From positions 5,408,001 through 5,472,000 of the forward strand of contig OZ242029.1 of the NCBI GenBank assembly GCA_965205015.1: a stretch of DNA of 64,000 nucleotides. Reading direction: 5' to 3'. Under the pieces are notes generated by a model. It worked only from the letters and a program-made list of their open reading frames with translations. It was not told the DNA's origin and did no database searches. The stretch is from Candidatus Poribacteria bacterium (GTDB lineage: Bacteria; Poribacteria; WGA-4E; WGA-3G). A program made the translations under genes and the position numbers. Of the stretch, positions 1-64,000 are shown one piece after another (within the stretch, counting starts at the first letter, position 1; each line of letters starts with the position of its first letter).

Positions 1-507
1 CCGCCTTAGAATGCGAGGCAATCCTTTTTGCGGCAAGTTTTCTACTTCCCAACTCGCCATTTGCCTCCGTAGCGAACTATCAATCGGGTTTTCAACCCCA
101 ATATCTACTTGATGGCAGGCTTGTATGAGTTTATGGTCATCCGTGGCAAGGATGTTAGCATTACGAGTGAGCGTTGTTTGCACCAGAACTGCATCAGTGA
201 TGTCAATTTCTAAAGTGTCAGCACTCTGCATTGCGGCGAGCGTAATAGGTAAGTCTACTTCAACAATTTCTATAGGTCCCGCGGAAAAATGGGAAAGTTG
301 TTGTGAGGCAAGGTTGACATCTACCGCATAAACCTTTGTGAGAATCGCCTTTGCTTCAAGCAGGGTAAGCGTTGTCGTGAACCAACTCGTGTGGTCTCGG
401 ATAAACGACTCGCACGCGGCAGATGCGGGATGGTTGTCAAGCAAGGAGTAGACAATCAGCATCGCGTCTAAGCCACGCGACGCGAATTGATCAGAAGATA
501 AGGTCAT
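1..507 (-). CDS. PIN-domain (VapC-like) toxin, runs off the left edge
   Basis: Not in the ORF track. Manual translation from ATG at 507 gives MTLSSDQFASRGLDAMLIVYSLLDNHPAS...TLLEAKAIL...DITDAVLVQTT...ILATDDHKL, with the PIN acidic residues. It overlaps the stop of the upstream AbrB-like gene. Confidence 0.8.
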   Translation of the reverse strand, partial: MTLSSDQFASRGLDAMLIVYSLLDNHPASAACESFIRDHTSWFTTTLTLLEAKAILTKVYAVDVNLASQQLSHFSAGPIEIVEVDLPITLAAMQSADTLEIDITDAVLVQTTLTRNANILATDDHKLIQACHQVDIGVENPIDSSLRRQMASWEVENLPQKGLPRILRR

Positions 508-727
508 CACCGCTTACCTCGGACAAGTCTAATGCCGAAGGGTTCCCCATTTTGAGTTTCTCGGCATAAATCTCATCCCACGTCTGGGCAGCGTGGGGAC
601 GGATTAGGATACCATCATCTGTCCTTTCAAGCACGACCCCCGATTCCAACCCCAATTCTTTCACCCAGTCAAGGGGCAATTTGATCTTATAATCAGTCTC
701 CAACGCAAGTGTTTTCATGGTATTCAC
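491..727 (-). CDS. AbrB/MazE-like antitoxin
   Basis: 78 aa with KIKLPLDWVKELGLESGVVLERTDDGILIRP (swapped-hairpin pattern), directly upstream of the PIN gene. Confidence 0.75.
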   Translation of the reverse strand: MNTMKTLALETDYKIKLPLDWVKELGLESGVVLERTDDGILIRPHAAQTWDEIYAEKLKMGNPSALDLSEVSGDDLIF

Positions 728-750
728 CTCTTCCTATAAATGTTAAAGAA

Positions 751-779
751 AGTATATCATAACTTGCGTCAGTTATCAA
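751..779 (-). promoter_or_regulatory. sigma70-type promoter of the TA operon with an overlapping inverted repeat
   Basis: Minus strand TTGATA-N17-TATACT. ATAACT-N6-AGTTAT (759-776) overlaps it and is a candidate operator. Confidence 0.6.
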
Positions 780-868
780 CAGTTTTGAGTAGGCTTTTCT
801 AAGCGGATTGACACTCTGTAACATCAAGTTATCTGCTAAGAGGACGGCTTTGTGTTTTACTGCTATGT

Positions 869-1400
869 CTACAACGGGGTTAGCAGTGCGGCAAGGTCTT
901 CTGGCAACTGAATACCGGTTTTCTGCTCAAAATTTGTAATACTTCCATATATTTGACAAAACGATCCGATGATATCTACCCCATTTTCCTGAACACGGGT
1001 TAGATCTGCTCTGGCTTTATCCCATTTTTGAAAGTGGAACCATACTAAGGCGCGACAGCAATAAGCATTGATAAAACTGGGATTCATTTGTATCGCTTCG
1101 TTATAGTTTTCTATAGCAAGGTCAAATTCGCCTTTTTGACAATAAGCACTTCCACGATTGAAATAGGCCTCAGCAAGTTTTGGGGTAAACCTTATTGCTG
1201 TGGTATAGTCTTCTATAGCAAGACCAATCTCGTATTTTTGAAAGTAAGCATTGCCCCGATTGACATAAGCGTCAACATAACAGGGATCAATCTGTAATGC
1301 TGTATTACAGTCATCAATGGCTTTGTCTACCTGACCTTTTTTGAGGTAGGCATTGCTGCGATTACTATATGCTTCGGTGCAATTGGGATCGAGTGTACTG
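869..1400 (-). pseudogene. C-terminal TPR-repeat part of a disrupted FRG-TPR gene
   Basis: The frame extends upstream of ORF 869..1087: LDPNCTEAYSNRSNAYLKKGQVDKAIDDCNTALQIDPCYVDAYVNRGNAY...EAYFNRGSAYCQKGEFDLAIENYNEAIQMNP (TPR repeats). No start codon; the junction with the IS3 fragment is approximate. Confidence 0.8.
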
Positions 1401-2031
1401 CCTCCCTACGACAGATATGTGAGGTGCTGGGTTTCACCCGAAGTAACCTCTATTATCAACCGAAGCAAGACCCGTCTGAAGACATCCTCTGCGATGAAAT
1501 GGAGGCGTTGGACCCTGCGGTATCCGACGTATGGATACAGGCGTATCACACAGCTGCTACAGCGGATGGGATACACCGTTGGGTCTAAGCGTGTTGCGCG
1601 CGTGATGAAAGCAACAAACCTATCAGTCGCAGTCAAGCGTGTCTGTCAGACCTCAACATCGCTTGACGAACCGCTGCCGTGGGTGAATCGCCTTCAGACC
1701 CTTGAGGTTTCACGATGTGATCAGGTCTCTGGGTTGGCGATATGACCTATGTCCATCTGAAAAGCAGGTTCGTGTATGTTGCTCTGCTCATGGATGTCTT
1801 TACGCGCATGATTAGAGGGTGGCATCTGAGTCAGCACTTGACGCAACCGCTGACGCTCAAACCGCTCGAAGAGGCGTTGTACCACGGCGTCCCGGAGATT
1901 CATCATTCCGATCAAGGCGTGCAGTATCTTTCAAAAGCTTATATTACCACGCTACAAGCACATGGCGTTGAGATTTCCGTCGCAGAGCGCGGACGCCCTT
2001 GGAAGAATGGATATGCTGAAAGACTCATCCG
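1401..2031 (+). mobile_element. degenerate internal fragment of an IS3-family transposase (OrfB)
   Basis: Across three frames: SLRQICEVLGFTRSNLYY / YPTYGYRRIT / WVGDMTY...MDVFTRMIRGW...HHSDQGVQY...NGYAERLIR. Two frameshifts; no terminal inverted repeats seen. Confidence 0.85.
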
Positions 2032-2236
2032 CTTGTTTCACATAGCCTACGAACAAGTCATCCAATAAATCGGGATCAGCATCGACTTGCTTTTCCAAAC
2101 GACGGTAAGCACTGCTGGTCACGCGCCACGCCTCGTTTTCTTGACCCCGATAGAGATACGTTATTTCAGGACGTGTTATCTTATCTATTTGGCTAATGTA
2201 GTTTGTTAAATTAGAGATTTCAATGGGTGTATTCAT
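2032..2236 (-). pseudogene. N-terminal FRG-domain part of a disrupted gene
   Basis: MNTPIEISNLTNYISQI...YLYRGQENEAWRVTSSAYRRL is an FRG-domain start. It runs into IS3 sequence after GYVKQ. Confidence 0.75.
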
Positions 2237-2276
2237 GTATTGTCGTTTCTATCCTATATTCCTCTGACTAATCTCA

Positions 2277-2305
2277 ATTATACAACCGAGGGGTGGGTTT
2301 GTCAA
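2277..2305 (-). promoter_or_regulatory. consensus sigma70 promoter
   Basis: TTGACA-N17-TATAAT on the minus strand, about 40 bp upstream of the FRG start. Confidence 0.75.
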
Positions 2306-2612
2306 TCTTAATTTTCAAGATCATTTACCCCCATTTTTAAAAGCGTTGAGAATATAGTTGTTATGGATTGATGTTTATGTTTGGTGGCGAGTTTTTACCA
2401 TTGTCAGAATCGCAGTCTCAGTTTCGGTTACGCGGTATTATGAGTATACCAGCGGACAATCTCATTTTCAGGGAAACTTCGGCTTGGAGTTGCATGTTTA
2501 AGGAGGGAAGTTTGTGTGTTCAGGTGCTGTAATAGCCTTTAATTCCACCAATGTTCTGACGGCTACTACAAAGGGGATTGGGATTGGATATTCCCCTACA
2601 AATATAGTGTGA

Positions 2613-2639
2613 GGCGAGGTTCGTAAACCTCGCCAGCGA
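2613..2639. repeat. palindromic repeat GGCGAGGTT-N4-AACCTCGCC-AGCGA
   Basis: Near-identical copy at 42437-42463. Confidence 0.65.
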
Positions 2640-2708
2640 ACTATAGAGGACTTCTTGTAATCCGGTGTGATGTATGATGAAACCTGTGGTTCACAAAAAT
2701 GCCCGACT

Positions 2709-3545
2709 TTATTTGTACGCAGATTTCAGGGAACCCCATGTTGTGCTCAGTTTGCCAGCCGGATCAACGCTGGTCGTTGAATCGACAAACGGATCTTCAG
2801 GACCGGTGGCGAGATGTGCAATCTCGTCTTCAGTGAGTGCTCTGTGGAACATCAGGAATTCATCCAAAAGCCCGTTGAATGCCCACGTAGGTCCCACGTT
2901 ACCATCAAAAGCAGGTGCCTCTGAACCGATCCCGATGAACCCGAACCGTGCTGCTCCCGCACCGATGACCTCCGTCGGAGAGTCAATTTTTTCATCGAGT
3001 TTGCCATCAACATAGATACGCTTCTCTTCGCCATCAAAGACTGCGACGAGATGATGCCAGTTGTCATCGGCGACATCCGTTTTGCCATACCAATCGTGAA
3101 TTGGACAGCAGTGATCGAAAGCAACGAAAGTCGTGCCGTTGTTGCCACCCACGTCATCACCGACAGCAAAGCGGAAGAATTCGCTCCGATCCCACGACGC
3201 AATCATCCCTCTTACGCCTGTTTTCGACCAGACAGCAAGACTGAGTGCCGGGAACGGTTCTGCGTAGTTATGATTCCGCACCGAGATATATTGGGCGGAG
3301 TCTCCTGGAAGCTCTATAGCACCTCCCACTTTGCCTGCCACGATCTGTAAATCGTCGCCGTGGAGGAAACCATCATTCCCGTTGCCAGACCCATCGAGGA
3401 CATCATCCCCCTGCTGGGTATCCTCGTTGAAACTGTAGTAGATAACAAGGTCTGCGTCACTAACGCTCTGCGCGTGGCTTGTTAGGACCGCTCCTGTCAG
3501 CATTAGACCCAACATCAAAAATCTGAAGATAAAAGAAGTTTTCAT
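2709..3545 (-). CDS. secreted LamG-like jellyroll domain protein
   Basis: Signal peptide (MKTSFIF...SHA), YYSFNE, WHHLVAVFDG, YVDGKLD, GLLDEF, and C-terminal SVDPAGKLSTTWGSLK. Confidence 0.85.
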   Translation of the reverse strand: MKTSFIFRFLMLGLMLTGAVLTSHAQSVSDADLVIYYSFNEDTQQGDDVLDGSGNGNDGFLHGDDLQIVAGKVGGAIELPGDSAQYISVRNHNYAEPFPALSLAVWSKTGVRGMIASWDRSEFFRFAVGDDVGGNNGTTFVAFDHCCPIHDWYGKTDVADDNWHHLVAVFDGEEKRIYVDGKLDEKIDSPTEVIGAGAARFGFIGIGSEAPAFDGNVGPTWAFNGLLDEFLMFHRALTEDEIAHLATGPEDPFVDSTTSVDPAGKLSTTWGSLKSAYK

Positions 3546-3737
3546 TGGTGTTCTCCTTGCTATGCAAGCATGTATTTTCAAAGACGCTACTGTGCCAAAA
3601 CCTCAAGTCCTGCGCCCTACACACGACTATAAAATGAGGTTTCCTAACAGTACTGCTTACCATCTTCACACGGAGGGTGCGGTTACGAACTGTCCCCGCA
3701 CAGGAAACAAATGTGTGTAGGTCTTGAAGTTTATGAG

Positions 3738-3766
3738 ATTATATAAGTTATAGGTGAATTTGTCAA
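3738..3766 (-). promoter_or_regulatory. consensus sigma70 promoter
   Basis: TTGACA-N17-TATAAT on the minus strand upstream of the LamG gene. Confidence 0.7.
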
Positions 3767-3875
3767 TACCATTTTTAACTTCTACAATTCAGATGCCTTC
3801 GAATGCATGATAACATGTATCAGGAAATGAACGGGGGTCCGCTACCAGACTGGAGAGGCGTTTTGGCTTGACAGG

Positions 3876-4649
3876 CTAAATGGAGAGCGCGCACAGGTCT
3901 TCGGTGTGCCAACTGACAGTGCGATCATCAATCTTCTCTGCACCCCGTTTCAGGTACCCATCAATTGGTTTGCCTTCGAGCACTCGGACTTCAAACGTAT
4001 AAGGCGGATCAATTTTCAGTGGGGCGATCTCAGTGATGTTTCGGCAAGCCGTCGCGGCAGTCTCTCGAATCAGTTCTCTTGATCGTTGCGGTGATAGATG
4101 CAACGCAAGTTCCTGTCCGAGTCCTTGTTTGGTTTCAACGCCGTAAATGTCGGGTATAAGTTGTTTCGCCTCTGCAACCGCTTTATCGTCGCCGGAGATG
4201 AAAACCGTTGGGACATTGAAACTGCCTGCAAGTGCTGCACGACATCCGAATTCTCCGATCATTTCTCCGTTGAGTTTGTAGTATTCAATTGACAAAGAAG
4301 AATACGTATGACTCAATGGCGCGTTTGGCGTGCCTGCCATAGCGTGTTGCCCTAAGAAAAAGAGGGCGTCGTAGGTTACGTCGAGGAAGTAGGGCGGACG
4401 AATAGGACCCCGCGCAATTAACTTCGCCTTCGGATGGAATTCGAGCACATCAATACCGCCAGTCCCGTGCCCGTCCCAGACCACGATTTCTGCGTCTGCA
4501 TCCACATCAAGGATGCCATCAACGGCAGCATTTAACTCCTGCGTCAACAATTTCATGGCTGTCTGTTTCTGGGGACCTTCTTCACGGGTTTGACTGAAGC
4601 GGGATACCATCGCAACCCCTTCTAAGTCGGTTAAGATATAAATCTTCAT
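3876..4649 (-). CDS. M55 family D-aminopeptidase (DppA-like)
   Basis: MKIYILTDLEG, DGHG, GQHAMAG, LSHTYS, ISGDD motifs. Confidence 0.9.
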   Translation of the reverse strand: MKIYILTDLEGVAMVSRFSQTREEGPQKQTAMKLLTQELNAAVDGILDVDADAEIVVWDGHGTGGIDVLEFHPKAKLIARGPIRPPYFLDVTYDALFFLGQHAMAGTPNAPLSHTYSSLSIEYYKLNGEMIGEFGCRAALAGSFNVPTVFISGDDKAVAEAKQLIPDIYGVETKQGLGQELALHLSPQRSRELIRETAATACRNITEIAPLKIDPPYTFEVRVLEGKPIDGYLKRGAEKIDDRTVSWHTEDLCALSI

Positions 4650-4678
4650 GGTCGGGATCCTGTAAATAGCCCCCTACG

Positions 4679-4790
4679 GGGTAGGCACAAGACCTACCCC
4701 TACGGTAGGGTAGGCACAAGACCTATTGCTACGGTAGGGTAGGCACAAGACCTATTGCTACGGTAGGGTAGGCACAAGACCTACCCCTAC
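4679..4790. repeat. tandem array of four 29-bp REP-like palindromic units
   Basis: GGGTAGGCACAAGACCTA(CCCC/TTGC)TACGGTA x4. Related units at 36243, 38041, 49715 and 54446. Confidence 0.9.
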
Positions 4791-4818
4791 ACTTTATTGA
4801 AACGCCCAAAATTTGTGA

Positions 4819-4832
4819 GTAGCAACTTGGGT
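4819..4832. repeat. solo IS982-like terminal inverted repeat
   Basis: GTAGCAACTTGGGT is identical to the right end of the IS982 copy (19913-19926). Confidence 0.55.
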
Positions 4833-4842
4833 TATAGGACTC

Positions 4843-5889
4843 CTATGACACAGTCCACGTTTCGCCGTCGTTAAGGAGTGCTTCGAGGTTGCCTTCGCCC
4901 ATCCGTTCTTTTGCGGTGCGGATCTGGTTCGTCATCAGGTCCTCGTAACACGGGTGCCTGATACTGCGGAAAATGCCGATGGGATCCGGCAGGTCAAGCG
5001 TATCACTCATCCGTGCGAGGAAATTCGCCAAAGTGGTGTCCTCCGCATACTGGTCGTGGACGATGAGGTCATCCGTGGAGTATTCGCCGTTTGTGGTTTT
5101 CACGACTTCGGGTTGGAAACCGTTCAGTCGGATACCCTTATCGCGTTCGGCGCCGAAGACGAGAGGTTCATTGTGTTCCAGAACCACCGTGTTGTCAGCC
5201 TTTGTATCTTTTTCCGTGTATTGGAAGAAGGCACCGTCGTTAAACACGTTGCAGTTTTGGTAGATTTCGATAAACGAAGTGCCTTTGTGTTCAAACGCGG
5301 ATTTGATAATGGCTCGGAGGTGATTTGGATCTCTATCCAGCGAGCGCGCCACGAATGTAGCACCGGAAGCCAATGCGAGACTAATCGGATTAAAGGGAGT
5401 ATCTACCGAACCGAGAGGCGTGGATTTCGTCTGTTTCCCTTGCTCGGATGTCGGGGAGTATTGCCCCTTCGTCAATCCGTAGATACGATTGTTAAAGAGC
5501 AAAACGTTAACGTCGAAATTGCGGCGCATCAGGTGGATGAAATGGTTGCCACCGATTGAGAGTGCATCACCATCGCCTGTGATGACCCATACAGAGAGGT
5601 CGGGATTCGCCATTTTTACACCGGAGGCGATCGTTGGGGCTCTACCGTGGATGGTATGGAAGCCGTAGGTGTCCATGTAGTACGGAAATCGACTCGAACA
5701 CCCGATGCCGGAGATAAAGACAATGTTCTCTTTGGGGATGCCGAGTTCCGGCATAATACGTTGGGTCTGCGCGAGGATGGAGTAATCACCACAACCTGGG
5801 CACCATCGGACATCTTGGTCGGATTCAAAATCCTTTTTAGAGAGGGTGGGTGCCCCAGCGGGGATGCGTGAGGATCTTTTTCTTCTCAT
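4843..5889 (-). CDS. korB: 2-oxoacid:ferredoxin oxidoreductase beta subunit
   Basis: RWCPGCGD, SGIGCSSR, HGRA and the TPP-binding GDGD...NN motif. Start placed at MRRKRSS. Confidence 0.93.
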   Translation of the reverse strand: MRRKRSSRIPAGAPTLSKKDFESDQDVRWCPGCGDYSILAQTQRIMPELGIPKENIVFISGIGCSSRFPYYMDTYGFHTIHGRAPTIASGVKMANPDLSVWVITGDGDALSIGGNHFIHLMRRNFDVNVLLFNNRIYGLTKGQYSPTSEQGKQTKSTPLGSVDTPFNPISLALASGATFVARSLDRDPNHLRAIIKSAFEHKGTSFIEIYQNCNVFNDGAFFQYTEKDTKADNTVVLEHNEPLVFGAERDKGIRLNGFQPEVVKTTNGEYSTDDLIVHDQYAEDTTLANFLARMSDTLDLPDPIGIFRSIRHPCYEDLMTNQIRTAKERMGEGNLEALLNDGETWTVS

Positions 5890-5975
5890 GGTTTGTTTAC
5901 CGTCTTTTTTCGTAAACCCTATAGGCAGGATTTCCAACCCAACCAGTAGGGGGCGGGTATTGCGGGCGTTAGGAC

Positions 5976-7832
5976 CTAAGCGCGCCCTATTTCTTCAAGT
6001 ATTTCGTCTATTTTCGATGCCAACTCAAAAACATGGAAGGGTTGCCCTTGCACCTTGTTAAAACCGATTGCATCAATAAGATAGGTGCTACGAATGAGCT
6101 GAAGGAGTTGACCACTGTTTTGTTCAGGGATTAAAATCTTTTTGAATCTCTGTAGAATGTCGCCTAAATCTTTAGGAAACGGATTGAGATGTCGGAGATG
6201 AACGTGTGCGATTGGAAGTCCGTCGGCGAAACAGTTTTCTGCTGTCGTTCGGATTGCGCCATAGGTGCCGCCCCATCCAAGGAGCAGGATGTCACCTTCT
6301 GAGGCACCGAAAACCTCTGTCGGGGGTAACGCATCGGCGATGCGTGCGACCTTTTCTGCGCGAATTTCCACCATTCTTTGGTGGTTTTCGGCATCGTAAC
6401 TGACGTGTCCCGTCACATCCGATTTCTCTAAGCCCCCGATGCGGTGTTCTAAACCAGCCGTCCCGGGTTTCGCCCAGGGGCGCGCAAGCGTTTCTGGATC
6501 GCGTAGATACGGTTCAAACCCGTTACGGGTATCTGCGCTCACTGCGAAATCGGGCCTAATGTCCGGGAGTTCAGAGAGTTGCGGAATCTTCCACGGTTCA
6601 GCCCCCATGGCGATGTAGAGATCGGAGAGGAAAATCACCGGTGTCCTGTATTTCACGGCGATACGACAGGCTTCGTAGACCGTCTCAAAGCAGTCGAACG
6701 GACGTGACGGCGCAATAATAGGCAACGGGGATTCGCCGTTCCGACCGTAGAACATCTGCAAGAGATCCGACTGTTCCGTCTTTGTCGGCATCCCTGTTGA
6801 GGGACCCGCACGCTGGATGTTACATATTACGAGTGGAAGTTCGGCAATCATGGCGAGGTTAATCGCTTCCGACTTGAGCGCAAGCCCTGGACCGCTACTT
6901 CCGGTGACACCGAGCGCGCCACTAAATGCGGCACCGATTGCGACCCCGACAGCGGCAATCTCATCTTCCATCTGCATTGTAACGACCCCAAAATTCCGGT
7001 ATTGTGCAAGTCCGTGAAGAATATCACTTGCGGGTGTTATTGGGTAGCTGCCGTAAACGAGGGGTAGACCGGATTGATACGAAGCTGCGACAAGTCCCAG
7101 CACGGTTGCCATGTTCCCTTCGATATTTCGATAAGTCCCGGGTTCAAAGTCGGCAGGTTTCACATCGTAGGAGACAGCAAACTGCTCGGTCGCTTCGCAA
7201 TAGGTATTGCCGGCACGGAGCGCGAGAATATTGGATTCTACATACTGAGGCCTTTTCGCGAACTTCGTCTTGATCCACTTCATCGTGTATTCCATCGGAC
7301 GATTGTAGAGCCAGAGGATCATACCGAGTGCGAAAAAGTTTTTACATCTATCGATTTCCGGCGTGCTTAATTGTGTCGCTTCGAGTGCTTTTCGAGTGAG
7401 TTGTGTTAATTCGACACGGAAAACTTGGTATTTCGTGAGTTTATCGTCTTCGAGCGGATCCGCTTCATATCCTGCGAGGCGTAAATTACGGCGTGCGAAG
7501 TTGTCGGTATTTACAATCAGGATGCCGTTGGGTTTGAGTTTATTGAGGTGTACCTTTAAAGCGGCAGGGTTCATCGCGACGAGGACATCGCAAAGGTCTC
7601 CGGGGGTATGAATTTGTTCGCTTGAGAAGTGGAGTTGGAACCCTGACACCCCTGCTATCGATCCGGCGGGTGCTCGGATTTCAGCGGGATAATCGGGGAG
7701 CGTGGCGACATCGTTCCCAATGAGGGCAGTGGTTTCAGTCATTTGTGTGCCAATGGTCTGCGACCCATCACCGGAGTCGCCAGCAAATAGGATTGTCGCT
7801 TCCTCGATTTGCTCAACTGGTTTGCGCATCAC
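5976..7832 (-). CDS. korA: 2-oxoacid:acceptor oxidoreductase alpha subunit (with fused gamma domain)
   Basis: FAGDSGDG, YPITPASDIL, EDEIAA, QRAGPSTGMPTKTEQSDL. Confidence 0.93.
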   Translation of the reverse strand: MMRKPVEQIEEATILFAGDSGDGSQTIGTQMTETTALIGNDVATLPDYPAEIRAPAGSIAGVSGFQLHFSSEQIHTPGDLCDVLVAMNPAALKVHLNKLKPNGILIVNTDNFARRNLRLAGYEADPLEDDKLTKYQVFRVELTQLTRKALEATQLSTPEIDRCKNFFALGMILWLYNRPMEYTMKWIKTKFAKRPQYVESNILALRAGNTYCEATEQFAVSYDVKPADFEPGTYRNIEGNMATVLGLVAASYQSGLPLVYGSYPITPASDILHGLAQYRNFGVVTMQMEDEIAAVGVAIGAAFSGALGVTGSSGPGLALKSEAINLAMIAELPLVICNIQRAGPSTGMPTKTEQSDLLQMFYGRNGESPLPIIAPSRPFDCFETVYEACRIAVKYRTPVIFLSDLYIAMGAEPWKIPQLSELPDIRPDFAVSADTRNGFEPYLRDPETLARPWAKPGTAGLEHRIGGLEKSDVTGHVSYDAENHQRMVEIRAEKVARIADALPPTEVFGASEGDILLLGWGGTYGAIRTTAENCFADGLPIAHVHLRHLNPFPKDLGDILQRFKKILIPEQNSGQLLQLIRSTYLIDAIGFNKVQGQPFHVFELASKIDEILEEIGRA

Positions 7833-7902
7833 AATTGTCCTTTGTTATGATAAGTGCATGTTTGGCAACTGCACCCAAGAAATATGAAAAATTTTGAGGT
7901 AT

Positions 7903-8436
7903 TTAGGCACCCTCTCGGGCTTTAAAAGCATCTCGAACCGGTTTCGGGGGTAGCGTTAAGACTTCCTGGAGAAACTCCTCGACGAGATAGGACATTAAGT
8001 CACGAATGGATACCATCCCGATCGGACGATTTTCCGTATCAACAATAGGGACGTGTCGGTAGCCGCCCCGTGCCATGTAGAGGAGGGCAGTGTTCAGCGT
8101 ATCTTCCGGCTGTGCTGTCTGCGGATCTGCGATCATGAATTCCGTAACGTTAATGTCGTCCAAGTCTCCAACGTGTTTATTGAGAATTTTGTTGAGTACG
8201 TCTCGTTCACTAAATATTCCGCGGAGATAATTGTTCTCAACAACAGGTGCTGCGCCGATTTCGTTCGCGAGGAGTAGATCAATCGCCTCATTTGTGCTGG
8301 AGCCGATGTCAATCCGAATGATGGGACGCATCAGATCCTTTAGCGAAACCTGAATCTCTGGCACTCTCCATGCTTTCAGTGCAGCGTCTTCGTCCATCTG
8401 CTCTAATTCTTCATCAATTGCTAGGTCATATAGCAT
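7903..8436 (-). CDS. CBS-domain protein
   Basis: CBS pair (LRGIFSERDVL, GYRHVPIVD, GMVSIRDL). Likely start MLYDLAID after GGAGG. Confidence 0.85.
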   Translation of the reverse strand: MLYDLAIDEELEQMDEDAALKAWRVPEIQVSLKDLMRPIIRIDIGSSTNEAIDLLLANEIGAAPVVENNYLRGIFSERDVLNKILNKHVGDLDDINVTEFMIADPQTAQPEDTLNTALLYMARGGYRHVPIVDTENRPIGMVSIRDLMSYLVEEFLQEVLTLPPKPVRDAFKAREGA

Positions 8437-8447
8437 GGTTAGGCCTC

Positions 8448-8876
8448 CTACTCCTGATTTTCTATAAAGATAGCGATATGTTCTAAGATATCGCGGGTTG
8501 AAATTATGCCGATGGGGTATGCCTCTCCCTTGTCGTCCCAAACACAAAGCGGGAGATGCCGGAAGTGCCCGAGATGCATCAAGTTGAGTGCGAAGGCAAT
8601 TGGGTCACTGGCGCGTAATGTCTCTGGGTCCGCTGTCATCACCTGTTCGACCTTAAATTCCGCGGGAGCAGCGCGCTGCCCACTCACGTGCCGGAGCAGA
8701 TCCCGTTCCGTGATGATCCCGATTAATTGTTCATCTTCATCAACGACGAGAACACACCCGGTTCCTCTCTCTTGCATCATATCAATGACGACAGAAACAG
8801 GGGATCCGACTTGCACGGTGGTGGGTTGCTTGTAATTGAGTGTGCTGATCGGTAAAGACAGCGTTCTTGTGTCCAT
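8448..8876 (-). CDS. CBS-domain protein
   Basis: LIGIITERDLL, FRHLP, GIISTRDI. Confidence 0.85.
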   Translation of the reverse strand: MDTRTLSLPISTLNYKQPTTVQVGSPVSVVIDMMQERGTGCVLVVDEDEQLIGIITERDLLRHVSGQRAAPAEFKVEQVMTADPETLRASDPIAFALNLMHLGHFRHLPLCVWDDKGEAYPIGIISTRDILEHIAIFIENQE

Positions 8877-9092
8877 CGTAACTATTCCTTTAGTATAACG
8901 TCAGAAAACAGTTTTGGGTTTCCTATTGTCTTCCTTAATATAAGGATACCATATTTTTCGCCGATTTGCAAAAAAATCTTCGGCGAAGAACTTCGGTGGC
9001 ATTCTATCCTCGCGGGTTGTTTGGCAGTAGGCACTTGGCTATCAACGGTCAACGTTTAGGCGTCCGAATCCCGCTATCTCTCCCACAGATAT

Positions 9093-10034
9093 TTATACTG
9101 CCAATGTGATCGCGCGAGAGGACCGTGAACCCCATCCGGGGACGACAATCGTCCATCTCCCTGCGGGTCCCCCTGCTACCATCAGTATCAGATCCTCTGC
9201 TGCGTATTGCTTTGTGGTGTCAGCGATGTACTGCCGGATGTCGGCTCTGTTGAACCCGTCCTCTGAGATGGTCTTTGCGTGTTCAACGCCAATGACGAGG
9301 ATGGTTTCACCGACACTGTTACCGGGGGCAGCGATGTTATCCGCGATTGTGTTGAGGATGCCTTCTGCGGTGTTATTACCGTGGTCGTTGACGGTTTGGG
9401 GACCGGCACCCGCAAAGATGGTAACAGTGCTATCGTCCGCTTGGAAACCGCGTTCGACATGCAACGGATCCCAGGGGCTTTCTTCCTCTTTTTCGGCGAT
9501 GCAACAGGTATATTTTCCAGCGTGTCCGAATGCCGATCTATCCAGCTCACCGGGCAATCCGCCGCCGATATTGGTGCAGATGAGTCGTAGCGTGCGACCG
9601 ATGGTTGCGTTCGCTCGCCATCCTTGCCCAAAGAGGTTGAATCCGTCGTTAATGTCTAACTGCTTTCGGATAGGTCCGTTCACAACCAGCACCGGTGAAA
9701 CGTGGGATGTTGTAACTTGAACGCCGTGGAGATTAAATTGCTCAGATGTCATCGCCTCCACTGCGGTGAGAAGCAGCGGTAAATATTCGGGTTTGCATCC
9801 AGCCATGACGGCATTAATCGCGACCTTTTCGACGGTGGCTCTGCCCCATTTTGGCGGGACCGCTGCGATGAGTTCATCCGGATCGCGGTCTGTTCCGCTG
9901 AGCATGCGTTCGACGCGTTCAGGGGTCGGTGGAACGACGGGAAGCCCATCCGTCCATCCGTTCTGATAGCAGATCTCAATGAGGTCCTCGGTTTCGTCAA
10001 TTTCTAACGCTGTAGACTGCCATTCTTGTGCCAT
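9093..10034 (-). CDS. conserved hypothetical protein (TDGLPVVPPT family)
   Basis: GWTDGLPVVPPT, ATVEKVAINAVMAGC, RANATIGR motifs. Start placed at MAQEW. Confidence 0.7.
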   Translation of the reverse strand: MAQEWQSTALEIDETEDLIEICYQNGWTDGLPVVPPTPERVERMLSGTDRDPDELIAAVPPKWGRATVEKVAINAVMAGCKPEYLPLLLTAVEAMTSEQFNLHGVQVTTSHVSPVLVVNGPIRKQLDINDGFNLFGQGWRANATIGRTLRLICTNIGGGLPGELDRSAFGHAGKYTCCIAEKEEESPWDPLHVERGFQADDSTVTIFAGAGPQTVNDHGNNTAEGILNTIADNIAAPGNSVGETILVIGVEHAKTISEDGFNRADIRQYIADTTKQYAAEDLILMVAGGPAGRWTIVVPGWGSRSSRAITLAV

Positions 10035-10131
10035 GTGTGTTTCCTTTCTGAACCTTATTTGAATACGTGTGTTGAGATATGCTATCATATTAGCATAGAT
10101 TTTATAGGTTTGCAAGGTGCTCTTTATCCTT

Positions 10132-10156
10132 GTAGGAGGGAACTCCGATTCCCGAC
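10132..10156. repeat. GTAG-type palindromic repeat, family B
   Basis: GTAGGAGGGAACTCCGATTCCCGAC. Reverse-complement copy at 44514-44538 and an interrupted copy at 15173-15218. Confidence 0.8.
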
Positions 10157-10178
10157 GCTTTATTAAAATACATTAGGA

Positions 10179-11150
10179 GTGAAAATGACATCTATTACCC
10201 TTCAAGGAATTATGTCGGCGCGACGCGTTGTATCACAATTTTTAAAGCCCACACCTTTGATTCATTATCCAGAATTGTCCGAAAGACTCGGATTTCAGGC
10301 GTATATCAAGCACGAAAATCATCATCCAACGGGTAGTTTTAAAGTGCGCGGCGGCATCAATTTCATGCACCACCTACCACGGGCGCAACGTGAAAAGGGT
10401 GTAATTACGGCAACACGCGGGAATCATGGGCAGTCGATCGCCTACGCAGCGGCGCAGTACGGTGTTAAGGCTACTGTTGTCGTGCCACACGGGAATAATC
10501 CTGAGAAGAACAGCGCGATGCGAGCGTTTGGCGCCGAACTCATTGAACACGGGGCTGATTTTGATGAAGCACTTACGTTGTGTGAAAAACTTCAAACGGA
10601 ACGCGGGCTTTACTACGTTCATCCGTGCATGGAGCCGGCACTCTTCCACGGTGTCGGTACTTATTCGCTTGAGATTTTTGAGAGGCTCCCAGATGTGGAC
10701 GCAATCATTGTACCTATCGGCGGTGGGAGCGGTTGTTGTGGAGCTATCACAGTTGCCAAGGCGATCAATCCAGATGTCAAGGTCATCGGTGTGCAAGCAG
10801 AAAACGCACCGGCTATCTATCGTTCGTGGAAGACAGGTCAGCGTGTAGAGACCGATTCTTGCGATACCATTGCCGATGGGATCGCGACCCGTGCGCCGTT
10901 TTCGTTGCCGTTATCCATCATCAATAAAGGCGTTCACGACATTGTGCTGCTCAGTGAGGCGGAACTTGTAGAAGGCATCCGTTTGGCGTTAAGGTGGACG
11001 CACAACTTGGCGGAAGGCGCAGGCGCGTCTCCGATAGCGGCAGCGCATAAACTCACGGATACACTGGCAGGGAAACGCGTGGTAATGGTGATGAGCGGCG
11101 CGAATTTGGACACAGAGACGCTCAAGAAGGCGCTCACCTACCAGTTGTGA
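10179..11150 (+). CDS. PLP-dependent threonine/serine dehydratase
   Basis: KHENHHPTGSFKVRG, ATRGNHG, PIGGGSG, SGAN. Confidence 0.9.
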   Translation: MKMTSITLQGIMSARRVVSQFLKPTPLIHYPELSERLGFQAYIKHENHHPTGSFKVRGGINFMHHLPRAQREKGVITATRGNHGQSIAYAAAQYGVKATVVVPHGNNPEKNSAMRAFGAELIEHGADFDEALTLCEKLQTERGLYYVHPCMEPALFHGVGTYSLEIFERLPDVDAIIVPIGGGSGCCGAITVAKAINPDVKVIGVQAENAPAIYRSWKTGQRVETDSCDTIADGIATRAPFSLPLSIINKGVHDIVLLSEAELVEGIRLALRWTHNLAEGAGASPIAAAHKLTDTLAGKRVVMVMSGANLDTETLKKALTYQL

Positions 11151-11851
11151 ATCACGTAAACCGGTGAGGAGTCGTCAGTCAATTGGACGGTTGCCGATGC
11201 CGCACCTTCTATGAATTCGTTGCGAAGGGCGTTTGTTAAGTCGGGATGGATATGTAGCGATGCCAAGTCCCACCGTAGGTTTTCGCTTTTTTCGACGATG
11301 ACGTTGGGGAATTCCGCAATGAGAGAGACGCGTTGCAGTCCGCGGCTTTTTCGGGTTAGCTGCACGATTGATAGGACATAGTGGATGGTTTGTCTCGGAT
11401 CCCGCATTTCGGCGGTGTAAGATGCATCTGTGGACACACGGTAATGCCCAAAACGCATCAATTTGAGATTACCAAGGAACTGGTCTGTTTCGTATGCTGC
11501 CGGACGCGGTAAACCCCCGTAGATAACAATATGTCGACAATGGAACTGTTCCAAGGCGTAGTCTACGGCGAGTTGTCCATCGGTGTAATCTTTGTCCGTT
11601 TTTCCTACCCATTCCTGAACGACGTGTTTTGCTTTGATCATGCTTTCGGCGCTCGAATCCATGTCACCGATGAGGACATCCGGCACGATGGAGGTGTCCG
11701 AGTGCTGGTTGAGCTCGTCAAATATGCGGATGCCGCCGTCCGCACAGATGAGTGGGCACCCGTTTTCCACCGCTGTTTCGATCTCGTGACGGTAAAAGTC
11801 GAGATACTGTGTGTCGTAGTAGCCGTTGAGGAAAATCAGTGTTATTTCCAT
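11138..11851 (-). CDS. thiamine pyrophosphokinase-like protein
   Basis: ICADGG, IGDMDS, DKDYTDGQLA motifs. Start placed at MEITLIFLNG. Confidence 0.75.
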   Translation of the reverse strand: MEITLIFLNGYYDTQYLDFYRHEIETAVENGCPLICADGGIRIFDELNQHSDTSIVPDVLIGDMDSSAESMIKAKHVVQEWVGKTDKDYTDGQLAVDYALEQFHCRHIVIYGGLPRPAAYETDQFLGNLKLMRFGHYRVSTDASYTAEMRDPRQTIHYVLSIVQLTRKSRGLQRVSLIAEFPNVIVEKSENLRWDLASLHIHPDLTNALRNEFIEGAASATVQLTDDSSPVYVIHNW

Positions 11852-11855
11852 TTTT

Positions 11856-12773
11856 TTATGCCTCCGCCATAACAATATTGTATGACGGAAGCAGTTCGAG
11901 CGGATGATAAGAACGTTTGACACGCTTTAGATTTTCTAACCCTGAAGCGTCCATCGCGTTAATCCATCTGTAGGTCCCCATCAATTCCTTACAAAACTCG
12001 CGGTAGATGAACTGTGCCAGCCCTTTTATCTCAAGATCCGTAATCTCAAATAGCACACAGAATGTGTCCGCGTTCAGTGGGTAGCCGAAGGTGTAGCCTC
12101 TGATTTCCGCATCAATACGGACAACCCTTCCCAGAAGTCCGAGTGCCTCCGCATGCGCGATCGCGGTTCGGTGTGCTGATCGAGAATCCTCAAGCATCGC
12201 GCAGTAGACTGCGTCATTACATGTCGTTGCGCGTGCGGCATGCCACGCGTCATAGCGTGTGAAACACGCGTCGCTGTCGGCGGGGCAGTAGGGGCTTAAT
12301 TCTGCCGACGGATACCGATCCATAAAAGCGTTATAGGCGTTCCGCTTGCTTTTGAAGCGATTGCCACGCAACTCACTGAGTGCCTCTGTCTCATAGAGGT
12401 ATTCGGTCTCCTTCAAGGTGGCGCGGAATCCATCCTTTTCAAAAAAAGTGAGCAGCGCGTGTGGAACATTCTCGATTCGGGCGATGTGTGGATTCCGATT
12501 TGATGCTAACATAAATTGATATGCCGCGCGGATAACATTTCGGTACGTGCAATTTTCAGGAGTGCACGGCATCGGTAGGATCGGCATGAAATAGTCTTCA
12601 CCCTGTTTTGCGAAGATGCATAGATGTTTCGCGATCAATGCCCAATAAAACTGAAAATGCTCTTTCCACACATAGAGGGGTGCGAAGGCATAGTGGGAAA
12701 GACGCGTGTCTGCCTGACGGGCGTATTCATCAAAAATTGGCTTGTCATTGAGCGTTAGCAGTTGAAGTTGCAT
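11856..12773 (-). CDS. DUF2156 / phosphatidylglycerol lysyltransferase-like domain protein
   Basis: EYLY...LRGNRFKSKRN, WINAMDASGLENLKRVKRSYHP. Confidence 0.8.
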   Translation of the reverse strand: MQLQLLTLNDKPIFDEYARQADTRLSHYAFAPLYVWKEHFQFYWALIAKHLCIFAKQGEDYFMPILPMPCTPENCTYRNVIRAAYQFMLASNRNPHIARIENVPHALLTFFEKDGFRATLKETEYLYETEALSELRGNRFKSKRNAYNAFMDRYPSAELSPYCPADSDACFTRYDAWHAARATTCNDAVYCAMLEDSRSAHRTAIAHAEALGLLGRVVRIDAEIRGYTFGYPLNADTFCVLFEITDLEIKGLAQFIYREFCKELMGTYRWINAMDASGLENLKRVKRSYHPLELLPSYNIVMAEA

Positions 12774-13314
12774 CTGTCAATTGCGCTAAGGTGTGGACAA
12801 TTTTCACCGTGTCCTGATAATCACCGATCAAGCTCCAGTTGGCGATTATCTGCGCCGTGACCGATTCGGATTCGACATAATCAATAACGTGACGGATATG
12901 CTGCTGAAAGGCTTCCGTTTCGAGGTGTGCTTCGCCAAACGGGCAGAGGGTATCCACGCCGAGCACAACCGCGTTGCCATCCTCGCTGCGCATGAGTGCG
13001 AATGGATAGAGTTGGCAGTCAAGCGGACGGATCGGATAGATGGTGCAGTGGCTTGTCTCTGGTTCAAAAAAGGGACAGATATAGAAATCGTTGTGCGGTT
13101 TTAGTTGGATCTGTGCACTCTTTCCGTCTGCCTGTCGGCGGAACAGTGCGGGATCAGCACCCTCTACAATGGCTTTTTCCATCTCTGTTGCTGTAAAGAT
13201 GGGCGCGAGCGGACTGTCTGCCTCTAAAAATCGGCAGCAGACATCACACGAGAAACAGACATCACTGGGGATAATTTGATAGAGGATAGCGTTTGCTGGG
13301 TTAGGTGTGTCCAT
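12745..13314 (-). CDS. YkgJ-family cysteine-cluster protein
   Basis: CFSCDVCC...CPFF...CTIYPIRPLDCQLYPF. Confidence 0.85.
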   Translation of the reverse strand: MDTPNPANAILYQIIPSDVCFSCDVCCRFLEADSPLAPIFTATEMEKAIVEGADPALFRRQADGKSAQIQLKPHNDFYICPFFEPETSHCTIYPIRPLDCQLYPFALMRSEDGNAVVLGVDTLCPFGEAHLETEAFQQHIRHVIDYVESESVTAQIIANWSLIGDYQDTVKIVHTLAQLTDATSTANAQ

Positions 13315-13427
13315 CTTAGAGTATATTAAACCACAGTATCCACCGAGGATTTCTGAGCATGATTAGAACCCAAAGCCTGTTTGTAGTAGGGCAATTCATT
13401 GCCCGTTCTTTAGTTCCCAGGACATGA

Positions 13428-14573
13428 TTATGAATCCAAAATCTTTCCTATTTCACCGATTACGATATGAATTTCCTCTTCGGTTAACCCCGGATGGAGG
13501 GGTAGACTCACGACGCGTTCAAACGCTGCCTCAGCACACGGAAAATCGCCGACACGGTAGCCGTATTGCTCCTGATAAAACTCGAAGAGGTGTAGCGGGA
13601 TATAGTGAACACTGCATTCAATGTTTGCCTCGCCCAAGGCTCTGATAAATCCGTCGCGTTCACCGGGTGGAAGTTGAATGATATAGAGATGCCACGAGTG
13701 CTCGCTCGGATTCTCCGGTGCGACGGGTGTGCTGATGTGCGGAAGATTTGCGAGTTCCTTTTGATAAATCTGTGCGAGATCTCGACGGCGTTCGTGTTGT
13801 TTGTTGAGTTTCATGAGTTGGCACAACCCCATCGCGGCTTGGATATCGGTCATGTTATATTTATACCCTTCAGTCGCGATGTCATACCGCCAAATATCGC
13901 GCTGTGACTGACGCGCCCAAGCGTCTTTGTCGATACCGTGGAGTCGCATTGTGTGGAGGGGTTTGGCGAAGGCATCATTGTTAGTCGTAATCATACCGCC
14001 TTCCCCTGTCGTCAGGTTTTTGTTCGCATAAAAACTGAAGGCGGACAGGTCGCCGATACTGCCGATGTATTCCCCTTTGTATTCGGTCGGAATGGCGTGG
14101 GCAGCGTCGTCGATAAGGACGAGGTTGTGGTTTCGACAGATGTCTTGTAACGCATCCATGTCGCACGGGAGACCGGCAAAATGGACAGGCATGATTGCCT
14201 TCGTGCGTGCGGTTATCGCCTGTTCAATTTTGGTTATGTCAATGTTCAACGTATCTGGATCGATGTCCACAAAGACGGGGTTCGCGCCCACATATCGGAT
14301 CGCTTCAGCAGTAGCAGTGAAGGTGTAAGGTGTCGTGATGACCTCATCGCCACTACCGATTTCGGTTACCACAAGGCTTAGATGCAGCGCGGCGGTGCAG
14401 GAACTGACAGCAATGGCGTGCTTGACGCCGAGGTATTCGGCAAAGGCGCGTTCAAATTCGCGGACTCTGTTACCTGTGCTAATCCATTTGGAGGCGAGGA
14501 CTTGGCTAACGGCTTCGATTTCAGTATCATCGATCCAGGGACGACTAAAGGGTATGAAAGGATGCTTTGCCAT
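13428..14573 (-). CDS. DegT/DnrJ/EryC1/StrS family aminotransferase
   Basis: SSCTAALHL, DDAAHA, FSFYANKNLTTGEGG. Start placed at MAKHPF. Confidence 0.93.
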   Translation of the reverse strand: MAKHPFIPFSRPWIDDTEIEAVSQVLASKWISTGNRVREFERAFAEYLGVKHAIAVSSCTAALHLSLVVTEIGSGDEVITTPYTFTATAEAIRYVGANPVFVDIDPDTLNIDITKIEQAITARTKAIMPVHFAGLPCDMDALQDICRNHNLVLIDDAAHAIPTEYKGEYIGSIGDLSAFSFYANKNLTTGEGGMITTNNDAFAKPLHTMRLHGIDKDAWARQSQRDIWRYDIATEGYKYNMTDIQAAMGLCQLMKLNKQHERRRDLAQIYQKELANLPHISTPVAPENPSEHSWHLYIIQLPPGERDGFIRALGEANIECSVHYIPLHLFEFYQEQYGYRVGDFPCAEAAFERVVSLPLHPGLTEEEIHIVIGEIGKILDS

Positions 14574-14607
14574 AGAGGGATTCCTTAAAAGTAGTAGGCA
14601 TACTCCG

Positions 14608-15060
14608 TTATGCCGTGACATTTTGTGCCAATATCTGGATCATTGCCTCAAGAGCAAGGGTATAACTATGCGTTCCGAAACCGCCGATGACACCGACAGC
14701 AATCGCCGATATGTAGGAATGATGCCGAAATTCTTCGCGGGCATAAATGTTAGAGAGATGAATCTCTATGACGGGGAGTGCGACTGTAGAGAGCGCGTCT
14801 CGGATAGCGACACTGGTATGTGTGTAGGCTGCGGGATTAATCAGAATACCATCCGCCCAGTCGATGTGGTCCCCAATGATAGACACAAGTTCGCCTTCGT
14901 GATTGGATTGGAAGATTTTGAGTGTAATCGCGTGAGATGATGCCGCTGCTTGGCGATCAAGTGTATTGTTAATATCCGATAGCGTTTGATGTCCGTAGAT
15001 CTCCGGTTGGCGTTTTCCTAAGAGATGTAGATTGGGTCCGTGGAGGACGAGGATATTCAT
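14608..15060 (-). CDS. aroQ: type II 3-dehydroquinate dehydratase
   Basis: [50 protein letters not shown]. Confidence 0.95.
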
Positions 15061-15172
15061 GCGCGTGTTTCCTTTTGACTTGAAGTATTGCCTTTCCCGA
15101 AAGAGTATACAATGAATTGGGAAAATTTGCAAAGTTTTTTCATCGGTTCTGGCAGAACCATTCAGTTTTTCT

Positions 15173-15218
15173 GTAGGAGGGGAAGAAACACCCAAGCAAA
15201 AACACTCCGATTCCCGAC
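15173..15218. repeat. family-B repeat interrupted by a 21-bp insert
   Basis: GTAGGAGGGG + AAGAAACACCCAAGCAAAAAC + ACTCCGATTCCCGAC. Confidence 0.75.
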
Positions 15219-15388
15219 AATATTGGCTATCAGAAACCATCGGTTAATCGCTGAATGCCTCTGCGATTTTTGGAGGGATAGGTGGAAAGTTAAATGATGA
15301 ACCCAGACCCCATTTTTAAATAATCCCACCCCGTTCTCGGTTCAAAATCAAACTTATTCGAAGGTACTAACATCGCTGTCATACGCCT

Positions 15389-15541
15389 TTAGTGCGTATG
15401 CATGGGTTTAGGTTCAGGTAAAGAGACCGATTCTTGACCTGAAGGTGTCTCATCTATTTCCCAATGATACGTGAACGTGTTCGCCATGGCAGAAGAAGCC
15501 AGAAAATATATCAAAAATGTATGAAATAGTATTTTCTGCAC
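15389..15541 (-). pseudogene. short or truncated secreted-protein gene
   Basis: AAGGAG RBS then GTG: MQKILFHTFLIYFLASSAMANTFTYHWEIDETP..., a signal-peptide-like start, 50 aa. Not in the ORF track. Confidence 0.4.
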
Positions 15542-15883
15542 AGAAGGACTCCTTTCGGATTTTTGACTATTTACTTAAGTAGGGCGCAGTTTTACGACCT
15601 ACCCGGGTCGTGCTTTTGGGGGTTGCTATTTTTGTATTTGCCTTTCAGATCCTATCATTGCTGCGGCGAATCGTACGTTCTTTTCTTTTTCTCCCCCATA
15701 GTGAGCTTTGGGGCTAATCCCAGCGAAATTTCCTATGTCCGCGATTGCTGTGCCGGCGATTGCTCTGTCGTGGTCGCGTGCGTTCGGGTCAATATGGTGA
15801 TGGTATTATCCGCCCAATCGGGTTCAGGCTCAGGTGGGAGTGCTTCGGTGACGTCCTCTAATAGCTCCTCCTCTTCTTCATCG

Positions 15884-16534
15884 TCACCACCGCCACCAAG
15901 AAGAAGATGTTTCCAACTCTTCTAATAAGGACTGATGCAAGAGAACGATCCGATGTTGCGGACTTTCGAGTGTCAGCCAATTCCCTTCTACCTCCCACGT
16001 GTATTCGGTGCCGGCTTTCAATAGCGGCTGTATCTTCTGTTGAAAGAAGTTTGCTGTGTGAGCCCCTAAATCCGATTTGAGTGCCGCGAGTTTCTCTTCT
16101 GTTTCCGGTTGCCCTGCGGCTTCAGGGTTGTGGTAGACATCGACCTGCCGCTGTGTGCTGGCTGTCGTAATCGTCATTTTTTTGCCTGTCAATCTATTGC
16201 CGTGCGTCGTGTAACGCCCCTGGGTTGTGTAAGACACTTCTACCCAAATAACGGCTTCGGGGGATAGCCTAACAGTTCGAGAGGGTCTTAAGACGTGGGT
16301 CAACGCCCCTGTATAAGAGAAAAAAAGGCTGCCGTAAGAGCCGTAAACCAATTCACTCTTTTTTCTATTGAAGTCATTGACGGAGTAAATATCCCACCAC
16401 TCGGTGTAGACATCTGGGTCGTGCGGGTCGTCGTTGACTTCGTGCGGCGAGACAAAATCAGATGACTCTTCACCACACCCGATAATGCTGGCAGCAAATG
16501 CCATGATACAAAGCATCCATCTAACTATTTTCAT
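15884..16534 (-). CDS. putative lipoprotein
   Basis: MKIVRWMLCIMAFAASIIG-C lipobox. Confidence 0.7.
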   Translation of the reverse strand: MKIVRWMLCIMAFAASIIGCGEESSDFVSPHEVNDDPHDPDVYTEWWDIYSVNDFNRKKSELVYGSYGSLFFSYTGALTHVLRPSRTVRLSPEAVIWVEVSYTTQGRYTTHGNRLTGKKMTITTASTQRQVDVYHNPEAAGQPETEEKLAALKSDLGAHTANFFQQKIQPLLKAGTEYTWEVEGNWLTLESPQHRIVLLHQSLLEELETSSSWWRW

Positions 16535-16557
16535 AGGGCTTTCTCTTCCTTGACTGC

Positions 16558-16986
16558 CTATTCTATCGTCAGACACTCATGTTTGGATGTAATTTCAAAG
16601 TGTTTGACAATCCCATTAACATGGACGCTATAACGCCCTGGGAGGAGGCTTCCGAGTGCAAAATACACGGTTTCGTCCCACACAACCGTTGGACAATCAC
16701 CGGGGGCATCCGGGTGAGGTTCTGACGCCTGAACGGTAAGGTAATAGGTATTGCCGCCTTCCCATAAAAGCTCTGTGTCGTGGTAGTTTCTGCACCCATC
16801 GAGAGGTATTGTATACTTAACAAGAACGTATGCCGGTCTCTCAGATGTGGCATACACTTTGACGGAATCTTCATAGACGGGTGCCTCCGTAATAACGGGA
16901 TCATATCTCTCACATCCGGCGGACATGAATAAAATCATGCCTATGAGTCCGAAAAAAAGCGTGGTAACCACCTGTTTTCTATTCAT
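16558..16986 (-). CDS. putative lipoprotein
   Basis: MNRKQVVTTLFFGLIGMILFMSAG-C lipobox and a beta-rich domain with two Cys. Confidence 0.7.
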   Translation of the reverse strand: MNRKQVVTTLFFGLIGMILFMSAGCERYDPVITEAPVYEDSVKVYATSERPAYVLVKYTIPLDGCRNYHDTELLWEGGNTYYLTVQASEPHPDAPGDCPTVVWDETVYFALGSLLPGRYSVHVNGIVKHFEITSKHECLTIE

Positions 16987-17001
16987 CGTGATTTTTGCTC
17001 C

Positions 17002-17351
17002 TTAGAAGAGTTCGGTGCATAGAGCAGGAGTGGTGAGTGCCTGATAGTTGAGTGCCTGGGTTCCATCCGTCCAGGTGATCGTCAATACGGACAATTTTGG
17101 GGGAAAAGGACCCGTAATGTCGCTGTATTGCCGGGAACCGTAACCGTTCCAGCACTCACTGTGACATCATGCGGGGCATTATCGAAGATAACCGTAAGTG
17201 TATCACGCATGGGGGAACACGGGTAACCGGGTGGGAGCGCGCTGACGATGTTCGCAATGGGCGTGACTTCTTTAATGGCACGGGAGCAAGCGATGAGCGT
17301 TGTCAGAAAAAGTACTGCAAGGAGTGCAGTCGTGATCCGGATATATTTCAT
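17002..17351 (-). pseudogene. frameshifted lipoprotein gene
   Basis: MKYIRITTALLAVLFLTTLIA-C. After GNTAT the sensible sequence continues in another frame (ITGPFPPKLSVLTITWTDGTQALNY...). Confidence 0.55.
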
Positions 17352-17633
17352 ATCGTAGGACCTTCCTTTTCGATTGAAGTGCATACGCTTATTTAGACCA
17401 CAATTTCGCAAATTTAATCCAAGTTTTGTTGCTCGAATTCCATAGGTGTCAAATACCCTAACGCCGAATGTGGACGTTTCTGATGATACACCTGTGTGAT
17501 AAAATGCCCAATGCGGACTCTCGCTTTGATTGGTTCTCCATCCGGGACTCCTTCCAGTGAGAGTGTGATTGTAGCATAATCTTATATTGGAGAGTGGTCT
17601 AAATTTCCGGTGGCAGTACAGAGTCTCATAATG

Positions 17634-17707
17634 AGGCAGGTGCGGTTAGGGGATTTAGTCTGGGAATAGACTAAATCCGTTTCTTGTATTACATTCCGCA
17701 CCTGCCT
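17634..17707. repeat. nested inverted repeat (possible terminator or repeat element)
   Basis: AGGCAGGTGCGG...CCGCACCTGCCT encloses GGATTTAGTCT-N6-AGACTAAATCC. Confidence 0.6.
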
Positions 17708-17740
17708 TAGATTAGGGAAAACTGGTTCTGTGAATAATTA

Positions 17741-18958
17741 TTACGCATCAATGGCGTGGCCGAATTTTTGGCGGTATTCGTCGTGGACCATCTGCTCATA
17801 ACCCGTCGTTTCCGTTATCGGGAGGTCGATGGGCATCATGCCTGTCCGTGAGGATTCGTATAGCGCGATACACATCTCCACATCTTTTCTGCCGCCGATC
17901 CCGTATTCCGGTGGTTCGCCTGTAAGTGCTGCCCTCGCTGTCGTCATAATCTCCTCAGCAGTGCCGACGTTCCAATCGTCTATCGCATACGTTCTGAAAG
18001 GATTTTCATAGGTAATCTGTGGGTCGGTATGCACAACGATTCTCGAAAGAACATCTACACCATCAACCTGATGTCGTTCCGTTTCGATTGGGATGTCTTT
18101 CATTTCACCGTTGACGAGGGCACGCAGCGGAAAATCGGCTGTCCAGAAATCAACGTCTGTGATCACACCCTTCGTTCCCATAATCTGTCTGTACTTAATC
18201 GTCTCCTCTCCGACTTGGGAGGTTTCATAGATCCCGACAGCACCACTTTCAAATTCAATGATTGCGTGTCCCCAATCTTCGTAAACGTTGTTGTTGGAAC
18301 TCGGCGCGAATTGCTTGGTAATTCCTGTAATTCTTTTCGGTTCGCTTTGGGCATAAAACCGAATCTGGGACATCCGATGAACACCCATGTCGATGCAAAC
18401 GCCGGAGTGGGACGTAAATGTTGAGATAGGAGATTCTATGCCGCGCGGCTTTCCGGCACCGTCCACAAACGGTCTACGTCCGAAAGGTTCGATAAAGTGA
18501 ACCCGCGCAATGTCACCAAGAATACCCTCCTGAATGAGTTTGATGATGATGCGATCCCCCGGCATCCGAAAATAGTTTTCGGCGACCTCAAAGTGAACCC
18601 CATTTTTTCTGCAGCTGTCTATGATCACATCACAACAGGCGAGGGTCGGTGCCATCGGTTTTTCAACGATCGGATGCATCTTGCGTTCAGCGGCGATCTT
18701 CGCGACTGTATGGTGTTCATAGTCACCGGTGCTGATGTCTACAACGTCGATGTCCCTGTGTTTCTCCAGCATCTCTTCGACGTCCGTATAGTACGGGAGC
18801 CCGTATTTTTCACCGGCTTCGCGGGCGGTATCCGCGTCTACATCGCAGACGGCGATGTAATCCAGATCCCCTCTTTTCGTCAATTCGGCGATTGTCGGCA
18901 GATGCCAGCGTTTCGCGACCCAACCGCAACCCACGGATGCAATCTTGGCTTTCCGCAT
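17741..18958 (-). CDS. Gfo/Idh/MocA family oxidoreductase
   Basis: VGCGWVA, VEKPMA, DMGVH. Confidence 0.9.
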   Translation of the reverse strand: MRKAKIASVGCGWVAKRWHLPTIAELTKRGDLDYIAVCDVDADTAREAGEKYGLPYYTDVEEMLEKHRDIDVVDISTGDYEHHTVAKIAAERKMHPIVEKPMAPTLACCDVIIDSCRKNGVHFEVAENYFRMPGDRIIIKLIQEGILGDIARVHFIEPFGRRPFVDGAGKPRGIESPISTFTSHSGVCIDMGVHRMSQIRFYAQSEPKRITGITKQFAPSSNNNVYEDWGHAIIEFESGAVGIYETSQVGEETIKYRQIMGTKGVITDVDFWTADFPLRALVNGEMKDIPIETERHQVDGVDVLSRIVVHTDPQITYENPFRTYAIDDWNVGTAEEIMTTARAALTGEPPEYGIGGRKDVEMCIALYESSRTGMMPIDLPITETTGYEQMVHDEYRQKFGHAIDA

Positions 18959-19002
18959 TCCTTGTCTCCTTCACTCTTACTAAACTACGGTTTCCTATTC
19001 TA

Positions 19003-19926
19003 ACCCAAGTTGCCAGTTAGTAGGTAGTTGTAAATCCATGGGACCTCCTTTATAGTGTTTTTATACATAAAAAACTCAAAGGAGTATCCCATGGACTTGA
19101 CTATTGTAGAAGTTTACACGATTTGTGACGACTTTTTAATCGCAGCAGGCCACCAAGAGCATCCCTTGGCTAAAATGTCAGATGCTGAAGTCATGACGAC
19201 CGCTCTGATTGCCGCAAGATACTTTGGCGGGAATCAACACACGGCTTGTGCCGCCTTGAAAACCCTTGGATATATTCCAAACATGTTAGGACACTCGCGA
19301 TATAATCGCAGACTTCATCGGATCCGTGGTGTGTTTCAAACGCTGTTTGAACACTTCGCAGAGATATTCAAAGCAGAGAATCCGAATCAGATTTATAGCA
19401 TTGATACGTATCCGGTTTCCGTCTGCGACCCCATTCGCATTTCACGCTCACGCTTGTATCAAGGCGAAGCCTGGCGAGGAAGGATCGCAAGTAAACATCG
19501 CTATTTTTATGGTCTCAAGGCACATCTGATGGTCACTGAAGCCGGACATATCGTTGAAGCGTTCTTCACACCGGGACGTTGCAGTGATGTGCGAGGCTTA
19601 CGGTGTTATGGGTTCGATTTACCGCCGGGAGCCGTCGTCTATGCGGATAAGGCGTATTGCGATTATGCCATCGAAGATGCTTTACAAGAAGCAAGGATTA
19701 CGTTGAAACCCTTACGCAAGAAGAACGCCAAGCGTCAATATCCACCGTGGGAAGTTTATCTGCAACACACCTATCGCAAGCGTGTTGAGACTTCAAACAG
19801 TCTCATTGAACAGTTGCTCCCTAAGTCGATTCATGCGGTGACCCCTGCTGGATTTGAGTTGAAGGTCTTTTTGTTTATCATCGCTACTAATATCAAACAA
19901 CTTTTTACATAGGTAGCAACTTGGGT
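19003..19926 (+). mobile_element. IS982-family insertion sequence, apparently intact
   Basis: Terminal IRs ACCCAAGTTGC / GCAACTTGGGT with flanks TATTCTA and TATTATA. Encodes one DDE transposase. Confidence 0.9.
19091..19912 (+). CDS. IS982-family transposase
   Basis: MSDAEVMT, YSIDTYPV, YFYGLKAHL, YADKAY, RKRVETSNS. ATG at 19091 after AAGGAG. Confidence 0.92.
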   Translation: MDLTIVEVYTICDDFLIAAGHQEHPLAKMSDAEVMTTALIAARYFGGNQHTACAALKTLGYIPNMLGHSRYNRRLHRIRGVFQTLFEHFAEIFKAENPNQIYSIDTYPVSVCDPIRISRSRLYQGEAWRGRIASKHRYFYGLKAHLMVTEAGHIVEAFFTPGRCSDVRGLRCYGFDLPPGAVVYADKAYCDYAIEDALQEARITLKPLRKKNAKRQYPPWEVYLQHTYRKRVETSNSLIEQLLPKSIHAVTPAGFELKVFLFIIATNIKQLFT

Positions 19927-20075
19927 TATTATAACACAAACACTGGGTGTCTGCAACTTTTTGAGGAGTGCCACCCGCCACCGAGCGACAGCATCTGGTA
20001 CGGGATGCACTGTTCGATGCGCAATTTCACCCGATCAAACGGCACCTGTGGCTGGGGTGGGAAAAAATCATCTTT

Positions 20076-21023
20076 CTATTGTGGATAGACATACAGATGA
20101 AACACATCGCCGGGCGCGATATCCTCACCCATCAGGCGCAAATCTTTCGATTGCTCCTGCGTGATGTCGACATGCTGGATATAGGCGTAATTCCCGCTAT
20201 AACGGAGGTCGGCGTGCGTGAACTCGATCCGCCGACCGAACCGGTTGCGGCGGTGCGGGGCAGAACGTTGCGTCCACGCGAGCCGAAACGCTGCTGGCAA
20301 CCCATCTTGGATGCGTTGACCCGCTGCTGCCCGCAATGTGAGACCGTTTACATCATAGGCAAGACCGGTAAGCGTGAGACTGTAGAGGCGTGTTGACCCT
20401 GACCAGAAATAGCCCGTCTCTGCGATTGCGGTGAACTCTACAGCGTCGTTGTGAGAGGGGTTCGCGCTCGTATCCGCGGGGATACTGCGCTCTACAGGCG
20501 TGTTGTCTATCGGTCTGCCGTCTGTCGAAGCGTTTTGATACATCAATGAGATTTCCCACGTGTTTTCACGCAACTTCAACGCGTCGGTAAAGATAAATCT
20601 GACGTTCTCGTGTCTGCCGACACCAAAACGCTGGAAATCCGATTCGTTTCGGAAGTTCAAAAAGAAGTAGATGAACTGCGGAATCCCGTTATGCGTCCAG
20701 CGGGTCGCATGGGGCGGGTGAGAGCCCGTGCTCAGGCGCACCCACCGATTCTCCCGTTCAGAACGTCTCACACGCCGAGACCTATACAAAACCTCACACG
20801 CTGCGAGTCTGAATTCCTCGCCGGCTATGTCGTCGATACCGACAGCGTGTTTCGCGGCATACGGAAAAATCAACTCGTCAATCGTGATCGCATCGGGCGT
20901 CCATGAGGGTGCAGCGGGGACAGTCTCATCAGTCAGTGGCAGGGTCCTATTGACAACCCCTTCGTCACCGCAGCCTGATAGCAATGTGATGAAAAAAAGG
21001 CACGTGAAAAAGTTGCGTAACAT
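20076..21023 (-). CDS. putative lipoprotein of unknown function
   Basis: MLRNFFTCLFFITLLSG-C lipobox and GGAGG RBS. Confidence 0.7.
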   Translation of the reverse strand: MLRNFFTCLFFITLLSGCGDEGVVNRTLPLTDETVPAAPSWTPDAITIDELIFPYAAKHAVGIDDIAGEEFRLAACEVLYRSRRVRRSERENRWVRLSTGSHPPHATRWTHNGIPQFIYFFLNFRNESDFQRFGVGRHENVRFIFTDALKLRENTWEISLMYQNASTDGRPIDNTPVERSIPADTSANPSHNDAVEFTAIAETGYFWSGSTRLYSLTLTGLAYDVNGLTLRAAAGQRIQDGLPAAFRLAWTQRSAPHRRNRFGRRIEFTHADLRYSGNYAYIQHVDITQEQSKDLRLMGEDIAPGDVFHLYVYPQ

Positions 21024-21181
21024 GATGTTGCCTCCAGTTCGGTTAGGGTGGGGGTTGTAACCTCACCTGTTGGGGTATTTCATGAGTGTGTTGCCCCGGG
21101 ATCTTCACCGCACATCGCACTATGCTGGGACGGGCTCAGATCGGTACTATCGTCGGGCACAGGCCCAGGGGTCAATATGTT

Positions 21182-21278
21182 CTTTCATATACGCACAGGT
21201 TCGATTAAAAGGTGGTGAAACGGCTTCTACAGATGCCGGAGGACACGCGTTTCAATTCCAAACGGGTTCAATGAGAAG
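21182..21278 (-). CRISPR. orphan CRISPR-like mini-array: repeat, 37-bp spacer, degenerate repeat
   Basis: Minus strand: CTTCTCATTGAACCCGTTTGGAATTGAAAC (30 bp, 21249-21278, ending in the ATTGAAAC handle), spacer 21212-21248, then CTTTTAATCGAACCTGTGCGTATATGAAAG (21182-21211, 20/30 identical). No cas genes in the window. Confidence 0.7.
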
Positions 21279-21309
21279 CCCCAAAGGCAATCTTTTAGAC
21301 GTATCCATC

Positions 21310-21504
21310 TCAAGATTTTCTATATTTTCGGATCAACGCCCCGATACCATAGCAGATCGGCACCCAGACAGCCGTTGCTATCAAATACATTGGCCATCTC
21401 TCAATCGAGTAGATGAAGCCAACAACCCATGTCACGATTGCAACCGTTTTCATCCATCTTTGCTTGAAGGCGACAAAAAGAACCACAGAAATCAGAAAAA
21501 TCAC
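21310..21504 (-). CDS. small hydrophobic membrane protein (64 aa)
   Basis: AAGGAG RBS before the GTG start, two to three hydrophobic segments and a basic C-terminus (RKYRKS). Confidence 0.55.
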   Translation of the reverse strand: MIFLISVVLFVAFKQRWMKTVAIVTWVVGFIYSIERWPMYLIATAVWVPICYGIGALIRKYRKS

Positions 21505-21570
21505 GCCAAAAAACTCCTTACGTGCTAAAGACGCTCGCGAAAAACGAGATTTATACAGGATTCGCCTGTC

Positions 21571-21655
21571 GCCTGCTAAAACCGCTTTCCACGGCGGTGG
21601 ATAGCACTCGCAACGGAGATTGTTGCGAGGTGGAAACGCTATCCAACAGGCTTAT
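21571..21655 (-). ncRNA. putative structured RNA with a three-way junction and pseudoknot
   Basis: P1 GCCUGUU/AGCAGGC, P2 GGAUAGC/GCUAUCC, P3 CUCGCAAC/GUUGCGAG, P4 ACCGC/GCGGU. The bulge UUUCCAC is complementary to the P4 loop GUGGAAA. It begins right at the predicted transcription start. Confidence 0.65.
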
Positions 21656-21660
21656 GTCGT

Positions 21661-21690
21661 ATTATACACTGTTTGCGGGGGAACCGTCAA
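21661..21690 (-). promoter_or_regulatory. near-consensus sigma70 promoter
   Basis: TTGACG-N18-TATAAT on the minus strand, with an A-rich upstream tract. Confidence 0.7.
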
Positions 21691-21705
21691 GTTTTTGTTT
21701 TATAA

Positions 21706-24700
21706 TCACTGATATGCTTCGTTGTCAAGTAAAGCCAAGTACAACTTATAGAACGCCACGCTTTCTTGAAGTCTCGATCCTGTTAACATTTCATGGAGAG
21801 AATTAATCAAACGTTCGAGAGACTTCGGATCATTCTGCGAACTGCGCAGACTTCTAAACACTTCAAGTGTTTGCTTCCTAAAGTTGTCAAATGCCACTGA
21901 ATTCTCAGCCAATTTTCCCCAATATTGTTCATCGTCAGGAAAAGATTCGATAATTCCACTATCTCCAAGAACATTGGTCGTTAACGTCCCAATGGGTAAA
22001 GCCCCATTTTCTTTCGGGCTAATATTCCCCACCGGTTTTATATGTTCAAAGTAGCCTGATACCTCCTGATTGATCGGGTGAAATAACTCCCGACAGGCTC
22101 GCCAGTGCAACTTTATCTCCTCCAACCGTTGGCTAAATCGACGTTCTTCCTCAATCGCATCCAAATCGAACTTATCAGAATTTTTATCAATGTGAACGGG
22201 GTCTTCATCTCCATTTCGATACCTATCCTGAGCTTTATCATAGGCTTCCTTGAGTTGCTTGCTAACAAGAATATCGTTAATGGTGTAGCCAGCTTCCATC
22301 AGATAAAGCACCTGGAGGCTTGGGACAGGAAAATTACCTTCGAATTCCGCTTGTGTTTTAAATCTCAAATCTTCGTCGTCATTCTCAGGTTGAGCAAAGA
22401 GATAGCGGAAAAGTCTTGTTGTGCCACCTTGTTGCTCGAATTTTAATCGGTAGTTCTCATAGTTGGGAGTGAATTCTTGATAAGGACTTGAACGCTTATG
22501 GGCATCCTTGTCAAAAGAAAAATTGGCAAAAGAAAAATTGGGCGCAACTTCATTAAAAGATTCTCTTAACATATCTCTTACAGCCCACTTGAAAGCATCA
22601 GGTTCAGCCCTGAGTAGGAGATCAATTAACTTTTCAAGCGGTGTTTCCGAAAGGACGCGCTGCCCTAAAACATGAGCTACATTTTTGTCTGAGAAATTGC
22701 GATCTGATCCTACAATTAAACCAAATGCTTGCTCGATAGCAGCGATTTCCGTTGCTACGTTGCTGAGTAAGCCATCAATCTCCGCCAACATACGCTCAAA
22801 AGTTATTGAAATCCAGTGATTAACGAGCCTATCATGATACTCCTGTTGAAGCCACTTCAGTGCCGGTTCAAGTTTATCAATATCAATAACGTCCCGATTT
22901 CGTTTATCCCTTCCAAAGATTCCTGTGCTAATCTCTTCAGTTGCAATAGCACCGTCCACGGCATTATCCGCATCTGTTTTGAGATTAGGATCCGCTGCAG
23001 AGTTCAACCCTTTCTGATTTTTTTCAATAAGGTTTTTAACCTCGCGAAGAAAATCTGACTTTGGCTTGAGTTGACAATACCCCTTGAGATTTCTCAACTT
23101 TTGGTCCAAGTCTTTACGAAATTGACGACGATACTGGTCACTATTTTTTTCAAAGACAGTACCATATGCTCCCTTAGGCGTCCATGAATGTAAATAAGAC
23201 TCAGCTTTCATCTTGGCTGTTTTGCGATCATGTGGATCAAATTTAGGAACGGAGGGGTTAATGGCGTCGTCGGTTTGAGAAATTTTTGCTCTTACATCGT
23301 CGAAAGAAACCAGTGTATTCGGGTCAGCAACACCACCTGCAGGGGGACTTTTTCTCCAGCGATCGCGAAGTATCCGAGTAAACCCTTCAACAGTAGAGGT
23401 AATGGTTGAATATTTAGGTTTCCCAGTGATCTCTACCCCAGAACTGAACATGTACTGGACAAATTCCCCACCCTGCCTCACTTGTCCAAAACGATAGTCC
23501 CGCTTTGGGACATTTGCAAGATCTGCTTCAATGCGTGCATCAATCCCAAGACTCCGAGCGAAGAGGTCCTTCGCTGCCATTTTACTAAGTTGTTCCCTCT
23601 CAAACAAACCTTCTGAGTTTACACAATTCCAGCTTTCCATATTGGTAGCAGAAAGGAATGTGGCAACGTGAAATGGGGCTTCGTATGTGTTAATGTAAGA
23701 ACCATTAGGGAACCGAACTTCATACCGCGTTTCAGGGCGTTTATAGTAGTCTAACTCAACGAGACTTGCGTAGCAGTTTGCTAACAAAATAGCCGAGTCG
23801 CCACCTAAAGCAAGTCCCTCATTATACATTGTAAAGATACCGTAAATTCGAGTATCCGCATTTCCGATGTGCCGGAAGTAATAAGCAATGTCCAACAACA
23901 TCCCGCTGCATGTTCCACCGCAGAGGGTTCCCACAAGAAACACGTTGTGTTTCTGATTATCAACATTGATTGCGCTATTGAAATGGTTCTTTAGAAATCT
24001 CTCGGCTTCGTTCTTATGATCTGGGTGTAAGAAAGCATGATATGCCTGAGTGAGTTTGGGTCTAACCGTATTATTCCATTTTTCCCAGAGCGATAAGCGC
24101 CCTGCCATTCGGAGGTTCCCGGCACCCGCACCCGCAAGCTTTACAGATTCGCTATCCAATATCCTTTTATCCAGCCATTTCGCTAGATATTTATCGTATA
24201 CCGGACTCTCTGGGTCTATTCTTTCACGGATCGGATCGGTATACGGGATAGATGTGTGGACAACATCATTAACTTCGTACGGCTTTGGCTTCAATCCTTC
24301 CTGAATTTTAGGGACGCCGCTTTCATACCAACCTTGAATACGATTCTCACCATCCAAGTGAAGATCTTTGCCATTATTCGTCTCATCGGTCTCAATGGAT
24401 ACATATCTGAAAATAGGAAGTCCTGCCTGTCCATATTCGTTAAGGTTAAGTTCCCGAAGATTCGTTAGAATTTCGACACCTGTTGTTCCTAACCCTACAT
24501 ACAACGTCGGTCTGATTTCCATATTCGCACCTCTATTTACAACGGACTTTGGGGCATTTTCAGAAGATGACTGCCCCTCTGCTTGTATAAAATTATCTTC
24601 TCCCAACACTGCTGTCTCAAATTGAAACTGTGTCATCGGTAAAAAACGACCGTCCCCTTGATTCTCAAAGTATTCCCAATGACTCGGACCTGCTTGCGTA

Positions 24701-25008
24701 TTGGCGAATATCCCATAACGCGTCGCTGTTACGTTAAGGTAAGCCTTTAACTGATCGGGACCGTCTCCGGTGACGCCCTCCCTCTTGCACTCTACAATAA
24801 CATCAAGAAGGACAGGAGGGCTTTTGCCTATATTTTCAGCCTCGATCCTATTTTTTTCCGCAATCAGCACAACATCGGCAGACCCTCGAGAACTAAAACT
24901 CTGAATTTGATGTTCGCACTTGGAATAAAAATCCCTGAATTTGGGTTCATTGAAATAGTTTACAACAACATCAACGACTTTAGCTTCCAGAGGCAGTTTC
25001 TCTTTCAT
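21706..25008 (-). CDS. PD-(D/E)xK (HsdR-N-like) nuclease fused to a divergent tubulin/FtsZ-like GTPase (Tubulin_2/FtsZl1 type) with a helical C-terminal region
   Basis: N-terminal SADVVL...IVECKR...QLKAY...YGIFAN. Tubulin-like PTLYVGLGTTG, SIETD, GAGAGNLRMAGRL, GTLCGGTCSGMLLDIAY, ANCYASLVEL. Visibly more AT-rich than neighbouring genes. Confidence 0.8.
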   Translation of the reverse strand: MKEKLPLEAKVVDVVVNYFNEPKFRDFYSKCEHQIQSFSSRGSADVVLIAEKNRIEAENIGKSPPVLLDVIVECKREGVTGDGPDQLKAYLNVTATRYGIFANTQAGPSHWEYFENQGDGRFLPMTQFQFETAVLGEDNFIQAEGQSSSENAPKSVVNRGANMEIRPTLYVGLGTTGVEILTNLRELNLNEYGQAGLPIFRYVSIETDETNNGKDLHLDGENRIQGWYESGVPKIQEGLKPKPYEVNDVVHTSIPYTDPIRERIDPESPVYDKYLAKWLDKRILDSESVKLAGAGAGNLRMAGRLSLWEKWNNTVRPKLTQAYHAFLHPDHKNEAERFLKNHFNSAINVDNQKHNVFLVGTLCGGTCSGMLLDIAYYFRHIGNADTRIYGIFTMYNEGLALGGDSAILLANCYASLVELDYYKRPETRYEVRFPNGSYINTYEAPFHVATFLSATNMESWNCVNSEGLFEREQLSKMAAKDLFARSLGIDARIEADLANVPKRDYRFGQVRQGGEFVQYMFSSGVEITGKPKYSTITSTVEGFTRILRDRWRKSPPAGGVADPNTLVSFDDVRAKISQTDDAINPSVPKFDPHDRKTAKMKAESYLHSWTPKGAYGTVFEKNSDQYRRQFRKDLDQKLRNLKGYCQLKPKSDFLREVKNLIEKNQKGLNSAADPNLKTDADNAVDGAIATEEISTGIFGRDKRNRDVIDIDKLEPALKWLQQEYHDRLVNHWISITFERMLAEIDGLLSNVATEIAAIEQAFGLIVGSDRNFSDKNVAHVLGQRVLSETPLEKLIDLLLRAEPDAFKWAVRDMLRESFNEVAPNFSFANFSFDKDAHKRSSPYQEFTPNYENYRLKFEQQGGTTRLFRYLFAQPENDDEDLRFKTQAEFEGNFPVPSLQVLYLMEAGYTINDILVSKQLKEAYDKAQDRYRNGDEDPVHIDKNSDKFDLDAIEEERRFSQRLEEIKLHWRACRELFHPINQEVSGYFEHIKPVGNISPKENGALPIGTLTTNVLGDSGIIESFPDDEQYWGKLAENSVAFDNFRKQTLEVFRSLRSSQNDPKSLERLINSLHEMLTGSRLQESVAFYKLYLALLDNEAYQ

Positions 25009-25039
25009 AAGTATCCTTCACCTTTATTTACTAAAGTTT

Positions 25040-25967
25040 ACCTAAGTTGCCACTAATCTTCAAATTGCATTTTTATATTTGTGGCGATAAGAAATAAAAA
25101 CAGTTTCAACTCAAATCCGTGGGTCTCCGTCACGGCGTGGATGGACTTGGGTAAAAGTTTTTCAACCAGACTATTAGTCACTTCAACGCGTTTCCTGTAA
25201 CGCTGCTGTAAGTATACTTCGTGAGGTGGATACTGACGCTTTGCATTCTTCTTGCGCAAGGGTTTGAACGCAATACCGACATCACCGAGGGCATCTTCAA
25301 TGGCATAGGTACAATAGGCTTTATCGGCATAAACCACCGATCCTTGCGGGAGATCAAACGTATAATATCACATGCCTACAACATCGTTGCATCCGCCCGG
25401 AGTGAAGAACGCTTCAACGATTTCACCCGTCTCGGAAACCCTCAGATGCGCCTTCAGTCCATAGAAATGCCGGCGTTTGCTGGCGATCTTGCCTCGCCAT
25501 GTTTCGCCTTGATACCGGCGACACCGAGAGATACGGATGTTATCACAGACGACGACAAGAAAGGTATCCACCGAATAGATATTATTGATGTTCTCGGTCT
25601 TCGCCGTTTCAACCAACTGTTCAAAGAGCGTCTGAAACAGCGGTCTGATCCGATGAAGTCTACGATTGTAGCGAGAGTGTCGAAGCATATTTGGAATATA
25701 TCCCAGCGTCTTCAAAGCAGCGCACGCGTTTCGGTGGTTGCCTGCGAAGTATCTCGCCGCAACGACTACCGTGGTCATGACTTCAGCATCTGTCATCTGT
25801 GTTTGTGGATGCTCTCGATGTCCGAGTGAAATTAAAAGATCGTCACAAATCGTATAAACTGCTACAATAGTTAGGTCCATGGGAGACTCCTTTGGTTTTA
25901 TCGTGATGTAAAAACTATAAAGGAGATCCCATGGATTTACAACTTTTTTATAGGTAGCAACTTAGGT
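25040..25967 (-). mobile_element. IS982-family insertion sequence with an inactivated transposase
   Basis: IRs ACCTAAGTTGC / GCAACTTAGGT. Homologous to, but diverged from, the copy at 19003. Right flank TATTCTA. Confidence 0.88.
25053..25880 (-). pseudogene. IS982 transposase with an in-frame premature TGA
   Basis: ORFs 25368..25880 and 25053..25337 share a frame (VGM*YYTFDLPQGSVVYADKAY). The stop aligns with an Arg codon of the intact copy. Confidence 0.88.
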
Positions 25968-26043
25968 TATTCTACAAAAGAGTGAACAGGCTAACAGCCT
26001 ATTCTACAGCAAATTGTCCAAACTATAGTCACTCTTAATGATA

Positions 26044-27255
26044 TTACTGAGGGGGTCGTATTTTCTCAGTCAATTCTTCGTCAACGGTGATTGCCAGATG
26101 CCCTTGGGGTCCGACCATCTTATTTACCATAATTGACTCAAGTTCTTTATGCTCAAGGGCAGTCAGTTCCTCTGCCAAGGGACTGTTGATAAAGTCTTTA
26201 TAGGGACGACTTGTATCCATAAACGGCATGATGTACATCGGAATGACCGCCTGCAACATCGCTGCTCGCTTATGTGGCGTGCGATTTACACCTGCGCGAT
26301 GCCAAACCCGAGAATCGTAGACGATGTAACTCCCCGGTGGTGCCTCAACGACATCGGCATCCGGTCCGGTGTATGGCAATCCTTTGGACTCACGGTGTCC
26401 GTCCTGCCTTGAGGTATTTCCGTTTACCCACTCGACGGGTGGACCTTGACCGAATGTGTGGGATCCGAGTTTGAAACAGGTCGCCCCGTTTTCCTTACGA
26501 AATTCCGAGACGCAGAGGTTTCGTTGGACTCCCATGACCAAGCCATCAACTTGGTGAATCGGGATTCGGTTGGCAACTTCACTGCCGGCAATACCCCAGA
26601 GATAGGGAAAATCTGAGTGCCACCCTTGAACTTTCCGTCTGCCATCGTCGGGTGGGAGGATTGCAAAGCCTGGCGAGTGGCCGAGACGGATTTCCTGCGT
26701 TCGCATGTACTGACGCATCAGCCATAAGGAGACGGGTTCTGTCGCAATTTTCGCAACCGCTGCAGTCTCATTCAGGGGAGGCATACGTCGCTCGTAAGTG
26801 TCTTCTTCCCAGCGACCCGTGCAGCTCACCCGTTCCAATTCTTCGACAATATCAGGTGCGATGATGGAGGGGAGGCAGGCCCATCCGTTTTGCTCGAATG
26901 ATTTTAGGTATTCGGAGGGCAGATGTGCGGGACCATGTCCTGCAGAAAACACAGCACCTTCAGATGCTATGCTGCCATCCTCCATAAGCAGAATTCCTTT
27001 ATGACGCAGGTAGCAGCCATCTTTAACATCAGCGGGTTCCGCTTCGAGTTGGATTCCGGTAACGACATGACGATAAGTATTGCTGCCTTCAACCTGCTCC
27101 CATATTGCATCATCGTCAACATAATGAAATATTGAAAGTTCGTTGATCTCGGATACACCAAGAAAATCGCCATCGGGGTTCCGAAGTAGTGTAAAGTGCG
27201 CCGACGGCTTTTCAACCCGGACAACGCGTTCCTGAAACATTTCGTCTTTCACCAT
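26044..27255 (-). CDS. phytanoyl-CoA dioxygenase (PhyH) family Fe/2OG oxygenase
   Basis: GWHSDFPY, NGAT...GSH, YDSRVWHRAGVN...R. Confidence 0.85.
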   Translation of the reverse strand: MVKDEMFQERVVRVEKPSAHFTLLRNPDGDFLGVSEINELSIFHYVDDDAIWEQVEGSNTYRHVVTGIQLEAEPADVKDGCYLRHKGILLMEDGSIASEGAVFSAGHGPAHLPSEYLKSFEQNGWACLPSIIAPDIVEELERVSCTGRWEEDTYERRMPPLNETAAVAKIATEPVSLWLMRQYMRTQEIRLGHSPGFAILPPDDGRRKVQGWHSDFPYLWGIAGSEVANRIPIHQVDGLVMGVQRNLCVSEFRKENGATCFKLGSHTFGQGPPVEWVNGNTSRQDGHRESKGLPYTGPDADVVEAPPGSYIVYDSRVWHRAGVNRTPHKRAAMLQAVIPMYIMPFMDTSRPYKDFINSPLAEELTALEHKELESIMVNKMVGPQGHLAITVDEELTEKIRPPQ

Positions 27256-27301
27256 CGGTGTTAACTCCTGAATAATGATGAGATTCTACGTTTACATATA
27301 T

Positions 27302-28336
27302 CTAATGGACAACGCCTACCTCGGCAAGCCATGCCTCCAGTAGCTGCATGTTGCCGAGCGTATCGTCCCAAGACATCGCCGGTGCTTGCCGGTCTGCGAT
27401 GTGGGCGGCGACTGTATCCGCTTCATAGGTGAAGAGGTCCCGATCAACGTCGACTGTAATTTCTTCCCGACGCTGATGCGCGTCAACGATAATTTTTGTT
27501 GACGGGAAAGTTGTATCGAGTGGTAACGGCTCTCGTGCGTGGCGGCAGAGCGATGAAGGTAACCAAGGGCTTGGGATGGTAATTGAGCCTTCTGTGCCGT
27601 AGATAAAGACGCTGCTCCCAACGCTGCATTCAACGGCGGCGATTATCTCCCCAATGATGCCGTTTTCAAACTTAAGGGTCGCTGCTGCGATATGGTCAAC
27701 ACCCGTCGGACCCACTTTGCCGTTCCCTTTTATTTCGACAGGATTCAGGAACAGCTTGTTTTCAGCGGCACCCGCCATTTTGCGAGTCATTGAAGCCGTG
27801 TAGCATCCGATGTCGAGGATACCGCCGCCCCCCATTTCGCGGTTGAAAATTCGGCTTTGGGGGTTAAAATTCGACCGATAACTGAAAGTTGATCGGATGA
27901 CCCGGACATCGCCGATTGTTCCATCTTGTATCAGTTCAACCACCCTCGCGACCTGTGGATGGGTCCGATACATAAAGGCTTCCATGAGAAACACATCGTT
28001 TGCGCGTGCTGCGTCTACCATCGCAGCGGCTTCGGCGTGGTTCATACTGATCGGTTTCTCGATGAGGAGATGTTTCCCCGCTTCGGCACATTTTATTGCC
28101 CATTCCGCATGAAGTGGATGGATCGTGGCAATATAGACAGCGTCAATATCGTCGTCCGTTAGCAAGCCATCGTAGTCATTATATTGGCGAGGAATGTTGT
28201 AATCGTTAGTGAGTCTATCTATCTTGGATTGGGTGCGACTCGCAACGGCAAGGATCTGCCCGGAGTCCGTAAAACGCATCCCGTTGCAGAAGACATAAGC
28301 GATGCCGCCTGCCCCCATAACGCCCCAGTTTAACAT
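27302..28336 (-). CDS. Gfo/Idh/MocA family oxidoreductase
   Basis: WGVMGAGGIA, IEKP, GGGILDIGCY. Start placed at MLNWG. Confidence 0.9.
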   Translation of the reverse strand: MLNWGVMGAGGIAYVFCNGMRFTDSGQILAVASRTQSKIDRLTNDYNIPRQYNDYDGLLTDDDIDAVYIATIHPLHAEWAIKCAEAGKHLLIEKPISMNHAEAAAMVDAARANDVFLMEAFMYRTHPQVARVVELIQDGTIGDVRVIRSTFSYRSNFNPQSRIFNREMGGGGILDIGCYTASMTRKMAGAAENKLFLNPVEIKGNGKVGPTGVDHIAAATLKFENGIIGEIIAAVECSVGSSVFIYGTEGSITIPSPWLPSSLCRHAREPLPLDTTFPSTKIIVDAHQRREEITVDVDRDLFTYEADTVAAHIADRQAPAMSWDDTLGNMQLLEAWLAEVGVVH

Positions 28337-28352
28337 ATTTTGTCTCCTCCTA

Positions 28353-29555
28353 TTAACTGTTTCGACCCTTTGCTGCTTCAGCGCGCTTGCTTGAGAGCGG
28401 GTGCATAATACCGGCACCGGGGGGCCAGACCCCTGGATCCGCTTTGATCCATTCACACAACTTCTGAGCATGGGGTGTCAAGGTTTCCCAAATTTCGTGC
28501 GGCATGATTCTGCTGAAACCGTGTTGTGAACGCCACGGTGCGGCGTACTCAACGTTTGGTAGTGCGCGAATTTCTCTTGAGAGGTTCGGGGTTGCACCGT
28601 GCCACGCGCGGTTATCCCGGAACACACCGGAACCAGCCGTCGCACCGACGAGTGTTGAGTGTTTCATCCAATCGGGTTCATCGCCGGGAGGTGGCGGGTT
28701 CTGCTGCAGTGTGTGTGACCCCGGAATTTGGCGGATGGGACCGTTTTCCCACGTCAGATCACACATGATGAAGTTAATCGTTACGGTCGGCGGGGTCATC
28801 TCCATTATCATCTTTTGTGATGGGACATCAAGGTTTCCGTTATCATCTCTATGGAGTTGAATGCCGAGGCGTTCCGCTTGCCTGATACGTGCTTCAGTAA
28901 GATGCTGTGAATCCCTACCATCGGAATGCAAGTGTTGGTACTCGACTGCGCCGGGGAGGCAGAGGTCGCCGCCTGAACCCCAGACACGGTAATCTGACGA
29001 ACCGAAGATTTCTTTAACAATAGGGGTTGTCGTCGGCAGATCTATCATGCTTGCCCAGGCGTGGTGGTGTAGCATCTGTCGTGAAGCCGAAGAGGTGCCG
29101 TAGCTATAGCGGTGTGGCAACCGTCCGGTTTCGGTTATATATTTTCTGTTCCCAGGTCCCGGTATGGAGAGGATATCGCGTAGGGCTTCAGCGCAACCCG
29201 CTCTCCAGCGTGCGAGTTGCTCGGCGTTAAGCAGGTCTTTGACGACAGCGAAACCATCGCGATGGAAGATTCGAGCGATTTTCTTGGTTTCGTGAGGTTC
29301 ACAGATCTCGAGTCCGCGGATACCGTTGTGCTGACGTAACTTTTCCCGTAGTGTGTTAACCTCTGGATCGTCGTAAACACGGCGTTTTGGCGAGTTGGGG
29401 TCTGCTACGCCGAACCCTCTTTCGCCGGGGAAGAGATTTCCTTGCGCGTCAACGGTTTCATTGATGGGTGTATTCTCATCCCACCCGACCCGTGTTTCAC
29501 CATAGACTTCCATCTCTTCCAGTTCTGCGGTGAAGGTCCGTCCGTTGTTACTCAT
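28353..29555 (-). CDS. PhyH family dioxygenase
   Basis: YQHLHSD, NGPIRQIPGSH, RDNRAWHGATPN...R. Confidence 0.85.
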   Translation of the reverse strand: MSNNGRTFTAELEEMEVYGETRVGWDENTPINETVDAQGNLFPGERGFGVADPNSPKRRVYDDPEVNTLREKLRQHNGIRGLEICEPHETKKIARIFHRDGFAVVKDLLNAEQLARWRAGCAEALRDILSIPGPGNRKYITETGRLPHRYSYGTSSASRQMLHHHAWASMIDLPTTTPIVKEIFGSSDYRVWGSGGDLCLPGAVEYQHLHSDGRDSQHLTEARIRQAERLGIQLHRDDNGNLDVPSQKMIMEMTPPTVTINFIMCDLTWENGPIRQIPGSHTLQQNPPPPGDEPDWMKHSTLVGATAGSGVFRDNRAWHGATPNLSREIRALPNVEYAAPWRSQHGFSRIMPHEIWETLTPHAQKLCEWIKADPGVWPPGAGIMHPLSSKRAEAAKGRNS

Positions 29556-29893
29556 AGCTCTAACTCCTTACTCCCACCTACTGCAAGTGATGGGAAAATA
29601 TTGTTTTTTCGGGGTAAGCAACGCATATAGATACGACTCTGAAATTGGATATAAATGTATCACAATTGTATTTTTTTAGCAAGACGGGATAATTTACACA
29701 ATAAATCCAACTTTGGCACCTTCGGGTAAATTCCACGTTGTATAGTCTTGGCTGAAACCTATCGGTAGATACGTGGTTGAAAACAGGATAAACGTGAAAA
29801 AAATCGCAATTAACTTCGTTTTCACGGCGAGTTTCTCCTTTAGATTGCGTTCAAGTTGTGGACGATTATTGTGCGCGGGTGTCAGTGCGAAAA

Positions 29894-31390
29894 TCAGTCA
29901 GTAAACCAGAAGGCATAAAGTTGTGCCTCGAGCAGAGAAAAGCGAAGGCGCACGGTTCTACCGTGAAGTTCAGAGAAATCCGTCTTCTCCTTCCAGCGCA
30001 TCGGTTCGTCAATACTATCAATCATTGCCGGGATACTCTCGTCGAAGGTGTATCCTGGCAGAGGCCGTCCGTCATCGGCATTGAGGACCTCTACCTTAAC
30101 CCTGCCGCGCCAGGAATCCACATTGACACGCAGTTCTTTGGCTTCCACTACGACAGGCTTGGTCAGTACCGAACCCCATTCAATCCCTCCTTTGAGCGAC
30201 ACAAAACCGTCAACGCGAAGTTTTGCGAGTGACATGGCGAGATTATCAAGGTATTTTCTGTTCATCACATCTACCAGTGACTGGCTGCGGTGTCGAACGC
30301 CGAGATAGTAAAACCATAGTTCATTGTTGCGTCTGAGTGGTCCGTTGACGACCGAGATTTGCCCCGTATCGTAAGCACTGCCATCCCCAACAGGCGATAA
30401 CTCGATAAATGGTGTGCGGTTCGCGACCCGCTCCCACTGTCGTAGATCTCGACTCGAGGCTAATTCTACTGACTTGCGACTGTCTACGTTTTCATAGAGT
30501 GGCGGATGCTTCCCCGTCCAGTGGTGCATCACAGGTAGTCCGAGATACAACCCTTCATAGCGAAACACGGGAAAATTGTAAACGTCGGTGCGCCATTCCT
30601 CAGGTCGGTTGTATATCGGAGTAAGATAATCGGGATCCTCAATAAATTTTCGGATCCGTTCCTCCCCGTTCTCCTGATCAATCTGGTCGGCATGAAAAAT
30701 CAGTTCCAACCCGCTCCAGTTTTCAAAATCCTCACTGGTGCTCAAACAGAAGCTGCGTCCGTAAGGCGATCTACCATCGGGTCCAGCGTGCTTGACGGTC
30801 GCGATAAACAATCCATTTTCTTCGTCATAACCGAAGTGCGCCTCGTCCGAGCTTGGAACAAGTGGCACATCAAGATATGTCCAGTGAAGACAGTCTGGGG
30901 AGATGGCTGGTGTCAGTCCACCGCCTTTTCCCCATCCCATCCCTTTGTAGCGACGCTGTTCGTCAGGGTCATGGGGGTCGTAGATCGGTCCCAGAGGGAC
31001 GCCTGTAGGTAAGATGTTGTTCTCCGTGCCAATTGGGGTTCCCCGCCATGTAAGGGCATCGTAATCGTGAAACCCCAGAGACGGTTTCTCCCAGTTCACA
31101 CCATCTTCCGAAGTCGCATAGCAGATAAAGCTTTTCCCATCCATCGGTGCACCCGTCATGTCGAGCTTGACCTCCGGACTGTCTGCCTCTGAACTGGCAT
31201 AGTAGAGTGTTTTGTATACCGCTTCATCCGGCACCCACGCAGGGGTTGTCCACATCATAATGCCGCAGTTCTCCCAGCGATGCTCAGCCCGAAGCACGAC
31301 ATTCTTCTCGAATTTTTGCAGTGGGTGTAGTTTCCGGGCGAGATTGTCGATTTCCTCAACAATATGGTCATCGATGAATAACGCTTTCAT
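29894..31390 (-). CDS. beta-propeller glycoside-hydrolase-like protein
   Basis: Asp-box-like repeats (YATSEDGVNWEKP, STSEDFENW, SSRDLRQW) and C-terminal LRVDGFVSL. Confidence 0.65.
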   Translation of the reverse strand: MKALFIDDHIVEEIDNLARKLHPLQKFEKNVVLRAEHRWENCGIMMWTTPAWVPDEAVYKTLYYASSEADSPEVKLDMTGAPMDGKSFICYATSEDGVNWEKPSLGFHDYDALTWRGTPIGTENNILPTGVPLGPIYDPHDPDEQRRYKGMGWGKGGGLTPAISPDCLHWTYLDVPLVPSSDEAHFGYDEENGLFIATVKHAGPDGRSPYGRSFCLSTSEDFENWSGLELIFHADQIDQENGEERIRKFIEDPDYLTPIYNRPEEWRTDVYNFPVFRYEGLYLGLPVMHHWTGKHPPLYENVDSRKSVELASSRDLRQWERVANRTPFIELSPVGDGSAYDTGQISVVNGPLRRNNELWFYYLGVRHRSQSLVDVMNRKYLDNLAMSLAKLRVDGFVSLKGGIEWGSVLTKPVVVEAKELRVNVDSWRGRVKVEVLNADDGRPLPGYTFDESIPAMIDSIDEPMRWKEKTDFSELHGRTVRLRFSLLEAQLYAFWFTD

Positions 31391-31411
31391 TTGGGCACCT
31401 CACATCAGAGA

Positions 31412-32413
31412 CTATATCCAACCATCTTCAATCATCAATGTCAACGGCGATTCCATCTCTTCCAGGGGTAGATGAATCCGTTGCCGTTTCCGAGAGGACT
31501 CATAGATCGCCATGAGTAGTTCGTGGGTGGCGTATCCCTGATGACCACTGGAGCGGTGTTCCCGACCTTCCTCAATAGCCTCAATCATGTCTCGCACAGG
31601 GGTGCTTTCTGACGGGAGTTCGGGTGTTACCCACTCTCCACCTGATTCTGCGGTACGGTAACGGATAGAGGGTCCACCGGGAGCAGCGAGTTCAAGCTCG
31701 CCTTCCGTTCCATAACAGTAGATGTGGTGATAACCGGAGGCGGTATCGCTGCCCGATTCAATGATCGCCCGCACATTGTCTTCGAACTTGAAGTAGCCGA
31801 TCGCGAAATCCTCGGAATGCAAGTCATATTTGGTCGGCGTGCCAATGCGTTCAATCTGACCGATCACCCAGCTTACGGGACGGTCGCCATAGACATATCG
31901 CATCAGATCAACCGTATGCGTAGCGTTATCCTTCAGGTCGCCTCCGCCACAGACCCCGTGAATGCGAAAGATATCGCCGATCACACCCGCAGCAATCATC
32001 TGTCTTGCGGCTTCATAGGGTGCGCTAAATCGTACTTGATGGTCGATCGCCAATTTCACATTGTGCTGTGAACAGGTTTCCAGCATCTCCCGCGCCTGTC
32101 CGAGGTTCTCCGCCATCGGCTTTTCTGAAAGAATCCCTTTCACACCCCGTTTCGCGACCTCAATTGCCACCGGCGCATGCAGTTTCGGACGGGTGCAAAC
32201 GGAGACTAAGTCAATCTTTTCCGTTTCGAGCATCTCAATGTAATCGGTATACTGTTTTTCGACCCCGTACTGTTCGCCGTAAGCTTTCAGTCCCTTTGGG
32301 TTAATATCCGCAATCGCCGTCAGAGAAGCCCTCGGTTCATTCACATACCATCCGGCGTGCATGTGAGAAATCCCACCGCACCCAACTATTGCAACGTTGT
32401 AGGTTTTATCCAT
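31412..32413 (-). CDS. Gfo/Idh/MocA family oxidoreductase
   Basis: IVGCGGIS, SEKPMA, HTVDLM. Confidence 0.9.
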   Translation of the reverse strand: MDKTYNVAIVGCGGISHMHAGWYVNEPRASLTAIADINPKGLKAYGEQYGVEKQYTDYIEMLETEKIDLVSVCTRPKLHAPVAIEVAKRGVKGILSEKPMAENLGQAREMLETCSQHNVKLAIDHQVRFSAPYEAARQMIAAGVIGDIFRIHGVCGGGDLKDNATHTVDLMRYVYGDRPVSWVIGQIERIGTPTKYDLHSEDFAIGYFKFEDNVRAIIESGSDTASGYHHIYCYGTEGELELAAPGGPSIRYRTAESGGEWVTPELPSESTPVRDMIEAIEEGREHRSSGHQGYATHELLMAIYESSRKRQRIHLPLEEMESPLTLMIEDGWI

Positions 32414-32425
32414 TAGAGACTCCTC

Positions 32426-33154
32426 TTATTTCTTTTTTGTTTCGTGTTCCAAGCAGGACAAAACATCATGTAGATTTGAGATGGAGTAATCTGGTTGTTC
32501 GTCTACTGTTTTTGCCCCCAACACATCTGACTTTCGGTCAATGAGAATGCTGGTCATGCCGGCGCGGTTGGCACCCACGATGTCGTTTTCAACGGTATCA
32601 CCGACGAACAGAGCCGCTTTCGGTGAAACGCCTGCGCGTTCACAAGCGACTTTGAAGATTTCAACCTTCGGTTTTCTGACACCGATTTCACCGGAAATCG
32701 TCAACGACTGGATACGCTCGCTGAGACCCAGGTGTCGGACTTTAGAAAGTTGACTGTCGGTGTGTTCATCGTGCGCACCGTTTGTAATAATGCCGACATG
32801 GTATGTATGTAACTTCTCAAGGACGGTGACGTCGTCGTAAAGCCTTAAACTCGTGAGGTAACGCGAACAGAAAAAGTCGCTTAGTTCTTCCATAACTCTA
32901 TCTATGGGTAGATCCAATTCTTTGAACAAACACTCGAAACGTGAGTCTCTCACGTCTGCCATAGCACATTTTCCGGCGTCGAGTTGCTTGAAGAGTTCCT
33001 GGTGGACTGTTTTCCATGCCTCTGTAAGCACCTCTTCTGAAATAGCTGGATACTGCTGGCGCAGAAGCTGAAACATTTCTCTTTGCGCGATGCTCCATGC
33101 CGTATCGGAGTCGCAAAGTGTGCCATCAAGGTCAAAGAATACTGCTTTAATCAT
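32426..33154 (-). CDS. HAD-superfamily hydrolase
   Basis: FDLDGTL, ITNG, KP, VGDTVENDIVGA. Confidence 0.9.
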   Translation of the reverse strand: MIKAVFFDLDGTLCDSDTAWSIAQREMFQLLRQQYPAISEEVLTEAWKTVHQELFKQLDAGKCAMADVRDSRFECLFKELDLPIDRVMEELSDFFCSRYLTSLRLYDDVTVLEKLHTYHVGIITNGAHDEHTDSQLSKVRHLGLSERIQSLTISGEIGVRKPKVEIFKVACERAGVSPKAALFVGDTVENDIVGANRAGMTSILIDRKSDVLGAKTVDEQPDYSISNLHDVLSCLEHETKKK

Positions 33155-34061
33155 TTACGTTGCTGCCTTCCAGGAATTCGAGTAGAATTTTCTCGCTGAT
33201 TGCATCCAATGCGCCGTGTCCCTCGTTGACGACTTTATAGTGAATCACGTCACCATTGAGGTAACTGAAGATTTCCACATTGCCATCGATTCTGGTAGGG
33301 TTGGATAATTTCTCTCCGCCGTATCCCAGCTGCCTCGCCCAGAGAAAAATCGATTCTTCGGCATCAACAAAACCCAACGTGCCGTCCTTGGCAGGAATGT
33401 ATTTTGAAGGACCCCCGCGGTAAGGGACAAGATCATCAGTGGTGCCCGAGATATTTATGAGACGTTTGCCGGTCATCGGTGTTGCTACAACTTGATAATT
33501 GTTGTCCGCGCCTTTGGCTTTGAAATTCTTCCCATCGTGCTGATATACATTCAATGGACTGACTGCGGTCACATAATTCCGAAGATTCGGTAGCTTGCTT
33601 TCGATCGCTAACTGGTTCACTAAAGCAGCGCCATTTGAGTTCCCCATGACGCTGAAATTGTCCTCCTGAATGTTGTCGTATGTGGATAGTTTTTTTACAA
33701 TCGCCTCGATGAATCCGAGGTCATCTGCCTTGGAATGCTCCGACACGATGTTCCAACCGGTCTTGTATCCGTTGGCAAACACCATGACGTACCTGGTTGC
33801 TATCGTCGTGTACCGCCGCATGAATTCATTCATCGCTCCTTTCGCATTTCCACCATGGCCATGCAAAAAGATGAAAACTGGGAACTTTTGTTCATCTGCA
33901 CTTTCAGGAACGCTGACATAATATGGACGCTTAAACGCTGTCTCTTGTGTCCACGACTGCGTGATATAATATGCCCCAGATTTTAGTTGTTCTGCAGCAT
34001 TCACGATCGGAATGCCACCTGCTGTCAAGACAGTAGTCAATATCAACATGAGGCGCTTCAC
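33147..34061 (-). CDS. secreted alpha/beta hydrolase (esterase/PHB-depolymerase-like)
   Basis: FLHGHGG, nucleophile motif GNSNG, GTTDDLVP, GH. GTG start after GGAGG. Confidence 0.75.
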   Translation of the reverse strand: MKRLMLILTTVLTAGGIPIVNAAEQLKSGAYYITQSWTQETAFKRPYYVSVPESADEQKFPVFIFLHGHGGNAKGAMNEFMRRYTTIATRYVMVFANGYKTGWNIVSEHSKADDLGFIEAIVKKLSTYDNIQEDNFSVMGNSNGAALVNQLAIESKLPNLRNYVTAVSPLNVYQHDGKNFKAKGADNNYQVVATPMTGKRLINISGTTDDLVPYRGGPSKYIPAKDGTLGFVDAEESIFLWARQLGYGGEKLSNPTRIDGNVEIFSYLNGDVIHYKVVNEGHGALDAISEKILLEFLEGSNVND

Positions 34062-34180
34062 TATATCCCCTCCAAAGGTCCCGAAAAATTGTAAAAAAGA
34101 ATTCACTAAGCGATTCGATCTCTAAGCCACCCCAAAGATGTAAACCAATCCAAGGACCCCACATCCAGGCAGCAGCATCA

Positions 34181-34603
34181 CTATCTAAATACCCAGAATA
34201 TGTAAACCAACCCAAGTACTGCCCAAATGCCTGCAGCTATTTTCATGACACGGCTTGTCCATCCTGCTTTTGTGAAGTGAAAGGTAATATGATTGAATAG
34301 TAGCATCAATGCAACTACCAGATTGACATTAAGGTAGTCGTTAGAGCCAAAATTTTTCCACCTAAGCAATTGAAACACATTGAAGGCAAGCAGGCAGAGA
34401 ATAATCGCAAGCATACCATATTTCCAGAGATAGTTTAGCCCAAACTTACGGACACCCCCCGTTTCTGCGAATGCGGCTTCTAAAGTTTCCGGTAGGTCGG
34501 GATTCATTTTCCGGAGTGTTTGTTGGCGTTTTTGAAACTTGTCAATTTTTCCCTCAAGCTGCTTCTTCTCAGCGTCGGTTAGTTGTCTCATAAAAATTAC
34601 CAC
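34181..34603 (-). CDS. hypothetical membrane protein
   Basis: 140 aa with three C-terminal hydrophobic segments, in an operon-like position. Confidence 0.55.
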   Translation of the reverse strand: MVIFMRQLTDAEKKQLEGKIDKFQKRQQTLRKMNPDLPETLEAAFAETGGVRKFGLNYLWKYGMLAIILCLLAFNVFQLLRWKNFGSNDYLNVNLVVALMLLFNHITFHFTKAGWTSRVMKIAAGIWAVLGLVYIFWVFR

Positions 34604-35100
34604 TCTTTCGATGATTTAAGAGGCATGACAAAAGCTAAACACTTTTCATCGCGTTCCATCGGTTCCACGGCAAACCCCATAGAGAGTTTGAGATGATGGT
34701 TTTCAGGGTGATTCTCACCGCTGACGGATCGCACTTGGTAGCAGTCGTACAATTTTGCTTGCCGGATAGTGTATTCCTGTAGTGCGGTGCCGATGCCTTG
34801 CCGTTGGTATTCTTTCTTCACGCCAAACGCGAGGATTTTCGCCTCCCTCAACGTTTTTCCTTGTATCTGAAGGGGTGGGTGATCGCGGTCGTGGGGACCG
34901 ATGTCCCACACCACAAACATGAGAAATCCAACAATCGTCCCCTCCTGTTTCGCCGCCAAAAAATAGCGTGAAAACCGCTCAAAATAGGGATTAAATGCCC
35001 AGCCTTCTTGGTTTAAGTTCTTGACGAGCGCGACAAATTCCTGCCAATCCGGATGGTCGGGTGTGAGTTCTTCAATGGAAAAGTGACGTCGCTTGTTCAT
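34597..35100 (-). CDS. GNAT family N-acetyltransferase
   Basis: FGVKKEYQRQGIGTAL acetyl-CoA motif. Confidence 0.85.
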   Translation of the reverse strand: MNKRRHFSIEELTPDHPDWQEFVALVKNLNQEGWAFNPYFERFSRYFLAAKQEGTIVGFLMFVVWDIGPHDRDHPPLQIQGKTLREAKILAFGVKKEYQRQGIGTALQEYTIRQAKLYDCYQVRSVSGENHPENHHLKLSMGFAVEPMERDEKCLAFVMPLKSSKEW

Positions 35101-35241
35101 TATACGCTTTATTTCTTCAGAAAGGCAAGGTCAGATGAAGATTCAGAATTTAACTCGGTCCTGTAGGCGTTAATTGTTCTGAATCAGGATTTCCAGGATT
35201 CAAGGATTTTCAGGATGGGATGTCTTCCTTAAGAGATGTCC

Positions 35242-36015
35242 CTACGGCGAAACTTTTATTGCTCCCCAGGTGAGTGTTAATTTCTGGGTCGGTTCGACAG
35301 CAAGTCCCTCCGCTTCAAGGTTCTGTTCAACCTCTGCTTGGCTGAGACCGCGGTTGTAGAGGCGAAGTTCGTCAAGAATGCCGTGGTAAGGCAGACCATC
35401 CGATTTTCTGGCACCCATCCAGAAGTTCTCTCCGTTATGTTTGAGGACCCCCTCGAACTTTTTTTCATTATCTACTTCACCATTGATATAAATAATGGCT
35501 TCGGAACCGTCGTAAACGCCAGCGATGTGATGCCATTTACCGACATCGGGCTGCGCTACGCTGTGAAAGGGCCACGTCTCTAAGGCACCGTTCCAGAGAT
35601 TAAAATCGACCCGAGTTTGGTCCGACCACGCAATCACATAAGAGTTATTTCCCGACCTGGATATGCCAGCGAAAATCGCCCACCCAGGTTTTTCAGGCTT
35701 TATCCACGCCTCCAACGTAATCTGATCGCCGATATCGGTTAAACTCTTATCTGCTCCACAATCCACATGCCCGCCACTAAACTTGAGTGCCTCACCGACT
35801 TTACCGTCAACGACCTCAACATTTCCGTCCATGGTTCCATCGTTTACCCCGAAAATGTCTTCAACCGTTTTCCCTGCGACTGAATCCTTATTGAACGACC
35901 AGTAACTCACCAGCCCGTCGGTAACTGCCTGACGGGCGTGGGCTGCATTTGTAGCCATTAAAACGACCATTATAATGGCTATAACAATTAGTTGTCTCAG
36001 AGTTCTGTTAATCAT
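35242..36015 (-). CDS. secreted LamG-like jellyroll domain protein
   Basis: Signal peptide, LVSYWSFN, WHHIAGVYDG, DELRLYNRGL, and C-terminal AVEPTQKLTLTWGAIK. Confidence 0.88.
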   Translation of the reverse strand: MINRTLRQLIVIAIIMVVLMATNAAHARQAVTDGLVSYWSFNKDSVAGKTVEDIFGVNDGTMDGNVEVVDGKVGEALKFSGGHVDCGADKSLTDIGDQITLEAWIKPEKPGWAIFAGISRSGNNSYVIAWSDQTRVDFNLWNGALETWPFHSVAQPDVGKWHHIAGVYDGSEAIIYINGEVDNEKKFEGVLKHNGENFWMGARKSDGLPYHGILDELRLYNRGLSQAEVEQNLEAEGLAVEPTQKLTLTWGAIKVSP

Positions 36016-36242
36016 TTGGTCCTACCCTCCATTTCAGAATATTAGATCCCCTTCGGTAAGATTAGTTCCGTAATTTACCTAAGTTGCTCTGTTTCCTTAT
36101 CATGGTCACAACACGGGTTCAATTGATACAAGAAACCTCTATAGACCTATAGTACTAATGAAGATCGAGAATTTAATCGAGTAATGCGCGATGTTAATTG
36201 TTTGAATCAGGATTCACAGGATTAAAGGATTTGCGGGAATGC

Positions 36243-36315
36243 GGATAGACACAAGACCCATCTCTCGGGTAGGCACAAGACCCATCTCTCGGGTAGGCAC
36301 AAGACCTACCCCAAC
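36243..36315. repeat. three tandem REP-like units (24-bp period)
   Basis: GGGTAGGCACAAGACCCATCTCTC variants, same family as 4679-4790. Confidence 0.8.
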
Positions 36316-36350
36316 AGCAGAGACGGACTCCCTGACTGCTAACAGCCAAT

Positions 36351-36728
36351 TTAGCCATCGTATTCGACGACGACATCATCACCGTCAATCTTGACTGGGT
36401 ACGTCGCCACTCGCAAGGTTTCATCGACGAGGCACCGTCCGGTGGCAATGTCAAACGTCCATTGATGCCACGGACAGCGCAGCACCTCGCCTAAACTATC
36501 AACAGAGAGCGTCGCCCCTTGAATTGAAGGCGGGGCATCGGCGGCGAACCTGCCGCTGAGTTCACCTGTGCAGAGCGGTCCCCGTCTGTGTGGACAGATG
36601 TTACGAATGGCGTAAAATTTGCCATCAACATTAAAGACCCCAATGCCCGCCTTCCCACGGAACGGGACGATGATTTTGCGTTTCCCCGGTGGAATCTCTG
36701 ATACTTTTCCGACGACAACACGTGCCAT
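36351..36728 (-). CDS. Rieske [2Fe-2S] ferredoxin
   Basis: CPHRRGPL...CPWHQWTF. Confidence 0.9.
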   Translation of the reverse strand: MARVVVGKVSEIPPGKRKIIVPFRGKAGIGVFNVDGKFYAIRNICPHRRGPLCTGELSGRFAADAPPSIQGATLSVDSLGEVLRCPWHQWTFDIATGRCLVDETLRVATYPVKIDGDDVVVEYDG

Positions 36729-36743
36729 ATTTTAATTTTCCCT

Positions 36744-37940
36744 TTAATTCGCTACTGGATTCTGGGATCCGTTGGTTTCCTTCACATCCAATCGAAGGAT
36801 ATCGAGGGCATTCTGGGCGAAGATACGACGGTGTAAGTCTTCTGGGAGCTTCGGGAAAACCGTTACCGGATCGTTCCAGTCGAAATGCGGGAAGTCTGAG
36901 CAGAATATCAGCGTTTCATCCGCATGGAGCATTTCTAACATCTGGTACATCTGTTCCGGCTTCTCCGGTTCATGCATCGGCTGTGACCCGATTCGGATGT
37001 GCTCACGGAAATACTCACTCGGTAACCGCTTCAGCCACGGCGTCTGATCGCGAATTGCTTTCCAATCGGTATCGAGATGCCACATCACCGGCACCGCCCA
37101 CATCTGCTGTGCTTCAATGAGCGCGAACTTGAAGTTCGGAAATTTTTCAAAGACCCCTTCGCAGATCAGCGATGTCGCGTGTGTACTGGCGACATACGGA
37201 CGACTCATCCGGGATTCTATGTAGTAAGTCGGATGCCCGACCGGCGTGGGTACGTTTCGGTTCGCACCGCCGCCACCCCCGATGTGCGATATGACAGGCA
37301 ATCCGTGTTCCTCACACGCTTCCCAGATGGGGTGATAGAAGCGGTTGCCAAAGGGACGACTCGTTCCCATGGGAACCATAACGGCGACAGTGTCCTTGCG
37401 GTGTGCAAGCCTGTTAATCTCTTCTACGGCTTGCGGTGGATCGGATGGCGAAACGAGAATGGCGTTCACAACACGCGCATCCTTCTCGAGCCAATGCTCA
37501 ATTGTCCAATCATTAAAAGCCCGACAGAGGGCAGCCCCCCAATCGGGGTCAGGAACTCCAGAGTATCCATAGAACACAGGGGGTCCCGTCAGCACGGCGA
37601 TATCGATATTCCAGACATCGAGATGCTCATCTTGCAGGAACTCCAAGGTGAAGTTGAAATCTCTGGGATCGCCGCCGGAGTTTTTAGGTGTCGATTCGAC
37701 GGCTTCTTCGACCCGTCCCCTGAGGTCTACACGATTGCTTCGAACCGGGATGTTGGGATACCCGCCGAGATGTAGCCCCTGGTCAAGGAGATGTTCTTGA
37801 TAGAATTTTGACAGGTGGGGCAACAATTGCGTAGGGTGACGGAAATTGTGGTGCACGTCACAGTCAACGATAGCGATCCCGTCTTTCGGTTTCGCAGTCC
37901 AACCGGGTGCGGTAACAGGGGTTGATCCAATTTGACGCAT
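36744..37940 (-). CDS. amidohydrolase-2 family TIM-barrel protein (possible dinuclear oxygenase)
   Basis: IVDCDVHH, YHPIWEAC, SHIGG, EGVFEKFP, SDFPHFD. Directly upstream of the Rieske gene. Confidence 0.85.
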   Translation of the reverse strand: MRQIGSTPVTAPGWTAKPKDGIAIVDCDVHHNFRHPTQLLPHLSKFYQEHLLDQGLHLGGYPNIPVRSNRVDLRGRVEEAVESTPKNSGGDPRDFNFTLEFLQDEHLDVWNIDIAVLTGPPVFYGYSGVPDPDWGAALCRAFNDWTIEHWLEKDARVVNAILVSPSDPPQAVEEINRLAHRKDTVAVMVPMGTSRPFGNRFYHPIWEACEEHGLPVISHIGGGGGANRNVPTPVGHPTYYIESRMSRPYVASTHATSLICEGVFEKFPNFKFALIEAQQMWAVPVMWHLDTDWKAIRDQTPWLKRLPSEYFREHIRIGSQPMHEPEKPEQMYQMLEMLHADETLIFCSDFPHFDWNDPVTVFPKLPEDLHRRIFAQNALDILRLDVKETNGSQNPVAN

Positions 37941-38040
37941 GCAAACGCCTCCTTTATCAGCCATCAGCCATCAGCCGTCGGCTTTCAGTAAGAATAACTG
38001 GACAGTTATCAGTTAGACGGATATGATAAGCCTAACATCT

Positions 38041-38158
38041 CTGGGCAGCCACAAGAACTGTCGCTAAACACCTCTGGGTAGCCACAAGGGCTACCCCTAC
38101 TTCTGGGCAGCCACAAGGGCTACCCCTACTTCTGGGCAGCCACAAGGGCTACCCCTAC
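38041..38158. repeat. tandem REP-like units (29-bp period)
   Basis: TCTGGGCAGCCACAAGGGCTACCCCTACT x3 plus a degenerate copy. Confidence 0.85.
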
Positions 38159-39045
38159 TAATGACGGTAGGTCTCACCGATTAAGTTATTGGCAGCGCGG
38201 ACGGGCCGGAAAAGGGTCTGCCGTTTGGCTGGCATTTCAGCTAACAATTTCGGGTGCGGATCCCAATCGTGCCACTTGCTATTGACGGTATTGTAGCAAC
38301 TGAAAATAGCGAGTCGGTCATTTTCCGCATTCGTCCACGTGTGTGTACTATGGGTCAATGCCTCTGTGAAAAAGAGGAGGGACCCAGCCGGACACTCATA
38401 GGTATCCCAAATCGGAGAGTCCTGGCTTTGGATTGTGTCGGGTGCTGTGTAGACGGCTTTATGGCTCGCCGTAATAAACAGGGTGCCTCCCTGCCGATAT
38501 TTGACGGGATTCAGTTCCCAGACGATACGCGTTAAGCCGCTATAGCCTCTGCCGGGGATACACCGATAGAGGTGCGAATCACCGGGAAAACGGAGCATCC
38601 CGTTTCCGTTGTGGGGTCCAAAGTTTCCATCACCCGCTGTCCGATAGAACAAACTACACGATTCCATACGGAAACCGTAGCATTCCTGGCTCGACAACGC
38701 CGGATGCGCGAGAAACTCGTTGAGAAAACCGATGACATTCGGATGGTCGGCGAGCCGTTGCATAGGACCGCCGAGCGGGGAGCGTTCATGTTCGGGAATC
38801 GACTCGGGTTCGTGGCGGAGTTTGTACCCGAACTCTTGCATCTCTGCGAGCGTATCGCCCGACAACACGCCCGGCACTAAAAGCCATCCGCGCATGTCAA
38901 AGAGGTATTTCTGTTCTTGTGTCGGCGCGACGACGGGTGTCCCATCGGAGGTGGTCTCCGTGAGTTGTGCGTTATCAATGTCGAGTGCCGCCCCGAGGTT
39001 TTTATCAACAATAAACGGTTTGGTGTGATCCGTGACGGGTGCCAT
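38158..39045 (-). CDS. PhyH-like dioxygenase with an atypical metal motif
   Basis: QKYLFDMRGWL, PHNG, GGTLFITASHK, FTEALTHS. Start placed at MAPVTD. Confidence 0.75.
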   Translation of the reverse strand: MAPVTDHTKPFIVDKNLGAALDIDNAQLTETTSDGTPVVAPTQEQKYLFDMRGWLLVPGVLSGDTLAEMQEFGYKLRHEPESIPEHERSPLGGPMQRLADHPNVIGFLNEFLAHPALSSQECYGFRMESCSLFYRTAGDGNFGPHNGNGMLRFPGDSHLYRCIPGRGYSGLTRIVWELNPVKYRQGGTLFITASHKAVYTAPDTIQSQDSPIWDTYECPAGSLLFFTEALTHSTHTWTNAENDRLAIFSCYNTVNSKWHDWDPHPKLLAEMPAKRQTLFRPVRAANNLIGETYRH

Positions 39046-39094
39046 AATAGAAATCCTTTGTATTGACTGTTGGTTAATTCGCTGACCACTATTC

Positions 39095-40300
39095 TTATGC
39101 AGCTTTCGCGCGTTTGAGGGCATCCTCAGAGACGCTGAGTGTCTTCGCGACATCTTCATCGGTGTGCGACATGGACATGAACCAGATATGTCCCTCAGGC
39201 AGATATAAACCGCCATCTAAGGTCGCTTCGTAGAAGGTCTTCTGGAACCGCTGTTGGCGTTCATCGTCGCTGTCGGTACTCAAGCCGAAGTAAGGCATGG
39301 GTCCGATGCCACCGATGCGGGCATTCTCAATACCGAGCCGTGCCGTCATCTCTCTGTAGCCATCCAACAATTTCTGCCCCTGTTTCCACATAAAGGCGAC
39401 TCCATCCTTCGCCTCAAGTTCCGCAATTGTAGCGATTGCAGCGGCGACAAGCGATACCTCGCCGTGGAAGGTTGCGGCTACCCAGACATCGCTCACTTCA
39501 TCCATAATTTCTTTTTTCCCCACAACGACAGCCGTTGCAAACCCGTTGGCGAGTGCCTTTCCGAAAACCGACATATCGGGGGTGACCCCAAAGTATTCCT
39601 GCGCACCGCCCAACGAGTAGCGGAATCCGGTTTTGACTTCATCGAAAATCATCAAGGCACCGTTGGCATTGACGATCGCCTTTGCCTCTTCAAGATAATT
39701 GTCTTTGGGTAGGTCGTGTCCGGAAGGTTCCATAATCAAACACGCAATCTGATTGGGATGTGCTTTAAAGAGGTCAGCAAGTCCTTCGAGATCGTTGAAA
39801 TCGACGCTGAGTGTCGCAGCGGCAGCCCCCGATAGATGTCCGCGTGCGTGGCTACACCAATCGTGCCAACCGTGATACCCCGACCGAATCACTTTTTCTC
39901 TCCCGGTATATGCGCGAGCGAACTTAATCGCGCCGGTCGTTGCATCCGATCCCCCGACAAAATAAGCGACCCGATCCGCCGACGGGATAATCTGAACCAA
40001 CTTTTCGGCGAGTTCTACCTCAAGGGTATGTCCGAAATTATATACATTCCCTCGTTCAACGAGATATTTTGTGACCGTATCAATCACAGTCGGATAGGCG
40101 TGTCCAAGGATCATAGGTCCAAATCCCATCAGATAATCGATATAGTCGTTTCCATCGGCGTCCCAAAAATGTGCGCCTTTCGCGCCTGCGATCATAACAG
40201 GTCTCGGGGGCTGGCTCTGTTTATGGGGTTGCCCACCGCCGACCAATGCGGCTTTGGCTCGCTTCTGCCATGCGAGTGATTTTTCAAAACTGCGTCCCAT
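39095..40300 (-). CDS. class III aminotransferase (GSA-aminomutase-like)
   Basis: WDADGNDYIDY, GYHGW, IFDEVKTGFR, GKALANG. Confidence 0.9.
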   Translation of the reverse strand: MGRSFEKSLAWQKRAKAALVGGGQPHKQSQPPRPVMIAGAKGAHFWDADGNDYIDYLMGFGPMILGHAYPTVIDTVTKYLVERGNVYNFGHTLEVELAEKLVQIIPSADRVAYFVGGSDATTGAIKFARAYTGREKVIRSGYHGWHDWCSHARGHLSGAAAATLSVDFNDLEGLADLFKAHPNQIACLIMEPSGHDLPKDNYLEEAKAIVNANGALMIFDEVKTGFRYSLGGAQEYFGVTPDMSVFGKALANGFATAVVVGKKEIMDEVSDVWVAATFHGEVSLVAAAIATIAELEAKDGVAFMWKQGQKLLDGYREMTARLGIENARIGGIGPMPYFGLSTDSDDERQQRFQKTFYEATLDGGLYLPEGHIWFMSMSHTDEDVAKTLSVSEDALKRAKAA

Positions 40301-40394
40301 GCTGAAACCTCCAACGTTGGTATGTTGTGCGTTAAATCCGCTCTAATTTTATCTATTTTAACATAATTCGGAATTTGATGGCAGAATTTCTTTC

Positions 40395-40423
40395 TTGAAA
40401 ATTCCTCGTCTGTGGTATATAAT
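40395..40423 (+). promoter_or_regulatory. sigma70 promoter of the TA operon
   Basis: TTGAAA-N17-TATAAT, ending 6 nt before the ATG at 40430. Confidence 0.6.
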
Positions 40424-40429
40424 CGTTTT

Positions 40430-40747
40430 ATGGATATGCAGATTTACCGGGATGAAAATGGGAATGAGCCGTTTGAGCAGTGGCTTTCCTCAATTAGAGA
40501 CAATGCCACTTGGGCGCGAATCGACAACCGTCTCAAGCGGGTCCGGTCAGGTCTGTTAGGCGACCATCGTTTAATAGGTGAAGGCGTGTTTGAGTTACGC
40601 TTAGATTTTGGTCCTGGTTACCGAATTTATTTTGGGAGAATCGGGCGTGAACACATTTTGCTTCTAATGGGTGGAGATAAGAATTCCCAGCGGAGGGACA
40701 TCGCGATAGCGAAACGGTACTGGCAGGATTTTAAGGAGTCAATGTGA
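40430..40747 (+). CDS. RelE/ParE-superfamily addiction-module killer protein (HI1419-like)
   Basis: PFEQWL...GEGVFELRLDFGPGYRIYFG...LLMGGDKNSQRRDI. Confidence 0.88.
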   Translation: MDMQIYRDENGNEPFEQWLSSIRDNATWARIDNRLKRVRSGLLGDHRLIGEGVFELRLDFGPGYRIYFGRIGREHILLLMGGDKNSQRRDIAIAKRYWQDFKESM

Positions 40748-40989
40748 TGAGAAAATATAGGAATTACGAAGAGAGCCTCAAGGAGCGATTGGCAGATCCT
40801 GCGTATGCAAAGGAGTATCTTGCCGTAGCACTCGAGGAATATGAGGAAGATGGTAACATTGAAGCGTTTTTGCTTGCAGTCAAAGACGTGGAAAACGCTC
40901 AAGGGGATTTATCAAAGTTAGCAGCGAACGTCCAGCTGAGCCACCAGAGTCTTTATAAGGTATTGTCCGAACATGAAATAATACGATAA
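40747..40989 (+). CDS. addiction-module antidote protein (HI1420-like), probably C-terminally truncated
   Basis: LADPAYAKEYL...EAFLLAVKDV...QSLYKVLS then an early stop. Coupled to the toxin through TGATG. Confidence 0.75.
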   Translation: MRKYRNYEESLKERLADPAYAKEYLAVALEEYEEDGNIEAFLLAVKDVENAQGDLSKLAANVQLSHQSLYKVLSEHEIIR

Positions 40990-41022
40990 AAGTTATAGTA
41001 AGTGTTAGAAAAAGGGGGAAAG

Positions 41023-42411
41023 ATGGCAGTACACCTTTTGACAGACGCGCAGATGCGGCATTTCATTGTGAACGGTTATGTGACCGTCACTACCGAATTG
41101 CCTGCGCAATTTCACGATGCAATCTACGAGAAGACGGTAACGGTCTTTGACAAGGAAGGCAATCCGGGTAATAACATGATACCGCGGATCCCAGAGATTC
41201 AGCAAATTCTTGACGATCCGAACGTGAGTGGGGCTTTGACCAGTCTGCTTGGCGCGGACTATTATAAGCAACCGCACCGCCATCCGCACTACAATCCACC
41301 GGGTAGCAATGGACAGGGAATGCACCAAGATGGTGGGAAACGCTGGTCTCATCACACCCGCAGACTGCTGGTTTTCTATTATCCGCAAGATACCCCCATC
41401 GAACTCGGTCCAACGGGTATAGTCCCGATGAGCCATTATTATAGCACGCGTGAAGGGGCGGAGATCTCTCCAGAACAACCAATTGTCGGGAAAGCGGGAA
41501 CAGTCGCTTTTGCAAACTATGACCTCTGGCACCGGGCAATGCCCAACAGTAGCGAGAAGAAACGCTACATGATGAAGTTCCTCTACGCTCGGATGTCAGA
41601 ACCGCACGAACCCACCTGGGCAAACAAGGAAACAGAGTGGGCAAACGGCACATCTGTGGGACCTATCGAACATCAGGAGATGTTTCGACACCTTTGGAAC
41701 TGGCATCGGGGCAAGGAATTCGGGGTTGAAAACCCCTCCCACAACAAAACATCGAACGGGGAATCATTATCCGGTTTAATCAGTTCTCTCAATAGCACAT
41801 CGGAATCGACAGGATTGCAGGCGGCTTATGAAATGCCAAAATTTGGTGAGAAGGCGGTGCCTGCCTTGGTTCGGTGTTTGCAAGATGAATCGGAGATGAC
41901 GCGCCGAAATGCCTGTTACGCCCTCAATGCGGTCGGAACGCCGGTCGTTGATGCCTTACAAGAGGCGTTGAAAGATTCCCGTGAACACGTGCGGGATAAC
42001 GCTGCGGAAGCACTCGGTGACTTGGGACATAAGGCAGAATCCGCGGTGCCTGCGTTGGTGGAAACGTTAGCAGCGGATACTTCAGGTTCTGTGCGGTCAC
42101 ACACAATAGAGGCATTAGGAACGACGAGTCAAGCGAGTTCAATTGCTGTTCCCGGTCTTGTGAAGGCATTAGAGGATTCGCACGAGGGTGCCCGGCGAAA
42201 TGCGGTCTTCGCGCTGGCGCGGATTGGTCCGAACGCGACTGCGGCGGTTGAAGGGTTACAGAATGTGTTGTTCGATGAAAACCGTTATGTCCGCGGTGAT
42301 GCGGTCCACGCACTCCACCGTATCGGCACACCGGCAGCGAAGGCAGCCCTCCTTGGTTACCTTGAGACGACCCGCTGGTGCCCGCTGACCTCAAAAGAGA
42401 GTACGTTTTAG
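41023..42411 (+). CDS. PhyH-family dioxygenase fused to HEAT repeats
   Basis: MHQD, GPTGIVPMSH, YDLWHR; C-terminal VRDNAAEALGDLG / AVPALVETL repeats. Confidence 0.85.
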   Translation: MAVHLLTDAQMRHFIVNGYVTVTTELPAQFHDAIYEKTVTVFDKEGNPGNNMIPRIPEIQQILDDPNVSGALTSLLGADYYKQPHRHPHYNPPGSNGQGMHQDGGKRWSHHTRRLLVFYYPQDTPIELGPTGIVPMSHYYSTREGAEISPEQPIVGKAGTVAFANYDLWHRAMPNSSEKKRYMMKFLYARMSEPHEPTWANKETEWANGTSVGPIEHQEMFRHLWNWHRGKEFGVENPSHNKTSNGESLSGLISSLNSTSESTGLQAAYEMPKFGEKAVPALVRCLQDESEMTRRNACYALNAVGTPVVDALQEALKDSREHVRDNAAEALGDLGHKAESAVPALVETLAADTSGSVRSHTIEALGTTSQASSIAVPGLVKALEDSHEGARRNAVFALARIGPNATAAVEGLQNVLFDENRYVRGDAVHALHRIGTPAAKAALLGYLETTRWCPLTSKESTF

Positions 42412-42436
42412 GTGAAAAAGATTGCTACATAGAACG

Positions 42437-42463
42437 GGCGAGGTTGGGAAACCTCGCCAGCGA
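42437..42463. repeat. palindromic repeat between convergent genes (possible terminator)
   Basis: GGCGAGGTT-GGGA-AACCTCGCC-AGCGA, same as 2613. Confidence 0.65.
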
Positions 42464-42500
42464 TCGGTATAAAATGGGATTCAAGAACGCGAGGTAATGC

Positions 42501-43217
42501 CTACGTAAAGAATTCCTCGTTATACGGGCGGACATCCACCTCAAAAGTCCACGCGCTCCGCTCCTGCTGTATCAACGCCCAATAGGTATCGGCAATCGCA
42601 TCGGGTTCAAGGAGCGGTTCATTCTCGGCGAGTTTATAGCGTTGTCGCACCCCCGGTGTATCAATGACGCCATCAATGATGACATGGGCGACGTGAATGC
42701 CGTGCGGACCGACTTCGCGGGCGAGTGCGGATGCTAAGCCGCGCGTCGCATACTTGGCACTGCTGAACGCTAACGCGTTTGCCCTACCACGAACAGCAGA
42801 GGTCGCCCCTGTAAAGAGAATCTTCCCGCCGCCTTTCTTGAGCATCCCCGGAACCACCTGTTTTGAACAGAGGAACCCACCGAGGGTGCAAACACGCCAC
42901 GCCCCTTCAAACGCTTCGGGGGTAAGGTCTGCGAAACTCCCCCACGCGGCGTTTGCGGCATGATTCACCAAAATATCGGGATCGCCGAGTTCCGCTCGAA
43001 TACGATCGAAACTCCCTGATACCTGCTCAGCATCAGCAATATCCGTGGGAATAGGGATAACTGTGCGTCCGGATTCTCCCAATCTCGTGGATAGGTTCTT
43101 AATGTAGGCGGATGAGCGAGAGAGGAGTGCTACATCGCAGCCTTCCTGTACAAATTTACGCGCAAGCGCAGCCCCTAAGCCGGGACCCACACCCGCGATA
43201 ACTGCTGTTTTTTTCAT
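42501..43217 (-). CDS. SDR family oxidoreductase
   Basis: AGVGPGLG, FTGATSA, FSSAK, HVAHVIIDG. Confidence 0.9.
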   Translation of the reverse strand: MKKTAVIAGVGPGLGAALARKFVQEGCDVALLSRSSAYIKNLSTRLGESGRTVIPIPTDIADAEQVSGSFDRIRAELGDPDILVNHAANAAWGSFADLTPEAFEGAWRVCTLGGFLCSKQVVPGMLKKGGGKILFTGATSAVRGRANALAFSSAKYATRGLASALAREVGPHGIHVAHVIIDGVIDTPGVRQRYKLAENEPLLEPDAIADTYWALIQQERSAWTFEVDVRPYNEEFFT

Positions 43218-43228
43218 AGTGATTCCTT

Positions 43229-44440
43229 TTACTCGTGTCTGAGCGCATCAATCGGATGAAGTTTTGCTGCCTTCCACGCGGGATACGCCCCGAAAAAGAC
43301 CCCTACCAACGCGCTAACAACAAAAGCGGCTGCTGCGTACATCAGTGAGACAACGGTCCGCCATCCCCAGATGGATGGCACCATCTCGGCACCGATGATT
43401 CCAACGCCAATCCCGACAAGCCCGCCAACAAGCGCGAGCGTTGTAGATTCAACAAGGAATTGAACGAGGATATCGGCGCGCTGCGCACCCACGGCTTTTC
43501 GGAGCCCAATCTCCTTCGTCCGCTCCGTCACAGAGACGAGCATGATGTTCATAATACCGATACCACCGACGACAAGTGAAACGATCGCAATTCCTAAAAT
43601 CATGTTGGTAAAGGTCTGACTTGATTCCTCCAGGGTTTCCATGAATTCCGCTTGGTTTCTGATGTGAAAGTCGAGTTCCTTGTTTATTGGGATCTTGTGT
43701 TGCTTGCGGAGCAGCTCTGTCACCTCAGTTTCCGCTGCTTGAATGAGTTTATCGTCATTTGCCTGTATACTGATACTCGACAGGTATTCCTCCCCAAAAA
43801 CGCGTTTCATAGCCGTCGTATAAGGAATGAAAACCTGATCATCTGGGTTTCGCCATCCGCTCGCGCCTTTCTCTTTCATAACTCCCAAGACGTGAAAACC
43901 GACCCCTTTAATTTTCACTGTCTTGCCGACGGGTTCTATGGTTTCAAAGAGACTGTCAGCAACGGTTTTTCCGAGGACACATACGCGCTGACGGTATCGA
44001 ATGTCGCTATCCGTAAAAAATCGTCCCTTTTCAACGGTAAAATTTGCGGTGACGAGATATTCTGGGGAGGTCCCAACGATAGTCGTGTTTGTATTTTTAT
44101 TCAGGTACTTCACCTGTGCGCGATTGCTTACCTCTGGGGTGACATACCCAAAAGTCTCGCCGCGTTCTTGTAACGCCTCTATATCCTCGACAGTGAGGCT
44201 TTTACGGGCATCAGCAGAACCACGTCCCCGAAACATGCTCTGCCCGGGTCGGACGGCGAGGATGTTCGCACCCAGTGTCTGAATCCGTTCGGTGATGTCG
44301 GCTTTCGCGCCTTCACCAATTGAGGTCGTGGTTATAATTGCGCCAACACCGATGATAACGCCCAACATTGTCAACAGGGATCGGAGTTTATTTGCCAATA
44401 AGGCACTCAATGCATTTGTAAGACTCTCCAAGATACTCAT
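43229..44440 (-). CDS. MacB/FtsX-type ABC transporter permease
   Basis: NKLRSLLTMLGVIIGV, GGIGIMNIMLVSVTERTKEIGLRKAVGA, PIDALRHE. Confidence 0.92.
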   Translation of the reverse strand: MSILESLTNALSALLANKLRSLLTMLGVIIGVGAIITTTSIGEGAKADITERIQTLGANILAVRPGQSMFRGRGSADARKSLTVEDIEALQERGETFGYVTPEVSNRAQVKYLNKNTNTTIVGTSPEYLVTANFTVEKGRFFTDSDIRYRQRVCVLGKTVADSLFETIEPVGKTVKIKGVGFHVLGVMKEKGASGWRNPDDQVFIPYTTAMKRVFGEEYLSSISIQANDDKLIQAAETEVTELLRKQHKIPINKELDFHIRNQAEFMETLEESSQTFTNMILGIAIVSLVVGGIGIMNIMLVSVTERTKEIGLRKAVGAQRADILVQFLVESTTLALVGGLVGIGVGIIGAEMVPSIWGWRTVVSLMYAAAAFVVSALVGVFFGAYPAWKAAKLHPIDALRHE

Positions 44441-44474
44441 AGCATTTCCTCCCAGCACCATTCAGCCTAAAGAT

Positions 44475-44555
44475 GAGTTCCCTCCTACACACCTGGTGAT
44501 AGTATAAGAATGCGTCGGGAATCGGAGTTCCCTCCTACACACCTGGTGATAGTAT
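44475..44555. repeat. 31-bp direct duplication containing a family-B repeat
   Basis: GAGTTCCCTCCTACACACCTGGTGATAGTAT at 44475 and 44525. Confidence 0.85.
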
Positions 44556-46625
44556 TTACCGTCCTCGAGGACCGCCGCCACCGCCCATTCGACGCATTGT
44601 GGAAGCGGGGTTCTGCATCATGCGTCGCCGCCAATCCTCGCCGCCACCCCCGCGCTCAAAACCTCCGATTGCGACGACATCTCCTTCAGTAAGCCCAGAA
44701 ACGATTTCGATCTTGTCAAAGCTGCTGACACCCGCCACAATCGGTTGTGGACGGCCGGGTTGCCCGTCTTCACCAACAAGTCTGACCATCTTCCTGCCTC
44801 GCATATCAAGGACCGCCTCAGCAGGCAGCGTCAGAATGCCAATTTTATTGACGGCTGAGATTTGAACGCTGGCATTCATGCCGGGTTTGAGGAAGGGTAT
44901 CTTTGCATCTTCAGTCTCTGTTGATTCGGGTTGTGCGGGTGCTTCTTCAACAGGAGCTTCCGCAAAAAAGCCGCCGAAAAGTCCACCCCAATCGTCTGCG
45001 TCATCAGTATCTTCCGCCTTCGCAACAGGCTGCTCCTGTGTCGGTTGCGTGGGAGTTTCTTGGGAGGTGGGTCTTGATCTTTCACCGGTACCACCACCCT
45101 CTGCCTGGCGTTGTTGACGCATTGCCCGGAAACGTGCGCGCTGCTCTTCCGTCATATTTGCCAAGTCCGGACGGGTACCACCGCCTTGCCATCTTCCGGG
45201 ACCCCCCCGCATCCCTTGCGGTGTTCCTGTAGCTTCCACATTTTTCAACTCGGAGGTTACTTCAAAAGTCGTCACATTCTGAAGAGACAGTCCTTGGGGT
45301 GCGATCTTCAAGACTTCGCCCTGAAATGGTGTATCGGGATAGGCTTCGACTGTAATCGTCACGGGTTGTCCTATCTCCACCTTACCGATGTCGGTTTCAT
45401 CTACCTCTGTTACGACATAGACGGTGTCAAGGTCTGCCATGGTGACAAGCGTCTGTCCTTCTTCTGAGGCGAGCGAGGAGAGGCGCGAGGTAATCACCTG
45501 CCCCTGCTCCACTTTCTTTTCCAGGATTGTTCCAGCGATGGGTGCCTTGATGATGGTATCGTCATATTCAATTTGACGGAGTTCGAGCTGCGTTTCACTG
45601 CGTTTGACGGATGAGCGTGCGGTCTCCAGATCGCGTTGTTTACGTTCGATCTGTTTCCGGTTCGCTCTTGTGAGTTTCAAAGCCTCTTCCGCTTGGACGA
45701 TCCGTTGCTGCTGAAGTTCGATATCCATGTCTCGGGTGGCTTCCGCCTCCACTCGCTCTCTGGCAACTTCAAGGTTAAATTCCGCCTTTTTAATATCGGC
45801 GGCTCCCAATTCGAGTTCAGCCTCAGTCGCTGGTTCCTCAACCAATTTCAGATTTTCTTCAGCAGACCGATGCCGCGCTTGTGCTGATTTAAGCTGTGCC
45901 TGTGAAGACTCTAAGGAGGCTTGTGAAATGAGTTCTTTCTCGTAAAGTTTTTTATTTCGCTCATGCTCTGCTGTTACCAACTCTAAGTTTGCCGCTTCCT
46001 GATCCAGGGAGTTTTTCGCGCGCCGTCTATTTTCTTCCCGGACTTCATCGGAGGTTAGCAACTTATACCGAATTTTGGCAATATTGAGGCTATTTTCTGC
46101 ATCCATTACACCCCGGGCATTCGCTATCTTTTCAAGACGGATCTCTTCCTTCAACTGGACGAGTCGCTGCTGGGCTTCAATCAGAGATTCCTCCGCCTGA
46201 CGAATCTGGATTGCTGACTGCTCCTTCTGGAGTTCAAAGTCAATTTCTGCCTGTTGCAAACGCGCTTGCGCAGATCTCAAATCGGCTTCAGCCTGCTCCA
46301 AACTAATTTGGACGTAAGTGGTTTCGATGACGGCAATGATTTCATCTTTCTCGACGTAATCACCCGCATCAACTCTGAGTTCCAGAATCTTTCCGCTCGC
46401 TTTGGAACTGACTTCAACAATATTCAACGGCTTAATAGTGCCTGTGGCATCAATCGTCACAGCAATATCGCCGCGTTCGACCATTGCCGTTTTTACCTCT
46501 GATGCCTCAGCACTGTCTGTACCGTTCCCGTTCGTAAATACGATGAATCCTACGGCAACGGCGGCTCCTATCAGTAGCACCGCGCCAACAATTGCAACAA
46601 TTTTCCATTTCCCTAATCCTAACAT
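44556..46625 (-). CDS. efflux periplasmic adaptor (MacA/HlyD-like) with a long coiled coil and a low-complexity insertion
   Basis: N-terminal TM, VEVSSKASGKI, IKAPIAGTI, EVDETDIGKVEIGQ, LKPGMNASV. Confidence 0.88.
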   Translation of the reverse strand: MLGLGKWKIVAIVGAVLLIGAAVAVGFIVFTNGNGTDSAEASEVKTAMVERGDIAVTIDATGTIKPLNIVEVSSKASGKILELRVDAGDYVEKDEIIAVIETTYVQISLEQAEADLRSAQARLQQAEIDFELQKEQSAIQIRQAEESLIEAQQRLVQLKEEIRLEKIANARGVMDAENSLNIAKIRYKLLTSDEVREENRRRAKNSLDQEAANLELVTAEHERNKKLYEKELISQASLESSQAQLKSAQARHRSAEENLKLVEEPATEAELELGAADIKKAEFNLEVARERVEAEATRDMDIELQQQRIVQAEEALKLTRANRKQIERKQRDLETARSSVKRSETQLELRQIEYDDTIIKAPIAGTILEKKVEQGQVITSRLSSLASEEGQTLVTMADLDTVYVVTEVDETDIGKVEIGQPVTITVEAYPDTPFQGEVLKIAPQGLSLQNVTTFEVTSELKNVEATGTPQGMRGGPGRWQGGGTRPDLANMTEEQRARFRAMRQQRQAEGGGTGERSRPTSQETPTQPTQEQPVAKAEDTDDADDWGGLFGGFFAEAPVEEAPAQPESTETEDAKIPFLKPGMNASVQISAVNKIGILTLPAEAVLDMRGRKMVRLVGEDGQPGRPQPIVAGVSSFDKIEIVSGLTEGDVVAIGGFERGGGGEDWRRRMMQNPASTMRRMGGGGGPRGR

Positions 46626-46749
46626 GGAAACCCCCTCCTGACCTTAAATAATATGCTTCTCCGTGCCACCCTCACTCACTAAAAGCGTTCACTGTTTAAG
46701 TTAGTCAAATCCGCAAGAGAAAAGTTCGACTTTTCGGTGGACTTGACTT

Positions 46750-47763
46750 CTACAAACTCGGCATATCGACCGCGCTGTCTCGCCGTTCATGCATATTTTT
46801 TTCCATCGCTTCAGGATACCGATCTGGAAGATGTGAGACTTTATTGAGTTTTTGAAGGGCATCGCCTTCAAGCCTCCACCCGGATGCCCCGAGATTATCG
46901 CGTAAATGCCCCGTATGCCTCGCCCCGACGATCACTGAAGTCATTGTTCGCTGTTCAAGCACCCATCGGAGCGCAACTTGAGCAGGACTATGTCCAAGTT
47001 CGTCAGAAACGTCAAGGAGTGCCTGTAACGTTTCATCGGCGTTGTCGGCGAAATAGCGTTCTGGATACGCCCACCCTTCAGCCGATCGCGTTCCGCCTTG
47101 TGTGCGTTCGCCCGGTCTATATTTCCCAGAGAGAAATCCACCCGCTAACGGACTCCACACGACGACACCAAGCCCTTTACGTTCACAGAGGGGTACAATC
47201 TCTTGCTCTATATCTCGAACGACGAGACTGTATTGCGGTTGATAGCATGCAAATCGGACCCAATTGTTTACATCGCTGAGCCATAACGCTTCGGACAGTC
47301 GCCACGCTTGGTAGTTGCTACACGCCGTATAGCGGACTTTCCCTTGTTGAACGAGATCGTCCAGCGCGCGGAGCATCTCCTCTAACGGTGTTTGCGTATC
47401 AACGTGATGAATATAGTAGATGTCTACATAGTCCATCTGCAGGCGTTTGAGGCTATCGTCAATCGCCTGCATGATATGGGCGCGAGACATCCCGGAATCG
47501 TTGGGACCGGTGCCCATCGGGTTGAAAAATTTGGTTGCGATGACCGCATCGCGTCGTCTGCCCTTGAGTGCCTTGCCGAGGAGGACTTCGGATTCGCCTT
47601 CGGCATAAGAGTTCGCTGTATCAAAAAAGTTGACCCCCGCATCCAGCGCGAGGTCCACCATGCGGTTTGTTTCTGCCTCGTCGGCACCGTGACCAAAGGT
47701 CATTGTTCCTAAACAGATTTCGGATACCTTAATCCCGCTTCTTCCGAGTCTTCTATATTCCAC
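46750..47763 (-). CDS. aldo/keto reductase
   Basis: LGRSGIKVSEICLGTMTF, FFDTANSY, WSPLAGGFLSGKY. Confidence 0.92.
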   Translation of the reverse strand: MEYRRLGRSGIKVSEICLGTMTFGHGADEAETNRMVDLALDAGVNFFDTANSYAEGESEVLLGKALKGRRRDAVIATKFFNPMGTGPNDSGMSRAHIMQAIDDSLKRLQMDYVDIYYIHHVDTQTPLEEMLRALDDLVQQGKVRYTACSNYQAWRLSEALWLSDVNNWVRFACYQPQYSLVVRDIEQEIVPLCERKGLGVVVWSPLAGGFLSGKYRPGERTQGGTRSAEGWAYPERYFADNADETLQALLDVSDELGHSPAQVALRWVLEQRTMTSVIVGARHTGHLRDNLGASGWRLEGDALQKLNKVSHLPDRYPEAMEKNMHERRDSAVDMPSL

Positions 47764-47784
47764 GTTTTTCCTCCGTTTTATAGT

Positions 47785-49518
47785 TTACGCATTGCCCAAG
47801 GGCACCGCTTTTTGAGCAACCTCCAAAATAGCATCAAGCACTTTAGTGACTTCCGGATCAATCTGCTCTGTTGACACATATTGGACTAAAGTATGATAAT
47901 TTGTTTTTTGCATGAGGTTCGGCATTTCCAATTTTTCAAAGAACGTTTCAAACAGTCCATCCAAAAAATCGTCAGTCACCTTGATATCTGGAGACCAAGG
48001 TGATTCTTGACGAAGTGTTTCTCGGGCTTCTTCAATCTCCGTAATCCTTTCCTCCATTATAGACACCCAGGGTATTGAGAATAGTGGACCTCCAATTCGT
48101 TCTTCCGCCTCCGCACGTGCCCAGTCAATTAACACCTGTCTGCTGGAGACAATGTAATTCTCAATCTCACGCCTTTGCCACGCGTATTCTATTAATTCAG
48201 GAGGCGTCTGAAGTTGGTCAGAAATTCGATCAAAGAGACAGAATCCGACGAGGTCAGGCTTTGCCTCACGCAAACCGTAAAAGTGTTTACGTGCCTCCGT
48301 CGGTTGATTACCAACATAATGAACGTAAGGACGTTCTAATACAGCCACTGCATCATGTGAAAGTTTTTCTGCAAACGCCTGCAGGATTGCGAGATCCGTT
48401 GCGCCTTCAAGGTAAAGCACCCAACCCTGTTGCTGTGCCTGATAGTACTGTTCAAAACCAATCGTCCGAAGCGATTTAAGAAGGTGACTACCGCGATCAT
48501 CAATTCGGTGGGGTTTGCCAAGAAAGGCGATAACAACATCGCGATCCGCTGCCTCATTGAGGATAACTTCAGAATGACTCGCAGCAACGATCTGACTGTC
48601 ATTTTCAATTGCTGACTCTGTAAGGATCTGATAAATCTGACGTTGCCGAAGGATTTCAAGATGTGCATCTGGCTCATCAAGTAAAAGGATAGATTTAGGG
48701 TGGGCTGCTATATAGGCGAGTAGTAGTAGCGTTTGTTGCAAGCCCCGTCCCGATGAAGAGAGATCAAGAGAAATACCAGATTCATCTCGATAGTTCATTG
48801 CAATCTCCCCACGCTCCTGAATATAATTGGGTTCATCGAGGTGGACACCGAATAACGAATGGATTTGCGCACAGAGTTTCTGCCACTTTTGGGCATTCTC
48901 TGAAACCTGATAGCAGAGATTACGCAACACCTCTGCTGTTCGTCCCTCTCCGATTCGCACGTTGATTGCCCCTTCATCAAGTCGTGTCTCATTGGAAGCA
49001 AGCCCAGACATCGGCGGGAGGAAGGCAACAGCAATCTCTTCCGCTTTGTCAGGAACAGGCATCCGCTCGGTATCTTTTTCATCTGTTTCTGGTACTCTCA
49101 AAGGACGACAGTAAAAGGATTCCTGATTGGCATAATCGAACTCGAAACCACACTGCCAGTTTTTACCGTCCGTAACACCCTCTACAATAATATCTATACG
49201 GATATTTTGGGTCCGTTGCCTACCTTCAATTCTTTCCACATCACGAACTTGCAAATCTCGCCAGAGCAATCGTGCGCTTGGTACTGGCACGGAGATTAGA
49301 TCACGTCGGTTTATAGCAACACCCGGACGTTTTTCTGGGTTTGCTCTCCCCTTGCGGTTCTCGTTCCAACGCCTGAGTGCTATCTCCCACAAAGCGAGTG
49401 CTTGTAACGCCGTTGTTTTGCCGGAATTATTTGGACCTATGAAGACAACAGGGTTCCCCAACTCGACTTCAACCTCGCCAAAGTTCTTGAAATTACGACA
49501 GATTAGTTTCGTTAACAT
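47785..49518 (-). CDS. ABC-type ATPase with a TOPRIM-like domain (OLD-family-like)
   Basis: Walker A GPNNSGKTT, signature SSGRG, Walker B LLLDEPDAHL, ASHS, then LYLEGATD...LFDR...REIENY. Confidence 0.75.
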   Translation of the reverse strand: MLTKLICRNFKNFGEVEVELGNPVVFIGPNNSGKTTALQALALWEIALRRWNENRKGRANPEKRPGVAINRRDLISVPVPSARLLWRDLQVRDVERIEGRQRTQNIRIDIIVEGVTDGKNWQCGFEFDYANQESFYCRPLRVPETDEKDTERMPVPDKAEEIAVAFLPPMSGLASNETRLDEGAINVRIGEGRTAEVLRNLCYQVSENAQKWQKLCAQIHSLFGVHLDEPNYIQERGEIAMNYRDESGISLDLSSSGRGLQQTLLLLAYIAAHPKSILLLDEPDAHLEILRQRQIYQILTESAIENDSQIVAASHSEVILNEAADRDVVIAFLGKPHRIDDRGSHLLKSLRTIGFEQYYQAQQQGWVLYLEGATDLAILQAFAEKLSHDAVAVLERPYVHYVGNQPTEARKHFYGLREAKPDLVGFCLFDRISDQLQTPPELIEYAWQRREIENYIVSSRQVLIDWARAEAEERIGGPLFSIPWVSIMEERITEIEEARETLRQESPWSPDIKVTDDFLDGLFETFFEKLEMPNLMQKTNYHTLVQYVSTEQIDPEVTKVLDAILEVAQKAVPLGNA

Positions 49519-49714
49519 TCTACTCCCTACCGCGATTACCCTTACGCGCAATGAATTGCGCGACTACAAACCAGATGGAACCTTTGAGGAACATTGGTAT
49601 TTTGAAGGTGTACTTGTTGATAACAAGGAAACTCTTTATCGCCTGTCTGCGTAAGTCTTACTTATTATGGTAAATCCCATAATTAAGTGGACACTGGAGC
49701 GGGACGCTGTGAGT

Positions 49715-49760
49715 GGGCAGGTACAAGACCTAAGGAAACACCCCAGCAAAAACCCCCTAC
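49715..49760. repeat. REP-like unit interrupted by a 21-bp insert
   Basis: GGGCAGGTACAAGACCTA + AGGAAACACCCCAGCAAAAAC + CCCCTAC. Confidence 0.75.
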
Positions 49761-49777
49761 AAGATGTTTACTTATTT

Positions 49778-50833
49778 TTAGGATCCACCATAAACAGGGA
49801 CGGTCTCGCCTTCTGAGCGGAGTCCCGCTTCATAAACCTTCATTACTTCCAAGGCAAATTCAAGCGATCCTTGTTCTGCGGGTTTGCCTTCCAGAATGCA
49901 GTCACAGAAATATCGCATCTCTTGATAGAAGCCTTGTATGAATAGTCCTTTGTTTTCAAGGGTGCCGAGACTGTTTTGGGGTTCCCAGACGATAGCACCA
50001 CTGTCAAAACCTTCAGGGACATAACTCGTGCTGCCACTATAGTTGAAGGGCATGCCGCGTTGCAGTAAAACCCGTGTGCTGTTCCGAATCTCGGCGTGGC
50101 ATCCATCACCGAAGAATTGATAAAGCTCGGCGGGTTGTCCATACCTTGCACCATCAGCCAAATGAAAGTTCCCGAGCGCACCACTTTCGTATTCCAAGAT
50201 ACACGCGCCACCCCCCCGTTGTCCCCGGCGGACGGTCACAGCTGAAACCTTCCCGCCGACGGCTACAAACAACGACAGCGGATGACACCCGTTTTGGAGC
50301 CAATTGGTATGCGCTTTCTCACGCAACACCCGTTTGCCATCGATCGGTATCTGCATCGGATAGACCCCCAGAATGCTGCGTAAGGGACCGTATTCATCGG
50401 TTGCGAAGATTTCAATAATCTTCTGCGTGGCAGGCATGAACGCCTTTTTAAACCCGACAACAACGACACGATCCTTTCGGTGACGGATCATCTCTGAGAC
50501 TTCGGCAGCAAACATTCCGGGCGGCTTTTCCATCCAGACATGCATACCGGCATCTAACGCTTCACAGGTCAATTCGGGATGAAGACGCGGCGGGGCACAG
50601 AGAAAGATCGCGTCCAATTCTTCGTTACGAAACATCTCCGCCATACTCGGATAACACGCCTGAACACCGTATTGCTCGGCAGTGACGCGGGCGCGATCAA
50701 TATCGAGATCGCACAACGCTTTGAGCCGAATGGGGAGAAATGTTAGCGTCGGTAAGACATTGCGATAGCCGTGGGAACCGACACCGACGACAGCGACATT
50801 CAGTCTTTCCTCAAATTCTCTCTGATAACTCAT
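49778..50833 (-). CDS. Gfo/Idh/MocA family oxidoreductase
   Basis: [18 protein letters not shown]. Confidence 0.88.
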
Positions 50834-50985
50834 ATTTTTAATTTACCTTGCGGTTCGGTTAGGTGAACAAGGGATTTGATGTCCCTTTCCGTAGACCCGC
50901 TTTCCACTTCGTTACAAGCTACACATTTGAGGCCTACTTTCATTTAATCTCCTAATTTACCTTGCGATTCGGTCAGGCACAGGGG

Positions 50986-52464
50986 TTACGGAAGCACGTC
51001 GTCAAGGAATGCATCCAAGTCGTCTTTCATCTTACGCAATTCCGCTTGGTCAATATACATCATGTGCCCCGCCTGATAGTAAGTCATTGTGATGTTATCT
51101 TGCAGAGATTCATCGAGTCCCAAGTGGCTGAAGGTATACTCCGATGCCAGAAACGGCGTTGCCAAGTCGTAATAGCCGTTGGCAACAAAAACTTTCAAGG
51201 CGGGATTGATCGTCATCGCCGCGCGAAGTGTATCTGCGACATTGACGTATTCGTTCTGATGGTCGCTGTAGTCCCACGGGTGCACACGTCGGCTCAGGAT
51301 TTCATACGGCAGGTCAGACACAAATTCCAGTTCATCTCGGACATAAGCGTTGAGAGCGGCGGTATACGCCCCTTGCACGACTGCGGAACTCGGATCGTAT
51401 TCGTAATTTTCACCCGCTGAATCGCGATCAATTCCCTTGTATCGGCTATCAAAACGCCCAACCGTGCGTCCTTCATCTCGGAGCAACTCTTTGCAAAACC
51501 GCATAATGTTAATCCGTAAGTCGGTTCGCTCGATATATTCCGGTGTAAGTCCAGTATACTTGGCGAGTTGTTGAACGATATTGGCACGCTGCGCTGGCGG
51601 CACAGTACTGCCCTGCATCAAAGCGAGGGTGTAATCCCCCATCGCGAACGCCCTCACCTCATCCATAAACGCTTCAAATTGGGTATCAATTTCGTCTAAT
51701 TTGTCATGATAACGTGCGGTCGCCGCATAGGTAGGTAGATAGAGGATATAGGGGAGGTCGTTGCCCGGTGCGAAGCGAATCGTCTGGAAGTTAAGCACGA
51801 CTGAAACGAGCATGATGGCGTTGAGATAGGCACCGTGCCGTCCCTGAAGATACCCTGCCAGTCCACCTGCTCGTGTTGTTCCATAACTTTCACCGATGAG
51901 GAGCTTGGGCGATCCCCAGCGTTTGTAGCGTCCCAGATAGAGGAGAATAAAATCGCCAACCGATTCAATATCTCGTTTGAAGCCGTGGAACTGTTTCGCC
52001 TCTTCACCGAGGACGGCTCTGCTGAACCCAGTGCTGACAGGATCGATAAAAACGAGATCCGTTTTGTCTAAAATAGAACACTCGTTATTGCTCAATTGAT
52101 ACGGCGGGTGTGGCAATTCTCCATCTTCGTCAGGTTTGACACACCGCGGTCCCAAGACACCTAAATGTAACCACACCGATGAAGATCCGGGTCCCCCGTT
52201 GAAAGAGAACGTTATCGGACGTTTGGATGTATCTTCCACATCATCACGAGTATAGGCAACAAAGAAAACGGAGGCTTTCGGCTTCTCACCCTCCGTGTCG
52301 ATCTCCTCTTTCAGGACGAGCGTCCCTGCCGTGGCAGTGTAACGGACCTCTTCACCATTGATGGTAACGCTGTGATGGGTAACCGAGAGTTTATCTTCAG
52401 GTATCTCGGAATTTTCTTCCTCATCTTTCATCTCTTCAGATTCTTTTTTTCCTTCTTGGCTCAT
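50986..52464 (-). CDS. S10 family serine carboxypeptidase
   Basis: FNGGPGSSS, FIDPVSTGFS, GESYG, GYYDLATP, AGHMMY. Confidence 0.92.
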   Translation of the reverse strand: MSQEGKKESEEMKDEEENSEIPEDKLSVTHHSVTINGEEVRYTATAGTLVLKEEIDTEGEKPKASVFFVAYTRDDVEDTSKRPITFSFNGGPGSSSVWLHLGVLGPRCVKPDEDGELPHPPYQLSNNECSILDKTDLVFIDPVSTGFSRAVLGEEAKQFHGFKRDIESVGDFILLYLGRYKRWGSPKLLIGESYGTTRAGGLAGYLQGRHGAYLNAIMLVSVVLNFQTIRFAPGNDLPYILYLPTYAATARYHDKLDEIDTQFEAFMDEVRAFAMGDYTLALMQGSTVPPAQRANIVQQLAKYTGLTPEYIERTDLRINIMRFCKELLRDEGRTVGRFDSRYKGIDRDSAGENYEYDPSSAVVQGAYTAALNAYVRDELEFVSDLPYEILSRRVHPWDYSDHQNEYVNVADTLRAAMTINPALKVFVANGYYDLATPFLASEYTFSHLGLDESLQDNITMTYYQAGHMMYIDQAELRKMKDDLDAFLDDVLP

Positions 52465-52894
52465 AGTGCATTCCTTTCTCTGTTTACGAATAGGATCTAT
52501 GCGAATTGTCTTGACGGGTCAGGGCATTTATAGGAAATTACGGCATGTGAATCTTGCGGAATCATTATAGCACATTTCGTAAAAACGGGTGTCATAAAAA
52601 TCCCCTTTTAAAGTAGTCGTACTACGCGGAACGCAAAGTTTGGCATCAATTCTCTATGCAGATGCTTGCCTGTGCATACGGAGAAGATGAACCTGAATAC
52701 ACAACAGACATGCTTAAATGGGTAAATCCGGACTATGATCGCTTAAGGTCTCTTTAATTCCGCTGCGCTTATCCCCAAAACTTGCTATCATATCCACATG
52801 CCACACCTCACTCTTAAGCCCAACCACAAAACGACCTGAGACTACTACGCCACACTGCAGTTCTGAAATGTCCACATCAAGATACGTAAAGAAT

Positions 52895-52922
52895 TTGACA
52901 TAATCCCAAAATGTGCTAAACT
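52895..52922 (+). promoter_or_regulatory. sigma70 promoter
   Basis: TTGACA-N16-TAAACT with a TGn extended -10, before an AAGGAG RBS. Confidence 0.55.
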
Positions 52923-52942
52923 CTACACAAAGGAGACACACA

Positions 52943-53998
52943 ATGCAAAAACCGATCCGATTAGGACTGATTGGCTGTGGCGGTATTGTGCAAATTACGC
53001 ATGCCCGTGCCTATCGTTCCCTCACAGATACCGTTCAAGTAACCGCACTCGCAGATGTCGTCCCCGAAAACTTGCAAAAAATTGGCGATCTGTTCAACAT
53101 ACCCACAGAAAACCGATACACAGATTATCGCGAGATGCTGGAACGCGTAGCACTCGATGTCGTGACGATTGCCACACCGCACTCACTCCACGCTGAACAG
53201 GTTATAGAAGCGGCAAGCGCAGGTGTTGCCATTATCTCTGAAAAACCGATGGCGACAACGTTAAACGAGGCGGATAGAATTCTGGAGGCGGTCCGCCGCA
53301 ACGGTGTGCCTTACACGGTGGTGCATAACTATATTTTCACAGCAGGGATGCGAGCGGCACTGACGGAACTGGACGCCCTCGGTGCCTCCCATTTCGGACG
53401 CAGCGTCGGTATGGGACTGAAACCGACAGATTTCTCGGCTGACCACCCAACGCCAGCGTTCGCATGGCGTGCCAGCAAAGCAAAAGGCGGTGGCTGTATC
53501 ATCGACACGAGTTATCACGAAATCTACGCCGTCTGCACGCTGATGCGATCCCCAGTGCGTTATGTTGAAGCACGCGTGAAAACGATGCAGCTTGACATTG
53601 ATGTTGATGACCTGGCGATGCTACTGTGCGAACATGAAAACGGGGCTGTCACGACGGTTTCAGGGGCGTGGTGTGTACCCGGTACAGATTCGGGTTGGTG
53701 TGAGATGCATGCTGCAAATGGGTCTCTACGCGTCCAGCATCGCCATAACGTCTCAAACGCGCTCCGTCGCTTTACGAGAACAGATGGATGGCAGCAGTTG
53801 GAACTCGCTGGATTTGACGAAGCGGAGCAGCAGGATGCCAGTGGACACGTCCGATACTTCACGGAGACCTTCAACGCACTTGCTGCGGATACAGCACTAC
53901 CGGTCCCCGCAGAGAAGGCGTATCACAACCTCGCGATTATCGAAGCCGCACGCAAAGCGACAACGGAACGCCGCGCTATTGAAATACAGGCACCGTAG
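52943..53998 (+). CDS. Gfo/Idh/MocA family oxidoreductase
   Basis: LIGCGGI, SEKPMA, GGGCIIDTSYH. Confidence 0.9.
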   Translation: MQKPIRLGLIGCGGIVQITHARAYRSLTDTVQVTALADVVPENLQKIGDLFNIPTENRYTDYREMLERVALDVVTIATPHSLHAEQVIEAASAGVAIISEKPMATTLNEADRILEAVRRNGVPYTVVHNYIFTAGMRAALTELDALGASHFGRSVGMGLKPTDFSADHPTPAFAWRASKAKGGGCIIDTSYHEIYAVCTLMRSPVRYVEARVKTMQLDIDVDDLAMLLCEHENGAVTTVSGAWCVPGTDSGWCEMHAANGSLRVQHRHNVSNALRRFTRTDGWQQLELAGFDEAEQQDASGHVRYFTETFNALAADTALPVPAEKAYHNLAIIEAARKATTERRAIEIQAP

Positions 53999-54008
53999 AG
54001 GAGTAGAA

Positions 54009-54440
54009 ATGAAAAGAGGTCTGCTATTTCACGTTTTGATCGTCCTGATGTTCGGACTCGGTTTAAATGTTCCGATGAACTGCTTCGCGCAGCAAAACAG
54101 GGGCGTCCTCAATGCCAAATCGGACGCTGAATTTGATGCCGAAGAGGATATAAATACGACAGTGTGGCTCGCCGCTGGAGGGCTCTTAGGCGTGGCGGGT
54201 AACCTTCCGCTCGGTGTTGTTGCTATCGGTGGGGCTTATGTCTACCAGCCTATCCCACCTGCTGAGCGACTTCTCGGCAAACCCGCGGAATATGTCAGTA
54301 TCTATACGGATGCCTACAAAGCGCGCGCGCGAAGGCTCCAATTGGGTGCCGCTGCAAAAGGCGCACTCGGTGGGTCGGCTGCGTTCTGCTTATTAGGGGT
54401 GCTTAAGATAAAGCCGTGGGCAGACTTCGTTTTCTGGTAG
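54009..54440 (+). CDS. hypothetical exported or membrane protein
   Basis: GAGGAG RBS, signal peptide MKRGLLFHVLIVLMFG..., and two glycine-rich hydrophobic segments. Confidence 0.6.
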   Translation: MKRGLLFHVLIVLMFGLGLNVPMNCFAQQNRGVLNAKSDAEFDAEEDINTTVWLAAGGLLGVAGNLPLGVVAIGGAYVYQPIPPAERLLGKPAEYVSIYTDAYKARARRLQLGAAAKGALGGSAAFCLLGVLKIKPWADFVFW

Positions 54441-54445
54441 CACAG

Positions 54446-54470
54446 CGGGGCAGGCACAAGACCTGCCCCG
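54446..54470. repeat. single REP-like palindrome between convergent genes
   Basis: CGGGGCAGG-CACAAGA-CCTGCCCCG. Confidence 0.7.
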
Positions 54471-54486
54471 ACGGGTGTTGCAGGTA

Positions 54487-55608
54487 TTATGCACGTAAGA
54501 GGTGCCGCAACGCGTTTGCGATAATATCCTCTTCTCCTGCGTTCAGGGTGTAGGCATTAATCACAATGGTTTCTTTACCGTGCGTGTTCACCTTGATACG
54601 CGGGGTCCCTGCATCCAATTCGTGTGCGACCTGCGCAGCATCCTTGCCACTAACGGCAGTATCAAACGTAACATGTAGATTCGACAGGGTATGACTTTTC
54701 TCTTGGTAATGAACGCCACACGATACCCCATCGAGATTTTCAAGCCCCTGTGCGAGGACGGCGTATCTCCCATCCTGCTCCTTTGACCGCGCTTTGTGGT
54801 CCGTTGATAACCAAATATCGATAGCCGTCACCAACCCGATAATCTCCTGCCGATCTACTTTCATACCGCGTCCAACGGGTTTCGGTCCAATGAAACCGTG
54901 TGTCCGGACTGTTTCAATGAGATCCTTTCTGCCACAGATGAACCCTGTAGAGTGTGGGGCGTTGAAATACTTACCGCCGAAGCAGACGAGATCCGCAGAT
55001 TGGGCGTTCCGCCGGAAGTAATCAAGCGGATGGATTTGAGCGGCAGCATCCGCAATCAAGGGTAGATTGTGTGCGTGCGCAATCTCAATCGCTGTCTCCA
55101 ACGGGACGGCGTTGCCCTGATTCGGTTGGATGAGATACGCGACGGCGGCTGTGTTCTCGCCGATAGCATCCTTCAACGCCACCTCGCTGCAGCCGTTTTC
55201 GTCACCCACAGATATAAGTTTACTCCCCGGCACTGTAAACGCACGGTCATAGCCGTAGTGCTGTATCCGCTGAAAAACGATTTCGTCCTTGAGTCCCGTA
55301 GTATCTGGAAGTTGTGCGCATTTGTCAGGGTCGTTTCCGGTCATAACCGCTGCGGATGCCAAGACGAGTGCGGCATAACATCCAGCAGTGACATACGCGT
55401 CTTCAACCCCTAACCGCTCAGCGATAAACTGTCCCGATTTTTCGAGCAATTCTTCCATTTCGACGTAACTTTCATCCGCTTGACGCATCGCGTCCCTGAC
55501 GGTTGCCGAAGGTGTGGAGCCGCCTCGGACAGTCTGGTTGCCTGTCGCATTAATGACGGGTCGTGTGCCGAGTTTTTTGTAGATGTTTCCCCAACCTGTA
55601 TTCGCCAT
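54487..55608 (-). CDS. SelA-like / DgaE-family PLP-dependent enzyme
   Basis: RPVINATG, IADAAA, CFGGKYFNAP, GRGMKV. Confidence 0.8.
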   Translation of the reverse strand: MANTGWGNIYKKLGTRPVINATGNQTVRGGSTPSATVRDAMRQADESYVEMEELLEKSGQFIAERLGVEDAYVTAGCYAALVLASAAVMTGNDPDKCAQLPDTTGLKDEIVFQRIQHYGYDRAFTVPGSKLISVGDENGCSEVALKDAIGENTAAVAYLIQPNQGNAVPLETAIEIAHAHNLPLIADAAAQIHPLDYFRRNAQSADLVCFGGKYFNAPHSTGFICGRKDLIETVRTHGFIGPKPVGRGMKVDRQEIIGLVTAIDIWLSTDHKARSKEQDGRYAVLAQGLENLDGVSCGVHYQEKSHTLSNLHVTFDTAVSGKDAAQVAHELDAGTPRIKVNTHGKETIVINAYTLNAGEEDIIANALRHLLRA

Positions 55609-55737
55609 GAGTAGCCTCCTTGCGTAAGGTTTCTCGATAACTCAAATGAGAAAGCGTTAACGGTTTCGGATATTAATCTAAACTCACTCTAATAGGAAAC
55701 GCAGGATTTGTCAATGAAGTTTCTTTTCTGTCGAGGC

Positions 55738-56691
55738 TTAGAGGATCGTCAATTCGTCTTCTTCGCCACTTTCCTCGAGAACCGTCGCTAATTCCGCCGC
55801 GACCGCGCCGAACGCTTCGGATTGCGGGGACTCTGGATGCCCGGCGACAATCGGCACGCCGATGTCACCCGCAGTGCAGACTTCAGCATCAAGTGGGATT
55901 TGCCCCAAGAACGCAACACCGAAGCGTTCGCTCGTGTTTTTACCACCATCCGCTCTAAAGATTTCTGTCTTTTCATTGCAGTGCGGACAGAGAAAGTAAC
56001 TCATGTTTTCAATAATGCCGAGGATGGGGACACCGAGACGTTCAAACATGGCAACACCGCGTCGGACATCGGCGAGGGCGACATCTTGTGGAGTTGTAAC
56101 AATGAGCGCGCCAGTTAGAGGAAGTGCCTGCGTTAGAGACAGGGCGACATCACCCGTCCCGGGTGGCAAGTCAATGATGAGATAATCGAGTTCACCCCAA
56201 TCTACATCACTGAGAAGTTGGCGGATGGCACCGTGTAACATCGGTCCACGCCAGATCATTGCCTGTTCTTCTGGCACCATAAACCCAATCGACATGAGTT
56301 TAATGTCATGTCGAACGAGCGGAATAATTTTACGTTCCGGGCTGGTTTTAGGCTGTTCTTGAATACCCATCATTGTTGGGATACTGGGACCGTAGGCATC
56401 TGCATCCAGCAGCCCGACTGTTGCCCCTGCAGTTGCCAAGGAGATCGCGAGATTGGTAGCGACAGTAGATTTTCCGACACCCCCCTTTCCACTGGCAACC
56501 GCGATTTTATACTTGATATTCGGCAATGTAATGTTTTGTTGTTGTTGCTGGGGTTGGGGAGCTGCCGGTCGTTGGGGTTGCCGCCCCGAAATTTGTGACC
56601 CCGTAATTACCTTCAAGTCGGGGTGCGCTTTCGTCGCGGTATCTGACGCGGATTGCGGCGTTTTTTTGCCACCTTTTTTTAGAAATCTCAT
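55738..56691 (-). CDS. apbC: Mrp/NBP35 (ApbC) Fe-S cluster carrier ATPase
   Basis: VASGKGGVGKST, DADAYGPS, WRGPM, DLPPGTGD, ENMSYFLCPHC. Confidence 0.93.
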   Translation of the reverse strand: MRFLKKGGKKTPQSASDTATKAHPDLKVITGSQISGRQPQRPAAPQPQQQQQNITLPNIKYKIAVASGKGGVGKSTVATNLAISLATAGATVGLLDADAYGPSIPTMMGIQEQPKTSPERKIIPLVRHDIKLMSIGFMVPEEQAMIWRGPMLHGAIRQLLSDVDWGELDYLIIDLPPGTGDVALSLTQALPLTGALIVTTPQDVALADVRRGVAMFERLGVPILGIIENMSYFLCPHCNEKTEIFRADGGKNTSERFGVAFLGQIPLDAEVCTAGDIGVPIVAGHPESPQSEAFGAVAAELATVLEESGEEDELTIL

Positions 56692-56962
56692 TTCGCTCTC
56701 CTATAGTTTTGTTTATTGGGTACCCAGAAAGTGTTGGACAATGTCAATAATAACGTACTACATAGTGGAACGTCAATACTGCTTTATGTGACGCTGTAAC
56801 TGAAAATAGTTTAACATTTTTTCTGGTAATTTTGTATAATACATATACGAAAAAAAGCGCGTGATCGATAAATTTCCTAAATTCAACCCGGAAACCAGAG
56901 AATTGTCAATCCAATTAAATTGTCATGAATCTCGCGCGTTGCCCTACTGTAAAGGAGTTTTT

Positions 56963-57628
56963 ATGAACATTTTGATGTTACGCCATTCCGCTGGCTTCGA
57001 GCACACATATTTACCCGATGCAGAAGTCACACTGAAACAGATTGGTGCAGCAAACGGTTGGAACGTCACCACAACACATCGATGCGACCGGATTACCGCT
57101 GAAAACCTTGAAAACCAAGACATCCTCGCCTTCGCCACAACAGGTAACCTTCCATTTGATGACGCTCAAAAAGAGGCACTGTTGCGTTTCGTCCGGAATG
57201 GCAAAGCATTCTTTGGTATCCACAACGCGACGGATACCTGCTACGACTGGCCCGAATACGGTGAGATGCTCGGTGGTTATTTCGCGGGACACCCGTGGCA
57301 TGAAGAAGTAAACGTGATTGTGGAAGATGGAAACCATCCGGCAACCCGTATGCTCGGTAGCAACTTCAAGGTGGTCGACGAAATTTATACGTTCAAAGAT
57401 TGGGATCGCTCCAAAACACGGGTCCTGATGCGTTTGGACAACGATTCCATTGACCTCTCTCGCGGTAACCGTGAGGACCACGATTACGCACTCGGTTGGT
57501 GCCATACCTACGGAAAAGGGCGCGTGATGTATACGGCCCTCGGACACCCGGATGCCCTTTGGCGTGAAAAATGGTTCCAAGAGCACATCATAGGATGCCT
57601 CAAATGGGCGGGTGGACTGGAAGATTAA
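56963..57628 (+). CDS. ThuA-domain protein
   Basis: SAGFEH, GIHNATD, GHPW, DEIY, GRVMYTALGH. ATG after AAGGAG. Confidence 0.85.
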   Translation: MNILMLRHSAGFEHTYLPDAEVTLKQIGAANGWNVTTTHRCDRITAENLENQDILAFATTGNLPFDDAQKEALLRFVRNGKAFFGIHNATDTCYDWPEYGEMLGGYFAGHPWHEEVNVIVEDGNHPATRMLGSNFKVVDEIYTFKDWDRSKTRVLMRLDNDSIDLSRGNREDHDYALGWCHTYGKGRVMYTALGHPDALWREKWFQEHIIGCLKWAGGLED

Positions 57629-57641
57629 TAAAAAGTATAGA

Positions 57642-57672
57642 AGGTAGGCGCGCTGTGTTAGCGCGCCTACCT
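57642..57672. terminator. hairpin between convergent genes
   Basis: 13-bp stem AGGTAGGCGCGCT / AGCGCGCCTACCT. Confidence 0.7.
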
Positions 57673-57682
57673 AATTTCGAGG

Positions 57683-58684
57683 TCAACTCGCTATAACGCC
57701 TGTGGCTCGTAGAAGCGTTTCCTGTACCAACAGTTCGTGTGATATCGGACGATCCGGCGGCTGCGTTCCCGCAAGGGTCGCTAAAAACGCATCGAGTTCA
57801 AGTTCATAGGTGCGTTGACGACTCTCGCCATCTATCTCAACAATTTGCTCACCTTGCGAATATCCGTCCTTCGCTGCCTCTAAACAGAGCCGAATATTCA
57901 ATCCCGGTTCAAAAGGTTCAACGATGATGGCACTCCCCTTGCTCCCATAAACTTCAAATCGACGCGCAACGGGTCTCGGTTCCAAAGCGGAAATCGAGAT
58001 GAATGCCATCGCTTTTTCAAATTCGTACACAGTCAGGGTATTATCTTTGAAAGGTTCAAGGGACCCCCCATCGTTTCGGAGGAAAGCGGTTACCTTTTCC
58101 GGGCGCCCGAGGAGCCAAAGCACTTGGTCGAGGACATGGCCACCCAGATCAAAAAAGATACCGCCGATGTGTTGGCTGATACGTGCGCGGGACTCGTGCG
58201 GAATATTGGTTGACATGTGTGCGCGAACGGAAAAAACATCCCCTAAAAAGCCAGATTTCACCCACTCCGCGACCTGTTTAAAGGCGGAGTGATACCGCAA
58301 CATATAGCCCATCTGTACGTGTAGGGATTTTTCTTGGACGGTATTAATGACGCGCTGCCACTGCTCCCAGTTCTCACCAGCGGGTTTGTCGTACCAGACG
58401 TGTTTGCCAGCGTTTACGATCTGCTCGGTCTGATCCAAACTTTCGGCGTTGTTGCCTTCAGAAGCCACCGCAACAATAGTAGCGTCGTCCAACATTTCTG
58501 CCGCATCCGCAAACCAGTGAACATCGGCAAACGCTCCTTCGCCAGCTTGAAGTTTTTCGCGTTGTTCCGTGTCGGGTTCAAATACACCTGCGACCTCGAC
58601 ATCAGGATTGACAAGCATCGCCTGCAGTTTCCCGCGTGCGTGTCCATGTTTCGTTCCGTATTGTGCCATCCGTATTTTCGCCAT
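57683..58684 (-). CDS. Gfo/Idh/MocA family oxidoreductase
   Basis: YGTKHGHA, WYDKP, FFDLGGHVLD. Confidence 0.85.
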   Translation of the reverse strand: MAKIRMAQYGTKHGHARGKLQAMLVNPDVEVAGVFEPDTEQREKLQAGEGAFADVHWFADAAEMLDDATIVAVASEGNNAESLDQTEQIVNAGKHVWYDKPAGENWEQWQRVINTVQEKSLHVQMGYMLRYHSAFKQVAEWVKSGFLGDVFSVRAHMSTNIPHESRARISQHIGGIFFDLGGHVLDQVLWLLGRPEKVTAFLRNDGGSLEPFKDNTLTVYEFEKAMAFISISALEPRPVARRFEVYGSKGSAIIVEPFEPGLNIRLCLEAAKDGYSQGEQIVEIDGESRQRTYELELDAFLATLAGTQPPDRPISHELLVQETLLRATGVIAS

Positions 58685-58730
58685 CGTTCATCTCCAGAAT
58701 CTGAAATTTGCAACGTAGTGCTATCTGGTT

Positions 58731-58809
58731 ATTATACGAACTCGAGATCAAATGTCAAGGAATATTTTTTCAAGCAAAATTTGACAAAAAAACATAACGC
58801 CTTTAGAAT
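58731..58809. promoter_or_regulatory. divergent sigma70 promoters
   Basis: Minus: TTGACA-N16-TATAAT (58731-58758). Plus: TTGACA-N17-TAGAAT (58781-58809). Confidence 0.65.
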
Positions 58810-58899
58810 AAGGAAGTCCGAAACACCAAAAACTTCGCTTCAAGAATGGAACATTAAAGTTCAAACCCACGTCATTTACCCGCAAGGAATAATTAAAAA

Positions 58900-59709
58900 A
58901 TGAAAATTGCAATATGCAACGAAATGTTTGAAAATTGGAAAATCGAAGATGTTTTCACCTACACCGCAGAACTCGGTTACGAGGCGGTCGAGATCGCACC
59001 GTTCACTTTAGCAGATTCGGTTTTAGACATCAGCGAGACGGAACGGACGCGTATCCGCAAGGCGGCAGAAAGCGCGAAGATAGAGATTGCGGGGCTTCAT
59101 TGGCTACTCGTCTCACCCCCCGGACTCTATATGAACCATCCAGATGCAGAGATTCGGAAAGAAACGCGGGATTATTTCCTCGCGCTGATTAACCTATGTG
59201 CCGACTTAGATGGCAAAGTAATGGTGATCGGTTCACCGCAACAACGAAATGTGATGGAACCGCTCTCGTTTGAAGAAGCGTGGGAATACGCGCGGGCGAC
59301 GTTCTCAGAAGGTGCTGAGCTGGCAGGCGAAAGAGACGTGATGTTATGCATGGAACCTCTGTCGAGCGATCAGACGAACTTCATCACGAATCCAGACAAA
59401 GCGGTCGAAATGGTGAAGGATGTCAATCACCCGAACTTCCAGATGATTTTGGATGTGTGTAGCACTGCGAAAGAGGGACTGGATATGCCGACACAGATCC
59501 GTAATCATGCCCCACACGTTGCGCATTTCCATTCCAACGACGATAACGGCTATCTGCCGGGTTCTGGTACTGTAGATTACCCACCGATCATTGAAGCCTT
59601 GAAAGAAATTAATTACAGGGGCTACGTCTCGACAGAGGTTTTCGACTTCAATCCGGATCCGCAAACGATCGCGAAACAGAGTATCGAATTCGTGAAGTCG
59701 CTGCTATAG
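58900..59709 (+). CDS. sugar phosphate isomerase/epimerase (xylose-isomerase-like TIM barrel)
   Basis: GYEAVEIAP, CMEPL, ILDV, HFHSND, PGSG, STEVF. Confidence 0.88.
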   Translation: MKIAICNEMFENWKIEDVFTYTAELGYEAVEIAPFTLADSVLDISETERTRIRKAAESAKIEIAGLHWLLVSPPGLYMNHPDAEIRKETRDYFLALINLCADLDGKVMVIGSPQQRNVMEPLSFEEAWEYARATFSEGAELAGERDVMLCMEPLSSDQTNFITNPDKAVEMVKDVNHPNFQMILDVCSTAKEGLDMPTQIRNHAPHVAHFHSNDDNGYLPGSGTVDYPPIIEALKEINYRGYVSTEVFDFNPDPQTIAKQSIEFVKSLL

Positions 59710-59718
59710 GAGAAAACG

Positions 59719-61287
59719 ATGAACACCGTTATCCATGAATGCTACGAGGCGTATACCACGCTCAGAAACGAAATGGGACGATGGCTGAAACAGAGCATGC
59801 TCCTCGATCCACCAGGTCCCAACGACGGCGGCGAAGACGAGGCGAACTATGCGCTCGCATGGTTTCCACACCATTTAATCACGGGTGATGCGACCGTCCT
59901 ACAGCACTTTGATACACTGAAGAGGGCACTTCTGGGTTGGGTGAAACGTGATTGCGTTCACGGCTATGAACCAAAAGCGGAGGCACATCACGGACCGGAG
60001 CCGTTCCTCCTTTTCCTACCCCGTTACATCGGTCTCGTGCCGCAGGACACGGAAGCGACCTCGCTATTGACAGATGCAGCGGAACATATCGGGAATTGGG
60101 TACCAGAGATTCCACCTTGGTATGACTATGACCGCGATACGTTTATCGGGTACAATATCGGCAGCCGAGATGTGACAAACGATGAAAAGGACGCGTATGA
60201 ACTGGCGGAACACTTTCGATTCATCCACATCGCGATTGCAGCGTATCGGGTAACAGGCGAGAAACGCTATCTGACGTGGGCGTTGCGGTATGGCAGAAAA
60301 CGCGCCGAACGGCTTGTTGCGGCCCCGGACCCGATGCCGTTGCTGTGGACGCTCGACGGAGAGAGCCTTGACGAAGTCTCCGTCAATGAGAAGAATCTAC
60401 AACGACTCGTCGCAAGTACGCACCACATTCCAGGCGACCCGCTGGCTGGTATTGAGGTATTGTTGGCTTCTGGTGCCATCTATGCATTGGGCGACCTGTA
60501 TCTACTCTCTGGAGAAGAGATTTTCAAAACAGCGGCAAAGCGGATTGTTGAGCCGTTAGTGCCATCGTTGCGTGATCCGTATAACGACCCCGCGGCAGCG
60601 GCACTTAGCTACTACCGTTGGACTTTTGGGGATACTGGATTTGATGCGGAAATCCGTGCAGGATTAGCCGAACTCCGTGATGAACCGCCAGAACTGCTGG
60701 CGTTGATTTTCCCACAAGAGGCACGCCGTCGGGAACCCGGTGTCGGTAAACGCTCAGATATGGCATATTGGGGTGAATGGTCGGATGATGGATCTGTGAA
60801 ACCGATTCAGGAGCCCTCAACGGCGACCTTAACACTTGCCTATCAAGTCACAGGCGAGATCACTTACGCACTGCGTGCGTTACGGAGTGCAGCGACGCGT
60901 TTAAATATTGCAAGACGTGTACTACGCGGCGGCAGGGAACACGCCGATATGGGAGGCGCGGTGTGCTCAATTGCGGCGGGACATGGACGGAATTGGGGAC
61001 AAGGCGCGGTCACAGCATGCTACGGTCCTTTGCTTCTCGGTACGCGTGAAGTCCAAAGTGAAGTTACGCAACTTCTCGAAGTTCGACACGGCGACCAACA
61101 AAACCCCCCGCAGACGCTTCTCTCTTTGGTACGACCGATGCTCGGAACAGAAAAGAAAGCAGAGGTGGTCTTCTACAACGGCGGTGACACGCCGCTGACG
61201 TTCTCATGGCGATTGCGAACCGGTGAAGAGGCTGCATGGCAGACGACAACGCTTGATGTCAGTGAAATGAAACAGGGTTCACTCTAA
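59719..61287 (+). CDS. hypothetical protein, possibly an alpha/alpha-toroid carbohydrate-active enzyme
   Basis: 522 aa, GGAG RBS, 9 bp after the epimerase. Repeated 'AY...TGE..Y' helical-hairpin motifs. Confidence 0.55.
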   Translation: MNTVIHECYEAYTTLRNEMGRWLKQSMLLDPPGPNDGGEDEANYALAWFPHHLITGDATVLQHFDTLKRALLGWVKRDCVHGYEPKAEAHHGPEPFLLFLPRYIGLVPQDTEATSLLTDAAEHIGNWVPEIPPWYDYDRDTFIGYNIGSRDVTNDEKDAYELAEHFRFIHIAIAAYRVTGEKRYLTWALRYGRKRAERLVAAPDPMPLLWTLDGESLDEVSVNEKNLQRLVASTHHIPGDPLAGIEVLLASGAIYALGDLYLLSGEEIFKTAAKRIVEPLVPSLRDPYNDPAAAALSYYRWTFGDTGFDAEIRAGLAELRDEPPELLALIFPQEARRREPGVGKRSDMAYWGEWSDDGSVKPIQEPSTATLTLAYQVTGEITYALRALRSAATRLNIARRVLRGGREHADMGGAVCSIAAGHGRNWGQGAVTACYGPLLLGTREVQSEVTQLLEVRHGDQQNPPQTLLSLVRPMLGTEKKAEVVFYNGGDTPLTFSWRLRTGEEAAWQTTTLDVSEMKQGSL

Positions 61288-61300
61288 TTCCGTGAAGTTT

Positions 61301-62107
61301 TTAATTCCCAAACTTCTGGGCGATATGCGTCAAATCGAGAATATTAACGGTGCCATCAGCGTTTAGATCTGCCTTCGGATCTGACTGCCCAAAGCGGGAA
61401 GCGACAAAGACGAGGTCTAAGATATTGATAGCTCCATCGGCGTTCACGTCACAAGGCCTCTCGGTCGCGGGCAAATGCGAACTTACCAATTCAAAGACAA
61501 TATCCTGATCCGTTTCAAATTTAACGGGTCCGAGATTCGGTGCAAGCCATTGATAGGAGATAGAGTAACTTGTGCCTAAAGCAGCAGCGGTTTTCGTGTG
61601 CATTCGAATTTTTAAGCAGTCCTTAAATGTCCCCGCCGGTGTCGTTACGTCCTGAATAGCAATAACCTCGTTCACACTGGAGAGCGTAACGGCACCGACT
61701 ATACTCACTTTGGTTTCGCCTTGTGTCTCCCATATCTCACCGAGTTGAAGCGTCGGCGGGAAAAATACGGCAGATGGTGAGAATTCCACACGAGCTACAC
61801 CGAAAACGTCCCCAAGTTCGGCAACAATTCTATGGAGCTTCATACCTTCCTCGCCGATTTCCACAAGGAAAGTGCTCGTTTTGAGAGTGCTTGTGCCTAA
61901 TACTTCTGTGGCGATTTCCAGGATACGGACCTGCGCGCCGTTGAAAGGTTCATCGGCAGCTTCAATTTTGTAAGTGATACGCTCAGCACCGTCTGTGCTC
62001 TCCAAAACCCACGTATTCCCGATATCAGTAGGGTAATAATTCTGAGCATCCGCCATGTTGGCGAAAGCACAGAGCAGTGCAAGGAGCAGAACAGTATTTC
62101 TGACCAT
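61301..62107 (-). CDS. secreted protein with a C-terminal dockerin-like domain
   Basis: Signal peptide, YYPTDIGNTW, TPAGTFKDC, WLAPNLGPVK, and DVNADGAINILDLV / DLNADGTVNILDL. Confidence 0.8.
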   Translation of the reverse strand: MVRNTVLLLALLCAFANMADAQNYYPTDIGNTWVLESTDGAERITYKIEAADEPFNGAQVRILEIATEVLGTSTLKTSTFLVEIGEEGMKLHRIVAELGDVFGVARVEFSPSAVFFPPTLQLGEIWETQGETKVSIVGAVTLSSVNEVIAIQDVTTPAGTFKDCLKIRMHTKTAAALGTSYSISYQWLAPNLGPVKFETDQDIVFELVSSHLPATERPCDVNADGAINILDLVFVASRFGQSDPKADLNADGTVNILDLTHIAQKFGN

Positions 62108-62174
62108 TTGATTCTCCTTTGTCAAAGTTGGTACGGTTACAATTATTATACCACTCAGAATAGCGAAGTGTCAT

Positions 62175-62207
62175 AAAAAAACGCCTTGATGAAAACACCA
62201 AGGCGTT
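62175..62207 (-). terminator. intrinsic terminator
   Basis: AACGCCTTG...CAAGGCGTT stem followed by a U-run on the minus strand, just after the 62234 stop. Confidence 0.7.
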
Positions 62208-62233
62208 CGCGTGCATTATGTTCGCTGCGTTTC

Positions 62234-64000
62234 CTACTTGAGGATAACCATCCGTCGGGTCGCAGCGAAATCTGACGTCTGGAGCGTATAGAAGTAGATA
62301 CCACTCGCGACACGTTCGCCGACTGCGTTTTTACCATCCCAGTACGCAGCACTCGACGGCGTCATATACGAACCTATCGGCTGCCAACCCAAATCCAACG
62401 AACGAACCAAGCGACCCGATACGTCATAGATAGCGATCTTCACTTCTGTCGCTTTGCTCAACTGATAGGGAATCCATGTCTCTGGATTGAACGGATTCGG
62501 GAAGTTCTGCGCCAGTAACGTGTCTTGCGGCTGCACATCTCCAACATTCAGTTGCAGACTCAGGAACGCGTTGCGAATGTCCCCGGTCGTCACCGTGCGT
62601 TGGAACGGACCCGAGACGATTCTGTTGTTGTCGTCGTAAAGTGCGACCTTGAGTTTATCACCCGCTTCAACGACGCTCTTACGGTTCAGGTCTGCCCAAA
62701 CAGCAGAGGAACGTCTTGCTGTGCTTGTGACGTTCTCCGTGGCAATCGTGCCGGTGCGGAGGTTCTCTGCGACGAGGGTATATGCTGTGCCAGTTTCCAT
62801 GCCTTGGATGTCACTGGTCACGATGAACGCCCATGCGCTTTTATAGGTTGAAAGTGCGGGAGCGGCGGGAGCGTCATCTCCACCGGCATCAGTTGCATCA
62901 GCGGCGGCATCTCCACCTTCGGCATCTGTGGCGGCATCATCTCCACCAGCGTCGTCTCCCTCAGCAGCCTCTCCGCCAGCATCAGCAGCATCTTCTCCAT
63001 CAGGGGTATCACCCCCAGCATCAACGGCATCCCCTTCTTCAGCAGCATCGTCACCGGCATCTGCAGCGTCTGGCGCATCGTCCTCAGCCTCTGCATCAGG
63101 GACCTCTTCTTCAACGGCGGGTTCCTCAACAACTGCCTCTGGGGCAGGTTCTTCAACAGGTGTTTTTTCGGGTTCAGGCTGTTCAGGCTGGTTATCCCAC
63201 GCATCACCTGTGAACTTTACCATGCCACCAGACGGTGTATTGACGATATAACCTTTGTCCCCCGCAATGCCAAAGCCATCACCTTCATCAGCAACCGTGT
63301 AACCCACAAAACGCTGCGTTGCCGCATCAAGTTGAATAACGGCTGTCGCGTCCAGCATTTCTGCCAACGATTTTGCGGTGTAGGGTTCCGCCGGCATCAG
63401 TGGGATCGAAATCATGTTCAGTCCGGGTTCGAGCGTGACATCAAAACCGGGACCTTCCACAACGGGTTCCGGCATCGGTTCTTCAGGCGTTTCAGCGGGT
63501 GCCTCCTCAGTGGAGAGCGTTTCTTCAACGGATGGGACCTCTTCAGCAGGGGTAACCTCCTCAGCGGCGGGTGTCTCCTCAGCAGGAGTTTCCTCGACAA
63601 CGGGTGCTTCTTCGGCAGCGGGTGCCTCAACAAGATTGTAACTTTCCAGTTCAAAAACAATTTCGTTTGTATCCTGGAATTTAACGGGACCCATATCCGG
63701 TGCAAGCCATAGGAACTCATGCTCACGTATAACGGTAAGTGCCGTGACGGCTTTTCGGTTCGTCTCGATCTTAACACAATCTTTAAATACGCCGAGCGGG
63801 GTTTCAACGTCCTCGATTGCAATAACCTCTAAAGTGCTGGTAGTGGTCGCTGCGCCCACCAGTTTCAGGACTGTTTCCGTCACAATCTCCCACGCCTGTC
63901 CCACTGGTAGCGCGGCGGGGAAATTCGTAACCGGTAGATCCCACGTCGCCTCGGCGATGCCAAACGCACCTCGGTCGAAGGCAACTTGATGGAGTAGAAT
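62234..64000 (-). CDS. large exported protein with acidic linkers and a C-terminal FlgD/T9SS-like sorting domain; start lies beyond the window
   Basis: WLAPDMGPVK domain paralogous to 61301..62107, E/P/A- and D/A/G-rich linkers, and LAQNFPNPFNPETWIPYQL...WDGKN...ASGIYFY...RRMVILK. Confidence 0.8.
   Translation of the reverse strand: MLLHQVAFDRGAFGIAEATWDLPVTNFPAALPVGQAWEIVTETVLKLVGAATTTSTLEVIAIEDVETPLGVFKDCVKIETNRKAVTALTVIREHEFLWLAPDMGPVKFQDTNEIVFELESYNLVEAPAAEEAPVVEETPAEETPAAEEVTPAEEVPSVEETLSTEEAPAETPEEPMPEPVVEGPGFDVTLEPGLNMISIPLMPAEPYTAKSLAEMLDATAVIQLDAATQRFVGYTVADEGDGFGIAGDKGYIVNTPSGGMVKFTGDAWDNQPEQPEPEKTPVEEPAPEAVVEEPAVEEEVPDAEAEDDAPDAADAGDDAAEEGDAVDAGGDTPDGEDAADAGGEAAEGDDAGGDDAATDAEGGDAAADATDAGGDDAPAAPALSTYKSAWAFIVTSDIQGMETGTAYTLVAENLRTGTIATENVTSTARRSSAVWADLNRKSVVEAGDKLKVALYDDNNRIVSGPFQRTVTTGDIRNAFLSLQLNVGDVQPQDTLLAQNFPNPFNPETWIPYQLSKATEVKIAIYDVSGRLVRSLDLGWQPIGSYMTPSSAAYWDGKNAVGERVASGIYFYTLQTSDFAATRRMVILK

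Follow-up and report, generated by a model that had tools for sequence, protein, structure and literature searches.

Within about 510 bp of the genome of a sponge symbiont, a Candidatus Poribacteria bacterium, a promoter, a structured RNA, a small membrane-protein gene and two CRISPR-like repeats follow one another on the same strand. The question raised by this locus is whether these four elements form one functional unit. An earlier note on this DNA had read them as a CRISPR-linked toxin/antitoxin or regulatory cassette, served by Cas proteins encoded elsewhere. The locus was analyzed as part of a window of 64 kb (the whole stretch of DNA under study, 64,000 nucleotides). All four elements were found where that note had placed them, co-oriented on the minus strand from 21690 down to 21182, and the distance between the stop codon of the ORF and the start of the first repeat (21278) is exactly 31 nt, as had been counted. 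The features of the region, in window coordinates, are the following.

18980..26028, no strand assigned: insertion of 7,058 bp with two inverted IS982-family copies at its bounds, from flank and junction comparison
20076..21023, minus strand: downstream gene, orphan protein of 315 aa bearing a lipoprotein-type signal (LSGC), from the ORF list, the lipobox being read from the sequence
21182..21211, minus strand: R2, degenerate distal repeat, 23/30 to the consensus, first 14 nt identical and 3' half decayed
21212..21248, minus strand: spacer of 37 nt with no detectable target
21249..21278, minus strand: R1, type I-B CRISPR repeat copy that matches the consensus at 26/30 and ends in an intact ATTGAAAC (21256-21249)
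21310..21504, minus strand: small membrane-protein gene, 64 aa, GTG start at 21504 and stop at 21310, from the ORF list and homologues
21514..21520, minus strand: ribosome-binding site TAAGGAG, 9 nt before the GTG start, read from the sequence
21521..21533, minus strand: short hairpin CGU-CUUUAGC-ACG with a CUUUAG loop, read from the sequence
21545..21659, minus strand: structured RNA domain with helices P0, P1, P2, P3 and P4 and a pseudoknot, from a covariance model and covariation
21661..21690, minus strand: sigma-70-type promoter, TTGACG-18-TATAAT, 11 of 12 positions matched
21706..25008, minus strand: upstream gene, protein of 1,100 aa, Tubulin_2 domain (Pfam, E = 7.7e-39) and a weak N-terminal HSDR_N_2 match (E = 0.0048)

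The IS982 island and its larger genes

As the earlier note had proposed, the region is an IS-bounded island, with IS982 copies at its bounds; it is mobile, and close relatives lack it at the corresponding site. The two IS982-family copies are inverted and 71% identical. With the model NF033520, the left copy scored 170 bits and the right copy, which is frameshifted, 101 bits, a fragment below the cut-off. A 9-bp direct repeat, TCACTCTTA, flanks the insertion on both sides (18971-18979 and 26029-26037), and the flanks of the island abut each other in three relatives (G141, G133 and G162), where the insertion is absent. Empty-site contigs with the joint 18970/26029 were also found in the runs X4, X6 and X1. 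Parts of the stretch, among them 21310-21550 in X6, were uncovered in X4, X5 and X6, and no conclusion is drawn from this. The inverted transposase genes around a cargo, the 9-bp direct repeat and the empty site are shared with an IS982 composite transposon. The island differs from one in that its copies are only 71% identical, one of them is frameshifted, and the inserted segment is longer than the IS homology, reaching about 20-55 nt past its recognisable part on each side.

The gene upstream of the promoter had been described as a nuclease-tubulin gene. The tubulin part of this description was upheld by the Tubulin_2 domain, and the nuclease part comes down to the weak HSDR_N_2 match, which is below the Pfam cut-off; in precomputed Pfam annotations, PF13588 is listed for many homologues of the 1,100-aa protein. 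Two of its homologues are 86% and 70% identical to it. A first contig scan with this protein as query returned no relative. An alignment-based scan gave 15 distant loci with tubulin homologues, none of which carried the RNA, the small ORF or the repeats. In run X6, a contig whose tubulin gene is 92% alike likewise reaches the promoter and the first stretch of the RNA. Since the same junction between the tubulin gene and the promoter is seen there, this junction predates the strain analyzed here. On the other side of the locus, the 315-aa orphan protein was matched by no entry of Pfam, NCBIfam or PADLOC and by none of the 175 genomes searched.

The promoter and the structured RNA

Two promoter-like sites were found in a 1-kb scan, compared with 1.4 ± 1.1 in shuffled sequences, and the promoter match by itself has no significance. 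The promoter call is supported because its position is fixed in related copies, and not by the match score: a TTGAC[AG] -35 box was present at an equal distance upstream of the RNA domain in seven of the eight aligned copies from other genomes.

The RNA domain that follows is strongly folded. The segment 21660-21505 reached -54.7 kcal/mol, compared with -42.15 ± 3.59 in shuffles (z -3.5), and none of the 200 shuffles was as good. At this locus, the only copy in the window, the covariance model of the RNA family (named R1, distinct from the CRISPR repeat R1) scored 108 bits. The pseudoknot is formed between the internal loop of P1/P2 (UUUCCAC) and the loop of P3 (GUGGAAA). Over 45 copies, 92.3% of the cells were paired, compared with 66.7% in shuffles, and both sides changed in 33 of the 38 pairs. 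The pseudoknot helix was 99% paired across copies, though it lies outside the model. In Rfam 15, no match was obtained at E <= 1 in 19000-26000, none at the gathering score in the whole window, and none overlapping the RNA motif in 24 other copies. An Rfam motif is named Poribacteria-1; no Rfam family matched the structured RNA described here.

The same RNA was detected in 66 of 150 Poribacteria genomes. Two of these (G107 and G110) gave at least 25 matches each, a lower bound since 25 candidates were scored per genome. The full-length element is about 395-490 bp long and has no conserved ORFs; its copies are 94-99% identical within a genome. Each of its ends bears a CTTTAG-loop hairpin, and it carries a sigma-70 promoter of its own as well as the conserved pseudoknotted RNA. 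This short, ORF-free, multi-copy unit, with similar subterminal hairpins in direct orientation at both ends, was recognised in the full-length copies of G107, G110, G172 and G150. Copies of the RNA adjoin unrelated genes or none. The homology of the window to the element is limited to about 21694-21550: the copy is missing both end hairpins and the 3' domain, and UUUU follows its P3 hairpin. From sequence homology, the promoter and the RNA are taken to be a single short copy of a repeated element that is non-coding and dispersed.

The short hairpin at 21521-21533 resembles the end hairpins of the full-length element, and this is a resemblance only. The stretch 21720-21745 was considered as a left-end hairpin of the element and rejected, as it codes for the conserved C-terminal end of the tubulin-like protein.

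Several known RNA classes were also considered for the family. The only match to HEARO, at 30 bits (gathering score 83), lies elsewhere, in locus L087. A guide RNA acting with TnpB in cis was discarded, as the TnpB matches listed lie at least 4 kb from the RNA copies listed in G150; a terminator or attenuator was discarded as well, as the U-run after P3 is not conserved among copies. Y1 transposase was present in all five RNA-bearing genomes checked, together with 35-97 TnpB-type matches in each, and CTTTAG-loop hairpins were found near tnpA at two of six loci, in inconsistent orientation. PATE-like elements are described, in the accessible part of Meers et al. (PMC10055086), as non-autonomous, RNA-encoding elements of the IS200/IS605 group. 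As compared with that part of the description, the full-length copies are similarly short, ORF-free and multi-copy, with end hairpins in the same orientation and a structured RNA. They differ in having their own promoter and, judged by the matches and copies listed in G150, in not lying beside TnpB genes, and the truncated copy in the window differs further, by its missing hairpins and 3' domain (PMC10055086).

The small membrane protein and the repeat pair

The family of the 64-aa protein came to light by a six-frame genome search and a profile search, whereas a word-based protein search with the 64-aa sequence alone gave no match. Matches were obtained by tblastn in 14 of the 175 genomes. 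Nine intact homologues align, most of them with strong ribosome-binding sites, and one homologue is 57% identical to the 64-aa protein. In the profile search the family amounted to 19 clusters among 5.8 billion, with no Pfam domain; the 64-aa protein itself was matched by no entry of Pfam, NCBIfam or PADLOC, and the family profile by no PDB sequence. The relatives are 64-85 aa long with three helices, and the AF2 model of the 64-aa protein places helices at residues 2-12, 16-32 and 34-63 (pLDDT 70). Judged by its homologues, the ORF is a real gene, belonging to an orphan family of predicted helical membrane proteins confined to Poribacteria.

When the loci of this family in relatives were inspected (+/-8 kb), the RNA was found at none of 12 and a tubulin homologue at none of 12. 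CRISPR repeats were present at one of the 12, there upstream of the ORF, and the order of ORF and then mini-array was conserved at none of them. Conversely, none of six RNA-motif loci (seven copies) has the small ORF or CRISPR repeats. The elements thus occur independently in relatives, which argues against the single cassette proposed in the earlier note. In one genome (G158, locus L040), a decayed I-B locus consists of a 55-aa Cas1 fragment and five repeats, and 73 nt beyond its terminal repeat comes a member of the small-protein family. Small-protein loci adjoin CRISPR repeats in 2 of 13 cases, above uniform chance, which was roughly estimated at about 1e-3 per locus.

The two repeats, previously called CRISPR-like, are genuine: their scores were obtained against the canonical Poribacteria type I-B repeat, of 30 nt, CTTTTAATCGAACCAGTTTGGAATTGAAAC. 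In other Poribacteria genomes this repeat is arrayed in 30-46 copies per 3-kb locus. R1 and R2 are 67 nt apart from start to start, compared with 62-70 nt in canonical arrays, and with as many as 9 mismatches allowed, the window has no further copy of the repeat. On the evidence of the window the pair is weak, and it is validated by the outside genomes. Within the window, 20/31 positions are identical at offset 67. When the 221-nt region was shuffled 300 times, one shuffle reached this value, but an identity of at least 20/31 occurs at 13 places over the 64 kb, and a repeat search of the window did not report the R1/R2 pair. A type I-B cas locus with the same repeat, which the earlier note had suggested looking for, was found in the nearest relative (G133), where cas6-cas8b1-cas7-cas5b-cas3-cas4-cas1b-cas2 adjoins an array. 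No cas homologue was detected in the window at E <= 1e-3 by tblastn, for which the queries were all ORFs of at least 80 aa from the cas loci of G133 and G158, plus the Cas6 of G150.

No leader promoter precedes R1, the 31 nt between the ORF stop and the repeat being free of the box found in the mini-arrays of G162 and G158, where a leader TTGA[CG]A...GGATCG[GT]GTATAAT lies about 25 nt before the first repeat. Decay of the kind seen in R2 was also observed elsewhere: several of the 16 array trailer ends examined keep the 5' part of the repeat with a decayed 3' end, and four of the five genomes checked have orphan degenerate repeats or mini-arrays apart from the main array.

The spacer was compared with the window and with outside collections. 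Its longest exact match elsewhere in the window was 10 nt, the chance level. The seed pattern (nt 1-5 and 7-11), with up to 2 mismatches, gave 51 matches in the window against 52 expected; the match nearest the promoter (21639-21629, 2 mismatches) follows ATA and not a TTC-type PAM. The best full-length match inside the module, 20/37, is reached at 31 places in the window. Moreover, no exact spacer match was found in IMG/VR, none at up to 3 mismatches in the 175 Poribacteria genomes, and no exact seed in 1.78 Mb of related loci. A phage collection searched with the 579-nt module gave no match, and the spacers of five other mini-arrays have nothing in common with that at 21212-21248.

Such a standalone repeat-like pattern is attributed by Shmakov et al. 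(PMC10120712), in the part of that article available, to repeats that have degraded, or to a terminal array unit that was duplicated or truncated. With the orphan or degraded mini-arrays described in that part (PMC10120712), the pair studied here shares two repeat-like sequences 37 nt apart, the distal one degenerate, as well as the lack of a detectable target and a position not conserved in relatives. It differs from them by lying outside a CRISPR-cas locus, on an IS982-bounded insertion, and directly after a small ORF, not adjoining an array. In shape, R1-spacer-R2 resembles the terminal unit of a canonical array, without the leader promoter of the other mini-arrays, which favors the residue of an array over a cassette. 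It is probably a leaderless relic of a type I-B array, with a near-intact repeat, a spacer and a degenerate terminal repeat.

One cassette or separate pieces

The reading preferred here, at a probability of roughly 70%, is that the promoter and RNA, the small gene and the mini-array are a mosaic of separate pieces on a mobile island, the last of them being the relic array. Three unrelated things would lie side by side in a composite-transposon-like insertion of 7 kb: a copy of the repeated element, the 64-aa gene and the array remnant. Transcription would start near 21654, at the promoter of the repeated element, and with no recognisable terminator the transcript would run into the small ORF, which may in this way be expressed from a captured mobile promoter. 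Read-through may extend over the array unit as well. Should the host share the I-B Cas6 of its nearest relative, a cut in R1 could leave a 5' AUUGAAAC handle. The RNA product of the mini-array is most likely inert, because its target is undetected and R2 is decayed. The three parts would be neighbors with no regulatory loop connecting them. Three observations count against this reading: a second member of the small-protein family beside a decayed I-B array, a gene order and kept repeat parts like those of creT-creA, and the junction of tubulin gene and promoter seen again in run X6.

The locus was compared with CreTA of type I-B haloarchaea, as presented in the part of Cheng et al. (PMC8501985) available. 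In a CreTA- or CreR-like cassette, the membrane protein would be the toxin or the cargo, and the mini-array, processed by the I-B Cas6 of the host, would guide Cascade as a repressor onto the promoter at 21690. The likeness lies in the type I-B repeats, the two divergent repeats of the mini-array, the 8-nt handle kept in the first repeat and the small gene upstream on the same strand, and the order of promoter, small gene and two-repeat mini-array is that of the creT-creA operon of H. hubeiense (PMC8501985). All elements point the same way, no terminator is predicted among them, and ATTGAAAC is kept in R1 and the first 14 nt in R2, as in CreA repeats, processing being predicted. Additionally, a second member of the small-protein family adjoins the decayed I-B array of G158, and a complete I-B system with the repeat of this locus is present in the nearest relative. 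However, the seed test fails, with its matches at the expected number and the wrong PAM next to the one nearest the promoter, and no full-length spacer match in the module rises above chance. The window is free of cas homologues, the neighbors being the Tubulin_2 gene, the orphan lipoprotein gene and the IS982 copies; the module is conserved in none of the 12 relatives' loci, the five other mini-arrays share no spacer with this one, and the promoter comes from a multi-copy mobile element. Compared with the accessible description of CreTA (PMC8501985), this locus also differs in that the seed of its spacer is not complementary to the promoter and in that it neither lies within a cas operon nor adjoins one. 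Its candidate toxin is a 64-aa membrane protein and not a small RNA, its arrangement is not conserved, and its promoter is that of a repeated element. Such a cassette is therefore highly improbable, and it is equally improbable that the host or the transposon becomes dependent on Cascade, as that reading would have it. The same low standing is given to a transposon-borne, CRISPR-dependent addiction or hijack module, in which a CreT-like toxin or membrane effector would be tied to the Cascade of the host by a crRNA-like RNA; it is just as doubtful that a leaderless one-spacer array, transcribed only by read-through from the captured promoter across the small gene, serves such a module. The sole positive hint for this module is the small-protein family found beside decayed I-B arrays at 2 of 13 loci.

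A working orphan array with one spacer is also unlikely, if less so. Here the read-through RNA would be cut by the I-B Cas6 of the host into a crRNA against an unsampled virus or a rival mobile element, or the Cascade of the host would be exploited for the benefit of the island. This is consistent with an R1 of 26/30 with an intact handle, with a 37-nt spacer that fits the canonical spacing of 62-70 nt, with nearest relatives that have matching I-B systems and arrays, and with the mini-arrays described on phages and prophages in the accessible parts of two sources (PMC10120712; 10.1101/2024.10.29.618823). On the other side are a start without the kind of leader promoter seen at other arrays, four substitutions in R1, an R2 that has lost its 3' half, and searches of IMG/VR (exact), of the 175 Poribacteria genomes (up to 3 mismatches) and of the phage collection that yielded no protospacer. 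Finally, the structured RNA could be a dedicated cis-regulator (riboswitch or attenuator) of the small protein, or the pair a type I toxin-antitoxin system, and this too is highly improbable. The strong fold (z -3.5), the UUUU after the P3 hairpin of the window copy and the small hydrophobic ORF would suit it. However, the same RNA occurs at least 25 times in some genomes, in non-coding units next to unrelated genes or none, and at none of the 12 homologous ORFs; the U-run is not conserved, and the pseudoknot and P2 vary freely with compensation, with no conserved bases of a ligand pocket. As for a type I system, the plus strand of 20900-21900 showed no promoter-like site from which an antisense RNA could start. 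Typical type I toxins are single-helix proteins, unlike the three helices and the 64-85 aa of this family.

In the preferred reading, that of a mosaic with a relic array, the unit that looks tidy at first sight is a junction of independent pieces of a mobile island, and the idea of a CreTA-like system fails the tests made at the sequence level. What the locus brings to light lies in its parts. The orphan small-protein family is found next to decayed type I-B arrays twice. The structured RNA family is well supported, with a pseudoknot backed by compensatory changes, and is absent from Rfam; it travels with its own promoter on hairpin-ended repeat units.

Layout of the region and the IS982-bounded island

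The elements of the region all lie on the minus strand, and the earlier note, which had described a promoter, a structured RNA, a small protein gene and two CRISPR-like repeats, was accurate in both positions and description of these four elements.

Features of the region (window coordinates)
21706-25008, minus: 1,100-aa Tubulin_2 protein with a nuclease-like N-terminus, mobile-island cargo
21690-21661, minus: promoter TTGACG-18-TATAAT, 11/12 positions matching
21659-21545, minus: structured RNA domain, 115 nt
21533-21521, minus: short hairpin with a CUUUAG loop
21520-21514, minus: ribosome-binding site TAAGGAG
21504-21310, minus: 64-aa ORF with a GTG start
21278-21249, minus: first CRISPR-like repeat (R1), beginning exactly 31 nt past the ORF
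21248-21212, minus: spacer, 37 nt
21211-21182, minus: second CRISPR-like repeat (R2)

The 5' UTR had a fold with a z of -3.5 that none of 200 shuffles equalled, and the region 3' of the ORF folded no better than its shuffles (z -0.48).

The claim that these elements sit in an IS-bounded island was confirmed by two inverted IS982-family copies (71% identical, one frameshifted) bounding an insertion of 7,058 bp, by a flanking 9-bp direct repeat, TCACTCTTA, and by three Poribacteria genomes (G141, G133 and G162) in which the homologues of positions up to ~18983 and from ~26029 abut directly. Contigs joining 18970 to 26029 were found in the sequencing runs X6 and X4, and a nearby joint, 18978 to 26045, was found in X6 and also in X1, where its depth was low and the island is otherwise present. 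The GC content across the tubulin-like gene is 0.43-0.45, against ~0.50 outside. Of the candidates scored against the Tubulin_2 protein, 158 were relatives at E ≤ 1e-5, the named ones coming from Poribacteria, and PADLOC and NCBIfam gave no match; 44 of the relatives (the window's own protein left out) aligned over 77-100% of the length at 37-86% identity. One X6 contig carries a tubulin gene 92% alike, runs through the promoter and ends in the RNA domain at 21613, and the junction between tubulin gene and RNA element is therefore older than the window strain.

Other repeats were also observed in the window. Tandem 24-29-nt units, each a small palindrome (GGGTAGGCACAAGACCTACCC...), occur at 4676-4795, 36243-36320, 38040-38163 and 54445-54477, all intergenic, and resemble REP sequences. 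A gene similar to REP-associated tyrosine transposases (63 bits, cut-off 80) lies inside the type I-B cas operon of G133 (L133:7156-7674). A perfect 31-nt direct repeat is present at 44475-44505 and 44525-44555, 50 nt apart. A 25-nt motif (minus strand CCTAACCGAAC...) is common to 21023-21047, 50839-50863 and 50953-50977; its copy at 21023-21047 includes the ribosome-binding site of a lipoprotein gene, and the motif could be an element common to 5' UTRs or promoter-proximal regions.

Type I-B repeats and the proposed CreTA-like cassette

R1 and R2 agree at 20/31 positions at an offset of 67 nt, which was equalled in one of 300 shuffles of the 221-nt region. Since 20/31 at CRISPR-like offsets is also reached at 13 places in the 64-kb window, several within genes, and a repeat finder run on the window did not detect the pair, evidence from the window alone cannot decide whether the repeats are real. 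Candidatus Poribacteria genomes were reached through homologues of the tubulin-like protein next to the module; 175 of them were searched with the 737-nt module as query, and query positions 483-512, corresponding to R1, gave hundreds of tandem matches spaced 62-70 nt. The canonical repeat of these arrays is CTTTTAATCGAACCAGTTTGGAATTGAAAC; R1 is four positions off it and retains ATTGAAAC, and R2 is seven positions off, with its first 14 nt identical. In G133, among the closest relatives (~90% DNA identity in the flanking genes), 35 perfect copies of the canonical repeat lie next to a full type I-B operon (cas6, cas8b1, cas7, cas5b, cas3, cas4, cas1b and cas2). The expectation of a Cas6-processed type I-B or III repeat was borne out. 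The ORF sizes upstream of the array in G158 follow the same order as the G133 operon, and weak Cas10-like matches lie near some arrays. The type I-B identity of the window repeats is confirmed.

In several of 16 canonical trailer ends, the final repeat is preserved in its 5' part but decayed at its 3' end, like R2. In the mini-arrays of G158 and G162, the leader carries GGATCG[GT]GTATAAT ~25 nt ahead of the first repeat. No such leader precedes the window mini-array, whose transcription would only be possible by read-through. Isolated degenerate repeats or mini-arrays off the main arrays were present in four of the five genomes checked. Shmakov et al. (PMC10120712) read untargeted, unconserved mini-arrays as degraded repeats and take a degenerate distal repeat to suggest an origin from a terminal array unit.

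The earlier note had proposed that the elements form a CRISPR-linked toxin/antitoxin or regulatory cassette, and had pointed to modules of the CreTA (CRISPR-regulated toxin-antitoxin) type. In type I-B CreTA, as described in PMC8501985, base-pairing to the creT promoter, beside a TTC PAM, involves spacer nucleotides 1-5 and 7-11, and the modules sit within or beside the cas operon. By contrast, the window spacer has no promoter seed match and no cas homologue was found in the 64-kb window. With up to two mismatches allowed, the seed pattern had 51 matches in the window against 52 expected, and the match near the promoter (21639-21629) has two mismatches and is preceded by ATA. The best alignment of the 37-nt spacer within the module reached 20/37, a score shared by 31 places across the window. 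Within 1.78 Mb of related loci there was no exact seed, and 36 matches at 9/10 or better were found against ~53 expected. Five other mini-arrays in relatives have spacers with nothing in common with the window spacer.

Nor was the order conserved in the related genomes compared. Among 12 small-protein loci, each compared with 8 kb on either side, the RNA motif (blastn and covariance model) and the tubulin-like gene were found in none and CRISPR repeats in only one (G158). Six RNA-motif loci with seven copies contained neither the ORF nor the repeats, and 15 loci of tubulin homologues contained no RNA, ORF or repeats. As far as these comparisons reach, the promoter/RNA, the ORF and the repeats are not linked in relatives. 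With the seed, cas-proximity and linkage tests all negative, the functional cassette is not supported.

A structured RNA family and its carrier element

Other genomes conserve the promoter and RNA part of the query (positions 67-211) at 71-78%. In an alignment of eight copies, the promoter stands at a fixed distance upstream (TTGAC[AG] in 7/8), and the fold comprises a closing helix P0, helices P1 and P2, a hairpin P3, a further hairpin P4 and a pseudoknot formed by the P3 loop and the internal loop that separates P1 from P2. When a covariance model that left out the pseudoknot was run with 25 candidates scored per genome, the motif turned up in 66 of 150 Poribacteria genomes; matches at E ≤ 1e-3 numbered at least 243, with at least 25 each in G107 and G110. 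The loci examined for this family were window 21545-21659 (minus), L047-L097 and L112.

In 45 copies (43 distinct), 92.3% of pairing cells were paired, compared with 66.7% for shuffles, changes on both sides were seen at 33 of 38 pairs and slid controls fell to 34-45%, counts that for the nested helices are biased towards the model to which the alignment was fitted. The alignment was not shaped by the pseudoknot helix, which that model lacks; the helix is 99% paired and shows compensatory changes at 5/7 pairs, with variants such as UUUCCAC/GUGGAAA, AUACGAC/GUCGUAU and UUUUCAC/GUGAAAA. No Rfam 15 family matches the motif. The motif represents a new structured RNA family with a compensated pseudoknot, outside Rfam 15.

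The multi-copy instances are units of 395-490 bp, 94-99% identical within a genome and with no conserved ORF. Each begins with a hairpin with a CTTTAG loop, followed by the promoter and RNA domain, ~200 nt more of structured sequence, and, at the right end, a second CTTTAG hairpin followed by ...ATCAC. Only one copy is present in the window; its homology ends near 21550, and neither the end hairpins nor the 3' domain are part of it. It is a short or truncated copy, as in G162. The layout of the units recalls that of PATE-like elements, RNA-encoding non-autonomous IS200/IS605 elements (Meers et al., PMC10055086), for which the units are candidate members. The RNA is not adjacent to TnpB genes: among the matches listed for G150, no TnpB-type gene lay within ~4 kb of an RNA copy. 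Hairpins with a CTTTAG loop lay near tnpA at two of six loci, with no consistent orientation. All five genomes considered that hold the element (G107, G110, G150, G172 and G173) have Y1 transposases (2-5 matches each) and 35-97 matches each to PF07282, the TnpB-type zinc-ribbon family; IS200/IS605-type elements are very abundant in them.

At one locus (L112, G150:C2, 1944-2516; G150:C2:112546-113214) a copy lies ~370 nt past the last repeat of a canonical array, and a Cas10/Cmr2-like ORF (49.6 bits, below cut-off) follows ~2 kb further on. At another (L057), a T-box leader (950-1229, minus; 103.8 bits, above the gathering score) lies directly downstream of a copy at 1501-1610 (minus).

The small-protein family and the reading of the region

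Six-frame searches of the 175 genomes found relatives of the small protein in 14. An alignment of nine intact homologues (64-116 aa), most with strong Shine-Dalgarno sequences, shows the conserved pattern MLFLP..IVF...KR.WLK..A...W..G........YLIATAIFYPI.YLI...IR. A profile search of 5.8 billion protein clusters matched only 19, which had neither Pfam domains nor informative names, and the AlphaFold2 model of the 64-aa protein has three helices (mean pLDDT 70). The ORF is a real gene for a lineage-restricted predicted membrane protein, and its gene neighbours are not conserved among relatives. The closest homologues by E-value (L035 in G174 and L036 in G093; 57% and 42% identity) each have one in-frame TGA, at different positions, and may be pseudogenes or read-through cases.

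The G158 locus with repeats (L040, G158:C4, 7317-8157) holds a 55-aa Cas1 fragment (PF01867, E = 5e-14), a leader promoter and five repeats, the last degenerate, with a member of the small-protein family 73 nt past the last repeat. Next come a MotA/ExbB-like gene (711 aa), an OmpA-like gene (318 aa) and a restriction enzyme of type ISP; the MotA and OmpA pair may resemble Zorya. The decayed array is upstream of the ORF in G158, whereas the window mini-array is downstream. That two of 13 family members adjoin decayed type I-B arrays is more than we would expect by uniform chance, and the only account we can offer is that both reside in defence or junk islands.

The region is most likely a mosaic, in which the small membrane-protein gene is probably transcribed from a captured mobile promoter and the downstream repeats would be a leaderless relic of a type I-B array. 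Two points keep some interest: the new RNA family, and the finding that members of the small-protein family adjoin decayed arrays more than once.

What the first reader, a model, noticed from the sequence alone, without database searches (positions are those of the whole stretch)
21182..21278. Orphan single-spacer CRISPR-like unit that array finders would probably miss
Seen: a 30-bp repeat ending ATTGAAAC, a 37-bp spacer (GCGTGTCCTCCGGCATCTGTAGAAGCCGTTTCACCAC on the minus strand), and a 30-bp degenerate repeat (20/30 identical). Established: the lengths and handle fit type I-B/III arrays, and mini-arrays occur in mobile elements as regulatory guides, homing guides or decoys. I found no convincing target in the window by eye.
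Basis: partly seen in the sequence, partly recalled or inferred. Interest (0 to 1): 0.72.

Follow-up and report, generated by a model that had tools for sequence, protein, structure and literature searches.

The report
CRISPR array remnant inside a transposon
The two repeats and one spacer are the last unit of a sponge-symbiont type I-B CRISPR array, cut off from its leader and cas genes and carried inside a 7-kb composite transposon, where it is most likely an inert relic.

Summary
Read on the minus strand, the unit has three parts.
- Repeat R_A (21278-21249) matches the repeat family of Candidatus Poribacteria type I-B arrays at 26/30.
- The spacer (21248-21212) is 37 nt.
- Repeat R_B (21211-21182) matches the family at 23/30. 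Its first 14 nt are identical and its 3' half is decayed, as in terminal repeats of full arrays.

The next best match in the window scores 19/30. The same family forms arrays in 88 of 175 genomes of the phylum. It lies next to Cas1b in 3 of 3 loci checked, and in one of them next to a full I-B operon.

The unit has no leader. No cas gene was found in the 64-kb window. No spacer target was found in any collection searched.

The unit lies in a 6,965-bp element (19003-25967) bounded by two inverted IS copies and a 7-bp direct repeat (TATTCTA). One relative keeps the unoccupied site with a single TATTCTA, and 10 of 10 relatives lack the element.

Other Poribacteria genomes carry comparable one- to three-spacer orphan arrays. 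Five of five tested lack I-B Cas7.

Verdict: the unit is a real orphan mini-array, a new member of a known kind, and probably a relic. Function in trans is not excluded, because the rest of the genome could not be searched.

The parts
21249..21278 (-). Repeat R_A, the upstream repeat on the transcribed (minus) strand. It ends in ATTGAAAC, the family's 8-nt 5' handle.
   Evidence: 26/30 to the family consensus and 27/30 to variants in 7 of 175 genomes. None is closer than 3 mismatches.
21212..21248 (-). 37-nt spacer
   Evidence: Its length is within the family's spacing (start-to-start 62-70 nt). No second match was found in the window, in 175 genomes, in IMG/VR, in JGI metagenomes, or in phage and plasmid records.
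21182..21211 (-). Repeat R_B, a degenerate terminal repeat
   Evidence: 23/30 to the consensus. The first 14 nt are identical and 7 of the last 16 differ. Last repeats of full arrays show the same pattern, for example L016 and L010.
21310..21504 (-). orf64, a 64-aa hydrophobic ORF with AAGGAG before its GTG start. Its stop lies 31 nt upstream of R_A.
   Evidence: A 57% identical homologue over 54 aa exists in G174 (tblastn E 3.8e-16).
21661..21690 (-). Sigma-70-like promoter TTGACG-18-TATAAT (11 of 12 matches). It is the only strong promoter upstream of the unit.
   Evidence: No terminator-like site lies in 20900-21800.
21560..21650 (-). Structured RNA motif between the promoter and orf64
   Evidence: Homologues exist in 4 other genomes. 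17 of 26 predicted pairs show compensatory changes. There is no Rfam match.
21146..21175 (-). Weaker promoter-like site TTGACC-18-GATAGT just downstream of R_B and upstream of the 315-aa gene
   Evidence: 9 of 12 matches; consensus match only
20076..21023 (-). 315-aa ORF with a lipoprotein-like N-terminus
   Evidence: No Pfam or PADLOC family. No homologue in 175 phylum genomes at E<=1e-5. The lipoprotein reading comes from the sequence by eye only.
21706..25008 (-). 1,100-aa Tubulin_2 (PF13809) protein with a weak N-terminal HSDR_N_2 match
   Evidence: Nearest homologues are 86% and 70% identical, on contigs that could not be fetched.
19003..19926 (+). IS-left, an IS4/IS5-type DDE transposase element. 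The intact 285-aa gene is at 19055-19912.
25040..25967 (-). IS-right, a related IS in inverted orientation. Its transposase is 74% identical to IS-left's over 277 aa and is interrupted by one in-frame stop.
   Evidence: Its inner end matches multi-copy ends in many genomes at 88-95%.
18996..19002 (.). Left copy of the 7-bp direct repeat TATTCTA (target-site duplication)
   Evidence: G132 has one TATTCTA at the unoccupied site.
25968..25974 (.). Right copy of the 7-bp direct repeat TATTCTA
19003..25967 (.). Composite transposon of 6,965 bp that carries the mini-array as cargo
   Evidence: Absent from 10 of 10 relatives' sites. Empty-site contigs occur in runs X1 and X4.

Best explanation
The unit is the terminal unit of a Candidatus Poribacteria type I-B CRISPR array: the penultimate repeat, the last spacer and the degenerate terminal repeat. 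It has been separated from its leader and its cas genes. It now lies as passenger cargo between two genes of a 6,965-bp IS-bounded composite transposon that inserted into this genome's lineage.

Shown:
- The repeats belong to the family.
- The orientation is on the minus strand.
- The terminal-repeat decay pattern is present.
- There is no leader, and no cas gene in the window.
- The unit lies inside the transposon, which has a target-site duplication and a known empty site.

Inferred:
- The unit can be transcribed only by read-through from the orf64 promoter 380 nt upstream.
- Without a leader it cannot take up new spacers.
- It is most likely an inert relic that was carried along with the transposon.

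If the host does encode type I-B Cas6b and Cascade, R_A still supplies an intact ATTGAAAC handle. One crRNA of about 67 nt could then be cut out. This cannot be settled with what was available.
For: - Family membership. The 3' 21 nt of R_A hits a 56-repeat array in G001. That array follows Cas8b1, Cas7/Cst2, Cas5b, Cas3, Cas4, Cas1b, Cas2 and a 256-nt leader.
- The family (up to 2 mismatches to a degenerate pattern) occurs in 88 of 175 genomes of the phylum. It starts just downstream of Cas1b in G132 and G154 as well.
- R_A and R_B score 26 and 23 of 30 against the consensus; the window's next best is 19.
- R_B keeps the first 14 nt and loses the 3' half, as do last repeats of full arrays.
- No leader. 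The 60 nt upstream of R_A are the end of orf64. Leader, trailer and Cas proteins of the G001 locus find nothing in the window.
- No Cas family appears in the top-25 PADLOC and Pfam lists for 48 other ORFs or for the island's ORFs.
- No repeat within 2 mismatches of R_A exists in 175 genomes. The R_A-type pattern gave 0 hits in JGI metagenomes.
- The spacer has no match. Its best partial match in the window is 23/37, against a shuffle mean of 21.9 and maximum of 26.
- Transposon: inverted IS copies, a 7-bp direct repeat with a single-copy empty site in G132, and a direct junction in 10 of 10 relatives.
- Comparable orphan mini-arrays exist in G161, G130, G142, G146 and G040. Five of 5 have no I-B Cas7 and no Cas1b above cut-off. 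This shows that such remnants persist in this phylum without their cas genes.
Against: - The genome outside the window could not be searched, so cas genes acting in trans are not excluded.
- R_A keeps the whole 8-nt handle, and its three differences from the consensus leave the weak predicted stem intact. Two of the three, plus its C at position 15, are seen in live arrays or other copies elsewhere. R_A may therefore equal an unsampled array consensus rather than a decayed copy.
- The unit sits on the same strand as its flanking genes, downstream of an 11/12 consensus promoter, with no terminator-like site between. It is therefore probably transcribed.
- The unit is identical in contigs of two studies (X1 and X4). 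This looks like the same strain, so it says nothing about selection.
Confidence: 0.6

Rival explanations
1. A working orphan crRNA gene. The unit is transcribed by read-through from the orf64 promoter. A type I-B Cas6b encoded elsewhere in the genome cuts it in R_A (and perhaps R_B). The crRNA is loaded into Cascade and guides interference against an unsampled virus or a competing mobile element, to the benefit of the host or of the transposon.
For: - The ATTGAAAC handle is intact and the spacer length is typical.
- It shares a strand with a strong promoter, with no terminator-like site between.
- Close relatives G132 and G154 carry Cas1b with arrays of this family.
- Virus-borne mini-arrays used in conflicts between elements are described (PMC6858448, PMC7099407 and PMC11656645; search listing and abstract starts only).
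Against: - It has no leader or promoter of its own, unlike the mini-arrays of G161, G130 and G146.
- No target was found in 175 genomes, IMG/VR, JGI metagenomes, phages or plasmids.
- No array anywhere searched uses the R_A sequence.
- R_B is heavily decayed.
- cas genes in this genome are not shown.
Confidence: 0.2
2. A regulatory crRNA-like RNA of the CreA/CreR kind, or simply a Cas6 cleavage site. In the first case Cascade loaded with this RNA binds a partially matching promoter and represses it. In the second case Cas6 cutting in R_A separates the orf64 and 315-aa gene messages.
For: - Two repeat-like sequences with a degenerate distal repeat are the typical form of regulatory mini-arrays, and type I-B has many (PMC10120712, passages read with 'find').
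- A small hydrophobic ORF lies directly upstream, and a promoter-like site lies directly downstream.
Against: - Described regulatory mini-arrays lie in or close to cas loci and are conserved among related loci. This one is at least 21 kb from any possible cas gene and sits in a strain-specific insertion.
- No 5' seed of 10 nt or more, and no partial match above shuffle level, occurs anywhere in the window, including both local promoters.
Confidence: 0.08
3. An RNA decoy (Racr-like). The repeat-bearing transcript of the mobile element binds Cas6 or Cascade subunits of the host's type I-B system and weakens CRISPR immunity.
For: - Repeat mimics encoded as solitary repeat units by viruses inhibit CRISPR-Cas (PMC10651486, abstract start in the search listing).
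- The unit is on a mobile element.
Against: - The carrier is an IS composite transposon in the chromosome, not a virus or plasmid that has to survive entry.
- The unit has no dedicated promoter.
- No other copy of the unit was seen on any virus or plasmid record.
Confidence: 0.04
4. Chance resemblance of two unrelated 30-mers to CRISPR repeats.
For: The 20/30 identity between the two copies is at chance level for this window.
Against: Both copies match an outside repeat family far above the window's background (26 and 23 against 19). They lie on the same strand at the family's spacing. The decay pattern is that of a terminal repeat.
Confidence: 0.01

Closest known systems
Type I-B CRISPR arrays of Candidatus Poribacteria (for example record JAAXHD010000264.1 = G001:C362)
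   Same: The 30-nt repeat family ends in ATTGAAAC. Spacing is about 67 nt. The orientation is the same, and the last repeat is decayed at its 3' end.
   Different: It has one spacer instead of tens. It has no leader, no adjacent cas operon, and R_A is 3 mismatches from every repeat seen.
Standalone mini-arrays with a degenerate distal repeat (Shmakov et al. 2023, PMC10120712)
   Same: Two repeat-like sequences flank one spacer and the distal repeat is degenerate. The paper proposes an origin from the terminal unit of an array (passage read).
   Different: Those were searched for in or near cas loci, are conserved among related loci, and their spacers partly match cas or cargo promoters. Here there is no cas locus nearby, no conservation is shown, and no promoter match was found.
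Orphan or isolated CRISPR arrays away from cas genes
   Same: It is an array remnant with no cas gene in the neighbourhood. Similar one- to three-spacer remnants occur in other Poribacteria genomes that lack I-B Cas7.
   Different: Those relatives' remnants keep a promoter-bearing leader (G161, G130, G146). This one does not, and it is cargo of a transposon. The paper on arrays away from cas genes is recalled and was not read; one search listed only papers that cite the phrase.
Mini-CRISPR arrays and solitary repeat units of viruses and plasmids (PMC6858448, PMC10651486)
   Same: A CRISPR-derived unit of minimal size is carried by a mobile element.
   Different: The carrier is an IS composite transposon, not a virus. 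No target in related elements and no dedicated promoter were found. These papers were seen only as search listings and abstract starts.
CreTA RNA toxin-antitoxin pairs of haloarchaeal type I-B loci
   Same: Type I-B is involved, and a spacer is flanked by divergent repeat variants (description read in the introduction of PMC10120712).
   Different: CreA lies between cas genes and its spacer matches the adjacent toxin promoter. Here no such match exists and no cas genes are near.

Membership tests
CRISPR array of the Poribacteria type I-B repeat family | Repeats match the family's repeat sequence | tested here: met
   R_A is 26/30 and R_B 23/30 to the consensus; the window background maximum is 19. 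The family occurs in 88 of 175 phylum genomes.
CRISPR array of the Poribacteria type I-B repeat family | Repeat-spacer periodicity typical of the family (30-nt repeat, spacer about 33-40 nt) | tested here: met
   30 + 37 + 30 nt. The family's start-to-start spacing is 62-70 nt.
CRISPR array of the Poribacteria type I-B repeat family | Leader with promoter directly upstream of the first repeat | tested here: not met
   The upstream 31 nt follow the orf64 stop codon. There is no similarity to the G001 leader or to the leaders of the G161, G130 and G146 mini-arrays.
CRISPR array of the Poribacteria type I-B repeat family | Cognate cas genes next to the array or elsewhere in the genome | tested here: inconclusive
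   None in the 64-kb window. The rest of the genome is not held. The Cas1b cluster list shows no representative on a contig of the window's length, but cluster members are hidden.
CRISPR array of the Poribacteria type I-B repeat family | Spacer derived from a mobile element (a protospacer is found) | tested here: not met
   0 matches in 175 genomes with up to 3 mismatches. Exact 37-mer and 26-mer gave 0 in IMG/VR, and the 26-mer gave 0 in JGI metagenomes. Only chance hits (E>=1) occur in phage and plasmid records. Most spacers have no known match, so this is weak evidence.
Regulatory mini-array (crRNA-like RNA; CreA/CreR type) | Located inside or close to a cas locus | tested here: not met
   No cas gene within 21 kb on one side or 43 kb on the other.
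Regulatory mini-array (crRNA-like RNA; CreA/CreR type) | The 5' part of the spacer matches a promoter next to a PAM | tested here: not met
   No 5' seed of 10 nt or more elsewhere in the window. The best ungapped match is 23/37, at shuffle level. The whole genome is not testable.
Regulatory mini-array (crRNA-like RNA; CreA/CreR type) | Conserved among related loci | not testable with these tools
   10 of 10 relatives lack the whole insertion.
RNA anti-CRISPR (Racr) / solitary repeat unit of a mobile element | Encoded by a virus, plasmid or prophage, with its own promoter | tested here: not met
   The carrier is an IS composite transposon. The nearest strong promoter is 380 nt upstream and serves orf64.
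Composite transposon | Two IS copies bound a cargo segment | tested here: met
   IS-left is 19003-19926 and IS-right 25040-25967, inverted. They are 71% identical over 771 nt, and their transposases are 74% identical.
Composite transposon | A target-site duplication flanks the whole unit, and an unoccupied site is known | tested here: met
   TATTCTA lies at 18996-19002 and 25968-25974. G132 has one TATTCTA between the same flanks. 10 of 10 relatives join the flanks directly. Empty-site contigs occur in X1 and X4.

The most novel reading that the evidence does not exclude
An IS composite transposon carries its own leaderless guide. The single-spacer unit is expressed as part of the cargo operon and cut out by the host's type I-B Cas6b. 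The transposon uses it to direct host Cascade against a competing element or a host site, or to soak up Cas proteins. This would extend mobile-element-borne mini-arrays from viruses and plasmids to simple transposons in an uncultured sponge symbiont.
Probability: 0.1. Interest if true: 0.7.

Novelty: new member of a known kind. Interest (0 to 1): 0.35.

Why it matters
- A two-repeat unit that looks like chance on its own can be tied to a real CRISPR family once a related genome's array is found. Such remnants travel as transposon cargo.
- For Poribacteria, which are uncultured sponge symbionts rich in CRISPR, it adds a picture of array decay. One- to three-spacer remnants persist in genomes that have lost type I-B genes.
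- If the unit were shown to be processed and loaded, it would be an example of a transposon-borne guide.
- As it stands, it is an ordinary by-product of CRISPR locus turnover and of IS activity.

Tried and rejected
- Rfam found no CRISPR-DR family at gathering score. There were only chance-level hits on R_A.
- The window's own genome is not held, so the genome's own arrays and cas genes could not be searched.
- I tried to infer cas presence from contig lengths. The window's protein lies on a contig of 5,654,351 bp. None of the 120 best Cas1b cluster representatives has that length.
- No RNA holder was listed for the stretch.
- Run X6 holds a relative about 92% identical over the Tubulin_2 gene. 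Its 10.5-kb contig ends at window 21613, so it does not show whether the mini-array is kept there.
- Tubulin_2 homologues in G054 and G068 are only 40% identical and have no repeat nearby.
- The 315-aa ORF has no homologue in 175 genomes, so no donor context was found.
- The plasmid collection has no match to 20500-22500.
- Repeats fold no better than shuffles. This family seems unstructured, so folding does not discriminate.
- Ectopic spacer integration was considered and rejected. The two repeats differ at 10 of 30 positions and each resembles the family more than the other copy, so they are not a fresh duplication.
- A type III origin was considered, but no evidence supports it.
- Supplementary files of PMC10120712, which may list mini-arrays by genome, were not asked for because supplements are closed.
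- The paper on CRISPR arrays away from cas genes is recalled. It is not in the library as a held text.
- The 8-nt handle and Cas6 cut site, the claim that type I-B interference can work without the 3' handle, and the resemblance to the Haloferax repeat are recalled and come from no call.

Full report
**Observation.** Two 30-mers lie at 21182-21211 and 21249-21278, with 37 nt between them. The two copies share 20 of 30 positions. That figure alone is not evidence. The same window holds 21 clusters of 30-mer pairs with at least 20/30 identity at spacings of 50-90 nt, several of them in unrelated sequence. Rfam gave nothing at gathering score. On a permissive scan it gave only chance-level matches of the second copy to two CRISPR-DR families.

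**What makes it real.** The 21-nt 3' part of the second copy, read on the minus strand, was scanned through one genome per species.
- It hit one record, a Candidatus Poribacteria MAG contig.
- That contig carries a 56-repeat array with consensus CTTTTAATCGAACCAGTTTGGAATTGAAAC and spacing of 62-70 nt.
- The array is preceded by Cas8b1/Cst1, Cas7/Cst2, Cas5b, Cas3, Cas4, Cas1b, Cas2 and a 256-nt leader with TTGACA...TATAAT about 23 nt before the first repeat.
- With up to two mismatches to a degenerate pattern, the family occurs in 88 of 175 genomes of that phylum, mostly as long arrays.
- In G132 and G154, close relatives of the window, arrays of the family begin just downstream of a 90% identical Cas1b.

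Both window copies score well against the family consensus.
- Scored over the window on both strands, R_A (21278-21249) reaches 26/30 and R_B (21211-21182) 23/30. The next best are 19 once and 18 nine times.
- Each copy resembles the family more than it resembles the other copy.
- R_A has the 3' two-thirds exactly, including the ATTGAAAC end.
- R_B has the first 14 nt exactly and differs at 7 of the last 16.
- Last repeats of full arrays decay in the same way, for example L016 and L010.

So the unit, read on the minus strand, is repeat, 37-nt spacer, terminal repeat. It has the form of the last unit of a type I-B array.

**What it lacks.**
- There is no leader. The 31 nt upstream of R_A follow the stop codon of a 64-aa ORF.
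- The leader, trailer and eight proteins of the G001 locus find nothing in the window.
- No Cas family appears for the neighbouring ORFs or in the top-25 family lists for 48 other ORFs.
- R_A is not the repeat of any array seen. The nearest repeats in 175 genomes are three mismatches away, in 7 genomes. An R_A-type pattern found nothing in JGI metagenomes.
- Three of R_A's departures (C at position 4, T at 9, C at 15) occur in other genomes' copies. Only C at position 6 is unique. R_A could therefore equal an unsampled consensus.
- The spacer has no second match in the window and none in 175 genomes with up to three mismatches.
- The spacer has no match in IMG/VR or JGI metagenomes, and only chance hits in phage and plasmid records.
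- The spacer's best partial match in the window is 23/37. Shuffled spacers give a mean of 21.9 and a maximum of 26. No 5' seed of 10 nt or more recurs.

**Where it sits.** All local genes are on the minus strand. In order they are:
- a 1,100-aa Tubulin_2 protein;
- a TTGACG-18-TATAAT promoter;
- a structured RNA motif;
- orf64, which has a good Shine-Dalgarno sequence;
- the mini-array;
- a weaker promoter-like site;
- a 315-aa ORF.

No terminator-like site lies between 21800 and 20900. Read-through transcription of the unit is therefore plausible, but it is inferred. No RNA run was listed (see Tried and rejected).

**The carrier is a composite transposon.**
- The window is 81-95% identical to many Poribacteria genomes.
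- In 10 of 10 relatives fetched, the flank ending near 18980 abuts the flank starting near 26034.
- The segment between is bounded by two inverted IS copies, 71% identical over 771 nt. The left transposase is intact. The right one is 74% identical and has one in-frame stop.
- G132 has the sequence GGTTTCC-TATTCTA-CAAAAGA at the site. The window has the same flanks with TATTCTA on both sides of a 6,965-bp unit that starts ACCCAAGTTGC and ends GCAACTTAGGT.
- This is a 7-bp target-site duplication around the whole unit, with a known unoccupied site.
- Logan contigs of two studies carry the cargo without differences. Contigs with the empty site also exist in those runs, from other strains.

**Comparable remnants elsewhere.**
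- Twelve low-copy loci were fetched.
  - G161, G142, G130 and G146 have two repeats and one spacer.
  - G040 has three repeats.
  - G039 has two clusters.
  - G109, G115 and G030 have solitary repeats.
- None has type I-B cas genes within about 10 kb. The exception is G147, where a repeat abuts a cas1 fragment.
- Five of five tested genomes (G161, G130, G142, G146, G040) have no I-B Cas7 and no Cas1b above cut-off. Only G161 is a multi-megabase contig, so absence in the others is weaker.
- The G161 unit lies among ordinary chromosomal genes.
- The G161, G130 and G146 units keep a promoter-bearing leader like that of full arrays. The window's unit does not.

In this phylum, short remnants of type I-B arrays persist without their cas genes.

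**Mechanism.** The most likely reading (0.6) is that the unit is an inert terminal-unit relic that was carried into this genome as transposon cargo. The rivals are:
- a crRNA gene used in trans by a type I-B system elsewhere in the genome (0.2);
- a crRNA-like regulator or Cas6 processing site (0.08);
- a decoy RNA (0.04);
- chance (0.01).

The relic reading rests on the missing leader, the missing target, the decayed R_B and the phylum-wide pattern. The cas content of the rest of the genome could decide it, but that could not be read.

**Comparison with what is known.** The form matches the standalone mini-arrays with a degenerate distal repeat described by Shmakov et al. They propose an origin from the terminal unit of an array and report an excess of ectopic repeat copies linked to the presence of CRISPR-Cas (PMC10120712, passages read). 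The window's unit fails the features of their regulatory class: it is not near cas genes, has no promoter match, and no conservation is shown. It also differs from virus-borne mini-arrays and solitary repeat units in its carrier and its lack of a promoter (listings only). It is best filed as an orphan CRISPR remnant. That makes it a new member of a known kind, and the transposon carriage is its only unusual feature.

Noticed in passing
window 21560-21650 (minus); L108-L111: A structured RNA motif of about 90 nt lies right after a consensus promoter and upstream of orf64. It is 72-75% identical to loci in G161, G173, G130 and G066. 17 of 26 predicted pairs show compensatory changes among 5 sequences. 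No Rfam family matches. In G173 and G130 the homology continues for about 300 nt without a long ORF.
   Followed up: partly
window 47785-49551 (minus): A 588-aa protein matches the OLD/AriA/GajA/AbiLi-type ATPase models of PADLOC (best E 2e-21). It is a possible defence gene, and its neighbour 46750-47763 was not examined.
   Followed up: partly
window 15153-17705: A second segment of about 2.5 kb (ORFs 15563-15925, 15884-16576, 16558-16986; no PADLOC family) is absent from G161, G140 and G132 between conserved flanks.
   Followed up: no
window 18978-18995 plus 25975-26033; L053/L040 (G132): The transposon landed inside an ~87-nt segment that G132 shares but G140 and G161 lack. The segment is flanked by CTCT/ACTCT-type short repeats and may be the remnant of an earlier small insertion.
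   Followed up: partly
window 4679-4790, 36242-36306, 38073-38159: Short tandem arrays with 24-29-nt units share a core of the form GGGTAGGCACAAGACCTACCC, an imperfect palindrome. They are possibly REP-like elements.
   Followed up: no
L094 (G161:C1 about 4002185-4002282), L096 (G130:C94), L097 (G146:C974): One-spacer arrays carry a conserved promoter-bearing leader (gatcgtgTATAAT about 24 nt before repeat 1) in genomes where no I-B Cas7 or Cas1b was found.
   Followed up: partly
L105 (G030:C60 about 32400-32510): A repeat plus 51 nt of flank is tandemly duplicated (period 81 nt), so the two 'spacers' are near-identical. Two further solitary repeats in the same genome (C14, C51) include one preceded by TATAAT.
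   Followed up: no
L010 3335-4003: A gene for a REP-associated tyrosine transposase-like protein (below the family cut-off) sits inside the type I-B cas operon between cas5b and cas3.
   Followed up: no
L102 (G147:C327 4939-5109): A family repeat directly abuts a cas1 fragment that starts at residue 217, downstream of cas5 and cas3 matches. This is either a rearranged locus or an assembly join.
   Followed up: no
window 21174-21507 in run X4: Summed contig depth in this bin is about 3,600, against single digits in the neighbouring bins. It probably comes from array contigs of abundant relatives laid on the repeats. This was not resolved.
   Followed up: no

What the first reader, a model, noticed from the sequence alone, without database searches (positions are those of the whole stretch)
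21571..21655. Unannotated pseudoknotted RNA starting at a strong promoter
Seen: on the minus strand, a few nt after a TTGACG-N18-TATAAT promoter, an 81-nt segment is almost fully paired. P1 (7 bp) closes a three-way junction. One arm is P2 (7 bp plus G-U), a UUUCCAC bulge and P3 (8 bp). The other arm is P4 (5 bp) with loop CGUGGAAA, which is perfectly complementary to the bulge over 7 nt. The G-U pairs only work on the minus strand. Just downstream, GACAGGC can pair either with the P1 5' strand or form its own hairpin (ACAGG/CCUGU), giving alternative folds ahead of the RBS of a small membrane protein. Inference: a riboswitch-like leader, an antitoxin or antisense RNA, or a new ncRNA. It is loosely reminiscent of P4 CI / P1 C4 RNAs but has a different topology. 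I do not recognise it as a known ribozyme or riboswitch.
Basis: partly seen in the sequence, partly recalled or inferred. Interest (0 to 1): 0.85.

Follow-up and report, generated by a model that had tools for sequence, protein, structure and literature searches.

The report
Solo transposon-type pseudoknotted RNA leader
The reported fold is a real, conserved pseudoknotted RNA, but it is one copy of a large unannotated family of promoter-plus-leader modules tied to IS200/IS605 (TnpB) transposons in Poribacteria-like bacteria, and here it sits alone in front of a small membrane-protein gene.

Summary
On the minus strand at 21651-21571, a near-consensus sigma-70 promoter is followed by a three-way junction locked by a 7-bp bulge/loop pseudoknot. 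It is not chance. A covariance model finds about 244 matches in 69 of 150 Poribacteria-group genomes. In 38 aligned copies 90.4% of cells pair, against 67.7% in shuffles. The pseudoknot, which the model did not contain, pairs in 98.5% of cells, with double changes in 5 of 7 pairs. Rfam 15 has no match.

It is not a gene-specific riboswitch. Most copies form the 5' end of the non-coding RNA of a protein-less IS200/IS605-type element (PATE). This element has left- and right-end hairpins and a 3' part shared with TnpB insertion sequences. A fold of the same topology but different sequence precedes tnpB in 11 of 30 TnpB loci.

The window copy is a solo module without transposon ends. Homologues of the 64-aa gene elsewhere lack it (0 of 12).

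The likely role is a 5'-terminal structural cap or leader, which is inferred. Expression is untested because no RNA runs were listed.

The parts
21685..21690 (-). -35 hexamer of the promoter
   Evidence: 5 of 6 consensus matches, spacer 18. A-rich tract just upstream. Same position in family copies.
21661..21666 (-). -10 hexamer, perfect consensus. The inferred transcription start is about 21655-21652, 1-4 nt before P1.
   Evidence: The start site is inferred from promoter geometry only; there are no RNA data.
21571..21651 (-). Structured domain 'R1'. P1 (21651-21645 / 21577-21571) closes a three-way junction. P2 (21644-21637 / 21606-21599), 7-nt bulge (21636-21630) and P3 (21629-21622 / 21614-21607) form one arm. 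P4 (21598-21594 / 21585-21581) is the other arm. Its loop strand 21592-21586 pairs with the bulge to form the pseudoknot.
   Evidence: MFE fold. 107.7 bits to model R1, though the window is in the model's seed. Covariation in all helices and the pseudoknot.
21555..21570 (-). Repeat of the P1 3' strand (21570-21564), which forms hairpin P5 (21569-21565 / 21559-21555). It can alternatively pair with the P1 5' strand.
   Evidence: state P1+P5 is -43.5 kcal/mol and the alternative register -38.8. Family-wide complementarity of the P1 5' strand to this segment: mean longest run 5.76, against 4.22 in cross-pairs.
21548..21554 (-). A-rich, apparently single-stranded tract after P5. Most family copies have a similar tract.
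   Evidence: Alignment A4. One column reaches 90% A. Its role is unknown.
21514..21519 (-). Shine-Dalgarno-like hexamer of the 64-aa ORF, about 35 nt after P5
   Evidence: Read. It is not paired in the 166-nt MFE fold.
21310..21504 (-). 64-aa, probably two-helix membrane protein with a GTG start. It is the downstream gene, not part of the RNA family.
   Evidence: Homologues in 14 of 175 genomes. None of the 12 loci fetched has R1. No Pfam family.
21706..25008 (-). Upstream 1100-aa tubulin-like gene. Its stop codon lies 15 nt before the -35 hexamer, so there is no room for a transposon left end.
   Evidence: the C-terminus aligns with its homologues.

Best explanation
The fold at 21651-21571 (minus strand) is a genuine RNA structure. 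It is a promoter-proximal three-way junction held shut by a 7-bp pseudoknot, followed by a small hairpin whose 5' strand repeats the 3' strand of the closing helix.

It belongs to a family, here called R1, with about 244 matches in 69 of 150 Poribacteria-group genomes. The family is native to IS200/IS605 transposon transcripts. In most copies the same promoter and fold begin the 300-370-nt non-coding RNA of a protein-less element of about 390-450 bp (PATE). The last ~100 nt of that RNA are the right-end (guide-RNA scaffold) region shared with TnpB-encoding insertion sequences. A fold of the same topology but different sequence is the leader of tnpB mRNAs.

The window copy is a solo module: promoter, fold and hairpin only, with no transposon ends, no guide-RNA scaffold and no TnpB nearby. 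It lies between a tubulin-like gene and a 64-aa membrane-protein gene.

How it most likely works (inferred): transcription starts 1-4 nt before P1, so the 5' end of the transcript is at once buried in a very stable compact fold. The fold then acts as a 5'-terminal structural cap or insulator. Together with the strong promoter, it drives and protects whatever RNA follows, here the mRNA of the small membrane protein.

The repeated P1 3' strand gives a second register for the closing helix. In tnpB leaders that second copy abuts or overlaps the start codon, which makes it a plausible translation gate. In the window it is locked into hairpin P5, is 4.7 kcal/mol less favourable, and lies about 35 nt from the ribosome-binding site, so a switch is less likely here.

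Shown: the structure, family membership, the transposon link and the solo status. Inferred: transcription, the start site and the function.
For: Structure:
- MFE -37.2 kcal/mol, z -5.25.
- In 38 copies from 38 sources, 90.4% of cells pair against 67.7 +/- 0.8 in shuffles (0 of 500 reach it). Partners slid by 1-3 columns give 34-44%.
- 33 of 40 pairs show changes on both sides.
- The pseudoknot was not in the model, yet it pairs in 98.5% of cells with 5 of 7 pairs doubly changed.

Family size: 69 of 150 genomes. 150 matches are listed and 94 more are not. Two genomes reached the 25-candidate scoring limit.

Promoter: a match of at least 9 of 12 at a fixed distance in 35 of 38 copies, against 7.1% of controls.

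Transposon link:
- 21 of 29 sampled loci share a long non-coding tail, in clusters of 17 and 4.
- In one genome, 21 copies fall into two subfamilies with sharp left and right boundaries, subterminal hairpins in the same orientation and unrelated flanks.
- The left end (first 53-82 nt) and the last ~100 nt match TnpB/TnpA-bearing insertion sequences.
- 15-97 TnpB-domain matches per genome in 5 of 5 genomes.
- The same-topology fold sits at the tnpB 5' end in 11 of 30 TnpB loci. There were 0 antisense hits in the 20 loci where that strand was scanned, and 1 hit in 640 kb of shuffled sequence.

Solo status: no TnpB and no element ends in the window, and no second copy.

Not gene-specific: 0 of 12 homologue loci of the 64-aa gene have R1.

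Cap-like design: all nucleotides conserved at 90% or more lie in helices. P1 starts within a few nt of the inferred start site. State P1+P5 is the MFE at -43.5 kcal/mol.
Against: - No expression evidence exists. No RNA run was listed, so neither the promoter nor the 5' end is verified.
- The stabiliser role is pure inference from position and compactness.
- It does not explain why the P2 sequence is nearly invariant. That points to a specific binding partner.
- It does not explain why the P1 3' strand is kept duplicated with covariation. That points to a switch.
- The solo copy could be a recent, functionless remnant of an element. Its perfect pairing cannot tell recent insertion from selection, and the other runs that hold the locus show the same sequence.
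- The direction of evolution is not resolved: either the transposon leader was captured by genes, or a host leader was captured by the transposon.
- G-U pairs would also be tolerated as G-T in single-stranded top-strand DNA, so strand asymmetry alone does not exclude a DNA-level role inside the elements.
Confidence: 0.6

Rival explanations
1. Two-register switch. The domain senses a factor (a protein such as TnpB or a host RNA-binding protein, or a small molecule). That factor decides whether the P1 5' strand pairs with the first or the second copy of its partner, and so gates translation or folding of the downstream RNA.
For: - The duplicated P1 3' strand covaries with P1 across subfamilies. 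Mean longest complementary run is 5.76 against 4.22 for cross-pairs.
- In all 11 tnpB leaders printed, a second copy lies next to or over the start codon. In three of them the ribosome-binding hexamer lies between the two copies (read by eye).
- The near-invariant P2 sequence suggests a specific partner.
Against: - In the window the alternative register costs 4.7 kcal/mol before counting the pseudoknot, and the second copy is held in P5.
- The ribosome-binding site is about 35 nt further on and unpaired.
- No conserved unpaired pocket nucleotides.
- Downstream partners include non-coding RNA.
- The count of the duplication in tnpB leaders was not done by script.
Confidence: 0.2
2. The domain is cut off, for example at the A-rich tract after P5, and acts in trans as a stable small RNA of about 105 nt. 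This would resemble the structured small RNA derived from the 5' end of the IS200 tnpA transcript in Salmonella.
For: - A compact, very stable fold is followed by a conserved A-rich single-stranded tract.
- The strong promoter is conserved.
- There is a precedent of a processed 5' leader small RNA in the same transposon superfamily (PMC12594629, abstract in the listing only).
Against: - No terminator or processing evidence. No terminator-like site lies near it.
- No RNA data.
- The loops covary freely, so no conserved seed for target pairing is visible.
Confidence: 0.12
3. The window copy is a functionless remnant of a decayed non-autonomous IS200/IS605 element. It is a promoter plus leader left behind after loss of both ends, and its position before the 64-aa gene is accidental.
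For: - Homologues of the 64-aa gene elsewhere lack it (0 of 12).
- A close relative (L026/L053) is visibly a truncated element, with half a left-end hairpin and no tail.
- Weak similarity of 21528-21508 to a right-end hairpin: local score 24 against shuffles 17.7 +/- 2.9, max 32.
Against: - All five helices and the promoter are intact.
- Nine other solo copies, in nine genomes, likewise sit in the sense direction. Eight lie upstream of an ORF with a ribosome-binding site; the ninth is the truncated relative, where no such ORF is clear. They differ from one another by compensatory changes.
- The right-end similarity is not significant.
Confidence: 0.2
4. A new self-cleaving ribozyme that trims the 5' part off the downstream RNA, or a DNA-level structure used by the transposase on the top strand.
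For: - Multi-copy, transposon-associated small folds are often ribozymes (general knowledge).
- The fold lies on the same strand as the end hairpins.
Against: - No match to any Rfam ribozyme family.
- The junction strands are short and not conserved.
- A promoter at a fixed distance, and intact solo copies without transposon ends, argue for an RNA role independent of transposition.
Confidence: 0.04

Closest known systems
Protein-less IS200/IS605 derivatives (PATEs) that encode guide (omega) RNAs used in trans by TnpB (Meers et al., PMC10055086; passages read with 'find')
   Same: Relatives of the window RNA lie in multi-copy elements of about 390-450 bp. These have subterminal hairpins at both ends and no ORF. 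Their 3' region is shared with TnpB insertion sequences.
   Different: These elements carry their own consensus promoter and a ~105-nt pseudoknotted 5' domain ahead of the shared scaffold. The passages I read describe nothing like it. The window copy has neither ends nor scaffold, so it is not itself a PATE.
5'tnpA, the structured small RNA processed from the 5' end of the IS200 tnpA transcript in Salmonella (PMC12594629; abstract start in the search listing only)
   Same: A highly structured RNA from the 5' leader of an IS200/IS605-superfamily transcript that may have a life of its own.
   Different: Different gene (tnpA, not tnpB or a non-coding tail), different organism, and no sequence or fold comparison was made here. 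Processing and trans action are untested for R1.
5'-terminal stem-loop stabilisers of bacterial mRNAs, such as the ompA leader (recalled, no call)
   Same: A helix starts within a few nucleotides of the transcript's 5' end. This is the position known to hinder 5'-end-dependent decay.
   Different: R1 is a three-way junction with a pseudoknot and a conserved P2 sequence. That is far more elaborate than a simple hairpin. Stabilisation was not tested.
Riboswitch aptamers with a three-way junction and a loop-to-internal-loop pseudoknot, such as the THF-I class (recalled topology)
   Same: Same gross topology: a closing helix, two arms, and the loop of one arm pairing with a bulge in the other. The 3' strand of the closing helix has an alternative partner.
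   Different: No Rfam match. No conserved unpaired nucleotides. No consistent downstream gene. Many copies per genome, inside transposons.
   Same: Small structured RNAs of mobile elements, or of this phylum.
   Different: No hit in Rfam 15, either at gathering scores over the window or at E up to 10 over 21300-21900. That these families are in the library is recalled. A literature search for 'Poribacteria-1' found 0 papers.
IStrons (IS605/IS607 elements carrying a group I intron; 10.1101/2023.11.20.567912 and PMC13521648, listings only)
   Same: Structured RNA near the left end of a TnpB element, and an overlap of RNA functions with the guide RNA at the right end.
   Different: R1 follows an internal promoter. 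Its helix order is not that of a group I core. No intron family matched at E up to 1 in seven element loci.

Membership tests
R1 leader family (defined here by model R1) | Sigma-70-type promoter ending a few nt before the closing helix | tested here: met
   Window: 11 of 12 consensus matches. Family: 35 of 38 copies at 9 of 12 or better, at a fixed distance, against 7.1% of controls.
R1 leader family (defined here by model R1) | P1-P2-bulge-P3-P4 three-way junction with a 7-bp bulge/loop pseudoknot | tested here: met
   The window is one of the 8 seed sequences, so its score of 107.7 bits is partly by construction. The pseudoknot was not modelled and is independent evidence.
R1 leader family (defined here by model R1) | The 3' strand of P1 is repeated directly downstream and forms a short hairpin | tested here: met
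IS200/IS605 non-autonomous element (PATE) with guide RNA | Left-end subterminal hairpin upstream of the promoter | tested here: not met
   The stop codon of the upstream gene lies 15 nt before the -35 hexamer. blastn of two full elements against the window finds only the R1 core.
IS200/IS605 non-autonomous element (PATE) with guide RNA | Right-end hairpin and guide-RNA scaffold downstream | tested here: not met
   No match. A local alignment to a right end scores 24 against shuffles 17.7 +/- 2.9, max 32, which is not significant.
IS200/IS605 non-autonomous element (PATE) with guide RNA | Several near-identical copies with unrelated flanks in one genome | not testable with these tools
   No whole genome is held for the window, and there is only one copy in the 64 kb. 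The feature is met for relatives in another genome.
Riboswitch (any class) | Conserved unpaired nucleotides forming a ligand pocket | tested here: not met
   All columns conserved at 90% or more lie in helices.
Riboswitch (any class) | Recurrent association with one gene family or pathway | tested here: not met
   Downstream partners are a long non-coding tail, a ParE-like pair, a methylase-HNH fusion, a nuclease-like gene, membrane proteins and unknowns. 0 of 12 homologue loci of the 64-aa gene have it.
Riboswitch (any class) | Ligand-dependent structural change | not testable with these tools
   Needs in-line probing or SHAPE.
Any Rfam 15 family (including ribozymes, C4-type RNAs and group I introns) | Score at or above the family's gathering threshold | tested here: not met
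   0 matches in the window. The only hit at E up to 10 in 21300-21900 is a 15-bit microRNA match elsewhere. Only tRNAs passed in seven relatives' loci.
TnpB guide (omega) RNA scaffold | Homology to the region at the 3' end of tnpB and the right end | tested here: not met
   The part shared between elements and TnpB insertion sequences is the last ~100 nt, not the R1 domain. Model R1 hits 1 of 10 TnpB loci, and that hit is a neighbouring element.

The most novel reading that the evidence does not exclude
R1 and its sequence-divergent tnpB-leader cousins are a new class of transposon RNA switch. A pseudoknot-locked junction has a closing helix that can use either of two tandem 3' strands. This would set the translation of TnpB and, in protein-less elements, the production or loading of stand-alone, promoter-driven guide RNAs. 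Solo copies such as the one in the window would be domesticated as portable expression modules for accessory genes.
Probability: 0.2. Interest if true: 0.8.

Novelty: new variant of a known kind. Interest (0 to 1): 0.62.

Why it matters
TnpB elements are the ancestors of Cas12 and are studied as compact genome editors. How their RNAs are expressed and controlled in nature is poorly known. This work defines a covariation-supported structured RNA family that is not in Rfam 15. I found no paper describing it. It marks the 5' end of promoter-driven, protein-less guide-RNA elements, and a same-topology fold leads tnpB mRNAs in one phylum. If the two-register closing helix gates translation or RNA maturation, it would be a new control point for RNA-guided transposon nucleases. 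The compact 5' module could also be a natural stabiliser for guide RNAs. For this window, the result removes the idea of a gene-specific riboswitch. It shows instead a transposon-type promoter and leader placed in front of a host gene.

Tried and rejected
Searches and checks that gave nothing:
- Own genome: not held, so copy number in this organism is unknown.
- Phage collection, distant blastn: no match.
- First genome-contig scan with the single 1100-aa protein: no relative. The alignment-based scan then gave 15 loci.
- DNA search in five related genomes: chance-level matches only.
- RNA evidence: no RNA holder listed.
- Laying contigs of three runs showed the same sequence or no cover over the RNA, and no variants.
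- Metagenome pattern scan: 5 stretches. None is a real member; the best model score was 14.6 bits, E 0.23.
- The same pattern in viral contigs gave one real copy inside a full element.

Ideas tested and dropped:
- Right-end remnant in the window: not significant.
- Group I intron or IStron: rejected. There is an internal promoter, the helix order differs, and no Rfam hit appeared.
- Hammerhead, twister or another ribozyme: no Rfam hit, and no conserved junction nucleotides.
- The same fold upstream of the closest TnpB genes in plasmids of other phyla: 0 of 4 examined. The sample is too small to claim absence.
- P5 as a hairpin is only weakly supported in alignment A4, at 65.5% of cells paired. 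A4 is poorly aligned in that part.

Slips in my own work:
- L062 was left out of the clustering because of an indexing slip. It was looked at separately.

Full report
**1. Observation**

Read on the minus strand, the region has a promoter with its -35 hexamer at 21690-21685 and its -10 hexamer at 21666-21661. The spacer is 18 and 11 of 12 positions match the consensus. An 81-nt domain follows at 21651-21571. The energy is -37.2 kcal/mol, against -21.9 +/- 2.9 for 200 shuffles, none of which folds as well. Seven of the eight P4 loop nucleotides are complementary to the bulge.

The plus strand folds just as well by energy, so energy does not choose the strand. Rfam 15 has no match in the window at gathering scores. 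Nothing relevant appears at E up to 10 around the site. There is no second copy in the 64 kb.

**2. Relatives**

No genome is held for the window. The 1100-aa upstream gene has a Tubulin_2 domain and a weak restriction-enzyme-like N-terminus. It has 55 relatives in the large protein collection. An alignment of 24 of them pulled 15 loci from species genomes, and the best are labelled Candidatus Poribacteria.

I used one of those genomes as the centre for a DNA search of 175 genomes of its phylum with the RNA region. Six genomes matched at E up to 0.01. Four held clear homologues of the RNA itself: three copies in one, two in another, and one each in the other two. The other two genomes gave only short 23-25-nt matches outside the fold.

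I built a covariance model from the window and seven of these copies. It found matches at E up to 0.01 in 69 of 150 genomes. There were 150 matches listed and 94 more not listed. Two genomes reached the limit of 25 scored candidates.

**3. Structure test**

Thirty-eight copies from 38 sources were aligned to the model.
- With the pseudoknot added by hand, 90.4% of 1483 cells form standard pairs. Shuffles give 67.7 +/- 0.8 (0 of 500 reach the observed value), and partners slid by 1-3 columns give 34-44%.
- 33 of 40 pairs show changes on both sides.
- The alignment was fitted to the nested helices, which favours them. The pseudoknot was not in the model, yet it pairs in 98.5% of cells and 5 of its 7 pairs change on both sides.
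- G-U pairs are frequent at several positions. On the other strand these would be mismatches.
- All columns conserved at 90% or more lie inside helices, mainly P2 and the ends of the pseudoknot. No junction nucleotide is conserved.
- A promoter match of at least 9 of 12 sits at the same distance in 35 of 38 copies, against 7.1% of 760 control windows. This puts the inferred start 1-4 nt before P1.

**4. What the family is**

I clustered 29 loci, each the best match in a different genome, together with the window. L062 was left out of this clustering by an indexing slip. Of the 29 loci, 21 share a long non-coding tail, in clusters of 17 and 4.

In one genome I fetched 20 further copies. With the one already held, they fall into two subfamilies of 12 and 9. 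Each has sharp boundaries: a left end with an imperfect hairpin about 40-60 nt before the promoter, and a right end with a similar hairpin a few nt before the last base. Beyond those ends the flanks are unrelated. Two full elements measure 393 and 453 bp.

Their first 53-82 nt and their last ~100 nt match loci that encode TnpB. One of those loci also carries an ORF whose translation looks like a Y1 transposase; this was read by eye and not scanned. Five of five genomes hold 15-97 TnpB-domain matches.

This is the architecture of IS200/IS605 elements and of their protein-less derivatives. Those derivatives are reported to often encode guide RNAs used in trans (PMC10055086, passages read). What is added here is an internal consensus promoter and the R1 domain at the 5' end of the element's RNA.

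**5. tnpB leaders**

Model R1 hits only 1 of 10 TnpB loci, and that hit is a neighbouring element. I then wrote a sequence-independent descriptor: a 7-bp P2, a 7-nt bulge, a 6-bp P3, the return strand of P2, and a 7-nt strand complementary to the bulge.
- It finds the fold in the sense strand at the 5' end of tnpB in 3 of 10 loci and 8 of 20 further loci. A ninth hit lies beyond a tnpB 3' end.
- There were 0 antisense hits in those 20 loci (46 kb).
- It gave 1 hit in five shuffles of the window scanned on both strands.
- In all 11 leaders printed, read by eye, the 3' strand of the closing helix occurs twice in tandem with different sequences in different loci. The second copy ends a few nt before the start codon or overlaps it. 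In three leaders the ribosome-binding hexamer lies between the two copies.
I stopped there, so this point is not quantified.
- In the R1 family proper, the P1 5' strand is complementary both to its partner (mean longest run 6.55) and to the next segment (5.76). Cross-pairs between copies give about 4.2.

**6. The window copy**

- It has no left end. The upstream gene's stop codon lies 15 nt before the -35 hexamer, and that protein's C-terminus aligns with its homologues.
- It has no guide-RNA scaffold or right end, and there is no TnpB in the 64 kb.
- A faint similarity of the stretch just before the ribosome-binding site to a right-end hairpin is not significant.
- The 64-aa ORF is a real family, found in 14 of 175 genomes. 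None of the 12 loci fetched carries R1.
- Nine of the other 30 sampled loci are likewise solo. Eight are promoter and fold in the sense direction ahead of an ORF with a ribosome-binding site. The ORFs are a ParE-like pair (three genomes), a methylase-HNH fusion, a nuclease-like protein, a 146-aa protein of unknown function (two genomes), and a 124-aa membrane protein. The ninth is the truncated relative, where no such ORF is clear.
- In the window, the state with P1 and P5 is the MFE at -43.5 kcal/mol. The alternative register is -38.8, and P1 open is -34.4.

**7. Mechanism**

Shown:
- a selected RNA-type fold right after a conserved promoter;
- membership of a transposon-linked family;
- solo status in the window.

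Inferred:
- The transcript's 5' end is immediately buried in a compact, pseudoknot-locked fold. That position is known to protect RNAs from 5'-end-dependent decay (recalled knowledge). The module would then serve as a portable driver and protector for guide RNAs, tnpB mRNAs or captured host genes.
- The conserved second register and the conserved P2 sequence are not explained by this. They keep a switch or protein-binding model alive, at about 0.2.
- A processed trans-acting RNA and a dead remnant cannot be excluded.

No expression data could be had.

**8. Comparison and novelty**

The element type is known. The R1 fold, its promoter-driven use in protein-less elements, the same-topology tnpB leader and the solo copies were not found in Rfam 15. 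They were also not found in the paper library. The searches were Poribacteria with TnpB (0 papers), 'Poribacteria-1' (0), PATE with TnpB (9), TnpB with junction, pseudoknot or IS605 terms (47, of which 12 listings were read), and a mixed search. Supplements were not seen and may hold relevant motifs.

The four closest TnpB genes examined in plasmids of other phyla lack the fold. One copy lies on an IMG/VR contig, inside a full element.

I rate this a new variant of a known kind, of moderate to high interest. It is real and new as an RNA family, but it is not the gene-specific riboswitch or antitoxin first imagined.

Noticed in passing
window 21706-25008 (-): 1100-aa protein with a Tubulin_2 domain (E 7.7e-39) and a weak restriction-enzyme-R N-terminal-like region. 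It has 55 relatives, mostly from metagenome assemblies, and the tubulin nucleotide-binding loop is invariant in an alignment of 24. It looks like a conflict-system protein of unknown role.
   Followed up: partly
L095 and L096 (homologues of the window ORF 21310-21504): Two of the 12 fetched homologues of the 64-aa membrane protein have one in-frame TGA in the conserved N-terminal helix region. They could be pseudogenes, readthrough or recoding; I could not tell.
   Followed up: no
window 19055-19912 (+): A DDE transposase ORF (DDE_Tnp_1 / DDE_Tnp_1_3) of an unrelated insertion sequence lies 1.4 kb downstream of the small gene cluster.
   Followed up: no
window 20076-21023 (-): 315-aa ORF with a lipoprotein-like N-terminus and no Pfam match, on the same strand, 287 nt after the 64-aa ORF. 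It may be co-transcribed.
   Followed up: no
genomes G107, G110, G151, G173, G131: These genomes hold 97, 94, 55, 54 and 15 matches to the TnpB zinc-ribbon domain. That is a very heavy load of IS200/IS605 elements for genomes of 5-6.7 Mb.
   Followed up: partly
L072 (about 330-540 bases after the fold): One element copy carries a nested insertion inside its RNA body that contains a unit of about 90 nt repeated twice in tandem.
   Followed up: no
L029 1905-2065: A full element lies directly upstream of two tRNA genes.
   Followed up: no
L088: A protein-less element sits head-to-tail about 28 nt upstream of the left end of a TnpB insertion sequence. This suggests insertion next to an existing end.
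   Followed up: partly
L035, L036, L042 and others, about 15-80 nt after P5: The first hairpin of the element's RNA body has a stem whose sequence resembles P2 of the R1 domain (seen by eye). It may be an internal duplication.
   Followed up: no
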